Source: Candidatus Melainabacteria bacterium (GTDB lineage: Bacteria; Cyanobacteriota; Vampirovibrionia; Caenarcaniphilales; Caenarcanaceae). From it: a DNA stretch of 64,000 nucleotides. The notes under the pieces are model-generated. The model was not told the origin of the DNA. It worked only from the letters and a program-made list of their open reading frames with translations, and did no database searches. Both the position numbers and the translations under genes were made by a program. The DNA lies in contig DUDU01000040.1 of assembly GCA_005110395.1 (NCBI GenBank), forward strand, positions 4,153 to 68,152, given 5' to 3'. Positions 1 to 64,000 of this stretch are shown here, piece by piece (within the stretch, counting starts at the first letter, position 1; the number at the start of each line of letters is the position of its first letter).

Positions 1-154
1 TGATATTAGGTTTTTTCTTAAAGCTAACTTCTTTTTTGTGAATATTCTTGGAGGTATTTAAATTAATTGCATATTTCCCAATTTGATAACCTCCACCTAG
101 GCCAAGGCCTAAAAATAAAGTACCAATGATTATGTATTTAAGGATATTGTTCAT
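1..154 (-). CDS. hypothetical small membrane protein; N-terminal part only, the gene continues past the window edge
   Basis: ATG at 154 on the minus strand is open to position 1. Translation MNNILKYIIIGTLFLGLGLGGGYQIGKY... begins with a hydrophobic helix. Confidence 0.35.
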   Translation of the reverse strand, partial: MNNILKYIIIGTLFLGLGLGGGYQIGKYAINLNTSKNIHKKEVSFKKKPNI

Positions 155-242
155 TTATTCAATCAGAACAGGGATTAAGAGGATTAACTAGAATAAAAAA
201 ATACAAAAAATCCTGTCCATCCTTTTCATTCTCTAAATCTGG

Positions 243-1571
243 TCAAACACGTGCAGCATAATTTTCAAGAACTACTCTTTCATAAATAGAGAAAACTTTA
301 GTTGCAACTTGATCCCATGTCACTGGATACAAATCATCGCAAGCTCTATCCTGAAGCTCTTTAGCCAAAGATGGATAAGTAATCACTGATAGTATAAGTG
401 AGGCTAATTTATCTACATCCCAAAAATCATATCTAAGTACATGCCTAAGAACCTCACCAACTCCAGCTTGTTTGGAAATAATTACTGGTAATCTGTGAGA
501 TAAGGCTTCGAGCACAGTTAGCCCGAATGGTTCTGAGACGGAAGAAAGCACAAAGCAATCAACACTTTTGTAAATTTCTTTTACTTCATCTTCCTTGAGA
601 GCACCTGTAAAAGTCACTTTGTCGAGTATTCCAAGTTCGGCCGTTCTACCTTTTAGATAATCAATCATATCTCCAGATCCTGCAATTACAAATTGAGCAT
701 CTGGTCTCATTTGCAAAACTCGGTGAGCAGCTTCCACAAAGTAATTGGGGCCTTTTTGATAAGTAACTCGTCCGAGAAAAAGTATTTTGGGTGCAGTACT
801 TCCAACTCCTCTAGGAGAAGATGGTGGCCCGTTCATGTCTATTCCATTATGTACAACTTCGATTTTGCGGTGATCGATTCCATAATTATTTACGAGTATA
901 TTTTTGGTAAATTGGCTTACTGCAAAGATTCGATCGGAATATTGACAACCAAGTGATTCTAATTTTTTTACATCTTCATTTCCCAAACCAGGTGAACGGT
1001 CAAATTCGGTAGCATGAACATGCGAAACAAGTGGTTTACCTGAAATTTGCTTGGCAATCATTCCTGCGCCAAAAGTCAACCAATCATGGCAATGAATTAC
1101 ATCAAAATCCAAACTGCTAGCAACCGATGCTGCAATTCGATTGTATTTAACAACTTCATCAATTAAATTTGGTCCATAAACAGCTGAACCTTTATAACTT
1201 TCACCTTCAATCTTTTGCTGTGCTGTCAATATTTGATCAATTGCCTTTTTACTCAGAGGACTCATTTCAATTGATGGATTCACACTAGAATAGGCTTGAA
1301 TATCCGATTTTAAACGAATTGTTTTGACGCCATTAATTTTTATAACTTGATTAGAAAGGCTAAACTCCCAATAATCCGCTCCGAATATTGTGAGTCCTTC
1401 TTCTTTGGAAGATGAGATGTTTTTTGGCAAAATCAGCGTTATATCGACATCGCCTTTTTTAAGCAGCGCTTTCACCAGACCATAGCAAGCCATGCCTAAG
1501 CCGCCTGCAACCATAGGTGGGAATTCCCAACCAAACATTAAAACTTTCAACTTGCGATTTAGAATACTCAA
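243..1571 (-). CDS. GT-B fold glycosyltransferase, glycogen/starch-synthase-like (GT4/GT5-type)
   Basis: 442-aa ORF. N-terminal KVLMFGWEFPPMVAGGLGMACYGLVKAL, a central HDWLT motif, and a C-terminal E-x7-E-like region (SVSEPFGLTVLEAL) typical of retaining GT-B enzymes. Confidence 0.8.
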   Translation of the reverse strand: MSILNRKLKVLMFGWEFPPMVAGGLGMACYGLVKALLKKGDVDITLILPKNISSSKEEGLTIFGADYWEFSLSNQVIKINGVKTIRLKSDIQAYSSVNPSIEMSPLSKKAIDQILTAQQKIEGESYKGSAVYGPNLIDEVVKYNRIAASVASSLDFDVIHCHDWLTFGAGMIAKQISGKPLVSHVHATEFDRSPGLGNEDVKKLESLGCQYSDRIFAVSQFTKNILVNNYGIDHRKIEVVHNGIDMNGPPSSPRGVGSTAPKILFLGRVTYQKGPNYFVEAAHRVLQMRPDAQFVIAGSGDMIDYLKGRTAELGILDKVTFTGALKEDEVKEIYKSVDCFVLSSVSEPFGLTVLEALSHRLPVIISKQAGVGEVLRHVLRYDFWDVDKLASLILSVITYPSLAKELQDRACDDLYPVTWDQVATKVFSIYERVVLENYAARV

Positions 1572-1742
1572 TGGATTCTCCTAGAAGTTTATAAAAATAA
1601 TTTCACTTATATTTAATTTAAATATGCCACTTTTGATAGGGAAATCTCCAAAATAAATTAAGATTTTGAAAATTTTCCTCTTGATACAACTTGACGAAAA
1701 TCATTTCATTTTGATTCCAGAAATTAAGCCATAAGTTTAAAT

Positions 1743-2501
1743 ATGACATCTAAGAAAAATCTTTTCAGCGGCATTTTGCTGGCGGCAGGTTCAGGGCAGC
1801 GATTCAACTCGGATACCACTCAAGAGTTTTGGCCAAAACAATTTTGGGAAATCAAATCAAATTATTCTGTAATTGAAAAAAGCTTTGAAGCAATTGCTCC
1901 ATTTTGTGTAGACATAGTTATGACAATTCCTTCACTAGAAATTATTCAAAGTTCAATATCTTCACAAAAATCTTTTCAAGCAAAGTTGGAAGAAATTATT
2001 TTTCGCATACAAAAATCAGCCATAAAACATCAATGTAAATTTTCCATATGCTCTGGTGGCGAAACTCGACAAGCATCAGTTAGCAAAGCTCTTGAATTGA
2101 TTGATTCTGAATATTTGCTAATTCATGATGGAGCCAGACCATTAGTTCACATAGACGATTTAGAGAAGCTTATTGAAAAAACCATTTTGCATAAAGCAGC
2201 CATTTTGGCAACACCCATCACTGATACCATTAAGCAAGCCAAAGAATTGAATATTATTGATAAAACTATCTCGCGGAATATGCTGTGGGCAGCACAAACT
2301 CCACAAGCTTTTGAAACGAAATTATTTAGATATGCATTATCAAAAGCAAATGAGGATAACTTTATTGGAACTGATGATGCATCTCTGATGGAAAATCTTG
2401 GTAGCCAATCAGATTACTGCGTTCAATTAGTTGAAGCCACAAAGCCAAATCCAAAAATTACTTATAAAAGTGATTTAGATTGGATAAGATTTTTGGGATA
2501 A
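1743..2501 (+). CDS. ispD: 2-C-methyl-D-erythritol 4-phosphate cytidylyltransferase
   Basis: LLAAGSGQRF P-loop-like motif, GGETRQASV, IHDGARP and GTDDASL, all IspD signatures. 252 aa. Confidence 0.85.
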   Translation: MTSKKNLFSGILLAAGSGQRFNSDTTQEFWPKQFWEIKSNYSVIEKSFEAIAPFCVDIVMTIPSLEIIQSSISSQKSFQAKLEEIIFRIQKSAIKHQCKFSICSGGETRQASVSKALELIDSEYLLIHDGARPLVHIDDLEKLIEKTILHKAAILATPITDTIKQAKELNIIDKTISRNMLWAAQTPQAFETKLFRYALSKANEDNFIGTDDASLMENLGSQSDYCVQLVEATKPNPKITYKSDLDWIRFLG

Positions 2502-2528
2502 AGTTTTGATTAAAAGTAAATCTGATGA

Positions 2529-3233
2529 TTGATAATGATTAACAAAATAGCCCTTGCTCTAGATCTATCGACTAAAGAGGAAATTGAAATACTTATAAAT
2601 CAATTAAATCCTCAGCCCCAAATTTTTAAAATTGGTTTTCAAGCTATATATTCGCTGGGATTATTTGAATGCTTGCGATTGGTGAATAATCTTGCTCCTC
2701 ATTCTGATATTTTCTTGGATCTCAAGCTTCATGACATTCCCAATACTGTTAGTCAAGCTGTTCAGTCTCTTAGTAAGGTTAGTGAATTATATAAAATTAA
2801 ATATTTGACCATTCACGCCTTGGGTGGAAGCAAAATGCTCAGCGAATCATCTAAAGTTTCTGAAGGAAAAATCAATTTAATAGCTGTAACTGTTTTAACT
2901 TCTCATTCTGAAGAAGACATTCAACATGATTTGGGGTTGCCTTTAGATAAGCTTTCTATGAAACTTGCTGAAAATGCTCACCAAGCGGGCATTGAATGGC
3001 TGGTTTCTTCAGCGCATGAATGCAAAAATCTAAAAAACAAATTTTCCGACATGAAAATAATTACACCGGGAATTAGACCAGAAGTAAATAGTGCAAACAA
3101 CGGAGATCAGTCTAGAGTCATGACACCAAAACAAGCTCTTGAAGATGGAGCAGATATTATGGTTATTGGACGCCCTATTTATAAATCAGACAATCCCCAA
3201 AAAGTTTGGAGTCAAGTTTTAGAGAATCATTAA
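2529..3233 (+). CDS. pyrF: orotidine 5'-phosphate decarboxylase
   Basis: IALALD near the N-terminus, FKIGFQ, DLKLHDIPNTV and a C-terminal IVIGRPI motif. 234 aa. Confidence 0.85.
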   Translation: MIMINKIALALDLSTKEEIEILINQLNPQPQIFKIGFQAIYSLGLFECLRLVNNLAPHSDIFLDLKLHDIPNTVSQAVQSLSKVSELYKIKYLTIHALGGSKMLSESSKVSEGKINLIAVTVLTSHSEEDIQHDLGLPLDKLSMKLAENAHQAGIEWLVSSAHECKNLKNKFSDMKIITPGIRPEVNSANNGDQSRVMTPKQALEDGADIMVIGRPIYKSDNPQKVWSQVLENH

Positions 3234-3280
3234 CCAAAGAAACTTCAGATTGCAAATTTACTTAAAGTGATGAAAGAAAG

Positions 3281-4300
3281 TCAGTGATAGCCTAAATTCA
3301 GAGGGATTGTTTGTATCAGAAGCCTCAAAATGAGTCGACCCCTGGGTGAAATTTCCATTGAGGAGAAATTAGTCCTATTGAATTTACGAGGTGCAATTCT
3401 CGCCCATGAATTAAGAATAGTTGGATTATTTTTGGCTTCATCTTCAAAACTATTTCGGGATATTGGCATGAATATAAATATAGTGTCACCACCAACTGCT
3501 TTGAATGAAGATCTAACTTTTTCTTCGTACAATGCCAAAAATCAACCAAATTGCCTTGATATCCTACCTTATCATCGCTGTAATCTGAATTCTCTTGAGG
3601 CCAATTGTCTAATAAAGATTGTCTGAATTGATGAGCAAATTCAGCCTCAAGAAAATCATCATATTTACAAAGAAATAGTTGTTGAGAATCTCAATATTCT
3701 GGTATATCAGCAAAATATTCTTTTGAGCCAAGAAGTGATTTTTTTCCTTCAAGTTGTGTTATTAATCAGGCTTAGTTAAAGTGAGGGTATTTGCTGTTGT
3801 GCCGCTCTAGCATATTGAACTGACTTGGAATCAAAATAACTTTTGACTAGATCTTTGTTGGACTGAATCACTCTTAGCTTTCTTACCTTCAAGCTTCTCA
3901 GGTTCTCACGACTGGTCGGTCTTTCTTCATTGAATATCACTGATTTTCAATGTCTGTTTAAATACTCATCTGGATTAAGGTCTGGTGAACATGTAGGCAA
4001 GTAAAACATTCCCACCTGCCCTTGATAAGCGTTAACCCATTCTTTGGCTTTTTAATCTCCGCTTTCTCCTTGTGAGCCCTTCGTTCAATTGCTGGATACT
4101 CCTCATCAAGCCACTTCCTAGCTAACTCAGGATTTTGTTCCATTACTTTCTTGGCTGGTTTTTCTGGTGAGAATCCCCAATCATGAAGCCAAGTATATAA
4201 AGTTTTCAATGCTGCGGCAATTCTATATTTTTGCCAAATAAGCTTCTGAACAGCTTCTCGAATCCATAAACAAATAAGGCAAATTGAGTGTTCCTGATTT
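3281..4300 (-). pseudogene. degraded IS630/Tc1-mariner-family transposase remnant
   Basis: The minus-strand fragment ...AAALKTLYTWLHDWGFSPEKPAKKVMEQNPELARKWLDEEYPAIERRAHKEKAEI resembles the HTH-linker part of IS630 transposases. The remaining ~700 nt downstream is broken into short overlapping ORFs (3281..3626) by stops and frameshifts. The total span of ~1 kb fits one IS630 transposase. Confidence 0.5.
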
Positions 4301-4595
4301 ATAAGGTAACTCGAACAATTCAGAGGAAATTAATTTAGTTTTTGATGCAAGTCATTGCAAAAGAGAATTTTGCTTATTCCTCTTTAACCGCAATGGTACC
4401 AATATTCACTATGACTTTCAGAGCTCTGGGAGGATAGTGTATTACAAGCAGGCTCTGGAGGAGATTAGAAAGACACACAAGATACTAAGTTTCACAAATG
4501 TCTGATTTAAGCTACATACCAATTGTCTAACAATAGAACTAAGGACTTCGAGCTTGAATTTGAAATATATTTGGCTAGTACATTGCAAATCAATT

Positions 4596-5666
4596 TTAAA
4601 TACAACTATCTTGCATAACATTTTTGCCGTTCTTTTGCTGGCAACCAGAACCAGTTCCACAAGCTTTTGCGAGACAAATAGTTTTGTTTTCGGGAGAACC
4701 AAAACAACATACAGTTTTAGCAGGACCAGTTGGTTGTTCTCCATTTTGACAATTCACTTTCTTGCAAATAACACAAGGCCAATCTCCTTTTCCACCTCTA
4801 CCTTTGCATAGTGTAACAGCTGGCCCGTCGGCAGCCTTAGCTGGAAATACTGCTTTGAGAGAAGGCTTAACATACTTGGAGTCAAGAGTGTTTGTATTGC
4901 TGAGAGCTAATCCATTGTAAGAATTGTTATCAGCAAAATCTTTTTTATTCTCAAAAATACCTTCATTAACTAAAAGTGGAGAAATGCGTCTTAAAATTGA
5001 ACTTAATGGAGAATTACTTTTATATAGAGGCTTATTACTTGCTTCTTCTATTGATTTCACTCTTTTAGCTTCAAAATTAGCAACATTTAGCAGTGCACAT
5101 TTTGTTTTTGCAGCATCTTCACATCCATAAGCTTTAAGAATACCTTTTATTGAATTAGCACCATCATAACGAGCTTTGACTTGCCAAATAGCATTTGCAT
5201 TTTTTGTTCCTTGTGAGAAGTCAGTCATCCACTCAATATTACTCTCATCAACAGAAATTTTAGTAATAATAAGAGGTGCTTTCTCATTCTGAATACCAGT
5301 AGGAGGAGTAGCACATTCATTATTGCTTTCTGTATTGGTATAGCTGCCTTTCGTTTCATACATATCACCAACTGCGTACATTGGTCCATTGCCCTTTTCT
5401 CTGAAAAATGATTTTTCGCCAGGTTTAATGTCGTATCCAATACTTGTCTTGGACATTCTGCGAAAATCTAACTTGAAATAACCAACATAAAGAGGACAAT
5501 TTGGGTTTGGTAAACGACCCCCAACAGATTTTGTTGAATCACCACGACGAATTAAATATTGCCATTCGCCATTTACTGAAGTTTTCGCAAAAGCACTATC
5601 TGATAATCCTAAAATAAATGCAATTAAAACAAATGCTAATTGATGAATTGTTTTGTGCTTGTACAT
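4596..5666 (-). CDS. secreted hypothetical protein with a Cys-rich C-terminal module
   Basis: Start placed at MYKHKTIHQLAFVLIAFILGLSDSAFA (signal-peptide-like), which lies inside the longer track ORF. The last ~70 aa contain about 12 Cys (CKGRGGKGDWPCVICKKVNCQNG...CCFGSPENKTICLAKACGTGSGC). No family recognised. Confidence 0.6.
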   Translation of the reverse strand: MYKHKTIHQLAFVLIAFILGLSDSAFAKTSVNGEWQYLIRRGDSTKSVGGRLPNPNCPLYVGYFKLDFRRMSKTSIGYDIKPGEKSFFREKGNGPMYAVGDMYETKGSYTNTESNNECATPPTGIQNEKAPLIITKISVDESNIEWMTDFSQGTKNANAIWQVKARYDGANSIKGILKAYGCEDAAKTKCALLNVANFEAKRVKSIEEASNKPLYKSNSPLSSILRRISPLLVNEGIFENKKDFADNNSYNGLALSNTNTLDSKYVKPSLKAVFPAKAADGPAVTLCKGRGGKGDWPCVICKKVNCQNGEQPTGPAKTVCCFGSPENKTICLAKACGTGSGCQQKNGKNVMQDSCI

Positions 5667-6575
5667 GAATTCTATGTTTATGCTGGTGAATGGAAGCTTA
5701 AAATTTTTAGATATAACTAAAGCTTGATTGTATATTTTCAACTTTCCCCTAAAAGGAAATTCTGAAACATTTTGAAACAAAGTCGGTCCAAAATTATGGA
5801 CAAAGAGGTGAATTTGTTTCTAGAAAATTAATTCTTTGAAAAATTTCAGAAATGTAAATTACACATCATTGATTTGAAAACAAGCTTTTAACTTCATTAT
5901 CAAGCTCAAGTTATATACAATCTATATACCAAGTTTGGAAACACTATTAACAAGAAATCAACAAATCAATTCTTTCAAAAAGATTAAGTCAGTTTTGAGA
6001 TTCTACTTTTTTGTTTTTATCAATTTGGATTATGAGAGAGGGAGTTTTATTTCTAAATTCCAATGTTCCAAGTATCTTTTGATTCATTCGGACTAGGGAT
6101 ATAGTTAGTAAGGCTTGGGTTCGTCTCTGACAAGTTTTATGCAAAACCCTTTTCTGGATTGAGAAGGAAGCCAGAAGTTTACCAATCCACAGAGTGCTGA
6201 AATCAATTACCTGGAAATGAAAAGCTCCTGCTTTCAAAGATCCCGTGAGTGGGAGCTGCTGCTCATTCTGATGGGTAAGGTACTAAGCAATGAAATTTTC
6301 TACAGAATAACTCTTTCAATAAATTATTTCAAGGAACAATGGGGTGATAAAAGACAGAAGCCTTGTTTGTTTTACTCTCTCCAACCTCTAGAGGAAGAAT
6401 TGCTTCATTTGCGTTGGATTTCCCCTGATAAAGCTTTTAAGTGATGAGTTGGTATTGACTAGGAACGAAAATTAAAACAACATTGTAGCTGAATTAATAG
6501 TCTTTAAAGATGAGTATGCTATAAGGTAAGCATGGTTGCCGAGTAGTTACAGTCAAACTGAAAATAGAAAACTCA

Positions 6576-6920
6576 ATGAATATGTTGATCATTTTGTCAT
6601 ATATTGCAAATGTTTTAATACTTACTCCGATTTGTATTCTCTTACTCATGAGAAATAATAGGATGAATGAAGTCTATGGCATAGATACAACTGCTCGTCA
6701 AATTCTGCTTTGTATGTATTTAACAATTCTTATTTTAAGTGTTTATTGCTTGTTAAAAGCTGATACAACATTATTGATTGCTTGGATAATTTTAGGTTTT
6801 CAAGTTATTTACAAATCATTGAGTTTAATCATTATTAGAGACAAGAAAGTTCCTGTATATTGGTTTAATTTTGGAGTTGCAATTCTACATTCCATAACTT
6901 TATTTATGAATCCACTTTGA
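6576..6920 (+). CDS. small integral membrane protein (about 4 TM helices), unknown function
   Basis: 114-aa ORF consisting almost entirely of hydrophobic helices. No motif recognised. Confidence 0.45.
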   Translation: MNMLIILSYIANVLILTPICILLLMRNNRMNEVYGIDTTARQILLCMYLTILILSVYCLLKADTTLLIAWIILGFQVIYKSLSLIIIRDKKVPVYWFNFGVAILHSITLFMNPL

Positions 6921-7160
6921 TTGAAAGAATTTGATTGAAAAAGTTTCATTACAAAAATGTTGATAGAAAAACTGCTCTTGGAAAAAATCTAGCTTAGAAA
7001 AAACATTAGTGAGTTTAAAATATTAATGAGATTCAGTAAGTTAATGTTCGCTTTTGATGGCAATCCAGTATCTAACAAAAATGAAGCAAAATTTCACAGT
7101 ATTTCTACCAATCTAGTAATCTTTTCTTATCTCAATAATCGCTGTACTAAATCCCATTTA

Positions 7161-8294
7161 ATGAATACGCAAACTACAGTAAAAAAAATCCCTTTTATAA
7201 GTTTAAGAACAGAGCCTGGTTTTGATGAAGCGGTGGAAGCTCGATGGCAAAAAGCTTTGCATAATTCTCAATTTATTGCAGGTCCAGCAACCAAAGAATT
7301 AGAATCAAAAATACTCGACTATACTCAAGCCAACAATTTTATTCCTTGCGCAAATGGAACTGATGCTATTCAATTAGCCCTTAGAGCAGTTGGTATAGGA
7401 CAAGGGGATTCTGTTCTTTTACCCGATTTTACCTTTTGGGCAACTTATGAAGCAATTATCAATGTTGGTGCTACCCCAATTATGGTTGATGTATCGAGTC
7501 AAGATTATCAAATGGATTTCGATTTATTTTTAGAAGCGGTTCAGAAATTTAAGCCCAAAGCTGCTATTTTGGTTCACCTTTATGGATGGTGCTCTAGCCG
7601 ATTGAATGAATTTCGAGCATATTGCAGTAAAGAGAAAATCTTTTTAATTGAAGACGGAGCACAGTCTATTGGTAGTTTATTTGAAGGTGAGCGTATTTTT
7701 CAATCAGCCTTTTTAGCAACCACTTCTTTTTATCCTGCAAAAGTTTTAGGGGCAGCTGGTGATGCTGGCGGTATTTTCTGCCAGGACAAAGCTATTGCTG
7801 AAAAATGTGTACAACTGGGAAATCATGGCAGAAGCTCGCATTATGGACATGAGTATGTGGGTTGGAATTCTAGAATGGATGAATTACAAGCCCATTTTCT
7901 TTGTGAAAGCCTTGAGAAACTGCCAGAAAGAATAAAGTCACGTCGTGAATCAGAAAAAAAATATTTTGACTTTATTAGTAAAAATCCGAATCTACCATTA
8001 GAAGCAAAATTAGAACCTAGCAATATACAAGGCAATGGTTATTTGCAAGTCAGTATTGCCAAAAGTAGCTACAAAGATTTGTCGGCCAAACTCAATTTAC
8101 TTGGCATCACCACAGGCAATGTTTATCCTAGCCCAATGTCAGCTCAAAAAGGCGCCATAAATCCTATATTAGTAAGCAAAGATCATGTAACTCAGCAAAT
8201 ATCAAAAAAAGTTATCAACTTACCTTTATTTCCATACATGACTGATTCGGAAATCGATTATGTTTGCGATTGTTTGGTTAATTCTTCTAGTTAA
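7161..8294 (+). CDS. DegT/DnrJ/EryC1/StrS-family PLP-dependent sugar aminotransferase
   Basis: IPFISL..., ELESKILDYT, CANGTDAIQLAL, LIEDGAQSIGS and SFYPAKVLGAAGDAGG are typical of this family. Start moved to the ATG at 7161 (MNTQTT) because the upstream 45 codons are not family-like. Confidence 0.85.
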   Translation: MNTQTTVKKIPFISLRTEPGFDEAVEARWQKALHNSQFIAGPATKELESKILDYTQANNFIPCANGTDAIQLALRAVGIGQGDSVLLPDFTFWATYEAIINVGATPIMVDVSSQDYQMDFDLFLEAVQKFKPKAAILVHLYGWCSSRLNEFRAYCSKEKIFLIEDGAQSIGSLFEGERIFQSAFLATTSFYPAKVLGAAGDAGGIFCQDKAIAEKCVQLGNHGRSSHYGHEYVGWNSRMDELQAHFLCESLEKLPERIKSRRESEKKYFDFISKNPNLPLEAKLEPSNIQGNGYLQVSIAKSSYKDLSAKLNLLGITTGNVYPSPMSAQKGAINPILVSKDHVTQQISKKVINLPLFPYMTDSEIDYVCDCLVNSSS

Positions 8295-8419
8295 TAGGCT
8301 GTACGTACATATCACAAAGCAATCACCTGATCGGAGATTCAGATGATTATTGAGCTTCTATTGTTTTCTGGTAATTCAAATCTCTATTTAAACACGCAAC
8401 CTTTTTTCTTTATGGCAAT

Positions 8420-8463
8420 AAATAGTTTTTGTCATTAGCATCGATCTCATCCAAAAACTATTT
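8420..8463. terminator. AT-rich perfect 12-bp inverted repeat between convergent genes (candidate bidirectional terminator)
   Basis: aaatagtttttg (8420-8431) and caaaaactattt (8452-8463) are exact reverse complements with a 20-nt loop. The repeat lies between the stop of the aminotransferase (8294, +) and the stop of the RM gene (8514, -). Confidence 0.3.
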
Positions 8464-8513
8464 ACTAAAAAGATTATTGAAGAAGCCTAAAAAAACTTCA
8501 ATGAATTGCCAAA

Positions 8514-11500
8514 TCATTTACGCCCTCCCGCTGAAATAGCGAACTCAGCATTCTCAATCCCAATATCATCAATTTCTTTCATAAGTCTATCTGTTTCAGT
8601 TAAAGCAACAATCACTTTCTGGTAGTGCAAAATATCTTCGTAGCTTAACTCTCTTCCTTTACGGTCTTTGAGCCACTTTTGAGCTGGTTGATAGCCTCCA
8701 ATATAAAACTCCCATGCAAGCTTAGGTACATTATCAAAATACTGTTCAGAGTTTATGTAAACCTTACTTTCGTCTTTGAACTCAACCTTCTCAACCTGAT
8801 TACTTCCATCTTGTGGATAGCTAGTTATGTATTGATTGGCTTTTGAGGATTCCAACAAATGAAGCTCTCTAAGCTCAGAACCTTTCTCAACAAGCTTCCA
8901 AAATCTTTCTTGATTGTCAGGATAAGGTACTCTGGGGAAATCAACTTTTAAAAATTCTTTGTACTTTTCTCTATAACTGGGTGAATGTAAAACTGCATAA
9001 ATGTAATCAAGTAAATCAATTGGTGCAAAAGAATTACCTCCCCCGCCTCCTTGTAAGGAGGAGCTAAAACCTTGATCTTCTGAGTTCCCCCTTTCAAGGG
9101 GGGTAGGGGGTAACTTCTCAGCCGTGAATTTCAAACCTAGTTTATTTGCAATTTCATTAACAATTTCGTCTTTGAGATTAGGTCTTCTCTCTGGTTCTTT
9201 CTCAATTAGAGAGGTTTGTTCTTTGGATTGTTCAGAATATAGATAAAGTGGGAAACAATTTGCTTTACCCCTGTTACTGTACGTTGTTCTATTGTCGATA
9301 GGATCACGAGTTAGAAGAATATGGCTAAAAGATGAATCTACGTATTGCCTCATTGCAACTAATGCGTAGTTGTCTGTCTTGCGGGAACTTTGCAATAAGT
9401 GTTTCATAACATTTATTCTCGGATATGCAATAAACCCTCCTTTAAAAGTGAATAAAGTTTTTCTCCAGTCAAAAGGACGATAGAGAATCTCTCCTATTAA
9501 TTTTTGACTGCTTTCTATATCTTTTTTAGCATTGGAAACTCTCCAATCTCGTCCATCAGAAATTTTGTATTTTGCTTTTATTTGTTCTTCATTTAAATTT
9601 TCAAAATCATTTATAACTTTCAAAAGATCACTTTGAGTGAATTGAATTGCTAATTCATCTTTCTGAGTTTCAATACCATTAGAGTTAACCGTCATAAGTT
9701 CTAAAATTGAAAAGTCTTTTTTATAACTATTTTCATCTTTATAATCTTTGGGTATAAAAAAGTACTCAGGTTCTTTTACAGATAATTCAGTCCAATTAAT
9801 TGATTTAATGCTGTTATTCCAAAGATACTCATATTTTTGCTCACGCTTACCAAAACTATCTAGATGGACTACTGATTTAACTGATTTTGGTTTACCTGTT
9901 CTCACAAAGATATTAATTGATACACCTTGTTTAATATCAAATACATTTTCATCCTCAGAACCATCAGGTGAAACTTCTCTTTTATCAGAAGCTCCGTGCA
10001 AGTCGTAAATATAGATTTTATCGAAGCTCTCACTCAATGACTTTCGCATCTGTCTATGAGTAATTCCATCAATAAAAGAATTATTCGTAATCATTGCAAC
10101 AATGCCTTGCCCGTTCTTATCAATAAAGTGCTGAGCATAACGAATAAACTTTATGTAGTCATCGTCTAAATTTATCTTCTTCTCATTCAAATCCTTTTTG
10201 TATTCTTTTATTAGTTCTAGAATCCACTCGCCTTTATTGCTTGAACTGACTGAATAAGGCGGGTTGCCCATTACAACCATAACAGGGGTATTTTTCTTAA
10301 TATCATTCGCTTCCTGAGCCTCAGCACTTAACCAAGTAGCAAATAAACTTCCAGTATGAGGATGAGCCTCTTCCAGTGCATTAGTCAAAAAAACTCTAAA
10401 TCTTTGTGGATTTTTCGGGTCTTTCGGTTTGTATCCAGTTTCTTGTAAAAGTAAATCGAGTTTTAAATGAGCAACTGCATAAGAGGCCATCAAAAGCTCA
10501 AAACCATTCAAGCGAGGAATTAAATGTTCATCAACATACTTACTCCAAATACCTTGTTGACCTTCAAAGTTTTTATAAACATGTTTAATAACTTCACTCA
10601 AAAAAGTCCCTGTTCCAGTGGCTGGATCAAGAATTTGCACTTTGTCTATTTTTTGCTTGACTTTTTTGTATTTTTTTCCGTCATAAACTTCCGAATCAAT
10701 TTCAATTTGGCTAGTATCAGCTAAGCCCATTGGCAAAGCAAAATCAGTTTTCAGTATCTCATCAACTGCTCTAACAATAAAATTCACAATTGGCTCAGGA
10801 GTGTAGTAAACGCCTTTACTCTTACGCAATTTTGGGTTGTACTCAGCTAGAAAGGTTTCATAAAAATGGATAATTGGATCATTACGTTGAGTTGAACTTC
10901 CAAATTCTTTGAGTATTTTCTTTAAATCACAAGCTCTAAAAACTTCTGCTAGAGCGTCAACAATCCAAACCAATCTATCATCAAGGTCATAACCTGCAAT
11001 ATAATGAAAAAGCTTTCTCAAAAAAGGATTCGACTTTGGAACAAGCTCAGCGGCTTCCTTACGGGAAAAGTCTTCTAAAGTCTCATCATGAAAGCGAGCG
11101 GCAAACATTCCATAAGCAATAGTCTGAGCGTAAATATCAGCAAAAGTAGCTTCATCAATATCATGAATTAAAACTTGCTTAAAGGCTTCCATCTGGTCTC
11201 TAAGAGTTGTTTCAGCTTCATCCTTTAATGCTCTGAAAATTATGTCCTGCATTAATTTGGCTTTTCCCGCCATTATCTTTGCAAGCTTAGGAGCTGATTT
11301 AATGGTTTGACCTGAATAAGTACAAAAGTCTTTAATCAAGCTATCAAATTGATCCCAATTCCCTTTTAAGGGCTTTAGCTTCCCTTCATCGAGCTCAGCT
11401 ATTTTGACTGAAGCAACCTTCTCACCATTCCTAAACAGCCTAAATTCAAGGTAATCAGTAATAAACAAATTGTCCAGACTGGCTTTGTAACGCTTTATTT

Positions 11501-11783
11501 GCTCACTCTTTTCAGTTTTATCCAGCGACTCTCCAATATCTTTAGCCTCAATATAGCCAATTGGAATCTCACCTTTAGTTAAAATGTAATCAGGCGCTCC
11601 ACATTGTTGACGTTTGGGCTCATTGGTACAAGAAATACCTTTAACCAAACTTTCCACCAACTGGCTTAAATCACCTCTGTATGTGTGTTCCGTGGCATTG
11701 CCTTGCTTGAATCGGCTTGAAATGATTTGAAAGTATTCCGAAATATTCAAAATTTTTAATGGATAAATAATTAATTTCTCCAT
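8514..11783 (-). CDS. type IIG-like restriction-modification enzyme: PD-ExK nuclease, gamma-class N6-adenine methyltransferase and specificity region in one polypeptide
   Basis: N-terminal GAPDYILTKGEIPIGYIEAKDIG (PD...EAK nuclease motif). Motif I is LDPATGTGTFL and lies upstream of motif IV, VVMGNPPYS. C-terminal LLDYIYAVLHSPSYREKYKEFLKVDFPRVPYP matches the C-terminal region of type ISP/IIG enzymes. Start placed at MEKLIIYP (ATG at 11783). Confidence 0.8.
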   Translation of the reverse strand: MEKLIIYPLKILNISEYFQIISSRFKQGNATEHTYRGDLSQLVESLVKGISCTNEPKRQQCGAPDYILTKGEIPIGYIEAKDIGESLDKTEKSEQIKRYKASLDNLFITDYLEFRLFRNGEKVASVKIAELDEGKLKPLKGNWDQFDSLIKDFCTYSGQTIKSAPKLAKIMAGKAKLMQDIIFRALKDEAETTLRDQMEAFKQVLIHDIDEATFADIYAQTIAYGMFAARFHDETLEDFSRKEAAELVPKSNPFLRKLFHYIAGYDLDDRLVWIVDALAEVFRACDLKKILKEFGSSTQRNDPIIHFYETFLAEYNPKLRKSKGVYYTPEPIVNFIVRAVDEILKTDFALPMGLADTSQIEIDSEVYDGKKYKKVKQKIDKVQILDPATGTGTFLSEVIKHVYKNFEGQQGIWSKYVDEHLIPRLNGFELLMASYAVAHLKLDLLLQETGYKPKDPKNPQRFRVFLTNALEEAHPHTGSLFATWLSAEAQEANDIKKNTPVMVVMGNPPYSVSSSNKGEWILELIKEYKKDLNEKKINLDDDYIKFIRYAQHFIDKNGQGIVAMITNNSFIDGITHRQMRKSLSESFDKIYIYDLHGASDKREVSPDGSEDENVFDIKQGVSINIFVRTGKPKSVKSVVHLDSFGKREQKYEYLWNNSIKSINWTELSVKEPEYFFIPKDYKDENSYKKDFSILELMTVNSNGIETQKDELAIQFTQSDLLKVINDFENLNEEQIKAKYKISDGRDWRVSNAKKDIESSQKLIGEILYRPFDWRKTLFTFKGGFIAYPRINVMKHLLQSSRKTDNYALVAMRQYVDSSFSHILLTRDPIDNRTTYSNRGKANCFPLYLYSEQSKEQTSLIEKEPERRPNLKDEIVNEIANKLGLKFTAEKLPPTPLERGNSEDQGFSSSLQGGGGGNSFAPIDLLDYIYAVLHSPSYREKYKEFLKVDFPRVPYPDNQERFWKLVEKGSELRELHLLESSKANQYITSYPQDGSNQVEKVEFKDESKVYINSEQYFDNVPKLAWEFYIGGYQPAQKWLKDRKGRELSYEDILHYQKVIVALTETDRLMKEIDDIGIENAEFAISAGGRK
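9034..9113. repeat. GC-rich nested-hairpin miniature repeat, copy A (inside the RM coding sequence, in frame)
   Basis: ttacctccccc...gggggtaa termini. Internal hairpins cctccttgtaaggagg (9046-9061) and ccccctttcaaggggg (9087-9102). It stands out as a GC-rich patch in AT-rich DNA and encodes PPTPLERGNSEDQGFSSSLQGGGGGNS. Confidence 0.6.
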
Positions 11784-12081
11784 TTTAGAAGCTCTCTTAA
11801 AAAAGAAGATTAAGCAAGACGATTCAGCATTATTTTGGTCATAGCAAAGAAAATTCAAACCTCAGAGTTAGTAGTTTTCATTTCATAATCTTTGAATAGC
11901 CCCCTAAAACCCTCAAAAAACAAAAACGTCTTTTCAACCATCCATTTGAATGCATGAACATAAAAATACTTTGCACAACCTTTATGTCTGCCTAATTAGC
12001 TGGTATTCTGCTAAATTCCCACAGTAATGCTGAGCTGTATACAAATATATTTCTCTTTCTTGCTTTTACCAATTTCCACCA

Positions 12082-12321
12082 TTGAGGTTTTTGTCATCTC
12101 CCGCCATGAAATTTGCTCTCACGCATTATGAATCAACTACTCATTCTGGTGTTAGCAAAGATTTGCGAGATAAAGTTGGTGTTACGGATGGACTGATTCG
12201 ACTGTCTATTGGAATGGAACATCCTGATGATTTGATATATGATTTGGATAATGCTTTTAAAGCGACTTTTGCTGAAAACCAGAAAGAGTATAGTATTTAT
12301 TTAGCTAACAAAACACATTGA
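12082..12321 (+). pseudogene. C-terminal remnant (~70 codons) of a Cys/Met-metabolism PLP enzyme (cystathionine gamma-synthase/beta-lyase or O-acetylhomoserine sulfhydrylase type)
   Basis: ...THYESTTHSGVSKDLRDKVGVTDGLIRLSIGMEHPDDLIYDLDNAF matches the conserved C-terminal end of this ~400-aa family (LIRLSVGIE..DLI.DL). No upstream part of the gene is present in 11784-12081. Confidence 0.65.
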
Positions 12322-13502
12322 TTAGTACTCAAAACAAATACATTCAATCCAAATATATTCAGAGCTGGATTCATTCACCAGTTGTGGATTTGGTCTTTAT
12401 TATTTCACCTGCTTTTCTGATTACGCTGATTGTAATTTTATTTCGTAATTCATTCGATCATACGGAGGCTTTGCCATTATGGGCTTGGATTGTATTTATT
12501 GTATTAGTCGACGTGGCACATGTATACAGTAGTGTATTTCGTACTTATTTCAACCCACTAGAATTCAAACAAAATGCAACTCTGTTTACGCTTATACCTT
12601 TTTTTGCATGGCTGATTAGTGTAATTCTTTATAGCTTGAATGATTTGCTTTTCTGGAGGGTTTTGGCTTATATTGCCGTTTTCCATTTTGTCAGGCAACA
12701 ATATGGTTTTATGGCATTATATTCTCGAAAGCAACCTGATGAATATAAGCCATTTAAGCTTTTAGACGCAGCTTTGATTTATATTGCAACAATATATCCG
12801 ATTATCTTTTGGCATACTCATTTACCACGTAATTTCAATTGGTTTGTCGAGGATGATTTTCTTGTAGGCCTTCCAGTATTAGTTGAACGAATATGTTTAA
12901 TTCTTTATTTGTTAATAAGCGTTTGTTATATTGTCAAAGAAGTTTATTTAAGTATCAAAACTAAATATTTCAATATACCTAAAAATTTAATTTTATTAGG
13001 TACGGGACTTTCCTGGTATGTTGGAATAGTATTGCTTAATGGTGACATGGCTTTTACGGCAATCAATGTAGTAAGCCATGGTATTCCCTATATGGCTCTT
13101 TTGTGGATATATGGTAGAGGGATTTCGCAACAATCAGATCCATTGATATCTGAACAAGCGATATTGCAATTCAGATTTCCCAAATTAAATCTCAGTTACA
13201 AATTTTTATTTTCCATAATTTGCATACCTGTATTTTTGGTGTTTTTATGGTCTTTTGCTTACTTGGAAGAATCACTTTGGGACAGTTTAGTTTGGCGTGA
13301 AAACCCAACTCTATTTCAAGCATTCTATTCTTTACCACTTTTAAAATCTAAACAATTTTTGGCAATTATTGTTCCATTACTTTCACTACCACAGCTTACA
13401 CACTATATACTTGATGCCTTTATTTGGAGACTCAAACCGCTTAATGATAAGGCGAATAACAATTGGGTGAATACTTTGTTTTATACTTCAAATAATCAGT
13501 AA
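12318..13502 (+). CDS. polytopic integral membrane protein, unknown function
   Basis: 394-aa ORF with about 10 hydrophobic helices and a TTG start in the track. An imperfect tandem NKYIQSKYIQS lies at the N-terminus. Possible conserved polar motifs are FHFVRQQYGF and VSHGIPYMALLW. No family recognised. Confidence 0.55.
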   Translation: MISTQNKYIQSKYIQSWIHSPVVDLVFIISPAFLITLIVILFRNSFDHTEALPLWAWIVFIVLVDVAHVYSSVFRTYFNPLEFKQNATLFTLIPFFAWLISVILYSLNDLLFWRVLAYIAVFHFVRQQYGFMALYSRKQPDEYKPFKLLDAALIYIATIYPIIFWHTHLPRNFNWFVEDDFLVGLPVLVERICLILYLLISVCYIVKEVYLSIKTKYFNIPKNLILLGTGLSWYVGIVLLNGDMAFTAINVVSHGIPYMALLWIYGRGISQQSDPLISEQAILQFRFPKLNLSYKFLFSIICIPVFLVFLWSFAYLEESLWDSLVWRENPTLFQAFYSLPLLKSKQFLAIIVPLLSLPQLTHYILDAFIWRLKPLNDKANNNWVNTLFYTSNNQ

Positions 13503-13776
13503 TATTTATTTGCAAAGATTAATCAAATTTGATTTCCAAACTTTATTTTTAATTTTTACTTGTTTTTATGCGGATTTACATATTGGAGTTGAGACTAAGC
13601 TCTGTAACAATGATGCTTGTTTTGTGAATACCCAGCTACATTGAGGTTTTTCCAAAATGTTTTGCAAATAATTTATTCATTGAGTCAGGAGCGATTTAAA
13701 ATTAGGGAATAATAAATGTATTAATTTGGTGTATTAATTGGCTGCATCAACAAAGTTATTTTGAGGAATAAAAATC

Positions 13777-14127
13777 ATGTCTAAATTTGGAAAAGTTGCT
13801 TTTGCTGGTCTCAAAGTCTTTAAGAAAGATTTGGAAAATTATTTGAGCGAATCGCTTGATGAATTGGGGATTAACAGAAAATGTAATAATGATTTTGACT
13901 CGCTCGATGAAGAATTAGAAAGCAAAAGAGAAGAAGTTATTAAAAAAGTCAACAAATTTTTTGACAATATAAAAGATGAATTGAAAGAAGGGAAAGGCGA
14001 TTCATCTAAGCAAAATGATAAAGCTGATGCAAAAACTATGGAAGATATAGCTTTAACTATGAAGGAATTGCGTCATCAACTCAATCAATTGCAGCAAGAT
14101 GTAACCGAATTGAAAAGCAAAGGTTGA
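13777..14127 (+). CDS. small charged coiled-coil protein, unknown function
   Basis: 116-aa ORF rich in K/E/D, preceded by gaggaataaaaatc upstream of the ATG (RBS-like). Confidence 0.45.
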   Translation: MSKFGKVAFAGLKVFKKDLENYLSESLDELGINRKCNNDFDSLDEELESKREEVIKKVNKFFDNIKDELKEGKGDSSKQNDKADAKTMEDIALTMKELRHQLNQLQQDVTELKSKG

Positions 14128-14212
14128 TTTTGAAATACTGTATTTTTGAAACTCCTCATTAATACTCTTTTATGTAAGGAGAGTAAGGATTTGGTTCGAA
14201 AAGAATAAATAA

Positions 14213-15982
14213 ATGAAGTATTATCCAAACCTAGCTAAAAAATTATTTCCGCTTACGGAGAAATTGTTTTTCCCTAAATGGTTTGGATTTGCCAATTTTC
14301 TCGTTGATATATCACTGATAATTTTTTATTCAATCAAAAGTCCTCGTTTTTTTAAGGGTTCTAAACTCGCACTAACCCTATATTTCATAATCAAACAAGA
14401 AATTGATTTTGAAAATAACAATAATTTCGATGCAAAAAAAATCCATATTCTTAGAAAAAAGAATGCCAAATGGCTTTATCGCAGATTAACAGATTTAGGC
14501 GCGGCTTTCATCAAAGTTGGTCAATTCATTGCAACTCGTGAGGACTTGGTATCAAAAGAATATGTGGCGGAATTAAGTACTCTTCAAGATTCAGCACCCA
14601 AGCTATCAATTGAAGTTATTGAACAAGTAATAGAAAAATCTCTAGGCAAGACAGCTCAAGAATTATTTGAGTATATAGAATCAGAATCAATTGCTTCAGC
14701 CAGTATTGGACAAGTTCATAGAGCTAGAACCAAAGACGGAAATGAAATAGTTCTAAAAGTTCAAAGGCCAAATCTAGATAAATTATTTTTGCAAGATTTG
14801 AGTATAGCGAGAGCAATGTCTGTATTCTTTGAGCGTTATATTCCATGGGGTAAAAATAAATATTGGCCTGAAATTTGCGATGAATTTGGCAAAGTATTAT
14901 TTGAAGAAATCGACTTTTACCAAGAGGCTGTAAATGTCGAGAGAATGAAATTGAATTTGTGTGAAGATCATCCTGAGTTGATTATTCCAAAAGTATATTG
15001 GGATTATGTCACCAAAGAAGTCTTGGCACTTGAGTATGAGCCTGGAAGCAAAATCACTGATTGCAAAGCCATAGAAAAAGCTGGTAGAAACAAATTATGG
15101 GTATCACAAAAGATTATAAGTATTTTCTTCGACCAATTTTTCAAGCATTGTTTCTTCCATGCAGATCCTCATCCAGGAAATATAGCCATTACCAAAAATG
15201 GAAAAATAGTACTTTATGATTTTGGAATGACTTATAAAATTGATAATAAAATTAGAGATAATGTCAAAGAAGCGATTATCTCATTAGTATCTCAAAACAC
15301 AGATGGATTGATATTAAGTCTGCAAAAAATGGATTTAATTAGGCCTGGTGCTGATTTAGCACTACTTAAAAATATAATTCAAAAAACCACGTACAAATAC
15401 TATGGTGGTAGTAAATTACAAGAATTAGACTTAGAGACCATTAAAGAAGATATAAATAAAGTTATTGCCGCTAGTCCTCTGAGAATGCCACCGACATTAG
15501 CTTATGTTTTCCGTACAATTGGAATTATAGAAGGACTCTGTCGTACCTTTGATCCGAATTTTAATTTTATTGAAGCACTTAAGCCTTATACAAAAGAATG
15601 GCTTATTCAATCAAAAAGCGTTGGTATATTAGAGAAATTATTAACTAAAGCAATTGATAAAACTGGGTTTCAGGGAGCCGAAGGCTTATTAGAAATTGCA
15701 CGTATACCAATAAAGGCTAATAAATTACTCAGTCAAATGGAAAACGGCGATTTCTCAATACCGATCGACTTGAAACCACTTCAAAATAAAATAGAAAGAA
15801 TAGAAGAAATAACTCAAGGTATAGCTTTTATGCTGATTGGAATTATACTTTTAGCTGCTGGCGCAATTTGCTGGCAATTCTTGAATGCACTGGGTTTATT
15901 GTTTACAGTTCTGTCTGTGAGTATTGCGTTTACAGGTATGGTTTTCTTTCTACTAGGTATTAAGAAAATTGTCTTTCATTAG
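14213..15982 (+). CDS. ABC1/UbiB-family atypical protein kinase with C-terminal TM helices
   Basis: LGAAFIKVGQFIATREDL, ASASIGQVHRA, LKVQRP and FFHADPHPGNI are hallmark ABC1/AarF/UbiB motifs. A hydrophobic C-terminal tail is present. Confidence 0.85.
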   Translation: MKYYPNLAKKLFPLTEKLFFPKWFGFANFLVDISLIIFYSIKSPRFFKGSKLALTLYFIIKQEIDFENNNNFDAKKIHILRKKNAKWLYRRLTDLGAAFIKVGQFIATREDLVSKEYVAELSTLQDSAPKLSIEVIEQVIEKSLGKTAQELFEYIESESIASASIGQVHRARTKDGNEIVLKVQRPNLDKLFLQDLSIARAMSVFFERYIPWGKNKYWPEICDEFGKVLFEEIDFYQEAVNVERMKLNLCEDHPELIIPKVYWDYVTKEVLALEYEPGSKITDCKAIEKAGRNKLWVSQKIISIFFDQFFKHCFFHADPHPGNIAITKNGKIVLYDFGMTYKIDNKIRDNVKEAIISLVSQNTDGLILSLQKMDLIRPGADLALLKNIIQKTTYKYYGGSKLQELDLETIKEDINKVIAASPLRMPPTLAYVFRTIGIIEGLCRTFDPNFNFIEALKPYTKEWLIQSKSVGILEKLLTKAIDKTGFQGAEGLLEIARIPIKANKLLSQMENGDFSIPIDLKPLQNKIERIEEITQGIAFMLIGIILLAAGAICWQFLNALGLLFTVLSVSIAFTGMVFFLLGIKKIVFH

Positions 15983-16294
15983 TACTGAACTAATCAAGTC
16001 TTGCAACTTGAAATTCATAAGATTTTTTTATCAATCCTTATGTTCTAATAGAAATCATGGAGAGCCTGAAAGAAATGTTAAAACGACAAGGAAGAAATAT
16101 TTCTGAGTTACAAACAGCTCTTCTATATGCTTGTATCAAGGAATAAATTCCAACTCAGTTCTCTATTTCACCTTTCTTTAAAACTTAATGTTTTCATTAT
16201 TTCAATGGTTAATATACCTAGTTTTATTCTTTAAGTTTTTTTAGCCTATAATCCAGTTTTAAACTCAAGGGAGCTTCTAAGAACTAAGCTTTTT

Positions 16295-16374
16295 AACCCC
16301 CGGCTTTCGCCGACCCCTGAAAAGGGGCTCTCAAAGAGAGAACTAAAAGCCCCCTCTCAGGGGGTTGGGGGGTT
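16295..16374. repeat. GC-rich nested-hairpin miniature repeat, copy B (intergenic)
   Basis: aaccccc...ggggggtt termini. Hairpins cggctttcgccg (16301-16312), cccctgaaaagggg (16314-16327) and ccccctctcaggggg (16350-16364). It shares the tcagggg(g)ttggggggt motif with 47586-47601. Confidence 0.6.
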
Positions 16375-16440
16375 GAAGAGATTTAATAGAGGTGACCTCA
16401 AGAAACTTACAGATAAATAAGATTATTTTATGTAGTTCTA

Positions 16441-17556
16441 ATGAATGAAGCAATGACTGTAAAATATAGCCTCATGAAAAGATTTTTTATATTTATATTC
16501 TTTTTCCTTTTGACTTTGTCATTTTCGCTGAAGGTAAAAAGTGACAATCTTCAGAATACAACTCATGCCTATAAAGGAATTGTAAAAGAAATACTCTTGG
16601 ATAATGAGATTACACTTCGAGAAGGCGAAAAACAAAGACAGCAATTATTAAAAGTAAAACTCTCAGATGATAGAGAAATCGAAGCTTTAAATACTATTCC
16701 ACTTGGTCTTTCCTATCAGGTGCTTCTCAAAAAGGGAGACAAAATCCTTGTTAGCGAAGAAGATGGACTATTCAATATAGAGGGCTATAATCGAGAGTCA
16801 ATTTCGTGGATTTTGTTGTTTCTTTTCACAGCTCTATTAGTTGGTATAGGTGGCAAGAAGGGGGCTTTAGCTTTTATTTCGCTCATTATAAAAATTAGCA
16901 TCTTACTCTTTATTCTGATTCCCTCAATCAAAGCTGGTTATTCACCACTACTAACTACTAGTTTATTTTGTGCAATAGCCACGTGCTTGACCATTGCTAT
17001 GGTGAGTGGATTAAATTACAAAACATTAGCCGCTTGTATAGGAACAATAGGTGGAGTCTTAGCAGCGGGGCTTATTGGATATTGGGCTGTTAATGCTAGT
17101 CATATGAGTGGTTTATTAGAGCCTGAAATGGAAAGCCTTTTTTATCAATTTCCAAAGATTAAGCTAACTGAATTAATATCGGCAGGAGTATTGATTGGAG
17201 CCTTGGGTGCTGCCATGGACGTGGCTATCTCAATTGCAAGTGCTCTTCAAGAAATTAAACTTGCAGCCCCTGAAATGGCATTCAAAGAATTGTACAAATC
17301 AGGGATGAACATTGGCCGTGACGTGATGGGAACAATGATAAACACTCTAATTCTCGCTTATGCCGGAAGCTCACTACCAACTATTATTCTAATTACGCAA
17401 ATTGATACAGCTTATCTATTTAATATGGAATTATTTATAAAAGAATTGATTTTGTCAGCAGTTGGAAGTATTGGCCTTATTCTAACTATTCCAATTACGT
17501 CACTTCTAGCTGCATATTTGATGAGTAAAATGAATGACAAGAAAAAAAGTATTTAA
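16441..17556 (+). CDS. YibE/F-like integral membrane protein
   Basis: Signal/anchor sequence, then a ~100-aa soluble N-domain, then about 7 TM helices with a G/A-rich helix pattern (GTIGGVLAAGLIGYWAV, GALGAAMDVAISIASAL) as in the YibE/F family. The assignment is from memory of the family pattern only. Confidence 0.55.
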   Translation: MNEAMTVKYSLMKRFFIFIFFFLLTLSFSLKVKSDNLQNTTHAYKGIVKEILLDNEITLREGEKQRQQLLKVKLSDDREIEALNTIPLGLSYQVLLKKGDKILVSEEDGLFNIEGYNRESISWILLFLFTALLVGIGGKKGALAFISLIIKISILLFILIPSIKAGYSPLLTTSLFCAIATCLTIAMVSGLNYKTLAACIGTIGGVLAAGLIGYWAVNASHMSGLLEPEMESLFYQFPKIKLTELISAGVLIGALGAAMDVAISIASALQEIKLAAPEMAFKELYKSGMNIGRDVMGTMINTLILAYAGSSLPTIILITQIDTAYLFNMELFIKELILSAVGSIGLILTIPITSLLAAYLMSKMNDKKKSI

Positions 17557-17603
17557 TTAAGAAGAGCATAGGAAAGCTTATAAAAGGTAATCCTAACTTT
17601 CAA

Positions 17604-18959
17604 TTAATTCTTTTCTTTAGTTTTTTCTTCAATAAACTCTTTATGCGCTTTTTTAATTGTTCTAATTAATTCATTAATCTCATCATCAGTTAATTGCTCA
17701 TTGTATAGCTTGGTGATTTTAAAGCCCCCTAATCCTAGAAAGAGGGAACATTCGACAGAAACAATATATTCACCATCTCTAAACTCAAAGTTAATTGAAC
17801 TTTCAAAATCAAACTTCTCAAAACCTACTCTGTTGAAGCTTGTAAAAACCCGACTCATCTCTACATAGGTTAATCCAGACTTTTCCAAAAAATCTTCTTT
17901 AATTGTAATAAGTAATATCTTCCACAAAACTTCTTTTCTTAAGTGGAAATTATTATCACCAACAATCAATTTAGTCTCTCGCCCATAGTAGAATCCCTCA
18001 AACTTCTTACCAGCTTCTATGAATTTGTTATAAAGCCTCAAAACTGAATTCTTGCAAATTTCAAGAATAGCTTCATCCGTCTGAGGTACTCGCTCTTTAT
18101 GAGCCTTTAACTTCTGGTCTAATAAAGCTATTTCTTTGTCTAAATCATCTGGCTCTTCTATGTCTTGGCCTTTTGCCCCCCTAATCATGATTTCTAGAGA
18201 GTGGTTTAGATTTTGAGCAATATAATCGATGAATGGTTCAATTGTGCCTGAATCAGCTTGTTGAAGAGCTGCATAATAATTTGCTTTATCTTGAGTTTTG
18301 ATTACAGCTGGCGGATAGCCAAATTTCATCAAAATAAAATTCATTAAAAGTCTAATTACTCTTCCATTACCATCATCAAATGGGTGTATTTGAATGAATT
18401 TGTAATGGAATTCTGAGGCTAGAAAAATAGGGTTTACATTATCTCTTTTGAATTGTTCTTCATACCATTGAATCAATTCACTCATCAGAAAAGGTGTTTC
18501 CTCAGGTGTGGCAAACCTGAAAATTTCACCTGTTTTTGTGAGTACATGATTTGGTTCAGTTTTGTACTTGCCTACTTCAACTTTTTTTCTGGTAGGCTTT
18601 CCTTCAGTTGTAATTGCATCGACATAATAAGTCTCTCTGAGCAATAGTTGATGAAGTTGCCTAATGAAATGCTCTGAAAGAGAAAAGTCGCCTTTTACCA
18701 AATCCAGAATCCATTCAACAGCCTCATTGTGTCCCGTAACCTCAAGATGATCTTTTAGTGGCTTTCCTGAAGTTGTTAGCCCGAATAAGATTAAGCTTTT
18801 TGTTTCGCCATAAGTTAGCGAATTACCTTCCAAATTATTTGAATGATAATTCCAGTCAAGCCTTAGCTTTTGCATGACTCTGGCTTCATCATCTTGCTTA
18901 AGCGGTCTGAGAGAGTCCAGTTCAGCTTTGAGTTCTAAAGATTTTTGAATTTCTTTCAT
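17604..18959 (-). CDS. Fic-family protein (class II architecture) with an uncharacterised ~180-aa C-terminal extension
   Basis: Canonical Fic motif HPFDDGNGRVIRLL (HxFx[D/E]GNGRxxR). The N-terminal SNNLEGN matches the [S/T]xxxE[G/N] inhibitory-helix motif upstream of the Fic core. Confidence 0.85.
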   Translation of the reverse strand: MKEIQKSLELKAELDSLRPLKQDDEARVMQKLRLDWNYHSNNLEGNSLTYGETKSLILFGLTTSGKPLKDHLEVTGHNEAVEWILDLVKGDFSLSEHFIRQLHQLLLRETYYVDAITTEGKPTRKKVEVGKYKTEPNHVLTKTGEIFRFATPEETPFLMSELIQWYEEQFKRDNVNPIFLASEFHYKFIQIHPFDDGNGRVIRLLMNFILMKFGYPPAVIKTQDKANYYAALQQADSGTIEPFIDYIAQNLNHSLEIMIRGAKGQDIEEPDDLDKEIALLDQKLKAHKERVPQTDEAILEICKNSVLRLYNKFIEAGKKFEGFYYGRETKLIVGDNNFHLRKEVLWKILLITIKEDFLEKSGLTYVEMSRVFTSFNRVGFEKFDFESSINFEFRDGEYIVSVECSLFLGLGGFKITKLYNEQLTDDEINELIRTIKKAHKEFIEEKTKEKN

Positions 18960-19016
18960 TACTCTTCATGAGAATTTACAAAAACTTTGACGCAAAGATT
19001 AGCTCAATATTGCTTC

Positions 19017-20300
19017 CTAAAAACCTCTAAGTTGAATTGATTTAATAACTTCAACCAAAGCAATTCTCAAAGCGGCTTCTCTTAAAGAACAATTATTTTC
19101 CACTGAGCTTTTATATGTTCTCTTATAAGCATCAACTAATAATGTTTCCAACTTTCCAATCACTTCTTCTCTAGGCCAATAGAGTTGTTGAAGATTCTGC
19201 ACCCATTCAAAATAAGAAACAATTACTCCCCCAGGATTAGCCAAAATTCCGGGAATTATATGAATTTTACGCGCATTAAGGATTTTGTCAGCTTCAATAG
19301 TAACTGGTGCATTTGCTGCTTCAACTACTACTTTTGCACTAGTCTGGCTGGCAACTTTTTCATCCACTGAGCCTGCCAAAGCTGCTGGAATCAAAACATC
19401 ACAGTCCTGAATCATCATTTCATCATTTGTAAGCCATTCAGCATCTGGAAAGCCTCTCACTGTGCCATATTCATGCTGAAACTTATGGAGAGCAGTGACA
19501 TCTAAGCCTTTTTTATTAAAAACAGCACCCTCTACAGTTGAAATACCAATTACTTTTCCTTGTATTTCTTCGTGCAAAATTCTGGCAGCATGAGAACCGA
19601 CATTTCCAAAACCCTGAATAATAAATCTTTGCTCGGCAGGATTTAATCCTAGATCTTTCAACAGTTCGCAGGTAACAATTACTACACCACGTCCAGTAGC
19701 TTCTTCACGCCCTTGCGATCCACCAATTTCAAGCGGCTTACCTGTGACAACGGCTAATGAACAATTATTATGGCTTTTAGCATATTCATCAAATATCCAG
19801 GCCATAACTTGGGCGTTAGTGTTTACGTCTGGAGCTGGCACGTCATTATAAGGACCAATATTGTCTCCAAGATGTTCAACATAAGCTCTTGTCAAACGCT
19901 CCAACTCGGTAGCAGATAATTTTTTGGGATCACAAGAAATACCACCTTTAGCACCACCAAAGGGAATTCTTACCAAGGCCGCTTTCCATGTCATCAAAAT
20001 AGCAAGTCCACGTACTTCTGCTAAATTCACATCGTGATGATAACGAATCCCGCCTTTAAAAGGGCCACCTCGAGAATTGTTGTGCTGGACACGATATCCT
20101 CTAAAAACTGAAACTTCACCATTATCGCGGCGTATAGGAATCTCAACTATGATTTCACGCTTCGAATGGGTGATTATGTCGATCATCGAATCATTGAAGC
20201 CAGGAATTTTCTTTGCGACTGAAAAAAGAAATTCGGTGCTTGTTTCGGAAGAAAGACTCGATTCGTCTAGATTTTTACTTAATATTCCTGCAGCGTTCAT
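19017..20300 (-). CDS. gdhA: Glu/Leu/Phe/Val-family glutamate dehydrogenase
   Basis: KGGIRYH, PFGGAKGGI, the dinucleotide fold IQGFGNVGSH, and ANPGGVIVSYFEWVQN. Confidence 0.9.
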   Translation of the reverse strand: MNAAGILSKNLDESSLSSETSTEFLFSVAKKIPGFNDSMIDIITHSKREIIVEIPIRRDNGEVSVFRGYRVQHNNSRGGPFKGGIRYHHDVNLAEVRGLAILMTWKAALVRIPFGGAKGGISCDPKKLSATELERLTRAYVEHLGDNIGPYNDVPAPDVNTNAQVMAWIFDEYAKSHNNCSLAVVTGKPLEIGGSQGREEATGRGVVIVTCELLKDLGLNPAEQRFIIQGFGNVGSHAARILHEEIQGKVIGISTVEGAVFNKKGLDVTALHKFQHEYGTVRGFPDAEWLTNDEMMIQDCDVLIPAALAGSVDEKVASQTSAKVVVEAANAPVTIEADKILNARKIHIIPGILANPGGVIVSYFEWVQNLQQLYWPREEVIGKLETLLVDAYKRTYKSSVENNCSLREAALRIALVEVIKSIQLRGF

Positions 20301-20853
20301 TAATTGATGAGTTTCTGGTGTCTTTAATGGAATTTTTAAACTTTGCTAATTTTGACACATGCAAGATTTTATTTTCTTTAGGTTTAAGTTATTTGGATTA
20401 ATTTATTCGAAGAACTATGGGACATGTTGTGCAAAGTTGCAGATGAGAACATCTATTCCTTCCTTTCTGCCACTTTCAATTCCTTATTCCTACAAGAAAG
20501 AATGAAGCTCCGAATCATGCTTTATAGTGCAAAGGGGTCTTTTAGAAAAAGAGTTTGGAAACATAATTTATAGAGGTGCCCACATTTGTGTACTGACTTT
20601 TTAGAACTGTGAGTTAATAAATAATTGGTATATCTAAAATCGATCAATTGAGAAAAACACCTGCCGCCTTCTTCGGTAATTAGATTATCGTTCGTTAATG
20701 TTCTGAAATGAAAAAGTTCTATCAAGTATGTTTTTTTGAATATCTACTATATTTATTGATATCAAGATGATATTCATGAATGCACAATTAATCTCATTAT
20801 TAGCTCGGGCTGAGTTTTTATCGTGAATCAATAAATTAAATAAAGGAAACTAT

Positions 20854-22335
20854 GTGAACCTAAACAATTTCTTTAAAGGATTTCAAGCAGAGCTGTATGT
20901 AACTGATATTGACGATCTACCGCCCAGTCTGTTGATTGAAAGAGGAATTAAAGGTGTCATTTTTGATTTGGATGATACTTTGATTGAAGAACATACTGGC
21001 AAATTGTCTGAAAAAATTGTAAGTACTTTAGAAGCTTATAAAGAAGCTGGTCTACAAACTGGCATTATTACGAATAATTTCAGTTCCAAGTATTGTGAGA
21101 AAGTTCGTGATTTATTGGCAAAACACAATTTGTTTATTCCGATGATTGAGAATGCATTTAAGCCTCAAACACTTTGCTTCGAACAAATGCTTGATTTTTT
21201 TGCTTTGTCTGCCGAGCAAGTTGCAATGATCGGAGATGGAATTGTAACTGATACTTTTGGGGCAAAAAAAGCTGGTCTATTATCCATTCGAGTAAAGTGG
21301 TTTTCAAGAAATACTTTAAAAAAAGGTTTTTTATTGATACTAAGAGAATTGATTGTCTGTTTTTATGATGTGTTGAGGCGTATGCTTTTTGGTCATAAGT
21401 CGACTCAATATCATATGTTGAAAAATACTATTAATAATTCCTATTTATTTTTAGTAAACCCAAATTCAAGCCAAACCAAATTGGAAGAAATAAAAGAACT
21501 TATTCAAAATCATTTTCAGAGTATGCCTATTAGTGCAACTTATCAAATACATGAATGCCATGATTTTGAGAATCTCAGTTCAATCTATGCAAAAGATATC
21601 AGAAATGGTACTTATGGTTGCATTGTAGCAGTTGGTGGAGATGGCACGGTCCGTGAAGCAATTACTTTAATTCAGAATAATTGGTCAGTGATTTTGGGCA
21701 TTATTCCTACTGGTACAGGCAATCTCTTGGCTAAAAGCCTAAATATCCCAAGTGACTCTTCTGAAGCCTTGAAAATTTTAACTCAAGGTAAGCAAAAAAG
21801 AATTGATATTACTAAAGTTAATGATCGTTATATTACTCTTGCGGTTGGAACAGGAATTGATGCCAATATCATGAAAAATACCACCTCAGAAAAGAAGAAA
21901 TTTTTGGGTGTTTTTGCTTACTGTGTTGAAGGCTTGAAACAGATTATTAAATTAAAGCATTCTTTATTTGTGCTTGAAATCGATGGGAAAAAGTATTGGA
22001 AAAAAGCTATTGGTATTATTGCAATCAACCGTAACAGTTATATTCAAGCCTTTATTCCTCAGATTAAAATGCCTGAAGAAAATAATGGTTTACTGGACAT
22101 TTGTATTTTAAAAGCGGAAACAACTGGAGATTATTTTGCAATCTTGGCTGAATTATTTTCGGGCGCCTACAAAGAAGAAAATTCAAGAATTGAACATTAT
22201 CAAGCTAAGACTCTCAAGATAACATCAATTCCTCTACTCAACGTACAAGCTGATGGAGATTATATTGGTAAAACCCCAGTTAATATAAAAGTACTTCCAA
22301 ATCAGTTAACAGTCTATGTACCTGAAAGTATTTAA
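20854..22335 (+). CDS. fusion protein: YqeG/GEP4-like HAD phosphatase (N-terminal) plus diacylglycerol/lipid kinase catalytic domain (C-terminal)
   Basis: N-terminal GIKGVIFDLDDTL (HAD motif I), GIITNN, KP..., MIGDGIVTDTFGAKKAGL (motif IV). C-terminal VAVGGDGTVREA and IIPTGTGNLLAKSL (DAGK/YegS-type). GTG start with an aaaggaa RBS 7 nt upstream. Confidence 0.75.
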   Translation: MNLNNFFKGFQAELYVTDIDDLPPSLLIERGIKGVIFDLDDTLIEEHTGKLSEKIVSTLEAYKEAGLQTGIITNNFSSKYCEKVRDLLAKHNLFIPMIENAFKPQTLCFEQMLDFFALSAEQVAMIGDGIVTDTFGAKKAGLLSIRVKWFSRNTLKKGFLLILRELIVCFYDVLRRMLFGHKSTQYHMLKNTINNSYLFLVNPNSSQTKLEEIKELIQNHFQSMPISATYQIHECHDFENLSSIYAKDIRNGTYGCIVAVGGDGTVREAITLIQNNWSVILGIIPTGTGNLLAKSLNIPSDSSEALKILTQGKQKRIDITKVNDRYITLAVGTGIDANIMKNTTSEKKKFLGVFAYCVEGLKQIIKLKHSLFVLEIDGKKYWKKAIGIIAINRNSYIQAFIPQIKMPEENNGLLDICILKAETTGDYFAILAELFSGAYKEENSRIEHYQAKTLKITSIPLLNVQADGDYIGKTPVNIKVLPNQLTVYVPESI

Positions 22336-22437
22336 CTTTTATGCAAATTTCTATACACAAATTATTGATTCCAAACTTGCTCTAGATTATTTTGTGAAAC
22401 TACGTTTATCACTAACAACTTTTTCAATGAGATTTCA

Positions 22438-23214
22438 TTAAGCATTTTTGTCTAGCATTTTAAAAAATTGATTTTGCAAATTGGAATCTTCTTTGAATTT
22501 GCCAAGCGTCATAATGGTGGTTGTATTGGCATCAGACTTTTTGACTCCACGCATAGACATACACAAATGATTTGCCTCAATCAAAACCATTACTCCATTC
22601 GCATCTAATGTTTGATAAAGAGTTTCTGCAACTTGTTGAGTTAATCTTTCTTGCAACTGAGGTCTTTTTGCAAAGCCTTCAACGAGTCTAGCTAACTTGC
22701 TAATGCCTGTTACTTTTCCGCTTTCGCCTGGAAGATAAGCGATGTGAGCTTTGCCGTGTATTGGTAAAATGTGATGCTCACACATGCTATAAAATTCAAT
22801 ATCTTTGACCATTACAATCCCTGTATAATCTTCACTGAAAGCGCAATTCAATTCTTCGGATGGATTCTGATGAAGTCCAGCAAAAATCTCTTCATACATG
22901 CGAGCTACTCTATTTGGAGTCCCAACTAGTCCTTCTCTGTCAGGATCTTCACCAATTGCAAGCAAAATCTCTCTAACAGCTCTCTCTATGCGGGGCAAGT
23001 CAAAAGGGCCATGAAGTGACTGAGCTTGTGACTTATTTTCTAATTTGGTTTGAGTTTGTGATGTAGTGTTTGAATTGAAACCCAAAATCTCTGAGTTGTC
23101 AGTAATGATTGAATCATTAGGATCACTTATTTCACCCAAATCTACCTTTAATGTCTGAGCACTTTTCTCATTCATCTTGCCTTTTACCAATTCTTCTTTA
23201 GTTGAAATTGCCAT
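22438..23214 (-). CDS. folE: GTP cyclohydrolase I with a ~70-aa low-complexity N-terminal extension
   Basis: [28 protein letters not shown] and QLQERLTQQ are FolE signatures. gaggag RBS upstream of the ATG at 23214. Confidence 0.9.
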
Positions 23215-23373
23215 TTGATCTCCTCAAGTAATGTTCAAAGATTTTATTTGCAATTTTATTTGCAATTTTATTTTGTATTGATTATAAAGGTCTATTAGAC
23301 ATCCACTGAAAGAATTAAATATACAATTCAAATCAAACACTAAATGTTAAGAGTAATTTTACTAAAAGTAATC

Positions 23374-23784
23374 TCAAAGCATTTTGCTTATTTGAGCGGA
23401 TATCCATTTAATCCAAGTATATTGATTTCTACACAGAGTGAACACACAATATATTATGACTCCTAAATAAAGAATTAAAATTCCTTCTAGAATCCAAGGC
23501 ATTATTTTCCAAATAACCTGATCAGCTGATGCTGGTAATGGCAAGATTGTAAGTACAAAAAAAAGAAATTTTGCAGCTTCCCTTAAAAGGATAAACAATA
23601 AACAAATTACTATCGACTGATAAATGTGATATCTCAGGAAATTACTCCTTCCACGATTAATAATTAAAAGAATGAAACCAAATATTCCCCCTGTTAAATA
23701 AGAAAGACTCCCAAAAAGCTTTTCTTTAAAATCACTGTCACTAAAAGATTTATTTGTTTGATTATTTGATGATGTTTGAAACAT
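23374..23784 (-). CDS. small 4-TM membrane protein, Tic20/DUF4870-like
   Basis: The pattern GSLSYLTGGIFGFILLIINRGRSNFLRYHIYQSIVI resembles Tic20-like/DUF4870 proteins. Weak assignment, from memory only. Confidence 0.4.
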   Translation of the reverse strand: MFQTSSNNQTNKSFSDSDFKEKLFGSLSYLTGGIFGFILLIINRGRSNFLRYHIYQSIVICLLFILLREAAKFLFFVLTILPLPASADQVIWKIMPWILEGILILYLGVIIYCVFTLCRNQYTWIKWISAQISKML

Positions 23785-23947
23785 TATTGCGAGAATTAAT
23801 AGAGGATAATTAAGAAGGTTGGAAATTATTGCCTTGAAATTATTTGAGCTTAATAGAATTTATTAGGATTTTGCCACCCAATAAACTTTCTTGTTCAAAT
23901 AAAATATTAATTATTAAATCTTAAAGCTAAATAGAGAGACAGAAACT

Positions 23948-24712
23948 TTGTCGAATCAAAACTTGTCTAATCTAGACTCATCCACTACTAATAAGCCAAA
24001 TCCAAAAAGCTATTATTTTGAGATGAATGATAATGACCTTGTGCTTCAGTGTCAGCAAGGTGAGAGGCAAGCTTTGGAAGTATTAGTTAAACGCTATCAA
24101 AAAGTAGTTTTTTCCATGCTTTATCAGTTAGCTCCTGATTGGCACGATATTGCAGATTTAGCGCAGGAAGTATTTATAAGAGTTTATAGACATGTAGGTA
24201 GTCTCCGAAATCCTAAAACTTTTAGAGCTTGGCTCAATCAAATTACGGTTAATCTTTTTTATGATGAGCTCAGAAAGCGCCCCCGAAGAATAGCCACAAT
24301 TTCAATTGATAAAACAGATGAAGACGATGAACAAATTAGAGAATTTCCTGATTTAAGCCTTGGACCTGATGAAATTGTTTTAAATCAAGAATTATCGGCA
24401 TTTATTCGAAAAGCAATGGATGAATTACCGGAACAGTTTAGGGTGGTCATCGTCTTAAGAGAATTGCAAGGGCTTAGTTATGAAGAAATTGCTGAATCAC
24501 TCGGTTGCGAGCTTGGAACAGTAAAATCCCGAATAGCTAGAGCGAGAGCGAGGCTGCAAATAATGCTTAAAAATTATGTCGATAGACTTCCTAAGAGCCA
24601 AAATACTAAAGGTTCGAATTCAGTTCCGAATTTAAGCTCAAGCAAGTTAAAGACAGTTCAAGCAAGCAGTCAATTGGGTAGTTTGCAGAATGAAGGTATT
24701 TCTCTCAAATAA
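23948..24712 (+). CDS. ECF-type RNA polymerase sigma-70 family factor
   Basis: Region 2 (VLVKRYQKVVFSMLYQL...AQEVFIRVY) and region 4 (VVIVLRELQGLSYEEIAESLGCELGTVKSRIARARARL). The track start is TTG; the ATG at 24023 (MNDND) is an alternative. Confidence 0.85.
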   Translation: MSNQNLSNLDSSTTNKPNPKSYYFEMNDNDLVLQCQQGERQALEVLVKRYQKVVFSMLYQLAPDWHDIADLAQEVFIRVYRHVGSLRNPKTFRAWLNQITVNLFYDELRKRPRRIATISIDKTDEDDEQIREFPDLSLGPDEIVLNQELSAFIRKAMDELPEQFRVVIVLRELQGLSYEEIAESLGCELGTVKSRIARARARLQIMLKNYVDRLPKSQNTKGSNSVPNLSSSKLKTVQASSQLGSLQNEGISLK

Positions 24713-24754
24713 AAGCCATAAGCAAAAGAAAAAAGACAAGCCAGTAGAAAACAA

Positions 24755-25609
24755 ATGACACTTAAATTAAAAGATATAGAGGCTATTTCTGAATACTACG
24801 ATGGGGAAGTGAAAGATGTATTCAATCTTCAGGAAAAAGAAAGTCTCATCAAGAGTAATGAAGAAGCTCAAAAATTTTATTCCAATTTACCTTTGATTTC
24901 TCAGATTCTTCAAAATGGTAATAAGGCCTATCTAGTTTCGATTGAAAAAGATTTAAATAGTTTTTGGAATGTCGTAAACACAACTCTTTCTAAAGAAGAT
25001 GAATTGTTAAACAATCTATTAAAAAGCTCCCTGGACGAATTGCCTGATGAATTTGCCAATATTGATATTTGGAGCCAATTAAGTACAAAGTTAAGTGCCA
25101 AGCTAAACAATGAAGAATTATTGGATCCGACCATTATTAGTTCTGCACAAAACAATTCAATAATTAGTTCTAATATTCCATTCCGTCCAGTTGATGAGAA
25201 CTGGGAAATAATACTTCAGCAAAGTTATGAACTTCCAAATGAATTGAAAGAAATTAATATTTGGGATGGAATTAATCAAAAACTAAATGAGAAATTTCAC
25301 GAAGAGTTTTTCTCTGAAAATGCTCATTTAGACTGGTCAGATAAAACTAAATTTTATATTGGTTTATTTGAATATCTTGATGGTGAAACTTCTGGAGCCA
25401 AAACTCAAGAAATCAACAATCATCTCAATCAATGTCCAAGTTGTCGAGAAACTTATTTACCTTTCACAAAATCAAGACAAGCACTCAAATATTCCTTTAG
25501 CACAAATAATCAAGCATCCCAAGATCAAGATGAGTTTTGGTCAGAAATTGAAAGTAAATTATTTCCCGAAGAAAACAAATTTCAATTCAAAAAAATACAA
25601 GGTCTATAA
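24755..25609 (+). CDS. putative anti-sigma factor with a zinc-binding HxxxCxxC motif located near the C-terminus
   Basis: Lies immediately downstream of the ECF sigma gene. LFEYLDGETSGAKTQEINNHLNQCPSCRETY is a canonical anti-sigma-domain helix with the ZAS motif, but sits at about residue 205-230 of 284. No TM helix is evident. Confidence 0.6.
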   Translation: MTLKLKDIEAISEYYDGEVKDVFNLQEKESLIKSNEEAQKFYSNLPLISQILQNGNKAYLVSIEKDLNSFWNVVNTTLSKEDELLNNLLKSSLDELPDEFANIDIWSQLSTKLSAKLNNEELLDPTIISSAQNNSIISSNIPFRPVDENWEIILQQSYELPNELKEINIWDGINQKLNEKFHEEFFSENAHLDWSDKTKFYIGLFEYLDGETSGAKTQEINNHLNQCPSCRETYLPFTKSRQALKYSFSTNNQASQDQDEFWSEIESKLFPEENKFQFKKIQGL

Positions 25610-25757
25610 TCTTCAGATTCTTCAATCTCAAATTTAGTTAAAGCTTTTCCTGAAAACTCTCACGGCTAAATTTTTAATACTATCGAATTTCTATCTTCTA
25701 CTGATATCTCCCCAAGAAAATCTTTCATAGACTTCTCACAATATAGTTTTAGAAAAA

Positions 25758-26252
25758 ATGAAAAATCACAAGTTAAATATTTTCAATTTCTTATTCTCTG
25801 CAATTATTTTGTTGATTTCTTCCCAGACTACTCTAGCGGCTGAAATACCAGCAACTACAAATCAAGGTATTGGGGTTGTTGATGAAGAGAGAATATTTAA
25901 TGAATATAGCGAATCACAAAAAGCTCAAAAACAAATTGCAAGTCTTAGAAGTAAAATTCAAGATTTATTGTTGCAATTAAATGCCGAAGTGGAAAAGTCT
26001 CTTCAAGACAAGTCATTGACCGATGATCAAAAAGAAGCAAAACGGAAAGAAGCTGAACAACAATTTGTAGCAGAAAAAAACAAAGCCGAAGAAACGGCTG
26101 ATTCTTTAAGAAAGAAAATTGAATTATCAGTTTATAAAGCAATTAAAGAAGAAGCTAATATGCAAAATCTCAGTTTGATTCTTACCAAAGAGTCGGCTCT
26201 AATTGGTGGAAAAGAAATTACCGATGATATTTTAAGTAAATTGAATAAGTAA
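25758..26252 (+). CDS. OmpH/Skp-like periplasmic chaperone
   Basis: Signal peptide (ILLISSQTTLAAE), IGVVDEERIFNEYSESQKAQKQI and a long K/E-rich coiled coil. Size of 164 aa is typical of Skp. Confidence 0.7.
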   Translation: MKNHKLNIFNFLFSAIILLISSQTTLAAEIPATTNQGIGVVDEERIFNEYSESQKAQKQIASLRSKIQDLLLQLNAEVEKSLQDKSLTDDQKEAKRKEAEQQFVAEKNKAEETADSLRKKIELSVYKAIKEEANMQNLSLILTKESALIGGKEITDDILSKLNK

Positions 26253-26513
26253 TCTAGTGATTCTGATATTAGTTTGCGATCGGCACCAAACATTTTTTTC
26301 TTCTGCCTTCCTTTCAAGGAGATTGGGAGGTACAGAAAAGCCTATATCTAATTGCAACTTATTTATTAAATTAAAGCAAAAATAATACTCAAAGAACAAA
26401 AAGGTTCAATAAATTATTTCAACTTCATGATTCGTTCGCAGAATAATAATCTAAAAAAAACACATTGCAGTATTCATCTCTCAAAGTTCTTGCTTAGAGA
26501 CTGGAATTGTAAA

Positions 26514-27605
26514 TTAAACAGAAACTGGCTCAGCTTGATGATCTAAAACTCTCTTTAAGGTCTTATCAACCAATACTCTGCCTGTTCCAATTACAACGCA
26601 TTCAAGCGGATTTTCTGCAATATATACGGGGACTTCAACTTCATTCCTAATTGCAACATCAAGGCTGTCGAGTAGAGCTCCACCACCAGCTAAAGTAATT
26701 CCTCTTTCAAAAATATCAGCAGCAAGTTCTGGGGGAGTTCTTTCTAATGTTCTTTTGACGGCTTCAACTATTGAGGTGAGTGGCTCAACCATAGCTTCTC
26801 TCACTTCCATTTGGCTGATTGAAACAGTTCTTGGAAGCCCATTAATTAAATTCAGACCCCTAACTTCAAACTTGTCATCACCATTATTGCCAAATTGAGG
26901 CCCTAAGGCTAATTTGATTTCTTCAGCTGTACGTTCACCAATTGCGAGATTGTAAACTTTTTTGAGATATTGAACGATAGATTCATTCAATTCATCGCCC
27001 GCTACACGGATTGACTCACTAACTACAATTCCAGACAAACTGATAACTGCAATCTCAGTGGTACCACCTCCAATATCAACAATCATACTTCCGACCGGTT
27101 CTGCAACTGGTAAACAAGCTCCGATTGCAGCAGCCATTGGTTCTTCAATCAAATAAACTCTCCCTGCACCAGCATTTTCGGCAGCTTCTTTAACGGCTCT
27201 TTTCTCGACTGAAGTAATTCCAGATGGAACACCAATAGCTAAAGTTGGCTTACTAATCGAAGAGAGAAGATTGCTCTTAGTGGCTCTTTTGATAAATTCA
27301 CTTATCATTTGAGAAGCATAATCAAAATCAGCAATTACGCCGTCTTTGAGGGGTCTAATGGCTCTGAGATAGTCAGGAGTGCGGCCTATCATTTTGCGAG
27401 CTTCACTACCAACTGCTAAGACTTCGCCGCTTCGGTAATCAACAGCCACAACTGATGGCTCATTTAAAATAATATTGAGTTTATAAGGAGTATTTCTTCC
27501 AGATGGCTCACAAACGCAAACCAAAGTATTTGCTGTTCCTAAGTCAATCCCAATTGAAGCATTCATTGAAACATTTCCAAACAATTGATTGAACCAACCC
27601 ATCAT
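26514..27605 (-). CDS. mreB: rod-shape-determining actin homologue MreB
   Basis: IGIDLGTANTLV, EPSVVA, IEEPMAAAIGA, VDIGGGTTEIAVISL and LAGGGALL. Confidence 0.92.
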   Translation of the reverse strand: MMGWFNQLFGNVSMNASIGIDLGTANTLVCVCEPSGRNTPYKLNIILNEPSVVAVDYRSGEVLAVGSEARKMIGRTPDYLRAIRPLKDGVIADFDYASQMISEFIKRATKSNLLSSISKPTLAIGVPSGITSVEKRAVKEAAENAGAGRVYLIEEPMAAAIGACLPVAEPVGSMIVDIGGGTTEIAVISLSGIVVSESIRVAGDELNESIVQYLKKVYNLAIGERTAEEIKLALGPQFGNNGDDKFEVRGLNLINGLPRTVSISQMEVREAMVEPLTSIVEAVKRTLERTPPELAADIFERGITLAGGGALLDSLDVAIRNEVEVPVYIAENPLECVVIGTGRVLVDKTLKRVLDHQAEPVSV

Positions 27606-28574
27606 AATTTTCCTGATTTGTAATTCTTAATTTAATTAAAATTATTTCTGCTTAAATAAGTTACTTAAGTCTAAATCTTTAGCCAGTAGAACTCAAGAAC
27701 TATTTTCAACTTATTGAGAATTCTTTCAAGAATAGCCACGTCAAGACCCAAAGCACTATTCGTAAAATCTATAATACTCATACTAAAAAATCTTTAGTAA
27801 AAAAATACACCGTTAAAATACTTACGTAAACTTTAATTCTTCAAATTAATAGGCGATAACCAAATTTTTCAGATACTGGATAAATAAATCAATCAATCTA
27901 AGAAGCCTTTTGTTCTCAGTTGATCAAATACTTCAAGAAATACTATGGGCTTTTGCTCTATATCTTAAGATATTTTTGTTTTCTACTTCTAAAACCCTAA
28001 TTTCTTTATCAAGCAATTGTCGATTTTGATTCGCTTGCAGACTTTTCTGGGACAGTATGTTTTTTTCAGTTCTAAGAAAGATAACCTAGAAGCATTTCCT
28101 CCAATTGCTTATTTCTTTATTTGCAATACTGTGTTCTTTGTTTTGGTCAAGTTTTTGGGAATGGAAAAAGATAAAGAACTTTTCAATCAGGTTTATCAAA
28201 AACTCACTATATCTTCAAATCAATTTGCAAAAGATATTCATACAGGCATTCCTTTTTATCATTCGGCCAATAAATATAGTCTATGTGAATGAAGCCAACC
28301 TTCTATTCAGCGAATTGTTTCATTTCTCTTCTTGTCTTTTCAGTCAATCCTTTCTCCTTTAAAATTTTTCCCAACCAAGATCTCCCGATTGGAATTGATA
28401 ATTCACAGTTAACCACTTCAAGAAGATCATCAATTGGCAGATTCGTTAGCTTTCTCTCTTTAATGATTATTTCGGGTTAATGCCTATTTCCAGTGCCTCT
28501 TTTGAGCATGAGAGGCGTCTTCAACTGTTTTTCTTTTTCTCCACTTAATGACAGTTGTATATTGGGCATTTGAA

Positions 28575-28620
28575 AGAAATTAGAAAACCATTTGCAAGAA
28601 ATTAGAAAACCATTTGCAAG
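28575..28620. repeat. exact 22-bp tandem duplication
   Basis: agaaattagaaaaccatttgca occurs twice back to back (period 22) and is followed by ag. It lies inside the integrase remnant region. Confidence 0.85.
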
Positions 28621-28624
28621 GGTA

Positions 28625-28830
28625 ATTGAAAAAACAGGACTCAATCCGAAGTAGGTGGTCAGGCATACACTAAGCTATACGGTGATTACTCATCTAATGC
28701 AAGCTGGCGTTAACTTACCCACGTGAAGAGGATTTCAGCACACAAAACTTTGATTATGGTGGAAAGGTATTCTCATCAAAACACTGAGCATATTCAATCC
28801 GCTTTTGATAGGATTGAAACAAAGAATTAG
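28625..28830 (+). pseudogene. C-terminal remnant of a tyrosine recombinase/phage-type integrase, frameshifted
   Basis: Two frames read HTLSYTVITHLMQAGVNLPT and then VKRISAHKTLIMVERYSHQNTEHIQSAFDRIETKN*. This is the H-x-L-R-H ... G-H ... Y box of integrases, with the R/H positions substituted and one frameshift. Only about 70-85 codons remain. Confidence 0.7.
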
Positions 28831-29004
28831 TGGATGATCTTACTAGGTATTTATTTAAATTTCGTCTAATAACCGCTAGTAACTTCTTCTATTTCATTCA
28901 CCATATTTCCGCTTTGTTTCAGTGATTTCAGCTCTGTTTTTAAAACCGCAAAGTAATGTAATAAATATTTTTTATACTCTGAATTTAGTTTTATTTTTTG
29001 CATT

Positions 29005-31932
29005 TTATTTGGTGAGTTTATCGGGGCATTTATTTTGAATCACTTCTAATACCTCTTTGGGTATTTTCTCTTTAGCTGGAAATTTAGAGGCTTTACAGAA
29101 AATAGATTTATCTGAAATCCACTCTGAACCATTTAAATCAGCATCAGAAAGGTCTTCGTTTTCTATAATTTCTTCTAATTTTATATCCGCATCTTCGATT
29201 AATTCTTTAGATGGAAACTGCAATTTATTCTTACAAGCAGGTTTCTCTTTAACTTCTTTGAGTAAGTCTTTATCCAATTTTGTGTTCCAAATGCTTATTG
29301 CTTCGCACAATTGATCGACAACTAATCCGCATACTAATATACCACTACTTTCTGTACCTTTTAAATTTGCATTTATTAATATCGAATCTTTCAATTTAGT
29401 ATTAGTTAATTTAGCATTCTCTAATTCAGCATTTGTTAATTCAGCATTTGTTAAATCAGTTTTTGTTAAATCAGTTTTTGTTAAATTAACTTTTACAAGA
29501 GATTTATTTTTTATCTTTTGTACCCAATCTACCTGACGGGGAAGAATTGCCTCAGTTAAATCAGCATTCTCTAAATTAGCTTCAGTTAAATCAGCATTCT
29601 CTAAATTAGCTTCAGTTAAATCAGCATTAGTTAAATCAGCATTAGTTAAACCTACTTTTACATTACTTGGAAACTTTATAGTGCCACTTATTGTTGCCCC
29701 TCTCAAACTTATTGCGGGTGTATATGTATTGAATTTTTCTTTCTGTGTCTCCATTTCTTTAATATCAACTTGAAAAAACTTATCTTCCCAGCTATCACCT
29801 GAAGGCCATTGCCCAGTATTGTTTAATAAATCTTGCCAAATTTTCATATAAGAAACGAAAAATTCATCCATGGCTTTAATAATGAATAAATTTTTAGGTA
29901 TTTCTTCTATTTCAAGCTTAGATAAATCCAGATTATGAATAGTTGATTTATCTAAAATTAGAGCTTCATTCGTTTTTCCAATAATTTTTACATTGCTGAT
30001 TTTGTTTGCCGCTTTCCATGGTAAATAAAGATCTCTTTCATTTCTTAATTCATTGTGATTATCTTTATCTTGGGTTTGATTAATATTTTCAATCCTCAAA
30101 TTAATGGGATAAATTGACATATCGGCAATTGTCCAGAAAGATACAAAGCAAGCAAATAAACTAATTCCAAAGCAAATCAGAGAGCTTTTTTCTAACTGTG
30201 AATTTCCTTGATTTCCAAAAATACGATTTAATTCAAAAGAGAATATATTTTTTATTTTTATAATCGGCTCAAATACTAATTTCAAAAAGCATAAACCTAA
30301 TATAACTAAAATCAGCAATTTCACCAATATTATAGGAGTAGTTATACCAATTAGAGAAATTCCAAGAGATTTAAGTGGAATAAAAAATACTGTATACGAG
30401 AAAAGCAAAATAAAAGTTGTCCACTTATTTAATCTTGGGAGTAACTCAAGACAATGAAGAAAATCAACTTTCCAATTTCTCTTTGCATAAGCTAATCTGG
30501 CAGATTTAGCAATTCTCCTGAACCCCCATAGACAAATAAAAATTAAAAAGCTAAGGAAAAACCAAGAGTATAAAATGCTACCTAAAGCAATCAAAGCAAA
30601 TATTGTAAATTTTGAAAATGGTTTAACTTGTTTATTGTCTGGTTTAATGAATTTGTAAAACTGACAAACAATTAAAGCTAATAGAGCCAATTGACAAAAG
30701 AAATAACAAGTTTTATATGGATCATATTCTGCTTGATTGAATTTCAGAATAATTCTCAAAGATTCCGCTACAGTTGCATATAGAGCAAAATACCAAAAGA
30801 CTTTTTTATCTGCCTTTGCATTCTTTTGAATAATTTGCCATCTTTCAGAATCTGGATGCAATTCATCTTTTTTATACCAATAAATAAAAAGCTTCACAAA
30901 AATAAATGAAATTAAATACCAAATTAAAATTATTACTATTAAAGCTATTAAAGTTGCGAATAATAATAATAGAAGAATATTTATAAAAGGAAGATTCTTC
31001 TCAAAACCATCTATTATTCTCTCTAAAGAGTCTAATATTGGGTATGATCTTACTCCCCAGTCAATAAGAACAAAAGCATAAACTGAACTAATTAACAATG
31101 TCGCAAAAGACAATTTAAGGTATTTATTATTTAAAATTATTCTTAGTTTCCGTTTTAATATTTTTCTTCGTTGGCTTTGCGCGAGTAAACAAATAAAATT
31201 ACCTAAATAAGCAGTAAAGAAAGTAATTGCCAACATACTCCAGACCAAAGGCAAGCCACTTATGAAATTAGGCTGAGCTAAAAGCCAAATAAACCAAGGA
31301 CAAAAAGATAAAATACCCCAAATAAAAGCATTAATTTGATTAGTATATTTATTATTATCCTGACTATTACTTATCTCTCTAAATCTGCGTTGATAATAAG
31401 TAGCTAAAATAAAAGCAAAGCAAGTTATAGCAAAAACCAAGCTCTCTTTAATCCATTCACGCCCTTTGAGAGTTACATAAAAAGCTGTTAAGCAAACAAA
31501 AACAATACTATAAAAAGTAGTTAATTCCGCAAAAAGAGTTTGTATTGTGCCAAAAATACCACTTTCTGGATAAACCAATGAATTATAAAGAGAAAAAGGA
31601 AATACTCTATTCTCTCTTTCTTCTTTAGGTATAAACTCTACTTTTTGATGTAATTCATGCACTTTATAGAGAGCGACTTGCAAGCCAATATATATAAAAA
31701 CTAATAATAAAGGTGCAAACCAAACAAATATTTCTGTAGGTACTTCACTTTGAATAACTGGTAGTTTTAAGTTTGAATTTATAAGATATAAAGCTTTATC
31801 GGGAATAATAGACAAACTTATGAGTACAAATAAAATTGCACCTAAATATATAAAATAAACCTTTTCAGCTTGCCCAGCGGCATCTTTAATATTGCTATAA
31901 ATCCAGTCTGGTGTTGTATCTTCGTTTTGCAT
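29005..31932 (-). CDS. 975-aa polytopic membrane protein (about 14 or more TM helices) with C-terminal pentapeptide-repeat blocks
   Basis: The N-terminal ~620 aa are almost entirely hydrophobic helices. The C-terminal region has two runs of A(D/N)LxX repeats: NADLTNADLTEANLENADLTEANLENADLTEAIL and NLTKTDLTKTDLTNAELTNAELENAKLTNTKLKDSILINANLKG. Confidence 0.8.
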   Translation of the reverse strand: MQNEDTTPDWIYSNIKDAAGQAEKVYFIYLGAILFVLISLSIIPDKALYLINSNLKLPVIQSEVPTEIFVWFAPLLLVFIYIGLQVALYKVHELHQKVEFIPKEERENRVFPFSLYNSLVYPESGIFGTIQTLFAELTTFYSIVFVCLTAFYVTLKGREWIKESLVFAITCFAFILATYYQRRFREISNSQDNNKYTNQINAFIWGILSFCPWFIWLLAQPNFISGLPLVWSMLAITFFTAYLGNFICLLAQSQRRKILKRKLRIILNNKYLKLSFATLLISSVYAFVLIDWGVRSYPILDSLERIIDGFEKNLPFINILLLLLFATLIALIVIILIWYLISFIFVKLFIYWYKKDELHPDSERWQIIQKNAKADKKVFWYFALYATVAESLRIILKFNQAEYDPYKTCYFFCQLALLALIVCQFYKFIKPDNKQVKPFSKFTIFALIALGSILYSWFFLSFLIFICLWGFRRIAKSARLAYAKRNWKVDFLHCLELLPRLNKWTTFILLFSYTVFFIPLKSLGISLIGITTPIILVKLLILVILGLCFLKLVFEPIIKIKNIFSFELNRIFGNQGNSQLEKSSLICFGISLFACFVSFWTIADMSIYPINLRIENINQTQDKDNHNELRNERDLYLPWKAANKISNVKIIGKTNEALILDKSTIHNLDLSKLEIEEIPKNLFIIKAMDEFFVSYMKIWQDLLNNTGQWPSGDSWEDKFFQVDIKEMETQKEKFNTYTPAISLRGATISGTIKFPSNVKVGLTNADLTNADLTEANLENADLTEANLENADLTEAILPRQVDWVQKIKNKSLVKVNLTKTDLTKTDLTNAELTNAELENAKLTNTKLKDSILINANLKGTESSGILVCGLVVDQLCEAISIWNTKLDKDLLKEVKEKPACKNKLQFPSKELIEDADIKLEEIIENEDLSDADLNGSEWISDKSIFCKASKFPAKEKIPKEVLEVIQNKCPDKLTK
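29395..29652. repeat. tandem 15- and 30-bp DNA repeats encoding the pentapeptide blocks
   Basis: The core cagttaaatcagcattctctaaattagc of the 30-mer is duplicated exactly at 29551-29610 (the two units differ only at their first base). 15-mers (tcagcatttgttaa / tcagtttttgttaaa) are repeated at 29425-29485. Confidence 0.8.
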
Positions 31933-32047
31933 TTAGTTAGATTTTTGTGGCAAGTTAGGTGGTTTTAAGTTTTTAACAAATAATTTATAGAGTGAAGGTA
32001 CTCGAAAACAAGCTCTCTTTCCCCGTACTCTATTTAGTTTTTACTTT

Positions 32048-33127
32048 TTAGCCAGCCGTAACTAAATTACCCGCTACACTTTTAAGATTTGTAATCCCCA
32101 AATCAGGTAGATTTAAAGTTTTAGCGATAGCATCATATAAATAATTTTCTAAGATTCTAAAGCCGTCTCTGGTTGGGTGTATTTCATTAAGCCAAAATCT
32201 TTTCGGGGTTTGATCTTGGGTAACTGGAATACTTGGAATCCTCGGCAATTGACCTTGAGCATATTTAGATAAACAATCATAAGTATCAACATAGCTAAAA
32301 TTAAATTGTTCTTGTAACCTTAATTTATCTAAAACATTCTTTTTAAAGCCTTCAAGAACGGTGTTAACAATGTCAGCTTGCTTATGTTTGTCTTTAATTC
32401 CTTCATGTTCCAAATGTCTGACAATCCAATTTTTATTATTATGAATAATTTCTGATAAATCAATACCAAGAAAATCCATCTCTAGGTTTGCACCACCATT
32501 GTCGTAAGTAGCGTCATCATAACAATGTCCTAAAACTGGAATTTTATAATCAGACAAAAGAGTTAAAAACCATTCATATTGTTTCAGTATTTCCTGATAA
32601 ATATTTTCTAAACTTTTAGTATCAATATCTTTATTTTTTATATACTTTGCTACATTTTCAGCCGCCAAGTCATTACCACCCAGAGAGATTAAAACTAAAT
32701 CAAAATTACCTTTTTTAAGTAATCCGTCATAAAAATTTCTATGCTCTTCATCAAATAAATCTTTTGCTTCAGCTCCATTTAAACCAACTCTATAAATACC
32801 AACTGTTCGTCTATCTCTCAAACAATCTAAAAAATTACCGTCTCCACCATGAAGCAAATGTCCATCTTTACCAAAGCCCGGATAATGAAACCATGAATCA
32901 CCAATAGCTAGAATTTTAATAATTTTTTTATTAGTACAAAAATTATTAAAAGAATTTATACCATTATTATTAATCTTGTTTACCCAATCTCCTGCTTTAA
33001 AAGCTTCTTCTGCAACATTTCCAACTAATCCATAAAAGTATTCATCAGCATATAAATAACATAATGGATCTGGTAAGTCTTGTTTCAACTTAATATTAGA
33101 GTTTTGCACTGGAGAGTATATTGTCAT
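32048..33127 (-). CDS. SGNH/GDSL-family hydrolase (lipase/esterase-like), no signal peptide
   Basis: Block I ILAIGDSWF (GDS nucleophile), block II VGLNGAEA, block III ISLGGNDL, and a block V-like NEIHPTRDGF. Confidence 0.75.
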   Translation of the reverse strand: MTIYSPVQNSNIKLKQDLPDPLCYLYADEYFYGLVGNVAEEAFKAGDWVNKINNNGINSFNNFCTNKKIIKILAIGDSWFHYPGFGKDGHLLHGGDGNFLDCLRDRRTVGIYRVGLNGAEAKDLFDEEHRNFYDGLLKKGNFDLVLISLGGNDLAAENVAKYIKNKDIDTKSLENIYQEILKQYEWFLTLLSDYKIPVLGHCYDDATYDNGGANLEMDFLGIDLSEIIHNNKNWIVRHLEHEGIKDKHKQADIVNTVLEGFKKNVLDKLRLQEQFNFSYVDTYDCLSKYAQGQLPRIPSIPVTQDQTPKRFWLNEIHPTRDGFRILENYLYDAIAKTLNLPDLGITNLKSVAGNLVTAG

Positions 33128-33186
33128 TTTTCAGTTTTCCTTTTGTATGTAAGTTTAGTTTTGTTTAGAATCATTATTAGTATCTG

Positions 33187-34191
33187 CTAAATAGCTTTTC
33201 TAAACTGCTTATACTGCTCCCAATCAAAAAAGTATTCGGTAGAATCCCGCTTTTCACTTAAGAAAATACGAGCCGCTTTAACACCTTCAAGGAATAAATC
33301 TATTAGTTCATCATTACTCATAGCAAAATTAAAGGCTTGATTTTCATCTACCTTAATCCAAGAAACTAATTGTTTATAATCGGGGTTTTTGTGAATAAAT
33401 TCAAAGTCGCCCATTTGACGAGCCGTATTTAAAATGGAACTTGTAAATTCAGCAATATTACCTGTGTCATTTATTCCATGAGGTTTATAATCTTTTGCGT
33501 CTTTTATCCAAGCTTGCCTAAAATGAAATGAAGCGGAGCGGTCATCACCAAGCTTTACTCCCAAAGTTGGGCATTTAGGATTACCCGTTTTTGTATGGAA
33601 AGAATCAATCGGGAAATTTGAAGCAATTCCACCATCTGTAAAAACCGCTTTTGAAGGTATTTCTCCCGTATAACCAGTTAAGTTTTCCCAGTCTTCTTTT
33701 GTATCTGGCGGCAAATCACTAATTTCAAAATGTTTAAAGAAAAATGGCACAGACATCGAAGCCGCCACATAATCCCCAACCGAGAAATCAGTACTATTTT
33801 CCCAGTTCTTGCAATACAGACGAGCCATTTTGGGGAAAGCCACTTTGCTGCTTGTGGTGAGGTCTGTTGCCACAATCTTAAAATGTTCTAAAAACCATTC
33901 ATTATTAAAATCAATTTTGTTTTCTTGAAAGTCAAATTTTTTCAAATACTCCAATCTGTTTTTTCTAAAATTTTCTACTGTTAAAGCATTTTGTTCCTCA
34001 AGTAATCCTTTAATCCAGTTAGGAAAGGCTTTATTTGGATTAATATAATTTTTATCTATTAATTTGTACAAAATATCTTTTTTATCAAGTAGTCCCAGAG
34101 TATTTTTATCGTCAGTTAAATTTTTTAGCCAGAGGGAGACAACGGATATAGTTGCATCAAATGGCGCATTATTAAATATTTCCCGAATCAA
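33187..34191 (-). CDS. patatin-like phospholipase, C-terminal part (catalytic Asp motif), in a different frame from the N-terminal part
   Basis: VFTDGGIASNFPID is the patatin D-G-[GA] catalytic-Asp motif. The ORF has only a TTG start, and its frame is open from 34246 downward, overlapping the end of 34214..34768. Confidence 0.7.
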   Translation of the reverse strand: MIREIFNNAPFDATISVVSLWLKNLTDDKNTLGLLDKKDILYKLIDKNYINPNKAFPNWIKGLLEEQNALTVENFRKNRLEYLKKFDFQENKIDFNNEWFLEHFKIVATDLTTSSKVAFPKMARLYCKNWENSTDFSVGDYVAASMSVPFFFKHFEISDLPPDTKEDWENLTGYTGEIPSKAVFTDGGIASNFPIDSFHTKTGNPKCPTLGVKLGDDRSASFHFRQAWIKDAKDYKPHGINDTGNIAEFTSSILNTARQMGDFEFIHKNPDYKQLVSWIKVDENQAFNFAMSNDELIDLFLEGVKAARIFLSEKRDSTEYFFDWEQYKQFRKAI

Positions 34192-34213
34192 TTTTTTTAC
34201 TTGCTTAAGAAAA

Positions 34214-34768
34214 TTATTTGTTTCTTTCTTTTTTTTGCTCTTTAGTTTTTGTTTTCTTTAAATTGTTTAAAAATTTATGTCCTAAGTCTTTGCTTTCATC
34301 CTTTAAATCGACAAAGTCGGCCAGTCCACAATTATTATCTTGGTCTCTTTTATTAATTTTTTCTAGTAGTATTTCTAAAACCCATTCGCTGGCAGTTTTT
34401 TCTGAATTCTCTGGGTCACCGCCATAACAAGCTAACAAAGTTGAAGTAATAGCACCAGCGGAAGTACCAGCAATTGATAAGAATCTAATATTATTTTTCT
34501 CTAAAGCATATGTATAGCCAAGCAAAGCTATTCCTAGCATAACTCCGCCTTCAAGCACTAAATCAACAAATTGATACTCCTTACCATTCAAGTTTCCCTT
34601 TAAATCAGATATTGTTCTATTTTTCGTCAAATTAGAAATTAATTGGAGTTCTTCTTGAACACGGGAATTATTTATAACCTGAGTTAAAGAAAGTACTTTG
34701 TCTTTTTTTAGATCTTTTGCAGCAAGAAAATCTTGAGCTAAATTCTGAGTATAAGTTAATTGCGACAT
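34214..34768 (-). CDS. patatin-like phospholipase, N-terminal part (oxyanion hole plus G-x-S-x-G nucleophile)
   Basis: LVLEGGVMLGIALLGYTYAL (G-G-x-x-G region) and SIAGTSAGAITSTLLA (GxSxG). The ORF ends KEQKKERNK* directly after an A8 homopolymer on the coding strand (T8 at 34229-34236 on the + strand). Confidence 0.7.
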   Translation of the reverse strand: MSQLTYTQNLAQDFLAAKDLKKDKVLSLTQVINNSRVQEELQLISNLTKNRTISDLKGNLNGKEYQFVDLVLEGGVMLGIALLGYTYALEKNNIRFLSIAGTSAGAITSTLLACYGGDPENSEKTASEWVLEILLEKINKRDQDNNCGLADFVDLKDESKDLGHKFLNNLKKTKTKEQKKERNK

Positions 34769-35442
34769 TTTTCACTCTCCTAGCACTAAATAATTTCTTA
34801 AGCTTTTAAATTTTAACAAAAAAAAATTTTTTCTAAGGACTAGGATTTATGTTAGACCTTCCATGAGATCAATACAGATTCACAAAAAGAAAACAGCTAA
34901 AAAGCAAAGGAAATCGGCATAAAAGAAAGAGTCCATCTAGAGAAATCTGTAAAAGGTTACTGAAAGAAAGATTTGAGAAAGAATGAATGTACTAATTTAA
35001 AAGGTACAGAAAAAAATGCCAAGAAAAATATGTCCACAATACAATTCATACTAAGTTGCAATCAAAATGCAACATTAACTAGCTCTAATTCACTGATTAG
35101 TTGAACTTTTTTGTGTCATGCTTCGATCGCATTTTAGTATCAACATTCCTAAATCAAAATGGAAGATTATATGTAGAAGTTTTTAAATATATTCTGGTTT
35201 TATTATTTGCAATCGGAGCTTTTAGGCTTTTTTTCATGTCGCTCCAGGTCATTAACTACCTCTCTTTGTACTGAATATCTTTATTGCTAAAAAAATCAAT
35301 TAGATATAAAATTCGCTGATTTAAATTTCTTTTTGTACTTCGTTTAATTTATTTATTAATTGTTATTAGTATTGGTAATTATGCGAGTATTACTCTCAAT
35401 CAGCTTCTTGCAGATGTGCTTTAAAAAATTTCCTTTCCCCTT

Positions 35443-36618
35443 TCAATTATCAACACGCAAATGATATACAACTGGTTTTCTGATTTTTGCAGCTTTTAAA
35501 ATATCTTTTTGTTCTGGTTCAAAATTATCCCAATGCTCATCAATTAAGCTTTTATTGAGTGATTTGACATATTGATATCCATCTTCGAGTTTGCGGATAA
35601 AATCCCAGCTTTTAATTGGATCATAAATATCACCTTGAATAGGCTTAAGAGAACATGCACCTATTTTTTTCAATTGATTATCTTTCATATATTCCTTGAT
35701 TTCGGATTTTAATCCTTCAAGAGATTCCTCTAATGGTGCAATCTGTTTTTTTAAGCTTAAAAACTCTTCTACCTTGCTTTCTATATCAGCTTTATTTGGC
35801 AAACTTAAATCATGCATGAATTTATGTTCGGGACATTGTTCTTTGAATCCGCAACTTCGACATTTCCATTCGGCTGGACTTGTATTGTATTTATCTGAAT
35901 TGCAGCCTCTTTCAAGAATTTCCAAATCCATATTTAGAATTTTCTCAAGTAATTCATGAACATCGTCATCAGTTCTAGTTGTATAAACTATTTCATCTTG
36001 AATTGGATAGTAAAGAGCCAATCTCTTTGGTGCTTCACGAGACAAGCTTTGCTTACAAGCCAAATAATATAAAGTCAATTGCTGGTCTGCATCAGCTTGA
36101 AGACAGGTTTGAACTTGATCACTAATTTTATAGTCTATAACCGTTAAACTTCCATCTTCTTCACGATCAACACGGTCTATTCTTCCCCCAAGCTTAAATT
36201 GACCCAAATCAACTTGAAATCTTCCCTCAAGATAAATTGGTAATTTGAAATCTTTTTGCTTTTCTCTTTCATAAAAGTTTTTTAGAGAGACGAGACCTCG
36301 CTCTTCAAGGGCTTTTTGAATATCTTTACTTGGAATAAATAGTTTCTGACTTAATTTGTCCCATTCCTGCCTAAATTCTTCTTGCCATTCTGGAAGAGAG
36401 ATTACGCCTTGTCGAAATAAGCTAGTTTGAATTTGACTTTTATAAAATTTCTCAAAATAATTGTGAATGAGACTACCTAATTGCATTTTGGGATCAAAAT
36501 CAAATAAGCTGTCAGGTTTGAGACCCAACAATTCATGAGCACAAAACTTTAGTTCGCACTCTTCCCAAAGCCGGATTTTTGAATAACTATAAGATTTCAC
36601 AATTAATAAAACTAACAA
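35443..36618 (-). CDS. Cas4/RecB-like PD-(D/E)XK nuclease with a Cys cluster and a coiled-coil C-terminal extension
   Basis: YSYSKIRLWEECELKFC (N-terminal Cys), GRIDRVDREEDGSLTVIDYKIS (D...D/E-x-K), QLTLYYLA (QxxxY) and WKCRSCGFKEQCPEH (C-x2-C-x5-C). This pattern is that of Cas4/AddB-type iron-sulfur nucleases. Confidence 0.75.
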   Translation of the reverse strand: MLVLLIVKSYSYSKIRLWEECELKFCAHELLGLKPDSLFDFDPKMQLGSLIHNYFEKFYKSQIQTSLFRQGVISLPEWQEEFRQEWDKLSQKLFIPSKDIQKALEERGLVSLKNFYEREKQKDFKLPIYLEGRFQVDLGQFKLGGRIDRVDREEDGSLTVIDYKISDQVQTCLQADADQQLTLYYLACKQSLSREAPKRLALYYPIQDEIVYTTRTDDDVHELLEKILNMDLEILERGCNSDKYNTSPAEWKCRSCGFKEQCPEHKFMHDLSLPNKADIESKVEEFLSLKKQIAPLEESLEGLKSEIKEYMKDNQLKKIGACSLKPIQGDIYDPIKSWDFIRKLEDGYQYVKSLNKSLIDEHWDNFEPEQKDILKAAKIRKPVVYHLRVDN

Positions 36619-36864
36619 TCAATAGGATTTTTCAATTATCTCAAAGTTCTGAAATCATGCTTTGTATTTAATCAAGCGAAAAGTATTTTTTGAATTACAG
36701 GCAGCTGCCTTTAGTATCCACAAGGAGAACAATATTCAAGGAAATACTTTGATTTGGAATGGATTTGCGCCACCACAGCAAAAAACAGGTGTTCTTGAGC
36801 AAATTCTTTGAGAACAGCTGCTTTTTAAACTCTTTATTGAGTGGTTGTTTTTAAGTTGGAAGTT

Positions 36865-37929
36865 TCATTGTTCTATTTCCTCAAGGTACTCATCTTCATT
36901 ATTCCAAAAACGCAAGTTTTGACTTGTTGCATAGCCTTGTGCCTCATCTAATGAATGGAACAACTGAACTAATTTAGGAACATGAACATTCTGATTAAAT
37001 CGATTAAGAAAAATTTTTAATAGATAAAATTCAATAGACGAGGATATTATGCAGAAATCAACAACATTGTTATCTTGATCAAGCATCTTCATCGGAACTG
37101 GTAAATATTTTCCATGCCCAGGTGAGCAATCAACTTCAACAAAGTCGAACTTTTGAACTTTTGTTTCATTCCATTTAACTGTTATTTCCCAGAATCTGGC
37201 AGCTGAACATGGATATTGTAATGCTCCCCATTTTGCATCAATGTTTTCTTCACATATCGTTTCAGAAGATAAAGATTCAAATGTAATTGCCAAAGATGGC
37301 TCTAACCTATTAAAAAAACTTTGTCCTCCATCATCATAAGTACAACTCCAATGAGCCTCAATGGAGTCTTTATGAAAACTACTTATTTTCTTTAATTCAA
37401 ATTTTAAGCGTTCAAGAGGATCTTTTATATTTAATCCAAATCTTTGTTTCCACAAATTTTCAACTTCATAGTCTTTGGCGGTTTTGTCTATAGGTGTATT
37501 TGAAGATCCATTGCGTGTATAAACAGCACCTGCTTTTACTCTTTTTTGCCCATCAAAATAGTCTTCGTAAAGAAAATAGGGTTTGCGCTTCTCTTGGTTT
37601 GCGATTCTCAGCTCTTCAATACTTCCCCATTTATGCATGCTGATTCTAATGCCGTTATTAATCTTTATATTTCTGAGCCAGTCATGAAGTTCAGATTCAT
37701 TATTGAATAACGGCTTAAGATTTGGATTTACAGCTCGTGGCTTTTTATCAGTTAATCCAACAATCAGACGTTTATATTTTTTTTGACTTAAACTATTTGC
37801 AAAACATAAAATATCGTGAAGCAGTTCAGCTTTATTCTTGTGCCAGGTTTCTTTAAAATCTATTGAATCTGATTCATCTTCGTTAATATCAAAAGGCAAG
37901 TCACCAAGCTCTTTTAAATAATCTTCCAT
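36865..37929 (-). CDS. AlbA_2 (Schlafen-like) domain protein with an uncharacterised C-terminal domain
   Basis: The N-terminal EDESDSIDFKETWHKNKAELLHDILCFANS...RLIVGLTD matches the E..lEFK ... AFAN ... iGv pattern of the AlbA_2/Schlafen DNA/RNA-binding domain. Confidence 0.65.
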   Translation of the reverse strand: MEDYLKELGDLPFDINEDESDSIDFKETWHKNKAELLHDILCFANSLSQKKYKRLIVGLTDKKPRAVNPNLKPLFNNESELHDWLRNIKINNGIRISMHKWGSIEELRIANQEKRKPYFLYEDYFDGQKRVKAGAVYTRNGSSNTPIDKTAKDYEVENLWKQRFGLNIKDPLERLKFELKKISSFHKDSIEAHWSCTYDDGGQSFFNRLEPSLAITFESLSSETICEENIDAKWGALQYPCSAARFWEITVKWNETKVQKFDFVEVDCSPGHGKYLPVPMKMLDQDNNVVDFCIISSSIEFYLLKIFLNRFNQNVHVPKLVQLFHSLDEAQGYATSQNLRFWNNEDEYLEEIEQ

Positions 37930-38079
37930 TTTGCTTTTGCTATTTAAGGGTGAATTTCTTGAAAGAATTAGTTTATTTGTAAAGTCAAAAATTTCTGAAC
38001 TTTATTGAGTTATTGAATGCTAGACGCAAAATGTACAGAGTGTAAATGTATAGGCGGCTGAGGCAATAGATGAACTACA

Positions 38080-38119
38080 AAATAAAAAGAGGCAGAGCTT
38101 TTTGACGTCTCCACCTCTC
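38080..38119 (-). terminator. candidate rho-independent terminator downstream of groEL
   Basis: The minus-strand RNA reads agaggtggag-acgtcaaaaag-ctctgcctct followed by ttttatttt. The stem is imperfect (5 + 3 bp with a 2-nt mismatch). Confidence 0.4.
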
Positions 38120-38171
38120 AATTTTTCTAACTTATTCTAAAAACTGACTTTTAGTGAGTCAATGTTTAAGT

Positions 38172-39848
<1,677 letters not shown>

Positions 39849-39982
39849 TTAGGGATCTTTTTGGTTGTTTGAAATTTTGAGAGAAGCTTTTATTGAGCTT
39901 ATACCTATTGTTTTGCAGACCTTGAAATCTGGAAAATTTAAGTAAAAGCTACAAATTTAAAGTCAATTATTTCAAAAGAAAA

Positions 39983-40294
39983 CTACTCAACTTTTGCCAA
40001 CACATCAGTGGCTCTGAGAATTAAATATTCATTGCCATCTAGCTTGATTTCAGTACCACTGTATTTAGGGTAAAGAATTTTTTCGCCAACTTTAATATCC
40101 ACTGGAATAAGATTACCTTTGTCGTCTCTCTTACCAGGGCCAACAGCTATAACAAGTGCCTGTTGAGGTTTTTCTTTTGCGCTATCGGGAATAAGTATGC
40201 CACCAGAGGTCTTTTCTTCTGGTTCATGCTTTTCAACTACGATGCGGTCTTCAACTGGAACTAGTTTTGTTTTTGCTTTAGTTTCAGTGGGCAT
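39983..40294 (-). CDS. groES: co-chaperonin GroES (Cpn10)
   Basis: LVPVEDRIVVEKHEPEEKTSGGILIPDSAKEKPQ...VIAVGPG...YSGTEIKLDGNEYLIL. Start placed at MPTETK (ATG at 40294), which has an aaaggag RBS about 12 nt upstream. Confidence 0.92.
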   Translation of the reverse strand: MPTETKAKTKLVPVEDRIVVEKHEPEEKTSGGILIPDSAKEKPQQALVIAVGPGKRDDKGNLIPVDIKVGEKILYPKYSGTEIKLDGNEYLILRATDVLAKVE

Positions 40295-40386
40295 TTTTGT
40301 GAGCACTCCTTTCAAATAAAAATCTGAAATATTACGAAACGTATTTGTGGATCAGTTGCAAATTATAACGCTAGTATCCAGTTTCA

Positions 40387-40416
40387 AATATAAAAACTTT
40401 TCTAAAGCTTTTTCAA
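40387..40416 (-). promoter_or_regulatory. candidate sigma-70-type promoter for groES-groEL
   Basis: The minus strand reads TTGAAA-N18-TATATT about 95 nt upstream of the groES start. No CIRCE inverted repeat accompanies it. Confidence 0.25.
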
Positions 40417-40628
40417 GGGGGATGATTCAAATTTTATATTTGCTTAAAATTTGCTTTGACTTACAGTTCAAGTTCTGATATGAGCAGACAATGACTTCTC
40501 TCAGAGGTAAAAGACAATTAATTAGTGCTTAAATGTTGGAGCTTTGAGATTCATAATTACTTTCAATAACAATGGTTTGAGTTGTATTTTCTGAAAGACT
40601 TGATCGGGTCAATAAAAGATGGATCAAT

Positions 40629-40667
40629 AAAACAAAAAAGCCCATCCTAAATTAACAGGAAGGACTT
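40629..40667 (-). terminator. rho-independent terminator downstream of the small lipoprotein gene
   Basis: The minus-strand RNA reads aaguccuucc-uguuaauuua-ggaugggcuu followed by uuuuuguuuu. 9 of 10 stem positions pair, including one G-U. Confidence 0.55.
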
Positions 40668-40748
40668 TATTGAAGAGGTGATTGAGCTTTAACTCTTAAC
40701 TAAAAATTCAACAAATGAAGAATTAATTAAAAATCAAAACTTTAGAAA

Positions 40749-41009
40749 CTACATGGCTTTCTTTTCGGTTGAAGAAGTTGTTGTAGTTGTTTCAGTGGTT
40801 TTAGTTGCATCGGCAACTGGAGCTGCACCTTCAACTGCTGGAGCTGCACCTTCAACTACTGGAGCTTCTTCGGTAGTTGGTTCGGTTGTTGTAGTAGCTT
40901 CTTCTACTGTAGTTGTTTCTTCAGTAGTTTTTTTTTGTTCTGCAGGTGTACAGCCAACTAATACAGCTGTAAGAGGCAAGCAGAGAGCTAAATATTTAAT
41001 CCAATTCAT
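40749..41009 (-). CDS. small lipoprotein with a T/E/A-rich low-complexity body
   Basis: Signal peptide with lipobox (LTAVLVGC). An internal 21-bp tandem repeat (ggagctgcaccttcaactgct, about 2.5 copies at 40819-40868) encodes the repeated EGAAP(V/A)V units of VVEGAAPAVEGAAPV. Confidence 0.6.
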   Translation of the reverse strand: MNWIKYLALCLPLTAVLVGCTPAEQKKTTEETTTVEEATTTTEPTTEEAPVVEGAAPAVEGAAPVADATKTTETTTTTSSTEKKAM

Positions 41010-41258
41010 TTTAATAAAGTTTATTCCTAAATTAGGGTTTAATCTGACATAAATTACTCATGTCTAGAACAGAACTGAGTATAGCTAAACTTATTTTTTT
41101 TGCAAGCCTTTTGCAACAATTTACGGATTAAAATTAATTAGGCAGAATTCAAAAGATAGCTCCAAGGAAGACAAACCAAGCCTACAAAGCAAGGGTTAAA
41201 ACTACTAAAAACTATTTTACGAATCACAACAAAAACAAATTCTATTACCGAAAGACTA

Positions 41259-42284
41259 ATGACAACTTATTCACAAGCAGGCGTAAATTTAGAAGCAGCA
41301 AATGACTTTGTTCAAGGAATAAAAAAAATTGCCTCGCCAACTAATAATTCCCAGGTGATTAATGGAATTGGTGGATTTGCTGGATTATTTAGAATTCCAA
41401 AGGGTTATGAAAATCCAGTTCTAGTTGCTTGTACAGATGGAGTGGGCACTAAACTGAAAATTGCTTATGAATCAGGAAAGCTTGAAGGAATAGGCCAAGA
41501 TTTAGTTGCGATGTGCGTCAATGATTTGCTTTGTACGGGAGCCAAGCCGCTTTTCTTTCTCGACTATTTGGCAACGGGGAAGTTAGATTCAACTCAGGCT
41601 CTGATTATTGCAAATTCAATTGCTCAGGCATGTTTGGAATCGGGTTCAGTTTTGCTTGGTGGAGAAACAGCTGAATTGCCAGGAATGCTCCCACCAAAAG
41701 GCTATGAATTGGCAGGATTTAGCGTCGGAATAGTTGAAGAAAATAAAATTCTCAATCCTGATTGTACTGAAGAAGGTGATTTGCTCATTGGAATTCCATC
41801 ATCAGGAGTGCATAGCAATGGATATAGCCTAATTCACTCTATTATTCAAAAAAGTAATTTGGATTTGCAAAAAACTTATTCAGGATTTTCAAGACCACTG
41901 GTAGATGAACTTCTAGAACCTACCAAAATTTACACCAAAACAATTCAACCAATTCTAGACAAAGTGAAAGCCATTGCTCACATTACTGGTGGTGGCCTTC
42001 CAGAGAATTTACCTAGAGCCTTGAATAAATCACTAAAAGCCAAAATCAAATTGAATTCTTGGACAATTCCGCAAATATTCAATTTCATTCAAGAACAAGG
42101 TTCAGTGGAGGAATCTGAGATGTTTAAAGTTTTTAATATGGGAATTGGCTTGGTTCTCATTGTAAGTCCAGTTGAAATTCAAGCTGTCAGAAATTATCTG
42201 AATGAAGCAAATCAAGAGTTTTACGAATTAGGCTATTTAGAAAAGAAAAATAATTTAGATGAATCTTCAGTTGATTTAGTCTAG
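41259..42284 (+). CDS. purM: phosphoribosylformylglycinamidine cyclo-ligase (AIR synthase)
   Basis: YSQAGVNLEAAN, GGFAGLF, DGVGTKLKIA, DLVAMCVNDL, GGETAELPG and AHITGGGL. Confidence 0.92.
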   Translation: MTTYSQAGVNLEAANDFVQGIKKIASPTNNSQVINGIGGFAGLFRIPKGYENPVLVACTDGVGTKLKIAYESGKLEGIGQDLVAMCVNDLLCTGAKPLFFLDYLATGKLDSTQALIIANSIAQACLESGSVLLGGETAELPGMLPPKGYELAGFSVGIVEENKILNPDCTEEGDLLIGIPSSGVHSNGYSLIHSIIQKSNLDLQKTYSGFSRPLVDELLEPTKIYTKTIQPILDKVKAIAHITGGGLPENLPRALNKSLKAKIKLNSWTIPQIFNFIQEQGSVEESEMFKVFNMGIGLVLIVSPVEIQAVRNYLNEANQEFYELGYLEKKNNLDESSVDLV

Positions 42285-42366
42285 TTTCATTGAAAGGACT
42301 GGCTGAAACACCTGAAAATAAGTGTATTGGAAAGCCAAGTCGAAAATTAAGTTTTAAAAGAACTAA

Positions 42367-43107
42367 TTGATAAAAAAGCAGAAAAAATATAAATCAATTG
42401 TCATATTGACTGGAGCTGGAATCTCAGCTGAGTCTGGACTAAAAACGTTTCGAGATTCTGATGGTCTTTGGGAAAATCATCGAATCGAAGATGTTGCTAC
42501 CCCTGAAGGCTTTTCACGAAATCCAGAATTGGTTTATGAATTTTATAATCAACGACGAAGTCAAATACTGAATGATGGAGTGAAACCAAATAAAGCTCAT
42601 CTTGCATTGGCTGAATTAGAAAAACAATTCAGGGGTAAGTTTATGCTGATTACACAAAATGTCGACAATCTTCATGAAAGGGCAGGAAGTCAAAATATTA
42701 TTCATATGCATGGTGAGCTGCTCAAAGTACGCTGCAAATATACTGAGAGCGTTTACAAATGGGAACAAAATTTAAACAAAATGAATAAATGCAATTGTTG
42801 CGGGTTAGAAGATTCTTTGAGGCCTCATATTGTTTGGTTTGGCGAAATACCTCTTCAAATGGCTGAAATTTCTTTAGCTTTAAAACAAGCAGATTTATTT
42901 ATCTCAATTGGCACTTCTGGTCAAGTTTACCCAGCTGCTGGTTTTGTGAGAGAAGCCAGATTCTCTGGAGCTCATACAGTTGAATTGAATTTAGAACCAT
43001 CAAAAACACAATCACACTTCGCAGAGCATCATCATGGAATGGCTTCTGAAACGGTGCCTTCCTATATTGCTTCACTTCTAGCTTTGTTAGAGATAAATAG
43101 CTTATAA
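42367..43107 (+). CDS. cobB: NAD-dependent protein deacylase, Sir2/CobB family
   Basis: [41 protein letters not shown], the zinc ribbon C..C...C-x-C-C, and [13 protein letters not shown] start in the track. Confidence 0.85.
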
Positions 43108-43203
43108 ACTTGATCCTTATTAATTGGAATTTTGTTCAGTATTTGTAAGTTCTTAAAAACTACAAGATTAGTTTGTAAAATATTGTGAAAGAATACAATC
43201 ATA

Positions 43204-44073
43204 TTGATTCAATCTACGATCTGGAGAATTATTAGAGTGAAAAACTTCCTTTCACAGGTTCAAAAAAAACTGCAAACTTTATTTAAAGTAAAAGCAAATC
43301 AAGTTAGTCTCAATCAATGTTCAATAGTTCTTATACTTGGTTTGGTTTTAATCCCAGCATTCTCTTTGGCTGCATATAGTGCAAATCCTTTTTTGAAAAC
43401 GCAAGAAATGCAGATCATCAAAGGTAGTGTTGATACCGAAAATTCCAAAGCTATTATGATTGTGCTTGATTCTTCAGGTAGTATGGCTGAACCAGCTCCT
43501 GGATCTAATACTAAAATGTTAGCAGCTAAGCAAGTCTTGGAGCAGGTTTTATCAAAGATTGACACCAGTATTCCAGTTGGATTGAGAGTTTATGGTAGTT
43601 CCAAAAATCCAATGAGTGAAATGGAAGCATGCAGCGATAGTGTTTTATTAGTCCCACCTGGAACTGGAAATAGAGCACAAATGGTAAACAAGCTCCGAGA
43701 GCTCAAGCCCAATGGTGCAACGCCAATTAGTTATGCTATTCAGCAAGCTGTAAATGATTTGAAATTTGTGAATGTAAAGTATAAAAATATTGTTTTAATT
43801 AGCGATGGAATGGAAACCTGCGGAAGAGATCCATGTGCTTTGGCTGAAGCTCTCAAAGCCAATAATATTGATATGCAATTCAATGTAGTCGGTTTTGGTG
43901 TTGGTAATGATTGGCAGGCAAAGGCTCAGCTCAAGTGCGTAGCAGCAGCAACCAGTGGGAAATATTATGATGCTGATAGTGCTGGTCAATTATCAAACAG
44001 CATACTTGATGGAATAAATTCAACTGCTAATGTTTCTTCTTCTACAGGAAAAATTAAAGAAGTAGAGAAATAA
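43204..44073 (+). CDS. von Willebrand factor A (vWA) domain protein with an N-terminal signal/anchor
   Basis: MIDAS motif IMIVLDSSGSM, GATPISYAI and IVLISDGMETCG. Hydrophobic N-terminal segment IVLILGLVLIPAFSLAAYSA. The start codon is uncertain (TTG at 43204 or GTG at 43237). Confidence 0.75.
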   Translation: MIQSTIWRIIRVKNFLSQVQKKLQTLFKVKANQVSLNQCSIVLILGLVLIPAFSLAAYSANPFLKTQEMQIIKGSVDTENSKAIMIVLDSSGSMAEPAPGSNTKMLAAKQVLEQVLSKIDTSIPVGLRVYGSSKNPMSEMEACSDSVLLVPPGTGNRAQMVNKLRELKPNGATPISYAIQQAVNDLKFVNVKYKNIVLISDGMETCGRDPCALAEALKANNIDMQFNVVGFGVGNDWQAKAQLKCVAAATSGKYYDADSAGQLSNSILDGINSTANVSSSTGKIKEVEK

Positions 44074-44269
44074 CTAAAAAGTCCGAAGTCGTAAATATAA
44101 TTGTTTGTGGTTTTGTCACATTCAATCTATTGACAAAACTATAAAATGCAAATTTCACACTTGATTTAGGGGTTCAAGCAAGATAACAAATCTCCATAAT
44201 ACTCAAACAGTTAAGGAATATGGAAAATCCCCAGAGAAGCTTACTTAAAGAATTGAGATATAGAGTTTG

Positions 44270-44306
44270 CAATCAAGCTCCCAGAGAATTAGATGGAGCT
44301 TGATTG
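44270..44306. repeat. perfect 12-bp inverted repeat (13-nt loop) in a noncoding gap
   Basis: caatcaagctcc (44270-44281) and ggagcttgattg (44295-44306) are exact reverse complements. Confidence 0.8.
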
Positions 44307-44512
44307 CTCATGTTAATAGAGATTGGTTAAATAGTTTAGTTCTGGAAATAGATAGCTTACTTGTTAGGGCAAAAGAATCATTGGCGCATTTGCGTAGTAC
44401 GATCAAACCATGATGCAAGAATCTCCCTGTCAATGGGAGAAAGAAAAATCTATTAAATTAAGGACAGAGCCCAAAAGGTTTAATGTTATTTTTGAAGAAT
44501 ATCTGAAATAGA

Positions 44513-45274
44513 CTAATACTTGTTATTAATTTCTTCTTGCAAAAATTCAATAAGTGATTTTTCTAAAAGTACTCGATAGAGAGTTGTATTGTAAATAACA
44601 CCGTCTTTATCAAGTATCAAACCAATTTTTTTTGAATTGCTCTCAAGTAATAATTTTTCCAATTCAATCCATTCAGTGATATCAATTAACCCCTGCTCAG
44701 TCCAGCTTTCAGCTTTGTCATTCAGATTTAATTTGTGAGTAATAGATTTATCTGGTCTGATTTTGTGAATGAATTTGAGATTTTTATATGCATTGAATAG
44801 CTTTTTGTGAGCATTCAAAACATTGTTTATTCGGTCATCAATTACGCATATCAAATCGCAGCCTTGATTTTCAAAATCTTCTACTACGGAACTAAGTAAA
44901 TCGAGTTTTTCTAAAGAGGCATAAATGGAAGGACTGCCAATGTTTTTATTGTGAATATGTTCTTGAAAAATTGAGGCCTTTTGGCTTTGCAGAAAAAGAT
45001 TCCCCTGAGTCCATGAAGCAATTAAAATCGATTTGCTATTTTCTTCTAAGCTAGCTATTAATTGCTGCAATTCATCTATTACACCTGGATAAAAGCAGGT
45101 CTTTAGAATTTCTGAGTCGCTGAGATGCTCGATAAATTTGATTTTGAATTTTTCTATATCCCCTAAGCCTAGTTCTAAACAAAGATGCTCAGCCATTTGA
45201 TCTACATCAGGGATTTGCGAATTGAGATCAGCAACTGAATAGAGAGTATTATGAACAAGTTCTTCTAATTTCAT
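44513..45274 (-). CDS. hypothetical protein with HAD-like motifs in a non-canonical order
   Basis: 253-aa ORF. YPGVIDELQQL, ILIASWTQG and ICVIDDRINNV resemble HAD motifs II-IV. A DxDG-type motif I (IGLILDKDGVIYN) appears only near the C-terminus. Confidence 0.5.
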   Translation of the reverse strand: MKLEELVHNTLYSVADLNSQIPDVDQMAEHLCLELGLGDIEKFKIKFIEHLSDSEILKTCFYPGVIDELQQLIASLEENSKSILIASWTQGNLFLQSQKASIFQEHIHNKNIGSPSIYASLEKLDLLSSVVEDFENQGCDLICVIDDRINNVLNAHKKLFNAYKNLKFIHKIRPDKSITHKLNLNDKAESWTEQGLIDITEWIELEKLLLESNSKKIGLILDKDGVIYNTTLYRVLLEKSLIEFLQEEINNKY

Positions 45275-45516
45275 CGAAAAATTATCCTAAAGGAATCATG
45301 AGATTGGTTAGTAAATTTAACCCAGTGTTGAGATTTTTGAGCTTACTTTCACTTATTAAAAATCTGTTTTGATAAAAAGATAAGGCTCATCTGGGAAACG
45401 AGTGAAAATGGAAATAAATTTAGCTTGGAATCGGGAGCCTAATTATTTAAACAATCTTTCATACAAATACAGAGAAGTTTTTTACTCTTTCTTTTGGACT
45501 TAGCTTGAAGAAAGCT

Positions 45517-46176
45517 TCATTCTTGCATTCTCACCTCATTAGCAAGCTCATTTGCTTCAGCCTTTGTTGAGTTGACTACCCATTGAACAAAGTCTTGATC
45601 TATGTAATAAATATCTCCGTTTGATCTAATGAAATTAGTTGGATTTATATCTGGTGCAAATCCTATGCTTTTACACAAATTAATAAATTCTTCTTTTTCG
45701 TTATCAGTTATGCCATTAATCTCAGTTTGAGAAATAAATTCTCTAGCTAAATAAGTTAATCCGTTTTTTTTATAAGTTCTAAATTTTGGAAAAAATGGTT
45801 TTGAAGAATTGATTAAATTTAAGTTCGATATCACTTTATTTACAGATGGTGAATCTTGGATTTCTTCTAAGAGGTAAAACTTATCATCGATTTTAACTGC
45901 TTGTTTTGCTCTTCTATAATCTATACAAAATATGTAACTACCATCATCATGAGTTATAACAAAATGAGGCGAGGATTGATGTGAGTTTAAATATTTATTA
46001 AGAGCTTCTTGATATAGTTCCAAGTCTTGTTTATTCGGTTCATTGGTTGTTAATCCATAATTCGCCATCCTTAAGAAATTAATAACACTATTTATTCTTT
46101 GAACTTTTTCATCAGACAAATTGAAAAAAGGCCAAAAAGCTTTCTCCTTTATTACTGACTCAAAGTGAAATTTCAT
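45517..46176 (-). CDS. hypothetical protein with a protein-kinase-like catalytic-loop pattern
   Basis: 219-aa ORF starting 4 nt after the stop of the upstream gene. FAPDINPTNFIRSNGDIYYIDQDF resembles the D-x4-N catalytic loop plus a DFG-like metal-binding motif. AVKIDD...LLEEI is a possible VAIK/alphaC pair. Confidence 0.5.
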   Translation of the reverse strand: MKFHFESVIKEKAFWPFFNLSDEKVQRINSVINFLRMANYGLTTNEPNKQDLELYQEALNKYLNSHQSSPHFVITHDDGSYIFCIDYRRAKQAVKIDDKFYLLEEIQDSPSVNKVISNLNLINSSKPFFPKFRTYKKNGLTYLAREFISQTEINGITDNEKEEFINLCKSIGFAPDINPTNFIRSNGDIYYIDQDFVQWVVNSTKAEANELANEVRMQE

Positions 46177-46180
46177 TTGG

Positions 46181-46981
46181 TCAGGATATTTTGTTTGGTT
46201 TTTTTATTCTTTTAATGCCATATTCATCATTTATGACTCCATCTAATTCATCATCACCCCCAAGTCTCACTCCACTGGCTAATTCCTTGGCTTCGCTCAG
46301 AGTAATTGACTCTACTTCTACTTTTCCATCAACTTGTTTGGTGAATATAAATCCATTTGTTCCATTCTTGCCTTTACAACCTAATACACAGATACTCTCT
46401 CCTATTTCCAAATTACTCGCAAATTTCTCTCCGACTAAATCAAGATTTCCCAATTTACTCAACTTTTCTATTTTCTGAGCCTCTGTTAGCTTTCCTGAAG
46501 TGATAATTCTCTCAGCCGTTTCACTGAACCCATTAATTCTCCATACTCCATTCCCATCATCAGCATGAGCTGCTATTACTTGCTTAACATTGTATTTTTC
46601 CAATATTGAATTATTTATATTCAAGCTCTGCCCAATTTCAGTCGCTTCTTTAGATGAAACATTACCTGCAAATTTCACCTTAATCCCTTTGCTTCTCGAC
46701 TCATCTGAAGATAAAAGTTGATTTTGTTTATCAATTAAGTCATTCAATTCTTGAACTAATTTCTCTCTGGCTTCTAGTCCTTTGTTGTAATCAAAATTCC
46801 TCAATTCTTCTTTAGTCTGTTCAATTTTCGTAGCTATTGCGCTCTTTGAATCAGTGACATCATTCTCTTTAGTTCTATTCTGGGTATTAACAAGGGATCG
46901 AGATATTGGTTTTACCGTTGTCGGAATTGTATCTCCCACAGAAGGTAGTCTTAGAGACGATGACATACTCAAACTACCCAC
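46181..46981 (-). CDS. hypothetical protein; the start is uncertain because the frame stays open up to the TAA at 47150-47152
   Basis: 266-aa track ORF with a GTG start. The same frame has no stop between 47149 and 46181. No family recognised. Confidence 0.5.
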   Translation of the reverse strand: MGSLSMSSSLRLPSVGDTIPTTVKPISRSLVNTQNRTKENDVTDSKSAIATKIEQTKEELRNFDYNKGLEAREKLVQELNDLIDKQNQLLSSDESRSKGIKVKFAGNVSSKEATEIGQSLNINNSILEKYNVKQVIAAHADDGNGVWRINGFSETAERIITSGKLTEAQKIEKLSKLGNLDLVGEKFASNLEIGESICVLGCKGKNGTNGFIFTKQVDGKVEVESITLSEAKELASGVRLGGDDELDGVINDEYGIKRIKKPNKIS

Positions 46982-47149
46982 TGGTACTGTATATTTGCCA
47001 GCAAATTCATTTGGTGAACTTTGAGAAAAAGTATCTATTGTGATTGTTTTTGGAGTTTGATCTGATTTAGCGCTTGTTGTAGAGGTGATTTTTACATTTG
47101 GCGTTCTTGTTCTTGATCCTTCTAATGGATCTTCATCCCTTAAACTTAT

Positions 47150-47386
47150 TTATTGCTGAGGTATTTGTGGATTTGTTTTACCCGTGACTTCCCCTGCAAT
47201 TTGCCCAACTTGCTGCCATAGAGAAGATAATTCAACAAAATCGCCTCCAGTATTTCTTTCAAATCTATCAGAAGGTGAAATTCCAGCTTTTACTGTAGTT
47301 TCTTCTCTAGCACCAACTCTTTTTTGAGAAGGCTGAAAACCAAAACCTGAAAAAGCATTACTTAACCAATGAATTTCCGAATTCAT
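47150..47386 (-). CDS. hypothetical 78-aa ORF in frame with the downstream 46181..47149 reading frame
   Basis: ATG at 47386. The ORF ends at a single TAA, and the downstream 323 codons continue in the same frame. Confidence 0.4.
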   Translation of the reverse strand: MNSEIHWLSNAFSGFGFQPSQKRVGAREETTVKAGISPSDRFERNTGGDFVELSSLWQQVGQIAGEVTGKTNPQIPQQ

Positions 47387-47539
47387 AATTTATCGCACCC
47401 TCCTTCCCTGTTAATTCGTAACCAAAATCCCCCATATTTAAGTGCAAGGTGATATTTTGGGTAAATTCAACAAAACATGAGTAGGAATTAATCTTTCCCG
47501 CAATAGCTAATTGAAACCTAAGGTAGTTCTAAAACTTCC

Positions 47540-47603
47540 TTAACCTCCCTACAGAAAATCTTGAAACACTCTTTTGAAGACTGCTTCAGGGGTTGGGGGG
47601 TGA
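47540..47603. repeat. partial or degenerate copy of the GC-rich miniature repeat (copy C)
   Basis: tcaggggttggggggt (47586-47601) nearly matches tcagggggttggggggt in copy B. The left side, ttaacctccc, resembles the ttaaccccc left end. Confidence 0.4.
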
Positions 47604-47616
47604 GAAATTTCAACAA

Positions 47617-48747
47617 TTATCTTTGAATAATATTGTATAAAGTATCTCTTTCTACAGGCTCATATCCTGCATCTCTGATTAGTTTTTGCAAAATCTCAGA
47701 TTGAGTACCTTTTTTCTCGGCTCCTGCTGCATTGGTAATCTTTTCATCAACTACAGTTCCATCAACATCATCTGCACCGAAATGAAGAGCAATTTGCGCA
47801 ATCTTTTGACCAAGCTGAATCCAATAAGCTTTTACGTGATCGAAGTTATCAAGCATTAAACGACTAATTGCAATGTTTTTAATCTGATCCATTCCCGTGA
47901 TTGGTTCAACTAAATTGGCAATATCAGTTTCTTCATAGTGACAACTAAGCGGAATAAAAGTCTGAAAACCAGCATTATTGTTTTGATGACTTTTGTCCTG
48001 TTGATCACGCAATAAAAGCATATGGTCTAGTCTATCTGCCTGGTTTTCCCCAATACCAGCGAGCATTGTTGCATTTGAGCGAAGACCTAATGAGTGAGCA
48101 ATTCCATGAATTTCAAGCCATTCTTCCGCCGCAATTTTGTCTGGGCAGGTTTCATCTCGAACTGATTTAGCAAAAATCTCGGCACCGCCACCAGGCATGG
48201 AATCAAGACCTGCATCTTTGAGGGTTTTGAGTACTTGCATATAATCAAGCTTGGTGAGTTTAGCAAAAAAAGCAATTTCAACCGCTGTGAAAGCCTTGAT
48301 GTGCAGAGCAGGAACTTCTTTCTTTATTGATTTGAGCAGTTCAGAATAATATGGTAAAGCCGCTTTGGGATTGAGGCCACCAACTATATGAACTTCTGTG
48401 GCTCCAAGCTTGTATCCATTTATGGCTCTCTCAGTGGCTTCTTCAATGCTCATAGTGTAAGCGCCTTCTTCTTTGGGCTTACGAGCAAATGCACAAAAAC
48501 TACAATTGGCTATGCATATATTAGTTGGATTGAGATGAAGATTAGTATTCCACCAAACAAAATTTTCGTTGCCAGGCTTAGCTTTGCGGCGGCGGACTAA
48601 GGTAGCTAAGCTAGCAATTAAAGGTATGTCATTTGAGGCAAAAAGCACTAAACCATCTTCTCTAGTGAGCCTGATATTAGATTCAACTTTTTCTTTGATG
48701 CCTTCTAATGATATTTTTGAAGCGGTCTTTTCAGTTATTGGAGGCAT
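47617..48747 (-). CDS. mqnE: radical SAM enzyme of the futalosine (menaquinone) pathway, MqnE-like aminodeoxyfutalosine synthase
   Basis: NLHLNPTNICIANCSFCAFARKPKEEGAYTMSIEE (CxxxCxxC cluster in the MqnE/MqnC/CofH context) and GATEVHIVGGLNP. Start moved to MPPITEK (ATG at 48747). MqnE versus MqnC cannot be settled without a search. Confidence 0.65.
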   Translation of the reverse strand: MPPITEKTASKISLEGIKEKVESNIRLTREDGLVLFASNDIPLIASLATLVRRRKAKPGNENFVWWNTNLHLNPTNICIANCSFCAFARKPKEEGAYTMSIEEATERAINGYKLGATEVHIVGGLNPKAALPYYSELLKSIKKEVPALHIKAFTAVEIAFFAKLTKLDYMQVLKTLKDAGLDSMPGGGAEIFAKSVRDETCPDKIAAEEWLEIHGIAHSLGLRSNATMLAGIGENQADRLDHMLLLRDQQDKSHQNNNAGFQTFIPLSCHYEETDIANLVEPITGMDQIKNIAISRLMLDNFDHVKAYWIQLGQKIAQIALHFGADDVDGTVVDEKITNAAGAEKKGTQSEILQKLIRDAGYEPVERDTLYNIIQR

Positions 48748-48966
48748 TAACTTGTGAGTTTTCGAAAGCTTGTAACTTCTAAAATTATAAGTTAGTTTTT
48801 TGTGATTGCTGCCATTAGCTCTCAATTCTTGATAGGGAAATCCATTTAAGAAATTTACTTGGTGATTTTTTTTGCGACAAATTGGCACAAATCATAGCTT
48901 CAAGCACCGTGAGGAATCACAAAAGCAAGGGGAGGCAGAATTGAGACAACAATATAATGGAGAAAA

Positions 48967-49284
48967 TTAATTATTGCGTTCAAAAGTTGAAACTATTTCC
49001 GTGCCATCTGGTTTCTTAATGGTCATACGGCAAAGCTTTTCGGATAAATTTTCTGTTTTTACTGACCAGCCCATTGGAAAATATTCTTCAGCTGTTTGAT
49101 TTACATCATTTGATTTATTTGCCTTTTTTGAAAATAAATTTAAAAGATTCTTTATTGATGAATTTTGAACTAATTTAAAATGTTTAGAATCTAAGAACTT
49201 TGAATTAGAGCTTAGCTGAGAAGTTAATTTTGAACTTAACTGTGAATTGAAACTTGAATTTGAATTGTTTAATAAGTTGCTCAT
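48967..49284 (-). CDS. hypothetical S/N-rich small protein
   Basis: 105-aa ORF with a low-complexity N-terminal half. No motif recognised. Confidence 0.35.
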   Translation of the reverse strand: MSNLLNNSNSSFNSQLSSKLTSQLSSNSKFLDSKHFKLVQNSSIKNLLNLFSKKANKSNDVNQTAEEYFPMGWSVKTENLSEKLCRMTIKKPDGTEIVSTFERNN

Positions 49285-49604
49285 ATAAATCTCCTAAATG
49301 CTTTCATTCTCATATTTCCCATTGCGGAGACGAATAGAACTTTTATAAAGGGGAATTATCATTCAAATTTACGATTATCTTTATTGTGAATTTTACTAAT
49401 AGCTGCAACCCATACTCAGCTCAGTCATTTAGATGAGTCAATCATATTATTCCCCAAAAAATTTTGCCGTATAAGGCCCTCTATTTAAAGATATATGTTG
49501 GCTTAATATTGAAAATGAGAAATTGAAATTTGCATAAAAGCAAGAAAGGCAAAGGAAAAAGTTTGTAAAAACTTAAATAGTTTTCTTTCAAGAATTGCCC
49601 AAAA

Positions 49605-50069
49605 TTATTTTGCAAAAACTTGCCTAAAAATAAAACGATTGCCATCCATCAGGCTCTGCCAAAAAAACACAAAAACAAAATAAATAGGAATATTCCTATT
49701 TTGAGAAACCGCCTGATACGTCCACACTTTGAAAGGTATTCCGCTAAAAGCCTGAAGGAAATAAGACAGATTTCCAAAATTATTTTCTAGCGTCTTCAAA
49801 TGATTCAACATACCTAGATTTGTAAAAGGTAAATGAAATAAATATTTCTCAACCAAATTGACATGATCAACACACAAATACATCATTAGCAAGCCACCAA
49901 GAGAGGAAGCAATAATGCTAATAGTCAAATATTTCCAGAGCTTTTGAGGTGAAAGTATTCCCAATATCAAAAGTATAAAATCAGGAAATACAAACCAAAT
50001 GCAAGCTTCACTGAACGCCCAGAAAGCAATGAGCATATTTTCTTTTCTTGATTCGGCAAAGCGTTTCAA
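49605..50069 (-). CDS. small membrane protein, YqaA/DedA-like
   Basis: MLIAFWAFSEACIWFVFPDFILLILGIL resembles the N-terminal re-entrant region of the YqaA/DedA (SNARE-associated) family. About 4 TM helices. Confidence 0.4.
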   Translation of the reverse strand: MKRFAESRKENMLIAFWAFSEACIWFVFPDFILLILGILSPQKLWKYLTISIIASSLGGLLMMYLCVDHVNLVEKYLFHLPFTNLGMLNHLKTLENNFGNLSYFLQAFSGIPFKVWTYQAVSQNRNIPIYFVFVFFWQSLMDGNRFIFRQVFAK

Positions 50070-50146
50070 TGCCTTATAAAATTCAAGTGAATTTTTTTCA
50101 TGCTCACAATTTGTTGTTTTAATTCATTGCAAACATTCAATGATGG

Positions 50147-51679
50147 TCAAAAATCAGCATTTTTCGCTTCAATCAAATCAACCATGCGAGGTGTTTTATT
50201 CCATTGAGTTGGTCTTCTTCCAAAAAGTACTTTTCTTACCGTCCACAAAACAATTATTGGCCAATGAGCCGAGCCATAGAAGAAAGTCAATAAGCCATAT
50301 TTAAAAGAATTAAAGGCAGAATATCCTCTCCAGCGCCTAATAGAAATCGAAATATTAACGATAAAGACTAAACTCAAGGAAAGAGTTGCTAGCATCAAAG
50401 TTGTTATATGAGTAGCCTCACCACGGAAAAAACTGATTGATTCAAGCACTAAGTCGAGGAAAATCCAGATTGGAATTGCAAATTGGCACATAAAAGGCAC
50501 AATATCAAATCTCTGTAAAAATTTAATTTTTCCTTTAGGAGTAACAAAACATTGAAAATGCGTTAAATATCTTCTGATACTGCCTTCCGCCCAGCGTCTT
50601 CTTTGCTTGAATAAAGCAGTAGGCGTAATAACTCCTTCTTCATAAACTTCTACTTCTGGTATAAATCTAATTCTCCAACCATAAACATAAAGCCTGGTGG
50701 AAAGCTCTAGATCATCAGTTAAAGTTCTCTCATCCCATCCACCAACTTCAAGTAAACATTTGCGAGAATTAACTTGACCATTACCTCTAAACTCAACTAG
50801 CCCATTTAGTGAATCTCTTCCAACTTGCAAAAAAGTATCAAAGGCAAATTCCAAATCTTGACATTTTGCAAGAGTATTAAATGAAGCATTATTGATTCTC
50901 TTTTGAAATTGAACACCCCCTACTTTGGAATTTTCAAAATACTTAATCGCCTCTTTGAAACAATGAGATTGCACTTTTGCATCAGCATCAAACACCGCCA
51001 CCAATTCGGATGATGTCATACTAAGAGCTTGATTGAGTGAAGCAGATTTACCAGGAGGCTGTCCGTCGACTCTACGAATGAGACTAACTTTTTTACTTAA
51101 ATTATTTGACTTAATAAAATCATCAACTCTATCAGCTGAACCATCAATACTGCGATCGTCAATTATATAAATGTGATAGCTAGCATAATCAATTTGTAGT
51201 AAATTCTGGATAGTATCGAGAATCACATTTTTTTCATTGTGACAAGGCACAAAAACATCAATTGCTGGGTAATAAGAATTATTATCATCCGCTTGATCTT
51301 GATGATCCTGGCCCATTGAGGATTCTCCTAAACGTACATTGGATTTTTTGTCAGTCTGACCAAGCAAAGGCAAAACTCGATCGGAAAATTGTTTAGGAAA
51401 TTGTTCAGAAACATGAGCAGAAAGACGTGCTGAGAAATTCTTCCATTGTTGAGCAACATATACAACTACTGTATAAAAAAGAACCGCTCCAATAACTAAA
51501 AACAATAATCCTAAAGGTAAAGGTCCAGGAAAAATGTTCAAAACTCTGTCTGGAAGAAGTTTTTCTAAGATTTTGATAGATAACCAAGTTGCCAAAATAA
51601 TTGAAAAGAGCAGAATTCGATCTCTGAAAACTTCTGGCGGAGCATTTTTGACTTTTTCAAAAGGTTCTTTTAATGACAT
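50147..51679 (-). CDS. processive family-2 glycosyltransferase (cellulose/chitin/PNAG-synthase-like)
   Basis: VFVPCHNE, IIDDRSIDGS, VFDADA, TDDLELSTRL and QRRRWAEG (QxxRW), flanked by N- and C-terminal TM helices. Confidence 0.85.
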   Translation of the reverse strand: MSLKEPFEKVKNAPPEVFRDRILLFSIILATWLSIKILEKLLPDRVLNIFPGPLPLGLLFLVIGAVLFYTVVVYVAQQWKNFSARLSAHVSEQFPKQFSDRVLPLLGQTDKKSNVRLGESSMGQDHQDQADDNNSYYPAIDVFVPCHNEKNVILDTIQNLLQIDYASYHIYIIDDRSIDGSADRVDDFIKSNNLSKKVSLIRRVDGQPPGKSASLNQALSMTSSELVAVFDADAKVQSHCFKEAIKYFENSKVGGVQFQKRINNASFNTLAKCQDLEFAFDTFLQVGRDSLNGLVEFRGNGQVNSRKCLLEVGGWDERTLTDDLELSTRLYVYGWRIRFIPEVEVYEEGVITPTALFKQRRRWAEGSIRRYLTHFQCFVTPKGKIKFLQRFDIVPFMCQFAIPIWIFLDLVLESISFFRGEATHITTLMLATLSLSLVFIVNISISIRRWRGYSAFNSFKYGLLTFFYGSAHWPIIVLWTVRKVLFGRRPTQWNKTPRMVDLIEAKNADF

Positions 51680-51862
51680 AAAGATTTAGTTTGGACAATA
51701 AGCATTAATAAAAACTCAATCTCTATTCAACCAAGAAATAATGAAAAATAACTACATAGTTCAAATCATAAAGTTCGAGCTGAGCGGAATAGGATTAAAT
51801 AGTAAACACATCAATTTTATTCTGATAATGATGATTTGGGGAAATATCTATTGTCTTTTGAA

Positions 51863-53365
51863 TTAGCTTACTTCATCAACTTCTGAAACTCCAACACGAT
51901 GAAGCTTCATTAGATTTGTTGTTCCACTTACTGGAAGGGGCGATCCAGCTGTCACCACGACAATGTCTCCTTTTTTGAATAACCCTGATCCCAATAAAAT
52001 CTCATCCACTTTCTCAACCATTTGTTCAATTGTACGAGTATCATTCAATTCATCATTGATGATGGCAGATTGAACTCCCCAATAAAGCCCCATTTCTTTT
52101 TGAATTCTGGCATAAGGAGAAAGTGCAATAATGCGGCAATTTGAACGATATTTGGAAATGCGTTTAGCGGTTGCTCCTGAGGAAGTGAAAACAACAATTG
52201 CTTTGGCACTAACTTCTCTGGCAGCAATACAAGCTAGTTCACTAATTGTTTTAGGAAAAAATCCCATTGGCTCCTTTGGAAGAGCACACTCAACATCTAA
52301 ATCAGAATTGTTGGCTCTAGGATAAGACAAAGCTTTTTCGCTTTCATCAATGATTCGAGACATTATCTTCACAACTTCAATTGGAAAGTCTCCGCTAGCA
52401 GTTTCACCTGAAAGCATAACGGCATCTGTATTGTCAAAAATCGCATTAGCCACATCTGATGCTTCTGCACGAGTTGGACAAGGGTTCTTGATCATTGATT
52501 CAAGCATTTGTGTGGCTGTAATAACCAAAATACCTTTTTCATTAGCCATTTTGATTAGCCTTTTTTGAACAACAGGCACCTTTTCGGGGGTCATTTCAAC
52601 ACCTAAATCGCCACGAGCCACCATAATGCCATCACTGACATCCATGATTTCATTTATATTATCCATGGCTTGAGGCTTTTCAATTTTGGCAATTACTGGA
52701 ATATTTCGACCAGCAGCACGAATCAATTCTTTGAGCTCAAGAACATCTTTTGCCTCACGTACAAATGAAAGAGCAATATATTCGACATCATATTCGAGAC
52801 CTATTTTTAAATCTTCACGGTCTTTAGCAGTAAGAGCTGGTGTTGTAAGTTTGACATCAGGAATATTAATGCCTTTATTGTCTTTGAGTAGTCCTCCATG
52901 AATAACTTCGCATGTCAACTTGACACCATCAGTTTCTAAGACTTTGAGTTGAAGCAGTCCATCATCAATAAGCAAAGTATCGCCTTTGGATAAATCTTTG
53001 GCTAATTGAGTATAAGTAGTAGAAACAAGGGACTCAGTATTATCAATTTGTTCAGTTGTAATGGTAAAGATTTGTTTTGGAACAAGCGTAAGTGGGCCAT
53101 TTTTTAATTTGGCGGTTCGAATTTTTGGCCCCTGTAAATCTTGTAATAGGGCAATTGGTTTTCCGATTCTAGTAGAAATCTCACGAATTAAATTTATAAC
53201 CTTTATATGATCTTCATGAAAACCATGTGAGAAATTGAGCCTAGCAACATCCATGCCAGCCAAAATGAGATTTTCAATCATCTCGGGAGAGCTGGTTTTA
53301 GGGCCAATAGTGCAAATTATTTTTGTTTTTGGATGTGATGCAAAAGCTTGTCTAGAAAGAATCAT
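51863..53365 (-). CDS. pyk: pyruvate kinase
   Basis: KIICTIGP, MDVARLNFSHG, GPKIRT, IIAKIE, MVARGDLGVE, ATQMLESM and DAVMLSGETA. Confidence 0.93.
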   Translation of the reverse strand: MILSRQAFASHPKTKIICTIGPKTSSPEMIENLILAGMDVARLNFSHGFHEDHIKVINLIREISTRIGKPIALLQDLQGPKIRTAKLKNGPLTLVPKQIFTITTEQIDNTESLVSTTYTQLAKDLSKGDTLLIDDGLLQLKVLETDGVKLTCEVIHGGLLKDNKGINIPDVKLTTPALTAKDREDLKIGLEYDVEYIALSFVREAKDVLELKELIRAAGRNIPVIAKIEKPQAMDNINEIMDVSDGIMVARGDLGVEMTPEKVPVVQKRLIKMANEKGILVITATQMLESMIKNPCPTRAEASDVANAIFDNTDAVMLSGETASGDFPIEVVKIMSRIIDESEKALSYPRANNSDLDVECALPKEPMGFFPKTISELACIAAREVSAKAIVVFTSSGATAKRISKYRSNCRIIALSPYARIQKEMGLYWGVQSAIINDELNDTRTIEQMVEKVDEILLGSGLFKKGDIVVVTAGSPLPVSGTTNLMKLHRVGVSEVDEVS

Positions 53366-53604
53366 AAATTTGTGATTTTGAAAACTAATAATGTTAGAGA
53401 GTTTAAATGCAAAATTATTACATTTAGCAAAATATGCTCATAAAATAAAGCTTGAGTAATTTTACAGTTCTTCTGAATTCATGATTAGTTCGATTCTCAA
53501 TAGGTCTAATTAAACATTTCTTATAAATTTGAAATAAATAGAATCAAGGCATTTTGCTTGAATCTGAACTGAATAACATTTGAAGTTTAGGCCACAAAGA
53601 ATAT

Positions 53605-56070
53605 TCAATTAGATACTGAATTCAATTTCTCAATTTCATCCTTGAGCATACTCATTTTTTGTTTATCAATTTCAGAACATTGAATTAAAGAGACATTTAC
53701 TTGTTTCTTTAATTTTTCCAAATCAGGCTCAAGTAACTTTAAGCTAGAAACTTGATTGTTTTTCTTGAGTCTAAGAATTGCTTCTTTATATACGAGGAAT
53801 GACTTTTGATAGTTCTCAGAGGGTTTCTCAATTCGTCCTAGTTGATGAAAGCTGCGGGCTAATGCTCTTCTGGCTGGTAAAGAGTCTGAGAATTGTTTGT
53901 CTCCAACTACTTCTAATGCCCTTTTATATGCTTTAATTGAGTCTCTCAGTGAGCCTGATTTGGCATATGACTCATCAAGTCTGGACAGTTCAACATAGAC
54001 ATCACCGATATTTTGATAGACAAAACTGTATTTTCTCTCTTGACTTTGTGGGTTGTGAAATTTAAGCGATTTTTGAAAAGAATCCAATGAAAGCTGTAAA
54101 TACTTTCTTGGATCTTTGTATTTTGATATTTCTCTGAACACTAAACCCAAAAGGTTGTACCAGAAGCCTCTACTTTCATTACTCTTAGACTCTTTTATTG
54201 CCTGTTTACATATCGGTAAAAACAATTGCTCCAATTCTATATAAAGTGATTTATGCCCAAGGATTCGATAAAAGCGCAATAGGAAAAAGTGATACTCTTC
54301 AAATAAAGCATTATTCAAAATCCATTTCAAAGTAATCAAAGTTTGCTCATATTGAGTAATCCAGATTTGTGATTCTTGCCAAATAGTTTTACTTTCAAGT
54401 CTTTTTAATAAAATACGATTAGTTGATATTTGTGATGAAGAATTATGGGTATCTAGTTTTTTTATCAATTCTCCAATTTTGAGATCAATTGAGTACAGTA
54501 AAACTGTATTAGAAGAAATGATTTTTAGAAATCCGCAATAAACCAATATTTCTAAAGAATCATATAAGTCACTTTTATCAAATACTTTTTTTGTAATCAA
54601 ATCAGAACAAAGTATCGATAAATCATTGAAAGAAAATCCTGATAATGGCAAAGTTACTATTCTCTGAAGCAATAAAGTAATTTCTCTGGGAAAAATATTT
54701 AATAAATTCCATAATAATAAAACCGATCTTTGTTCATTACTAATTTGACCAGCCTGATCGACAGCATTGCCTTGATTTGATGATTGATTTAATAAATTGT
54801 GATTATTACTTTGATTAGAATTTGTTTTATCTTGCGAGAAAGAATTTATTTTGCTAAAGACTTTTAGATCAGTTTTCTTTATACTCTCAAGATAATGTTT
54901 TAGTGATTGTTTTTGCAACCTAAATCCAAAGCCGATTGATGAAACTAAATCAGGCGCATTATTGATTTGATTTAGTACTTGGATAATAAGATTATTCATT
55001 TCCTTATTATCTTTATTAACATCAAAATCAATGGTTTCCTGAAAAAGCTGAGTTGAAGCTTCTATATTCATAGTTGATGAATCCATTAATTTCATAGAAA
55101 CAACTTCTCTTAAATTACCTAATGTCTTTTTGGCTTTAAAGAAATAATTGGGATTTTGACTAATAAGAAGAATATTAGAATTCGGAGGCAGGCTTCTAAT
55201 CAGTTTGTCAAGCTCTGAAATTGGAAAATCTTCTATTTCTTGCAAAACCAATAAAAGTGAATTCGATAAAACCGAATTTTGAGCCTGAGGAATAACTCTT
55301 AACTTATTAGATGAATTATTTGATTGACTAGTAGCTTCATTAGAATAAATATATGCTTCAGAAATACTTGACACTTTATCTTTATCTTGAGATTCATGAC
55401 CCAAGCTTATGATTTTTTGAATAGCTTGTGTGTTTTCAATATTAGTATTTGTCTTAAAATGTGATTCAGAAGTTAGCTGAGAAGTGTGCTGAGATGATGA
55501 TTTAGAGGGCAAGTGAAAATATGGCTGAGCAAGTGACTGAGAAATTGGGCTTGAGAAAACATTACCAAAAACATTTTCAAGCGATTGCAAAACATCTGTG
55601 ACTTTCTTAGTACCAGACTTAATATTAGAAGTTGCTACAGAATTATTAATCTCAATTTCCTTTAATATAATCGTGGCTAATTGCTCAGCTGTCTGAAAGG
55701 GCTTGTTGAGAGTTAGATTGACAAATATTGAATTAGACGCAACACCTTGATAATTCCTTTTGAGAGATTTGACAACAAAATCTTTGCCAGCATAACGAGA
55801 AATATTGAGAAGAATTAATTTCTTGAATATTACTGAGCCTGAATTCTCTAATTCTTCGGAACTTGAAGGCTCATAAATTGGATTCTTGTAAATTGTATTA
55901 CAGGGCTGAGTATTAAAAAAATAAATTGCTTCTTTGACTATTTTGTTTAATAAAACTTCAAGTGCAGAAAATGAATAATTCTGTTTATTTACAAATGTTT
56001 TTTTCTGAGCTCTGTAATGACTCAAAAAGTCCTTTAATTGGATTCTAAAAAATTTATCGAAAAAAGTCAT
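53605..56070 (-). CDS. 821-aa hypothetical protein with an N/S/Q-rich middle and a TPR-like C-terminal region
   Basis: Long intact ORF. The C-terminal 250 aa show helical-repeat patterns (WYNLLGLVFREISKY..., YQNIGDVYVELSRLDES..., KAYKRALEV...). The central LLLVLQEIEDF...NSNILLISQN resembles a Walker-B/'hhhhDD...TTR' arrangement, but no P-loop was found. Confidence 0.55.
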   Translation of the reverse strand: MTFFDKFFRIQLKDFLSHYRAQKKTFVNKQNYSFSALEVLLNKIVKEAIYFFNTQPCNTIYKNPIYEPSSSEELENSGSVIFKKLILLNISRYAGKDFVVKSLKRNYQGVASNSIFVNLTLNKPFQTAEQLATIILKEIEINNSVATSNIKSGTKKVTDVLQSLENVFGNVFSSPISQSLAQPYFHLPSKSSSQHTSQLTSESHFKTNTNIENTQAIQKIISLGHESQDKDKVSSISEAYIYSNEATSQSNNSSNKLRVIPQAQNSVLSNSLLLVLQEIEDFPISELDKLIRSLPPNSNILLISQNPNYFFKAKKTLGNLREVVSMKLMDSSTMNIEASTQLFQETIDFDVNKDNKEMNNLIIQVLNQINNAPDLVSSIGFGFRLQKQSLKHYLESIKKTDLKVFSKINSFSQDKTNSNQSNNHNLLNQSSNQGNAVDQAGQISNEQRSVLLLWNLLNIFPREITLLLQRIVTLPLSGFSFNDLSILCSDLITKKVFDKSDLYDSLEILVYCGFLKIISSNTVLLYSIDLKIGELIKKLDTHNSSSQISTNRILLKRLESKTIWQESQIWITQYEQTLITLKWILNNALFEEYHFFLLRFYRILGHKSLYIELEQLFLPICKQAIKESKSNESRGFWYNLLGLVFREISKYKDPRKYLQLSLDSFQKSLKFHNPQSQERKYSFVYQNIGDVYVELSRLDESYAKSGSLRDSIKAYKRALEVVGDKQFSDSLPARRALARSFHQLGRIEKPSENYQKSFLVYKEAILRLKKNNQVSSLKLLEPDLEKLKKQVNVSLIQCSEIDKQKMSMLKDEIEKLNSVSN

Positions 56071-56218
56071 TTTTAAAATCTCTCTTCAGAAGGTTCTTCG
56101 CCGTGATAACTTCAAGGAGTAAATGCTAATACGTGCTACGGACTTATTAAGTGTAATAATACTCTGAAAAGGCTATAAAATTGAAAGTAACTTTACAAAA
56201 TTTCAAGATCAGCAAATT

Positions 56219-57286
56219 ATGAAAATAGGCGTTCCTAAGGAAATATTAGATTTAGAATACAGAGTCAGCCTCACACCAAACTCTATTTCATCACTTATAG
56301 AAGAAGGACATCAAGTATTTGTCGAAACTCAAGCTGGACCGGGAAGTGGTTTTAGTGATGAATTGTATATTCAAGCTGGTGCAAAGATTCTTGGTACTGC
56401 CGAAGAAGTTTTTACTCAATCAGAGCTGATAGTCAAGGTAAAGCAACCTTTAGAGCAAGATCTGAAATATTTGACAAAAAACCACATTCTGTTTACCTAC
56501 TTGCATTTAGCCGCTGACAAAAAGCTTGCTGAGCAATTATGCGCAATCGGATTAACAGCATATGCTTATGAAACAATTGAATTAGAAAACAAATTATTGC
56601 CAGCTCTTCTTCCAATGAGCGAAATTGCTGGACGCATGTCAATCCAAATTGGAGCTCATTTACTAGAAAAAGCACAAGGTGGTTCTGGTATTTTATTAAG
56701 CGGAGCGCCAGGTCTACCAAAAGGAAAAGTTGTAATTCTGGGCGGAGGAATAGCTGGAACTCAAGCTGCCAGACAAGCAATTGGAATGGGTGCAGAGGTT
56801 GTCATCTTTGAAAAAAATCCTGTGCGTTTGAGAGAGTTAGATGAATTATTTGCCAGTAAAGCTTCTATTTTGGCTTCAGAAACTCATTTAATTGCGGAGC
56901 AAGTCCAGCAAGCTGATTTGGTGATTGGGGCGGTTCTCATACCTGGAAGAAGGCCACCCATACTTGTTACTGAAAAAAACGTATTGAAAATGAAGCCGGG
57001 CTCAGTTGTGCTGGATATAGCAGTTGATCAAGGTGGATGTATTGAAACAATTGAACCAACCAAGCATTCAAAACCGACTTTTGTAAAACACGGAGTTGTT
57101 CACTATGGAGTAACTAATATGCCAGGAGCCGTTCCTAGAACTGCAACTCAAGCTCTCAATATTGCCACTATTAAATATGTTCACGAGCTAGCCAAAACTG
57201 GAGCCAAAGATCAAAATCTACACGGTGGACTCAATATTAAAGCAGGTGAAATTATTCATGCTGAGGTTAAGAAGGCTTGCTCGTGA
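56219..57286 (+). CDS. ald: alanine dehydrogenase
   Basis: MKIGVPKEI...EYRVSLTP, FTYLHLA, VVILGGGIAGTQAA and VLDIAVDQGG. Confidence 0.92.
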   Translation: MKIGVPKEILDLEYRVSLTPNSISSLIEEGHQVFVETQAGPGSGFSDELYIQAGAKILGTAEEVFTQSELIVKVKQPLEQDLKYLTKNHILFTYLHLAADKKLAEQLCAIGLTAYAYETIELENKLLPALLPMSEIAGRMSIQIGAHLLEKAQGGSGILLSGAPGLPKGKVVILGGGIAGTQAARQAIGMGAEVVIFEKNPVRLRELDELFASKASILASETHLIAEQVQQADLVIGAVLIPGRRPPILVTEKNVLKMKPGSVVLDIAVDQGGCIETIEPTKHSKPTFVKHGVVHYGVTNMPGAVPRTATQALNIATIKYVHELAKTGAKDQNLHGGLNIKAGEIIHAEVKKACS

Positions 57287-57345
57287 TTGGAACTATCTCT
57301 GATTTTCTATTGCTGCGAGTTAATAAATTTGTTTTTAAAATGAAT

Positions 57346-58167
57346 CTAAATTTGAAAGTTCTTTTGTTTTTTTAGTTGAAGAAGTATCTTTTCTGTTATG
57401 ACTCCAACAAGTTCAATTACTATCTTACTTTCATCCTCAACGAGTTCACTAATAAATGGTCTTCCATGACCTATACCTTCTTTATTGCGAAGTCTATTAA
57501 TTGATAAAGCTAAAGAAAATAAATGCCTTTCTATTTCATGTGTTTTTCTTTCATTTGCATCTGACTTATCCTCTGAAGTTTTCATGCCAAGAGCCATAAA
57601 ACATTGAGCTAAAAGAAACTCAAAATTTTTATGTTCAGAATAGGAATTTCCAAGTTCAACTAAAACATGTTTAGCAGTTGCTTCAATCAAATCTTTTCCA
57701 GTTCCCACTACAAGAGCTGCATCTTCTATCCCTTTTTGTGCTCTTTTCGCATATTTCAACAATACTTCCGTAAGTTCTCTTCCTTCCAATCCTTCAAGAG
57801 CCACGGGAGTGATATAGCCATCTGAAGACAGAATGAAATTGTATTGCCTTAATATGCTACGAAAACTTGCAATAGGATCATCTCCAACGTAGTTCTTCGT
57901 TTCTTTTATAAAGCCTCCTTTTGCTTTTAGCAGTTTACATAATGATAGGGAAATATTTCCTCCTTCTTTGTATCGCTCATTTTCATATGCCTGAAATAAA
58001 ACAGTTTGTATCTTTTTGCTCTTTCCTTCAGACGTTTCAGGATATGAAAGCCCCCCTCTTTCAATTACGTTTTTAATTTCAGCATGTGATGGCTGCTTTT
58101 GACCGCGATCGTTAAACAACTCGCTTAATGAATAAATAATTTCTTCCTCAAGGGGTAAAGAATTCAT
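57346..58167 (-). CDS. Abi_C-domain (abortive-infection C-terminus) protein
   Basis: VVGTGKDLIEATAKHVLVELG ... LFSLALSINRLRNKEGIGHGRP matches the conserved helix and RN..g.GHG motif of the Abi_C family. Confidence 0.7.
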   Translation of the reverse strand: MNSLPLEEEIIYSLSELFNDRGQKQPSHAEIKNVIERGGLSYPETSEGKSKKIQTVLFQAYENERYKEGGNISLSLCKLLKAKGGFIKETKNYVGDDPIASFRSILRQYNFILSSDGYITPVALEGLEGRELTEVLLKYAKRAQKGIEDAALVVGTGKDLIEATAKHVLVELGNSYSEHKNFEFLLAQCFMALGMKTSEDKSDANERKTHEIERHLFSLALSINRLRNKEGIGHGRPFISELVEDESKIVIELVGVITEKILLQLKKQKNFQI

Positions 58168-58188
58168 ATCAACTTATTTTTTGTTCAA

Positions 58189-59235
58189 CTAAGCAAACTG
58201 TTTTAAAAATCTAATATCACCTGAATAAAAATCTCGTATATCTGATATCCCATATTTAAGCATCGCGAAACGCTCTAAACCTAAACCCGCCGCAAAACCT
58301 GAATATTTTTTTGTATCAACTCCCGCTAATTCCAACACATTTGGATCTACCATTCCACAGCCCAAAAGCTCTAACCAGCCACGACCTCCGCAAGTAGAAC
58401 ATCCTTTACCTTTGCAAAAAGGACATTGCGCATCTACTTCCGCTGAAGGCTCAGTAAAAGGGAAAAAGTCAGGCCTAAGTCTAATCTTGACATCATCTTG
58501 AAACAATTCACTGAGGAATTGCTGCAAAGTCCACTTCAGATGGGCGAAGTTAATATCTTCTTCTACACACAAAATTTCGAATTGATGAAAGAAAGGCAAC
58601 TTACGAGCATTTACTTCTTCGTTTCTATAAACTCGTCCATGCGACATTATGCGAATTGGCACACCGTATTTTTCAATAGACCTAACCTGAACTGGTGAAG
58701 TCTGCGATCTAAGTAAAACATGATTCGCTATATCTGTATAAAAAGTGTCTTGCTCATCACGGGCTGGATGGTTATCGGGTGTATTAAGTGCGGTGAAATT
58801 GTAATATTCGGTTTCGATTTCGGGACCATCTACCAAGCTAAAACCCAGCTTTGTAAAAATATCAACAATTTCTTTTGCAATCAGAGTTAATGGATGCAAA
58901 GAACCAATTTGATTTGACCTTAAACCAGGCAAAGTTGTGTCGATTTTTTCTTTTTGAAGCTTGAAGTTTAATTCTTTTTCGTCAATTTGAGCTTTGGCTG
59001 ATTGAAAAAATCCTTCAATTGCTTGTTTTGCCTCATTAAGAGCTTTTCCATAAGCTGGTTTTTCTTCTTTAGTAACTTCTCCCATTTTCTTCTGAAAAGC
59101 TTTTAATTCGCTTTTATCGCCCAAATACTTAACCCGTGCTTTTTCTAAGTCATCGGAGTTGTTTGTGTTAGCAAAGTCTGATTGGGCTTCTTGAATCAGT
59201 TTGGTAAAATTGTCGATTAAAAGATTGCTGCTCAT
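58189..59235 (-). CDS. pheS: phenylalanine--tRNA ligase alpha subunit
   Basis: HPLT, NFTALNTPDNHPARDEQDTFY, LLRSQTSPVQVR, GRVYRNE, FHQFE and GFAAGLGLERFAMLKYGI. Confidence 0.93.
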   Translation of the reverse strand: MSSNLLIDNFTKLIQEAQSDFANTNNSDDLEKARVKYLGDKSELKAFQKKMGEVTKEEKPAYGKALNEAKQAIEGFFQSAKAQIDEKELNFKLQKEKIDTTLPGLRSNQIGSLHPLTLIAKEIVDIFTKLGFSLVDGPEIETEYYNFTALNTPDNHPARDEQDTFYTDIANHVLLRSQTSPVQVRSIEKYGVPIRIMSHGRVYRNEEVNARKLPFFHQFEILCVEEDINFAHLKWTLQQFLSELFQDDVKIRLRPDFFPFTEPSAEVDAQCPFCKGKGCSTCGGRGWLELLGCGMVDPNVLELAGVDTKKYSGFAAGLGLERFAMLKYGISDIRDFYSGDIRFLKQFA

Positions 59236-59525
59236 GAAAACTTCCTGAAAATTGAATCTAAAGTTTGTGTGCGATTTCTAGTGATTAAATTTGTAATTCA
59301 TTATTTTGCCTTATTTGTGTTGCTTCTTCCACATTTAGAATTTGATAACTTTGAAATTTGTATTTTTGTAAAAATGAGCATATTGATAATAAATTCCTCT
59401 TCTTCTCATTTCATGGTCTTTATGGTAATTTGTGATAACTTGAATTTGTCTATGCTCAAGCAAACTGATTTTCAACAATTCACAATTAATACAAAAAATT
59501 CAAAAAGAAAATATTTCTAAGCTAA

Positions 59526-61340
59526 ATGAAATTAACCCCTGAACAAAAGGCCATTATTAATTCGAAGGGCAATATAAAAATTAATGCCGTGGCTGGCTCA
59601 GGAAAGACTACAACTATTATTGAATATGCAAAAAGTAGACCTCGCAATGCAAAGATACTTTATTTGGCATTCAATCGTTCGGTTAGGTTGGAAGCTATCA
59701 AGCGATTCTCGGAGCAAGGCTTAAACAATGTAAGCGTCGAAACAGCTCATTCATTGGCGTACAAACAAATTGTTTATCAAAATGATTATCAAGTTCGTCC
59801 TCAAGGATATAAAACTCATGAAATCGTTGAGATTATGGGACTGAAAGGCAATGGTGAAAAGCATACTGAGTATATAGTTGCCAATCATATCAATAAATGC
59901 ATTAGCTACTATTGCAATAGTGATAAACAAAAAGTACAAGATTTAAATTATCTCGATTTAATCACTGATAGCAAGGCAAAAGCCTTTGTAAGACCGATTC
60001 AAGAATATATTATTCAGCAGACTAGATTGTTTCTTCACAAAATGAATAAAGGTGAAATAGAAATAATTCACGATTTTTATCTCAAAAAATTCCAATTAGC
60101 CAATCCTAAACTTACTTTTGATTATATTCTCTTTGATGAGGCTCAAGACGCTTCTCCTGCAATGTTAGATATATTCCTGAAACAAAATGCAACTAAAGTA
60201 ATAGTAGGAGATACTCATCAGCAAATATATGGTTGGCGCATGGCAGTAAATTCGCTCGAAAAAACTGATTTCAAAACTTATAATCTTTCTACGAGTTTTC
60301 GCTTTAGCCAAGATATTGCAAATCTCGCCACTAAAATACTTGATTGGAAACATATTATTACTGAGCATGAAACAGTAATAATAGCTGGAAAAAATAATAC
60401 TAAAACAGACAAAATAAAAACTAAAGCTATACTTGCCCGAACAAATCTAGGATTGCTTTTACGTACAATTGAATATATTACTCAAAACAAGAATGCAAAA
60501 AAGATTTACTTTGAAGGAAATATTAATTCATATACTTATGCTGATGACGGTACTTCGCTTTATGATGTTTTGAATTTATATACTGGAAAACGAAAACTCA
60601 TCAGAGATAAACTATTGAAGGGCATGCGCGATACTACCGAGCTAGATGAATACATCAATAAAACTGAAGATGTTCAATTGGGCATGATGGTGGAAATTAT
60701 CAAAGAATACGGAGACAGTATTCCTGGCATAATCAAAATGATCAAAGAAAAACATATTGATGATAATGATAAAAATAAAGCCGAAATAATTTTCTCAACT
60801 GTTCACCGCTGCAAAGGCATGGAATATGATTCAATTGAATTGGTAAACGATTTTATGACTAAAGAGAGATTAGAAAAAATTAAAGCCGATCCAAAAGAAA
60901 AATTTGATATATCTAAACTAAGTGAAGAAATTAATCTTTTATATGTAGCAATTACTCGTACTAAAGATACTATTTATATTCCTGAATCCCTTTTACCAAT
61001 TGGATTTCCAAGCTCATCTCAAATCCACGGTTTAAAGGTTGCAAAAAAAGAAAAATCTAATAATGATTCAAACTTATCTAATAAAAAAACCTTTGATACT
61101 CAAGACAAAAAAGAAAAACCAGTCAGAGTAATTGGTAGGAAAAGAAACCATACACTTGATGAGAAAAGAGAAACTAAGGCTGATGCTTATAAACCCTGGA
61201 CAGAAGAACAAGATCAATTATTAAAGAGAATGTGTTGTGAAAATGTTGAGCTCAGAAAAATAGCACTTCACTTTGGACGTACTCAAGGTTCTATCAGTGC
61301 AAGACTAAAAAAACTAGATCTCGAAAATATATATGGATAA
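59526..61340 (+). CDS. UvrD/Rep-like superfamily-1 helicase with a basic linker and a C-terminal Myb/SANT-like HTH
   Basis: Walker A AVAGSGKTTTI, Walker B ILFDEAQD, GDTHQQIYGWR, a LSTSFRF-type motif IV, TVHRCKGMEYDSIEL and LLYVAITRTKDTIYI. The tail PWTEEQDQLLKRMCCENVELRKIALHFGRTQGSISARLKKL has a W-x-x-E-x-D ... GRT ... R pattern. Confidence 0.8.
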   Translation: MKLTPEQKAIINSKGNIKINAVAGSGKTTTIIEYAKSRPRNAKILYLAFNRSVRLEAIKRFSEQGLNNVSVETAHSLAYKQIVYQNDYQVRPQGYKTHEIVEIMGLKGNGEKHTEYIVANHINKCISYYCNSDKQKVQDLNYLDLITDSKAKAFVRPIQEYIIQQTRLFLHKMNKGEIEIIHDFYLKKFQLANPKLTFDYILFDEAQDASPAMLDIFLKQNATKVIVGDTHQQIYGWRMAVNSLEKTDFKTYNLSTSFRFSQDIANLATKILDWKHIITEHETVIIAGKNNTKTDKIKTKAILARTNLGLLLRTIEYITQNKNAKKIYFEGNINSYTYADDGTSLYDVLNLYTGKRKLIRDKLLKGMRDTTELDEYINKTEDVQLGMMVEIIKEYGDSIPGIIKMIKEKHIDDNDKNKAEIIFSTVHRCKGMEYDSIELVNDFMTKERLEKIKADPKEKFDISKLSEEINLLYVAITRTKDTIYIPESLLPIGFPSSSQIHGLKVAKKEKSNNDSNLSNKKTFDTQDKKEKPVRVIGRKRNHTLDEKRETKADAYKPWTEEQDQLLKRMCCENVELRKIALHFGRTQGSISARLKKLDLENIYG

Positions 61341-61902
61341 GAAATTAACATTTTTGGAATTACCTGAAGACTTACCGATACCCCATGATGATGGAGCTTG
61401 TAATCACCTATTGGGATTATCTATTCCAAAAATATTACTTCGAGCAACAAATAATGAATTGGTTAACCTGAGTGAATTAGATGGATGCTTAGTTGTTTAT
61501 TGCTATCCAATGACTGGTAGGCCTGACAAGAATCTTCCTGATGGTTGGAATGAAATACCTGGAGCAAGAGGCTGTACACCGCAATCTTGTTCTTTTCGCG
61601 ACCATTATCATGAATTGCAAGCTTTAAATACTAAAGTTTTTGGATTAAGTACTCAATCTAGCGAATATCAAAAGGAAGCTAAAACACGACTTCATTTACC
61701 TTTTGATTTATTAAGTGATTTAGAGCTGCAATTCACTAATGCTTTGAAATTACCATCTCTATTTATAGATAATATGACATTGGTAAAACGAATTACTATT
61801 ATTTTTGAGAATGGAAAGATCACAAAGTTTTTTTATCCAGTTTTTCCGCCCGATAAAAACATCGATCAAGTTCTTCACTGGCTTAAGACAAACAACAAAT
61901 AA
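61333..61902 (+). CDS. thioredoxin-fold peroxiredoxin-like (AhpC/TSA/Bcp-type) protein
   Basis: VVYCYPMTGRP...GARGCTPQSCSFRDHYHELQALNTKVFGLSTQS has the peroxidatic Cys context T-P-x-x-C. Its ATG overlaps the helicase stop by 8 nt. Confidence 0.7.
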   Translation: MDKKLTFLELPEDLPIPHDDGACNHLLGLSIPKILLRATNNELVNLSELDGCLVVYCYPMTGRPDKNLPDGWNEIPGARGCTPQSCSFRDHYHELQALNTKVFGLSTQSSEYQKEAKTRLHLPFDLLSDLELQFTNALKLPSLFIDNMTLVKRITIIFENGKITKFFYPVFPPDKNIDQVLHWLKTNNK

Positions 61903-61940
61903 ACTATTTAAACAATCAGAAATTTCATTCGGATAAATAC

Positions 61941-62942
61941 TTAATCAGTTAAATACCTTGCAATATCTTTAGCAAAATAAGTAATTATTCCGCTAGCACC
62001 CGCCCTCTTGAAAGCAATCATACTCTCTAATACTATTTGCTTTTCATTAAGCCAACCATTTTGTGCTGCTGCTTTTATCATTGAATATTCACCAGAAACC
62101 GAATAAACAATAATAGGCAAAGTAGTAATCTGAGATGCGCGGTAAACAATATCCAAATAAGCTAAGCCAGGTTTTACCATTACCATATCAGCACCTTCGG
62201 CTTCATCATGCAATATCTCTTTTTCGGCTTCTTTGGCATTTGCAATATCCATTTGATAAGTTTTTTTATCACCAAATTGCAAATTAGAATTTAAATGTGA
62301 ATTCAGTGCATCACGAAATGGACCATAAAAACTAGAAGCATATTTAGCAGAGTATGAAAGTATTAATGTATCTTGAAAACCAGCTTTATCTAGAGCTTGT
62401 CTAATCGAATATACTCGTCCATCCATCATGTCAGAAGGCGCAACTATATCAGCTCCCGCCTCAGCTTGGACAATTGCCATTTTGCATAAAATCTCTACTG
62501 TTTGATCGTTGAGTATATTTCCTTTTGAGTCGCATATTCCATCATGCCCATGAATTGTATATGGGTCCAGTGCTATGTCAGTAATAAGACAAATTTCAGG
62601 AAAATTATTTTTGATTTCCTTTATAGCTGTTTGAGTCAGTCCATTCGGATTATAGGCTTCATCAGCAGACTCAGATTTGTTTTCATTAGGTATAACCGGA
62701 AAAATTGCTATGTGTTGAATGCCTAATTTTACTGCTTCAGCAATTTCCTTTAAAAGCAGATCAATTGTGAGCCTAAAACATCCAGGCATAGAAGCAATTT
62801 CAATTTTTTGATTATGACCTTCTATTATGAAAAGTGGGTAAATCAAGTCCTGAATGGAAAGATGATTTTCACGAACCAGATTTCGAAACGCATTGTTGTT
62901 TCTGGTGCGACGTGCTCTGTGTAAGGGAAATGAAGAGTACAT
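61941..62942 (-). CDS. hemB: porphobilinogen synthase (delta-aminolevulinate dehydratase)
   Basis: RRTRNNNAFRNLVRE, YPLFI, DIALDPYT, APSDMMDGRV, SYSAKYASSFYGPFRDA and VKPGLAYLDI. Confidence 0.93.
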   Translation of the reverse strand: MYSSFPLHRARRTRNNNAFRNLVRENHLSIQDLIYPLFIIEGHNQKIEIASMPGCFRLTIDLLLKEIAEAVKLGIQHIAIFPVIPNENKSESADEAYNPNGLTQTAIKEIKNNFPEICLITDIALDPYTIHGHDGICDSKGNILNDQTVEILCKMAIVQAEAGADIVAPSDMMDGRVYSIRQALDKAGFQDTLILSYSAKYASSFYGPFRDALNSHLNSNLQFGDKKTYQMDIANAKEAEKEILHDEAEGADMVMVKPGLAYLDIVYRASQITTLPIIVYSVSGEYSMIKAAAQNGWLNEKQIVLESMIAFKRAGASGIITYFAKDIARYLTD

Positions 62943-63538
62943 TACAATTTTAAAAATCGTTCGGACAGGGGCTTAGCTTGGGGCGGCAAAACGCATTTAG
63001 ATTTATAATCAACAAATTGAGATTGTAATTTTTTATAAACTAATTCAAATACTTGGATTTCACTCATTCCATGACCCCAAACTTTAGTTTCAAAAGCACA
63101 TCCTTCATAAGGCTCTTCCTTAGCTACTCTTGCACTACCTTTACAATCAAGTTCTCCTTTGATTTTCATCCCAATATAAGCTTGACAATTTTTCTTACGT
63201 CTTGAACCTGTTTCTATTTCTTTAAGAGTTTGATTTAATTCAATAACGCCATATCCTTTATCGGTTTTGAAAACATAAAATTTATTCGACAAATGATATT
63301 CCTTTAAAACTGCACCAATACTTTCGCCCTCGCACTTTTCTCTTGGGACATCATAGAAATCGCTGTCATCAAGCGTAATGCCACCCCAACCAAAACCTGG
63401 TTTTACTGGTTTTGATTGAACATCAACTAAATTAGGATCAGTGGTTTGAGTCAGAATATCAGCATTTAATGAAAGGCTTTGAGATGAAAGCAAAAACAAG
63501 CCAAAGATAAAAGTCAAACGGAAAAAAAAATTTGTCAT
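62942..63538 (-). CDS. secreted hypothetical protein
   Basis: 198-aa ORF with a signal peptide (FRLTFIFGLFLLSSQSLSLNA). Its stop overlaps the hemB start by 1 nt, which suggests co-transcription. No family recognised. Confidence 0.5.
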   Translation of the reverse strand: MTNFFFRLTFIFGLFLLSSQSLSLNADILTQTTDPNLVDVQSKPVKPGFGWGGITLDDSDFYDVPREKCEGESIGAVLKEYHLSNKFYVFKTDKGYGVIELNQTLKEIETGSRRKKNCQAYIGMKIKGELDCKGSARVAKEEPYEGCAFETKVWGHGMSEIQVFELVYKKLQSQFVDYKSKCVLPPQAKPLSERFLKL

Positions 63539-63769
63539 ATTTATTGAACTTTGTTAGTTGAATTACTTGCCAGAGAATCTACTTACCAGCGATATAGAGT
63601 AAGTGTAATTTTTGAAAATCAATAATGGATAGATTTGATTATAAATCTAGTTGCTAAACATGAGTGAGAGTTTTTATTAAATAAAATTACGCAGTTGATA
63701 TTGCTCATGATAAACTCTTGCTTTAATTTTTTAATTTTATAGAGTTTCACAAAAATCGAGTTTAGAGAA

Positions 63770-64000
63770 ATGAAAACAGGCATTCATCCAAATTTAAAAT
63801 TAGCCAAAGTTATTTGTACTGGCTGCGGAAATGAATTTGAGACCTTATCAGTCAAAGAGACTATTACAGTTAGTATTTGCAGTAATTGTCATCCTTTTTT
63901 CACTGGCACCAAGAAATTATTAGATACTGAAGGTCGTGTTCAAAAATTTGAAAGACGCTACAACCAACAATCAGGCCAGCAACAAAATAAGAAAAAAGAA
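63770..64000 (+). CDS. rpmE: 50S ribosomal protein L31 (3' end runs off the window)
   Basis: [27 protein letters not shown]...[29 protein letters not shown]. The CxxC...CxxC zinc-ribbon form is present. No stop occurs before position 64000. Confidence 0.88.

Follow-up and report, generated by a model that had tools for sequence, protein, structure and literature searches.

Patatin and membrane-anchored pentapeptide-repeat genes form the core of a shuffled cassette in Caenarcaniphilales-type Melainabacteria

The window analysed here, a 64,000-nucleotide stretch of a Candidatus Melainabacteria contig, carries three co-directional minus-strand genes in the order patatin-like phospholipase, SGNH hydrolase and TM-pentapeptide protein (TM-PRP). 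We find that they make up one copy of an operon that is specific to Caenarcaniphilales-type Melainabacteria, present in multiple copies and shuffled by recombination. In related Melainabacteria/Caenarcaniphilales contigs its invariant core consists of the patatin as the 5' gene and the TM-PRP as the 3' gene, and the SGNH hydrolase is an optional, interchangeable cargo gene. The patatin is predicted to be cytoplasmic and the TM-PRP to be a polytopic inner-membrane protein that anchors a hypervariable pentapeptide beta-helix. The cassette has the look of a hitherto undescribed conflict module of the cell envelope, and our tentative reading, to which we give a probability of roughly one in three, is that it may act as an envelope-anchored defence-type (abortive-infection) module with a phospholipase effector.

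Gene layout and the two hydrolases

The patatin gene (34768..33187) is followed after 59 nt by the SGNH hydrolase gene (33127..32048, 359 aa) and after a further 115 nt by the TM-PRP gene (31932..29005, 975 aa), and these ORF coordinates agree with a sequence-only reading of the same DNA that had placed three adjacent minus-strand genes at these distances. No terminator is predicted in the spaces separating the cassette genes. The upstream non-coding region (34769..35049, minus strand), which is presumed to hold the cassette promoter/leader, has 84-89% DNA identity by blastn to the sequence that precedes the patatin in two relatives (L016/L018; relatives' loci are cited by number) and matched no Rfam family. 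Of the flanks proposed for the island, all but the IS remnants could be located: mreB (27605..26514), groEL/groES, a Schlafen/AlbA_2 gene (36865..37929, minus strand; 28 bits against a cut-off of 25.3), a PD-(D/E)XK "Cas4-like" nuclease carrying a DUF7376 tail (35443..36618, minus strand; PDDEXK_1 7e-33, with the Cas_Cas4 profile below its cut-off) and an integrase remnant. The remnant is a decayed C-terminal fragment of a tyrosine recombinase at about 28600..28830 on the plus strand, recognised by six-frame reading (RHTLSYTVITHLMQAGVNL / ISAHKTLIMVERYSHQ), and it marks the disrupted downstream edge of the cassette. Next to it a fourth cassette gene survives as a truncated 45-aa remnant (28866..29003, minus strand). 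In L005 its full form encodes a 295-aa membrane protein and in L001 a 101-aa product; a small membrane-protein gene lies 3' of the TM-PRP gene in some relatives.

Pfam PF01734 (Patatin) matches both halves of the interrupted patatin (2.1e-14 over profile positions 1-89 and 6.4e-09 over 60-190), above its cut-off, and the Gly-rich region, GTSAG and DGG that had been picked out by eye can be read directly. EGGVMLG at 73, GTSAG at 101 (Ser103) and DGG (Asp378) are invariant in 28 patatin homologues, and the catalytic residues are intact in the window gene. The AF2 model (pTM 0.82) has Foldseek matches to VipD, PlpD, patatin, CapE and ExoU, with VipD and PlpD the closest in fold, PlpD also related by sequence (E 5e-4), and the CapE match being to a filament chain (E 3e-4). 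The SGNH hydrolase matches PF00657 (Lipase_GDSL) marginally (25.9 bits against a cut-off of 23.6), while PF13472 stays below its cut-off and no sequence relative was found in PDB. All four of its expected blocks are present, namely I (GDSW at 76, Ser78), II (GLNG at 115), III (GGND at 150) and V (NEIHP at 314, His317), with the qualification that block V keeps the His and has Asn in place of the usual Asp. By hydropathy, neither hydrolase has an N-terminal hydrophobic segment, in line with the earlier view that both are without a signal peptide.

The patatin of the window lacks an uninterrupted reading frame and is read as two ORFs (34768..34214, 184 aa; 34191..33187, 334 aa). The frameshift had been noticed before, and we trace it to one extra A in an A8 run (34229..34236, minus strand) inside a Lys-rich linker; removal of one A gives a single ORF of 526 aa. 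Five contigs (L019-L023) with 99.5-99.6% overall identity to the window have A7 and an intact 526-aa patatin, the exact product is found at NCBI (MFN5540034.1), and, across several sources, 5-10 contigs carry the split products and 8 the intact one. Judged from these alleles, the frameshift is a homopolymer length variant, and the length of the coding tract differs in near-identical contigs in a way that toggles the frame. As in phase-variable contingency genes, the A7/A8 tract shifts the frame of a coding sequence and both states are found across assemblies; a difference is that the tract sits in a Lys-rich linker, in which A-runs are to be expected in any case, and that the two states are known here from a comparison between assemblies. 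An assembly error is, in principle, another possible source of the A7/A8 difference.

Architectures and exchange of cargo

Six architectures, found at a minimum of three genomic sites, have the patatin and the TM-PRP side by side or with cargo between them. This is a recurrence beyond what chance would give, and the pairing is kept even where divergence has brought the patatins down to 37-47% identity. The window and L019-23 have patatin, SGNH and TM-PRP; L005 has patatin, SGNH, an HExxH peptidase, two small proteins and TM-PRP; L001 has patatin, HExxH, two small proteins and TM-PRP; L002/3 have patatin, HExxH, five small proteins and TM-PRP; L006/L038 have patatin, a Schlafen gene and TM-PRP; and in L016-18 the TM-PRP follows the patatin directly after a gap of 87 nt. 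The interior of the core is thus either empty or filled by an SGNH hydrolase, an HExxH peptidase, small secreted proteins or a Schlafen/PDC-S50 gene. The earlier proposal of a three-gene unit stands for the co-directional patatin/TM-PRP pair and not for the SGNH hydrolase, a swappable cargo that the window lineage shares with L005 (81% identity) and that is absent from L001, L002, L006 and L016-18.

Close relatives differ in ways that point to exchange of whole modules. L001 and L006/L038 have patatins with 98-99% identity but different cargo behind them, and the stretch from HExxH to TM-PRP in L001 is 100% identical to that of L005, where the patatin differs and an SGNH gene is added. L001 and L002 share flanks with 97-98.7% DNA identity around a replaced interior. 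A conserved "cargo leader" with a ribosome-binding site (33119..33168, minus strand, containing ACTTACATACAAAAGGAAAACTGAAAAATGAC) lies 5' of the SGNH gene in the window and L005 and 5' of the HExxH gene in L001, L002 and L005. A near-invariant intergenic element (31954..32043, minus strand; core 32033..31987 with the inverted ends ATAGAGT…ACTCTAT) lies 3' of the SGNH gene in the window and L005 and 3' of the patatin in L006 and L016-18; its predicted RNA fold is no better than that of shuffled sequences. The sharing of these blocks indicates that the cassette modules recombine at conserved junction sequences. Genes are tightly coupled within the cassettes, with gaps of 87 nt or 1 nt and common leaders. 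The small secreted proteins, which are confined to L001, L002 and L005 and number 2-5 there, carry nearly identical signal peptides on divergent mature parts.

The pairing, which had been put forward as something to look for in other genomes, recurs only in a narrow clade whose TM domains share at least 72% identity. No patatin was found in four contexts of distant TM-PRP relatives (L008-L012), nor any TM-PRP in the four contexts (L013, L024, L025 and L026) in which the patatin is a more distant one.

The membrane-anchored pentapeptide protein

The TM-PRP had been described as having about 14 or more TM helices followed by two pentapeptide blocks, which fits the 13-15 helices that we count by hydropathy and the two stretches that match PF00805 (1.8e-23; aa 756-797 and aa 807-867, together spanning nt 29667..29332). 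At least eight tandem A(D/N)LXX repeats are present, encoded by DNA tandem repeats of 15/30 nt (29393-29650), and their copy number differs in P0001 and L007. The conserved N-terminal membrane domain (aa 1-236; 31225..31932, minus strand) has 72-85% protein identity to all cassette paralogues and 95.8% DNA identity to L002. It belongs to no Pfam family, and its AF2 model (pLDDT 87, pTM 0.82) has no fold match in PDB (best Foldseek E 0.25). An extra block of about 7-9 helices (aa about 237-608; 30109..31224, minus strand) is common only to the window protein and its L016-18 orthologue and is missing in the paralogues of 585-799 aa. The soluble C-terminal region (aa 609-975; 29008..30108, minus strand), which contains five Cys and is predicted to be extracytoplasmic, is hypervariable among the cassettes.

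The TM domain defines a family of 228 representative clusters at E<=1e-3, and PF00805 is present in 37 of 39 sampled relatives. Members share an N-terminal helical membrane domain of ~190 aa with the motifs PxW…NI, PD, LP, RxYPW and G..Q, followed by pentapeptide repeats, and the window protein belongs to this family and keeps its nearly invariant positions. The C-terminus is predicted to lie outside in 100 of 122 family members, a call made by a crude hydropathy and positive-inside script rather than a dedicated predictor, and some relatives carry C-terminal PG_binding_1, cadherin, Big_9 or Lcl_C domains. The repeats share the PF00805 beta-helix with Qnr and MfpA, and the sequence-only reading had pointed to the mimicry of DNA by those proteins. 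The predicted outward orientation of the repeats speaks against this idea; unlike Qnr and MfpA, which are small, soluble and cytoplasmic, the TM-PRP is membrane-anchored, has wall- or adhesin-type C-termini in some of its relatives and scores far below the NCBIfam cut-offs (Qnr 18.4 bits against 240, MfpA 18.8 against 360).

Possible functions and their rivals

The surroundings of the cassette are of the defence type, as had been suggested. The Schlafen gene that lies beside the cassette in the window, and has a homologue within it in L006/L038, matches PDC-S50 (E 2.4e-45 and 1.4e-55), and a distant TM-PRP relative adjoins PDC-S06 (2e-146), both of which are PADLOC candidates only. HepT/MNT and DUF4160/DUF2442 pairs adjoin the L002 cassette, and within the patatin subfamily one member (L026) neighbours a large primase-like gene on an IMG/VR contig and another shares an Acinetobacter island with an AlpA gene. 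The low GC content (0.283 against about 0.34) was also counted towards a defence flavour. The combination had not been recognised as a named system, and PADLOC-DB v2 bears this out, with no match for the N-terminal half of the patatin, the SGNH hydrolase or the TM-PRP, only E 0.017 for the C-terminal half of the patatin, and nothing significant for the cassette homologues in L001, L002 and L005.

In the abortive-infection reading, the outward variable beta-helix would sense an event at the envelope, for example phage attack, and the membrane domain together with a conserved cytoplasmic loop (aa 93-129, with an RxYPW…PExG…G motif) would relay the signal to the patatin, which, with the SGNH hydrolase where present, would degrade the membrane lipids of its own cell. 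The A7/A8 tract might toggle this costly effector on and off, and the window copy would then be an "off" form that has lost its downstream gene. One of the closest parallels is CBASS with a CapV/CapE effector, for which membrane disruption by CapV has been described (PMC12480259); here too, killing through damage to the membrane could be the work of a cytoplasmic phospholipase with a patatin fold. Unlike CBASS, the cassette has no CD-NTase or other nucleotide-signal gene, with no cyclase domain in the six genes between mreB and groEL and no PADLOC CBASS match; its partner is a polytopic pentapeptide-repeat protein, and the effector models of PADLOC gave no match (best E 0.017). A published Lipocone operon, which its authors treat under antiviral immunity, similarly couples a predicted lipid-directed effector to a TM-linked pentapeptide-repeat protein and hydrolases, but there the effector is a Lipocone domain and the hydrolases are secreted glycosidases, where our cassette has a patatin; the likeness noted here is one of operon layout.

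Small secreted proteins and a peptidase are unusual cargo for defence and better suited to a polymorphic effector/immunity locus, in which the signal-less patatin, SGNH hydrolase and zincin-like peptidase would be exported to attack competitors or prey, periplasmic immunity would be provided by the small signal-peptide proteins, and the TM-PRP and the downstream membrane protein would be an export or anchoring partner or a polymorphic surface component. Some Melainabacteria (Vampirovibrio) are predators, and the best structural matches of the patatin, VipD and PlpD, are secreted effectors. The locus is a mosaic with a TM-PRP that is conserved at the N-terminus and variable at the C-terminus, and up to three signal-less hydrolases stand beside the 2-5 small proteins in L001, L002 and L005, much as lipases do in T6SS Tle/Tli pairs; the secreted patatins VipD, ExoU and PlpD are a further parallel. 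Unlike Tle/Tli-type pairs, the cassette loci have no secretion-system genes, chaperones or delivery domains: no secretion genes were found in the window or the relatives' loci, and domains known from trafficking, such as PAAR, Rhs and LXG, were absent from those examined. The window cassette has no gene for a signal-peptide protein and, like L016-18, no immunity candidate, and patatin and TM-PRP are nonetheless kept; cytoplasmic Schlafen-type cargo is also ill-suited to an exported lipase set. We consider such antagonism unlikely, though not far-fetched.

A role in envelope or surface remodelling is distinctly unlikely. Here an HglK-like membrane pentapeptide protein and lipid hydrolases would organise lipid or glycolipid deposition, the cell surface being altered through a varying outward beta-helix and a phase-varying lipase. 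HglK of Anabaena/Nostoc PCC 7120, a host from the sister lineage of the Melainabacteria, likewise begins with TM helices and ends in pentapeptide repeats, a likeness of architecture, and is genetically linked to glycolipid localisation, for which, as for septal architecture, it is needed (PMC8145042). The outward repeats, their variable copy number, the peptidoglycan-binding or adhesin-type domains of some relatives and a related patatin in a housekeeping context (L013) fit this role. However, HglK is a single-copy developmental gene with no known patatin pairing, whereas the TM-PRP has 13-15 helices and a hypervariable tail, and multi-copy paralogues, cargo swapping, Schlafen cargo, toxin-antitoxin neighbours and low GC argue for an accessory role. 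We regard it as decidedly improbable that patatin and TM-PRP are functionally uncoupled accessory genes co-inherited in a young clade, with a permissive insertion hot spot between them and a decaying copy in the window. The restriction of the pairing to close relatives would agree with this, as would the frameshifted patatin, the truncated downstream gene beside the integrase remnant and the split TM-PRP of L016 (817 + 130 aa). Against it, the pair is kept at its several sites through the divergence of the patatins, the genes share short gaps and common leaders with no predicted terminators, and several other assemblies have an intact A7 allele.

Cassette genes and their arrangement in relatives

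Our results corroborate the presence of three consecutive, co-directional genes on the minus strand, and the cassette that they form is real and recurs elsewhere. The ORF list and Pfam matches place the patatin-like phospholipase in two halves at 34768..34214 (184 aa; N-terminal part of the Patatin model, 2.1e-14) and 34191..33187 (334 aa; C-terminal part of the model, 6.4e-09), the SGNH hydrolase at 33127..32048 (359 aa; Lipase_GDSL, 25.9 bits against a cut-off of 23.6) and TM-PRP, a polytopic membrane pentapeptide-repeat protein of 975 aa, at 31932..29005 (two Pentapeptide blocks, 1.8e-23). The intergenic gaps are 59 and 115 nt, no terminators are predicted between the genes, and they are probably co-transcribed. 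The motifs that the sequence-only reading had named in the two hydrolases were found on direct reading of the sequences, and a simple hydropathy scan agreed with it on the many transmembrane helices of the large protein (13 to 15) and on the lack of a signal peptide on either hydrolase, neither of which has an N-terminal membrane helix. The flanks were also described correctly, with mreB on one side, groEL/groES on the other and a Schlafen/AlbA_2 gene, and the integrase remnant is a decayed tyrosine-recombinase C-terminus on the plus strand at about 28600-28830. The supposed Cas4-like nuclease is indeed a PD-(D/E)XK nuclease, but it scores under the Cas4 thresholds. The first ~40 codons of a fourth gene persist beside the integrase remnant (29003..28866); in related loci, the gene after TM-PRP encodes a 295-aa membrane protein (L005) or a 101-aa product (L001). 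The GC content of the cassette is 0.283, compared to a window average of about 0.34.

The gene orders of the related loci establish patatin and TM-PRP as the invariant core and the SGNH gene, which had been taken for a core member, as one of several optional inserts. Patatin, SGNH and the 975-aa TM-PRP follow one another in the window and in L019-23. Among the other loci compared, the SGNH gene is found only in L005 (81% identical), where it is followed by a zincin-like HExxH peptidase, two small secreted proteins and a TM-PRP of 799 aa. L001 has patatin, a 236-aa HExxH protein, two small secreted proteins and a 799-aa TM-PRP, and L002/L003 have patatin, an HExxH protein, five small genes and a 585-aa TM-PRP. 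A Schlafen/AlbA_2 gene lies between patatin and TM-PRP in L006/L038 and matches the PADLOC candidate defence family PDC-S50 (1.4e-55). Just 87 nt separate patatin from TM-PRP in L016-L018, and this TM-PRP is orthologous to the 975-aa protein over its whole length (75% identity). An alignment-based contig scan with the window proteins returned two loci only, both in one Caenarcaniphilales MAG, and a metagenome scan gave a single match, a near-identical contig; L005 and L006 come from one Caenarcaniphilales MAG. The small cassette proteins of L001 (8963-10050) and L002 (6696-9264) carry a near-identical signal peptide, MKNxIKILCLILLATFNLS…, with mature parts that are unrelated or just 34-38% identical and match no Pfam family.

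Module exchange and the patatin length polymorphism

The module identities across cassettes do not conform to a single tree. Cassette patatins of relatives are only 37-47% identical to the window patatin. That of L001 is 98-99% identical to the L006/L038 patatin, in a cassette with other cargo and another TM-PRP tail; from the HExxH gene through TM-PRP, L001 is 100% identical to L005, which has a different patatin plus the SGNH gene. Between L001 and L002, the flanks share 97-98.7% DNA identity and the cassette interiors are mostly non-homologous. Over its first 660 nt, the window TM-PRP gene shows 95.8% identity to L002, compared to only ~67% (DNA) for the patatins of these two cassettes. The sole background gene that the window organism has in common with L001/L002 is a YibE_F gene of 66% DNA identity and uncertain orthology, and we therefore refrain from claiming that this 5' segment was horizontally transferred.

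Three short conserved sequences mark the junctions, all on the minus strand in the window. A cargo leader of ~40 nt with a ribosome-binding site (33168..33119) precedes both SGNH and HExxH genes. A near-invariant intergenic element of ~60-90 nt (32043..31954) with the inverted ends ATAGAGT…ACTCTAT follows SGNH in the window and in L005 (~1735-1810) and follows patatin in L006 (1153-1242) and L016-18 (L016, 4353-4440); it thus travels with different upstream genes, and its conservation is far above that of adjacent coding DNA. It may serve as an internal promoter, as a site where proteins bind or as a junction for recombination. As an RNA it folds no better than shuffled sequences (z = 0.2), and no Rfam family was found in window 27500-38200; judged by eye, it does not qualify as attC-like either, its core-site motifs being misordered and an integron integrase absent. 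The 3' junction (29037..28884) comprises the end of the TM-PRP gene and the start of the downstream gene. It occurs twice in L002 (11010-11125 and 11706-11824), bracketing a DUF2442/DUF4160 pair that looks like an insertion at the junction with duplication, and a HepT/MNT pair follows.

The split of the patatin, previously read as a frameshift, is a length variant. The two frames overlap at 34257-34214, in a Lys-rich linker of A-rich DNA, and removal of one A from the run of eight at 34236..34229 (A8) gives a continuous ORF of 526 aa. This exact protein is already public (NCBI MFN5540034.1, from a Candidatus Melainabacteria MAG), followed by MFN5540033 (SGNH) and MFN5540032 (a partial TM-PRP). 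Eight contigs encode the intact 526-aa patatin, and all five of these that were read have seven A residues (A7), with 99.5-99.6% identity to the window and the same context of groES-groEL-Schlafen-nuclease-patatin-SGNH-TM-PRP. Split products are known from 5-10 contigs, which stem from several sources. Since the intact A7 product and the split product each occur on several contigs, A7/A8 is a homopolymer length polymorphism within a population and not an old pseudogene; its origin may lie in phase variation, in standing variation or in an assembly error that recurs. The independent assemblies L019 and L020 both stop at window position 30967 and L007 begins inside the A-run (34235), and these breaks within the cassette suggest strain heterogeneity or repeats there.

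The membrane domain and tail of TM-PRP

The nearest relatives of TM-PRP are alike over the first ~236 residues (72-85% identity) and wholly divergent over the remainder. This N-terminal TM domain matches no Pfam family, and an exhaustive HMMER search defined a family of 228 representative clusters, with pentapeptide repeats in 37 of the 39 clusters sampled. Its AlphaFold model is well predicted (pLDDT 87, pTM 0.82), and a Foldseek search against the PDB found no solved structural relative (best E of 0.25, TM-score <0.31). Conserved His, Ser or Cys residues hinting at catalysis are absent and the best-conserved motif lies in a predicted cytoplasmic loop, from which we infer a scaffold or signal-relay domain.

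The repeat domain most likely faces the periplasm, for three reasons. The C-terminus is placed outside in 100 of 122 family members by crude hydropathy and the positive-inside rule, the commonest form having five helices and the N-terminus inside; the helix number of the window TM-PRP is odd; and the C-terminus of some relatives carries a peptidoglycan-binding, cadherin, Big_9 or Lcl_C domain. With the repeats predicted to be periplasmic, the analogy to the DNA mimics Qnr and MfpA, whose models score far under their cut-offs, is dropped. At the DNA level, the pentapeptide blocks are 15/30-nt tandem repeats, and their copy number varies between near-identical assemblies. Within this repeat region, the TM-PRP gene of L016 (4443-7285) is split into 817 and 130 aa, which reflects either another frame-breaking repeat tract in the cassette or an assembly problem.

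Possible roles and reach of the partnership

The view of the cassette as a real, unnamed and plausibly conflict-related module holds, but not the SGNH membership, the repeat-domain topology or the nature of the frameshift that came with it. PADLOC matches no named system, and the window cassette has no cyclase, in contrast to CBASS. The locus combines a fixed patatin/TM-PRP bracket and exchangeable cargo with a hypervariable tail of predicted outward orientation, a patatin gene with an on/off homopolymer and a defence-island-like neighbourhood, and the bracket would be an envelope-anchored conflict module. We place a defence-type mechanism first among the readings, at a probability of roughly 0.35: the variable tail would be the outward sensor, the membrane domain the relay and the cytoplasmic lipase the effector. 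The second-ranked reading, an effector/immunity locus with exported effectors, is unlikely; the multiple hydrolases and small secreted proteins of L001, L002 and L005 would fit it, but some cassettes lack any immunity candidate. Envelope remodelling of an HglK-like kind, or a mere neighbourhood of patatin and TM-PRP, is less probable again, the two standing on a par.

The locus is a variant of known parts that is restricted to an uncultured lineage. It is doubtful that it represents a new class of modular immune loci, with a new-fold membrane domain, a periplasmic hypervariable beta-helix sensor, control of the patatin, swappable effectors (Schlafen/PDC-S50, SGNH, zincin) at dedicated junctions and a homopolymer switch on the effector; if it did, the TM-anchored pentapeptide family would also gain its first function. 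Cyanobacteria and their relatives have many pentapeptide-repeat proteins, of which, to our knowledge, almost none has a known function; the phospholipase partnership and the well-predicted membrane domain without a solved relative provide a concrete hypothesis for them. The modularity is unusually legible, with near-identical modules recombined at short conserved junctions in strains otherwise ~98% identical, and could reveal how an uncultured phylum puts its conflict operons together. A defence system of this kind would add an envelope-sensing, lipase-executing type without a nucleotide second messenger; failing that, it still illustrates well what a hypervariable surface-protein locus of Melainabacteria looks like.

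All residues that are invariant in a widespread ~410-aa subfamily are retained by the patatin; this subfamily gave 848 matches, is 32-37% identical and extends to Bacteroidota, Ignavibacteria, Planctomycetota, Acinetobacter and other taxa. The patatin model (pTM 0.82) matches VipD, PlpD, plant patatin, CapE and ExoU to a similar degree. The SGNH protein has no match among PDB sequences. A phage origin was rejected: the TM domain is unmatched in 50,697 phage records (tblastn) and in IMG/VR, and neither patatin nor SGNH matches a PHROG.

The patatin/TM-PRP partnership is specific to this Caenarcaniphilales-type clade, since distant relatives of either protein are seen without the other. Patatin is absent from all four contexts of distant TM-PRP relatives, one of which adjoins a HigB/HigA-like pair; in another, L010 (3766-8126), the distant member P0023, which has an Lcl_C tail, immediately precedes an AAA_13 protein matching the candidate defence family PDC-S06 (2e-146). 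Conversely, TM-PRP is absent from all four contexts of more distant patatins, one of them a housekeeping site (L013), another an Acinetobacter island and a third the IMG/VR viral contig L026, which encodes a patatin of the same subfamily (5959-7449). Near the latter are a 906-aa primase-like ORF (P4-alpha-like by eye), an HTH regulator and coiled-coil membrane proteins. Elsewhere in the window, three sizeable ORFs, of 821 aa (53605-56070), 394 aa (12318-13502) and 394 aa (4596-5780), match nothing in Pfam at E<=1e-5, and a restriction-modification-type gene about 17 kb off the cassette (8514-11858, minus strand) encodes an 1114-aa protein in which N6_Mtase/MmeI/Eco57I methylase domains are combined with a C-terminal specificity domain of Type ISP (9e-85).
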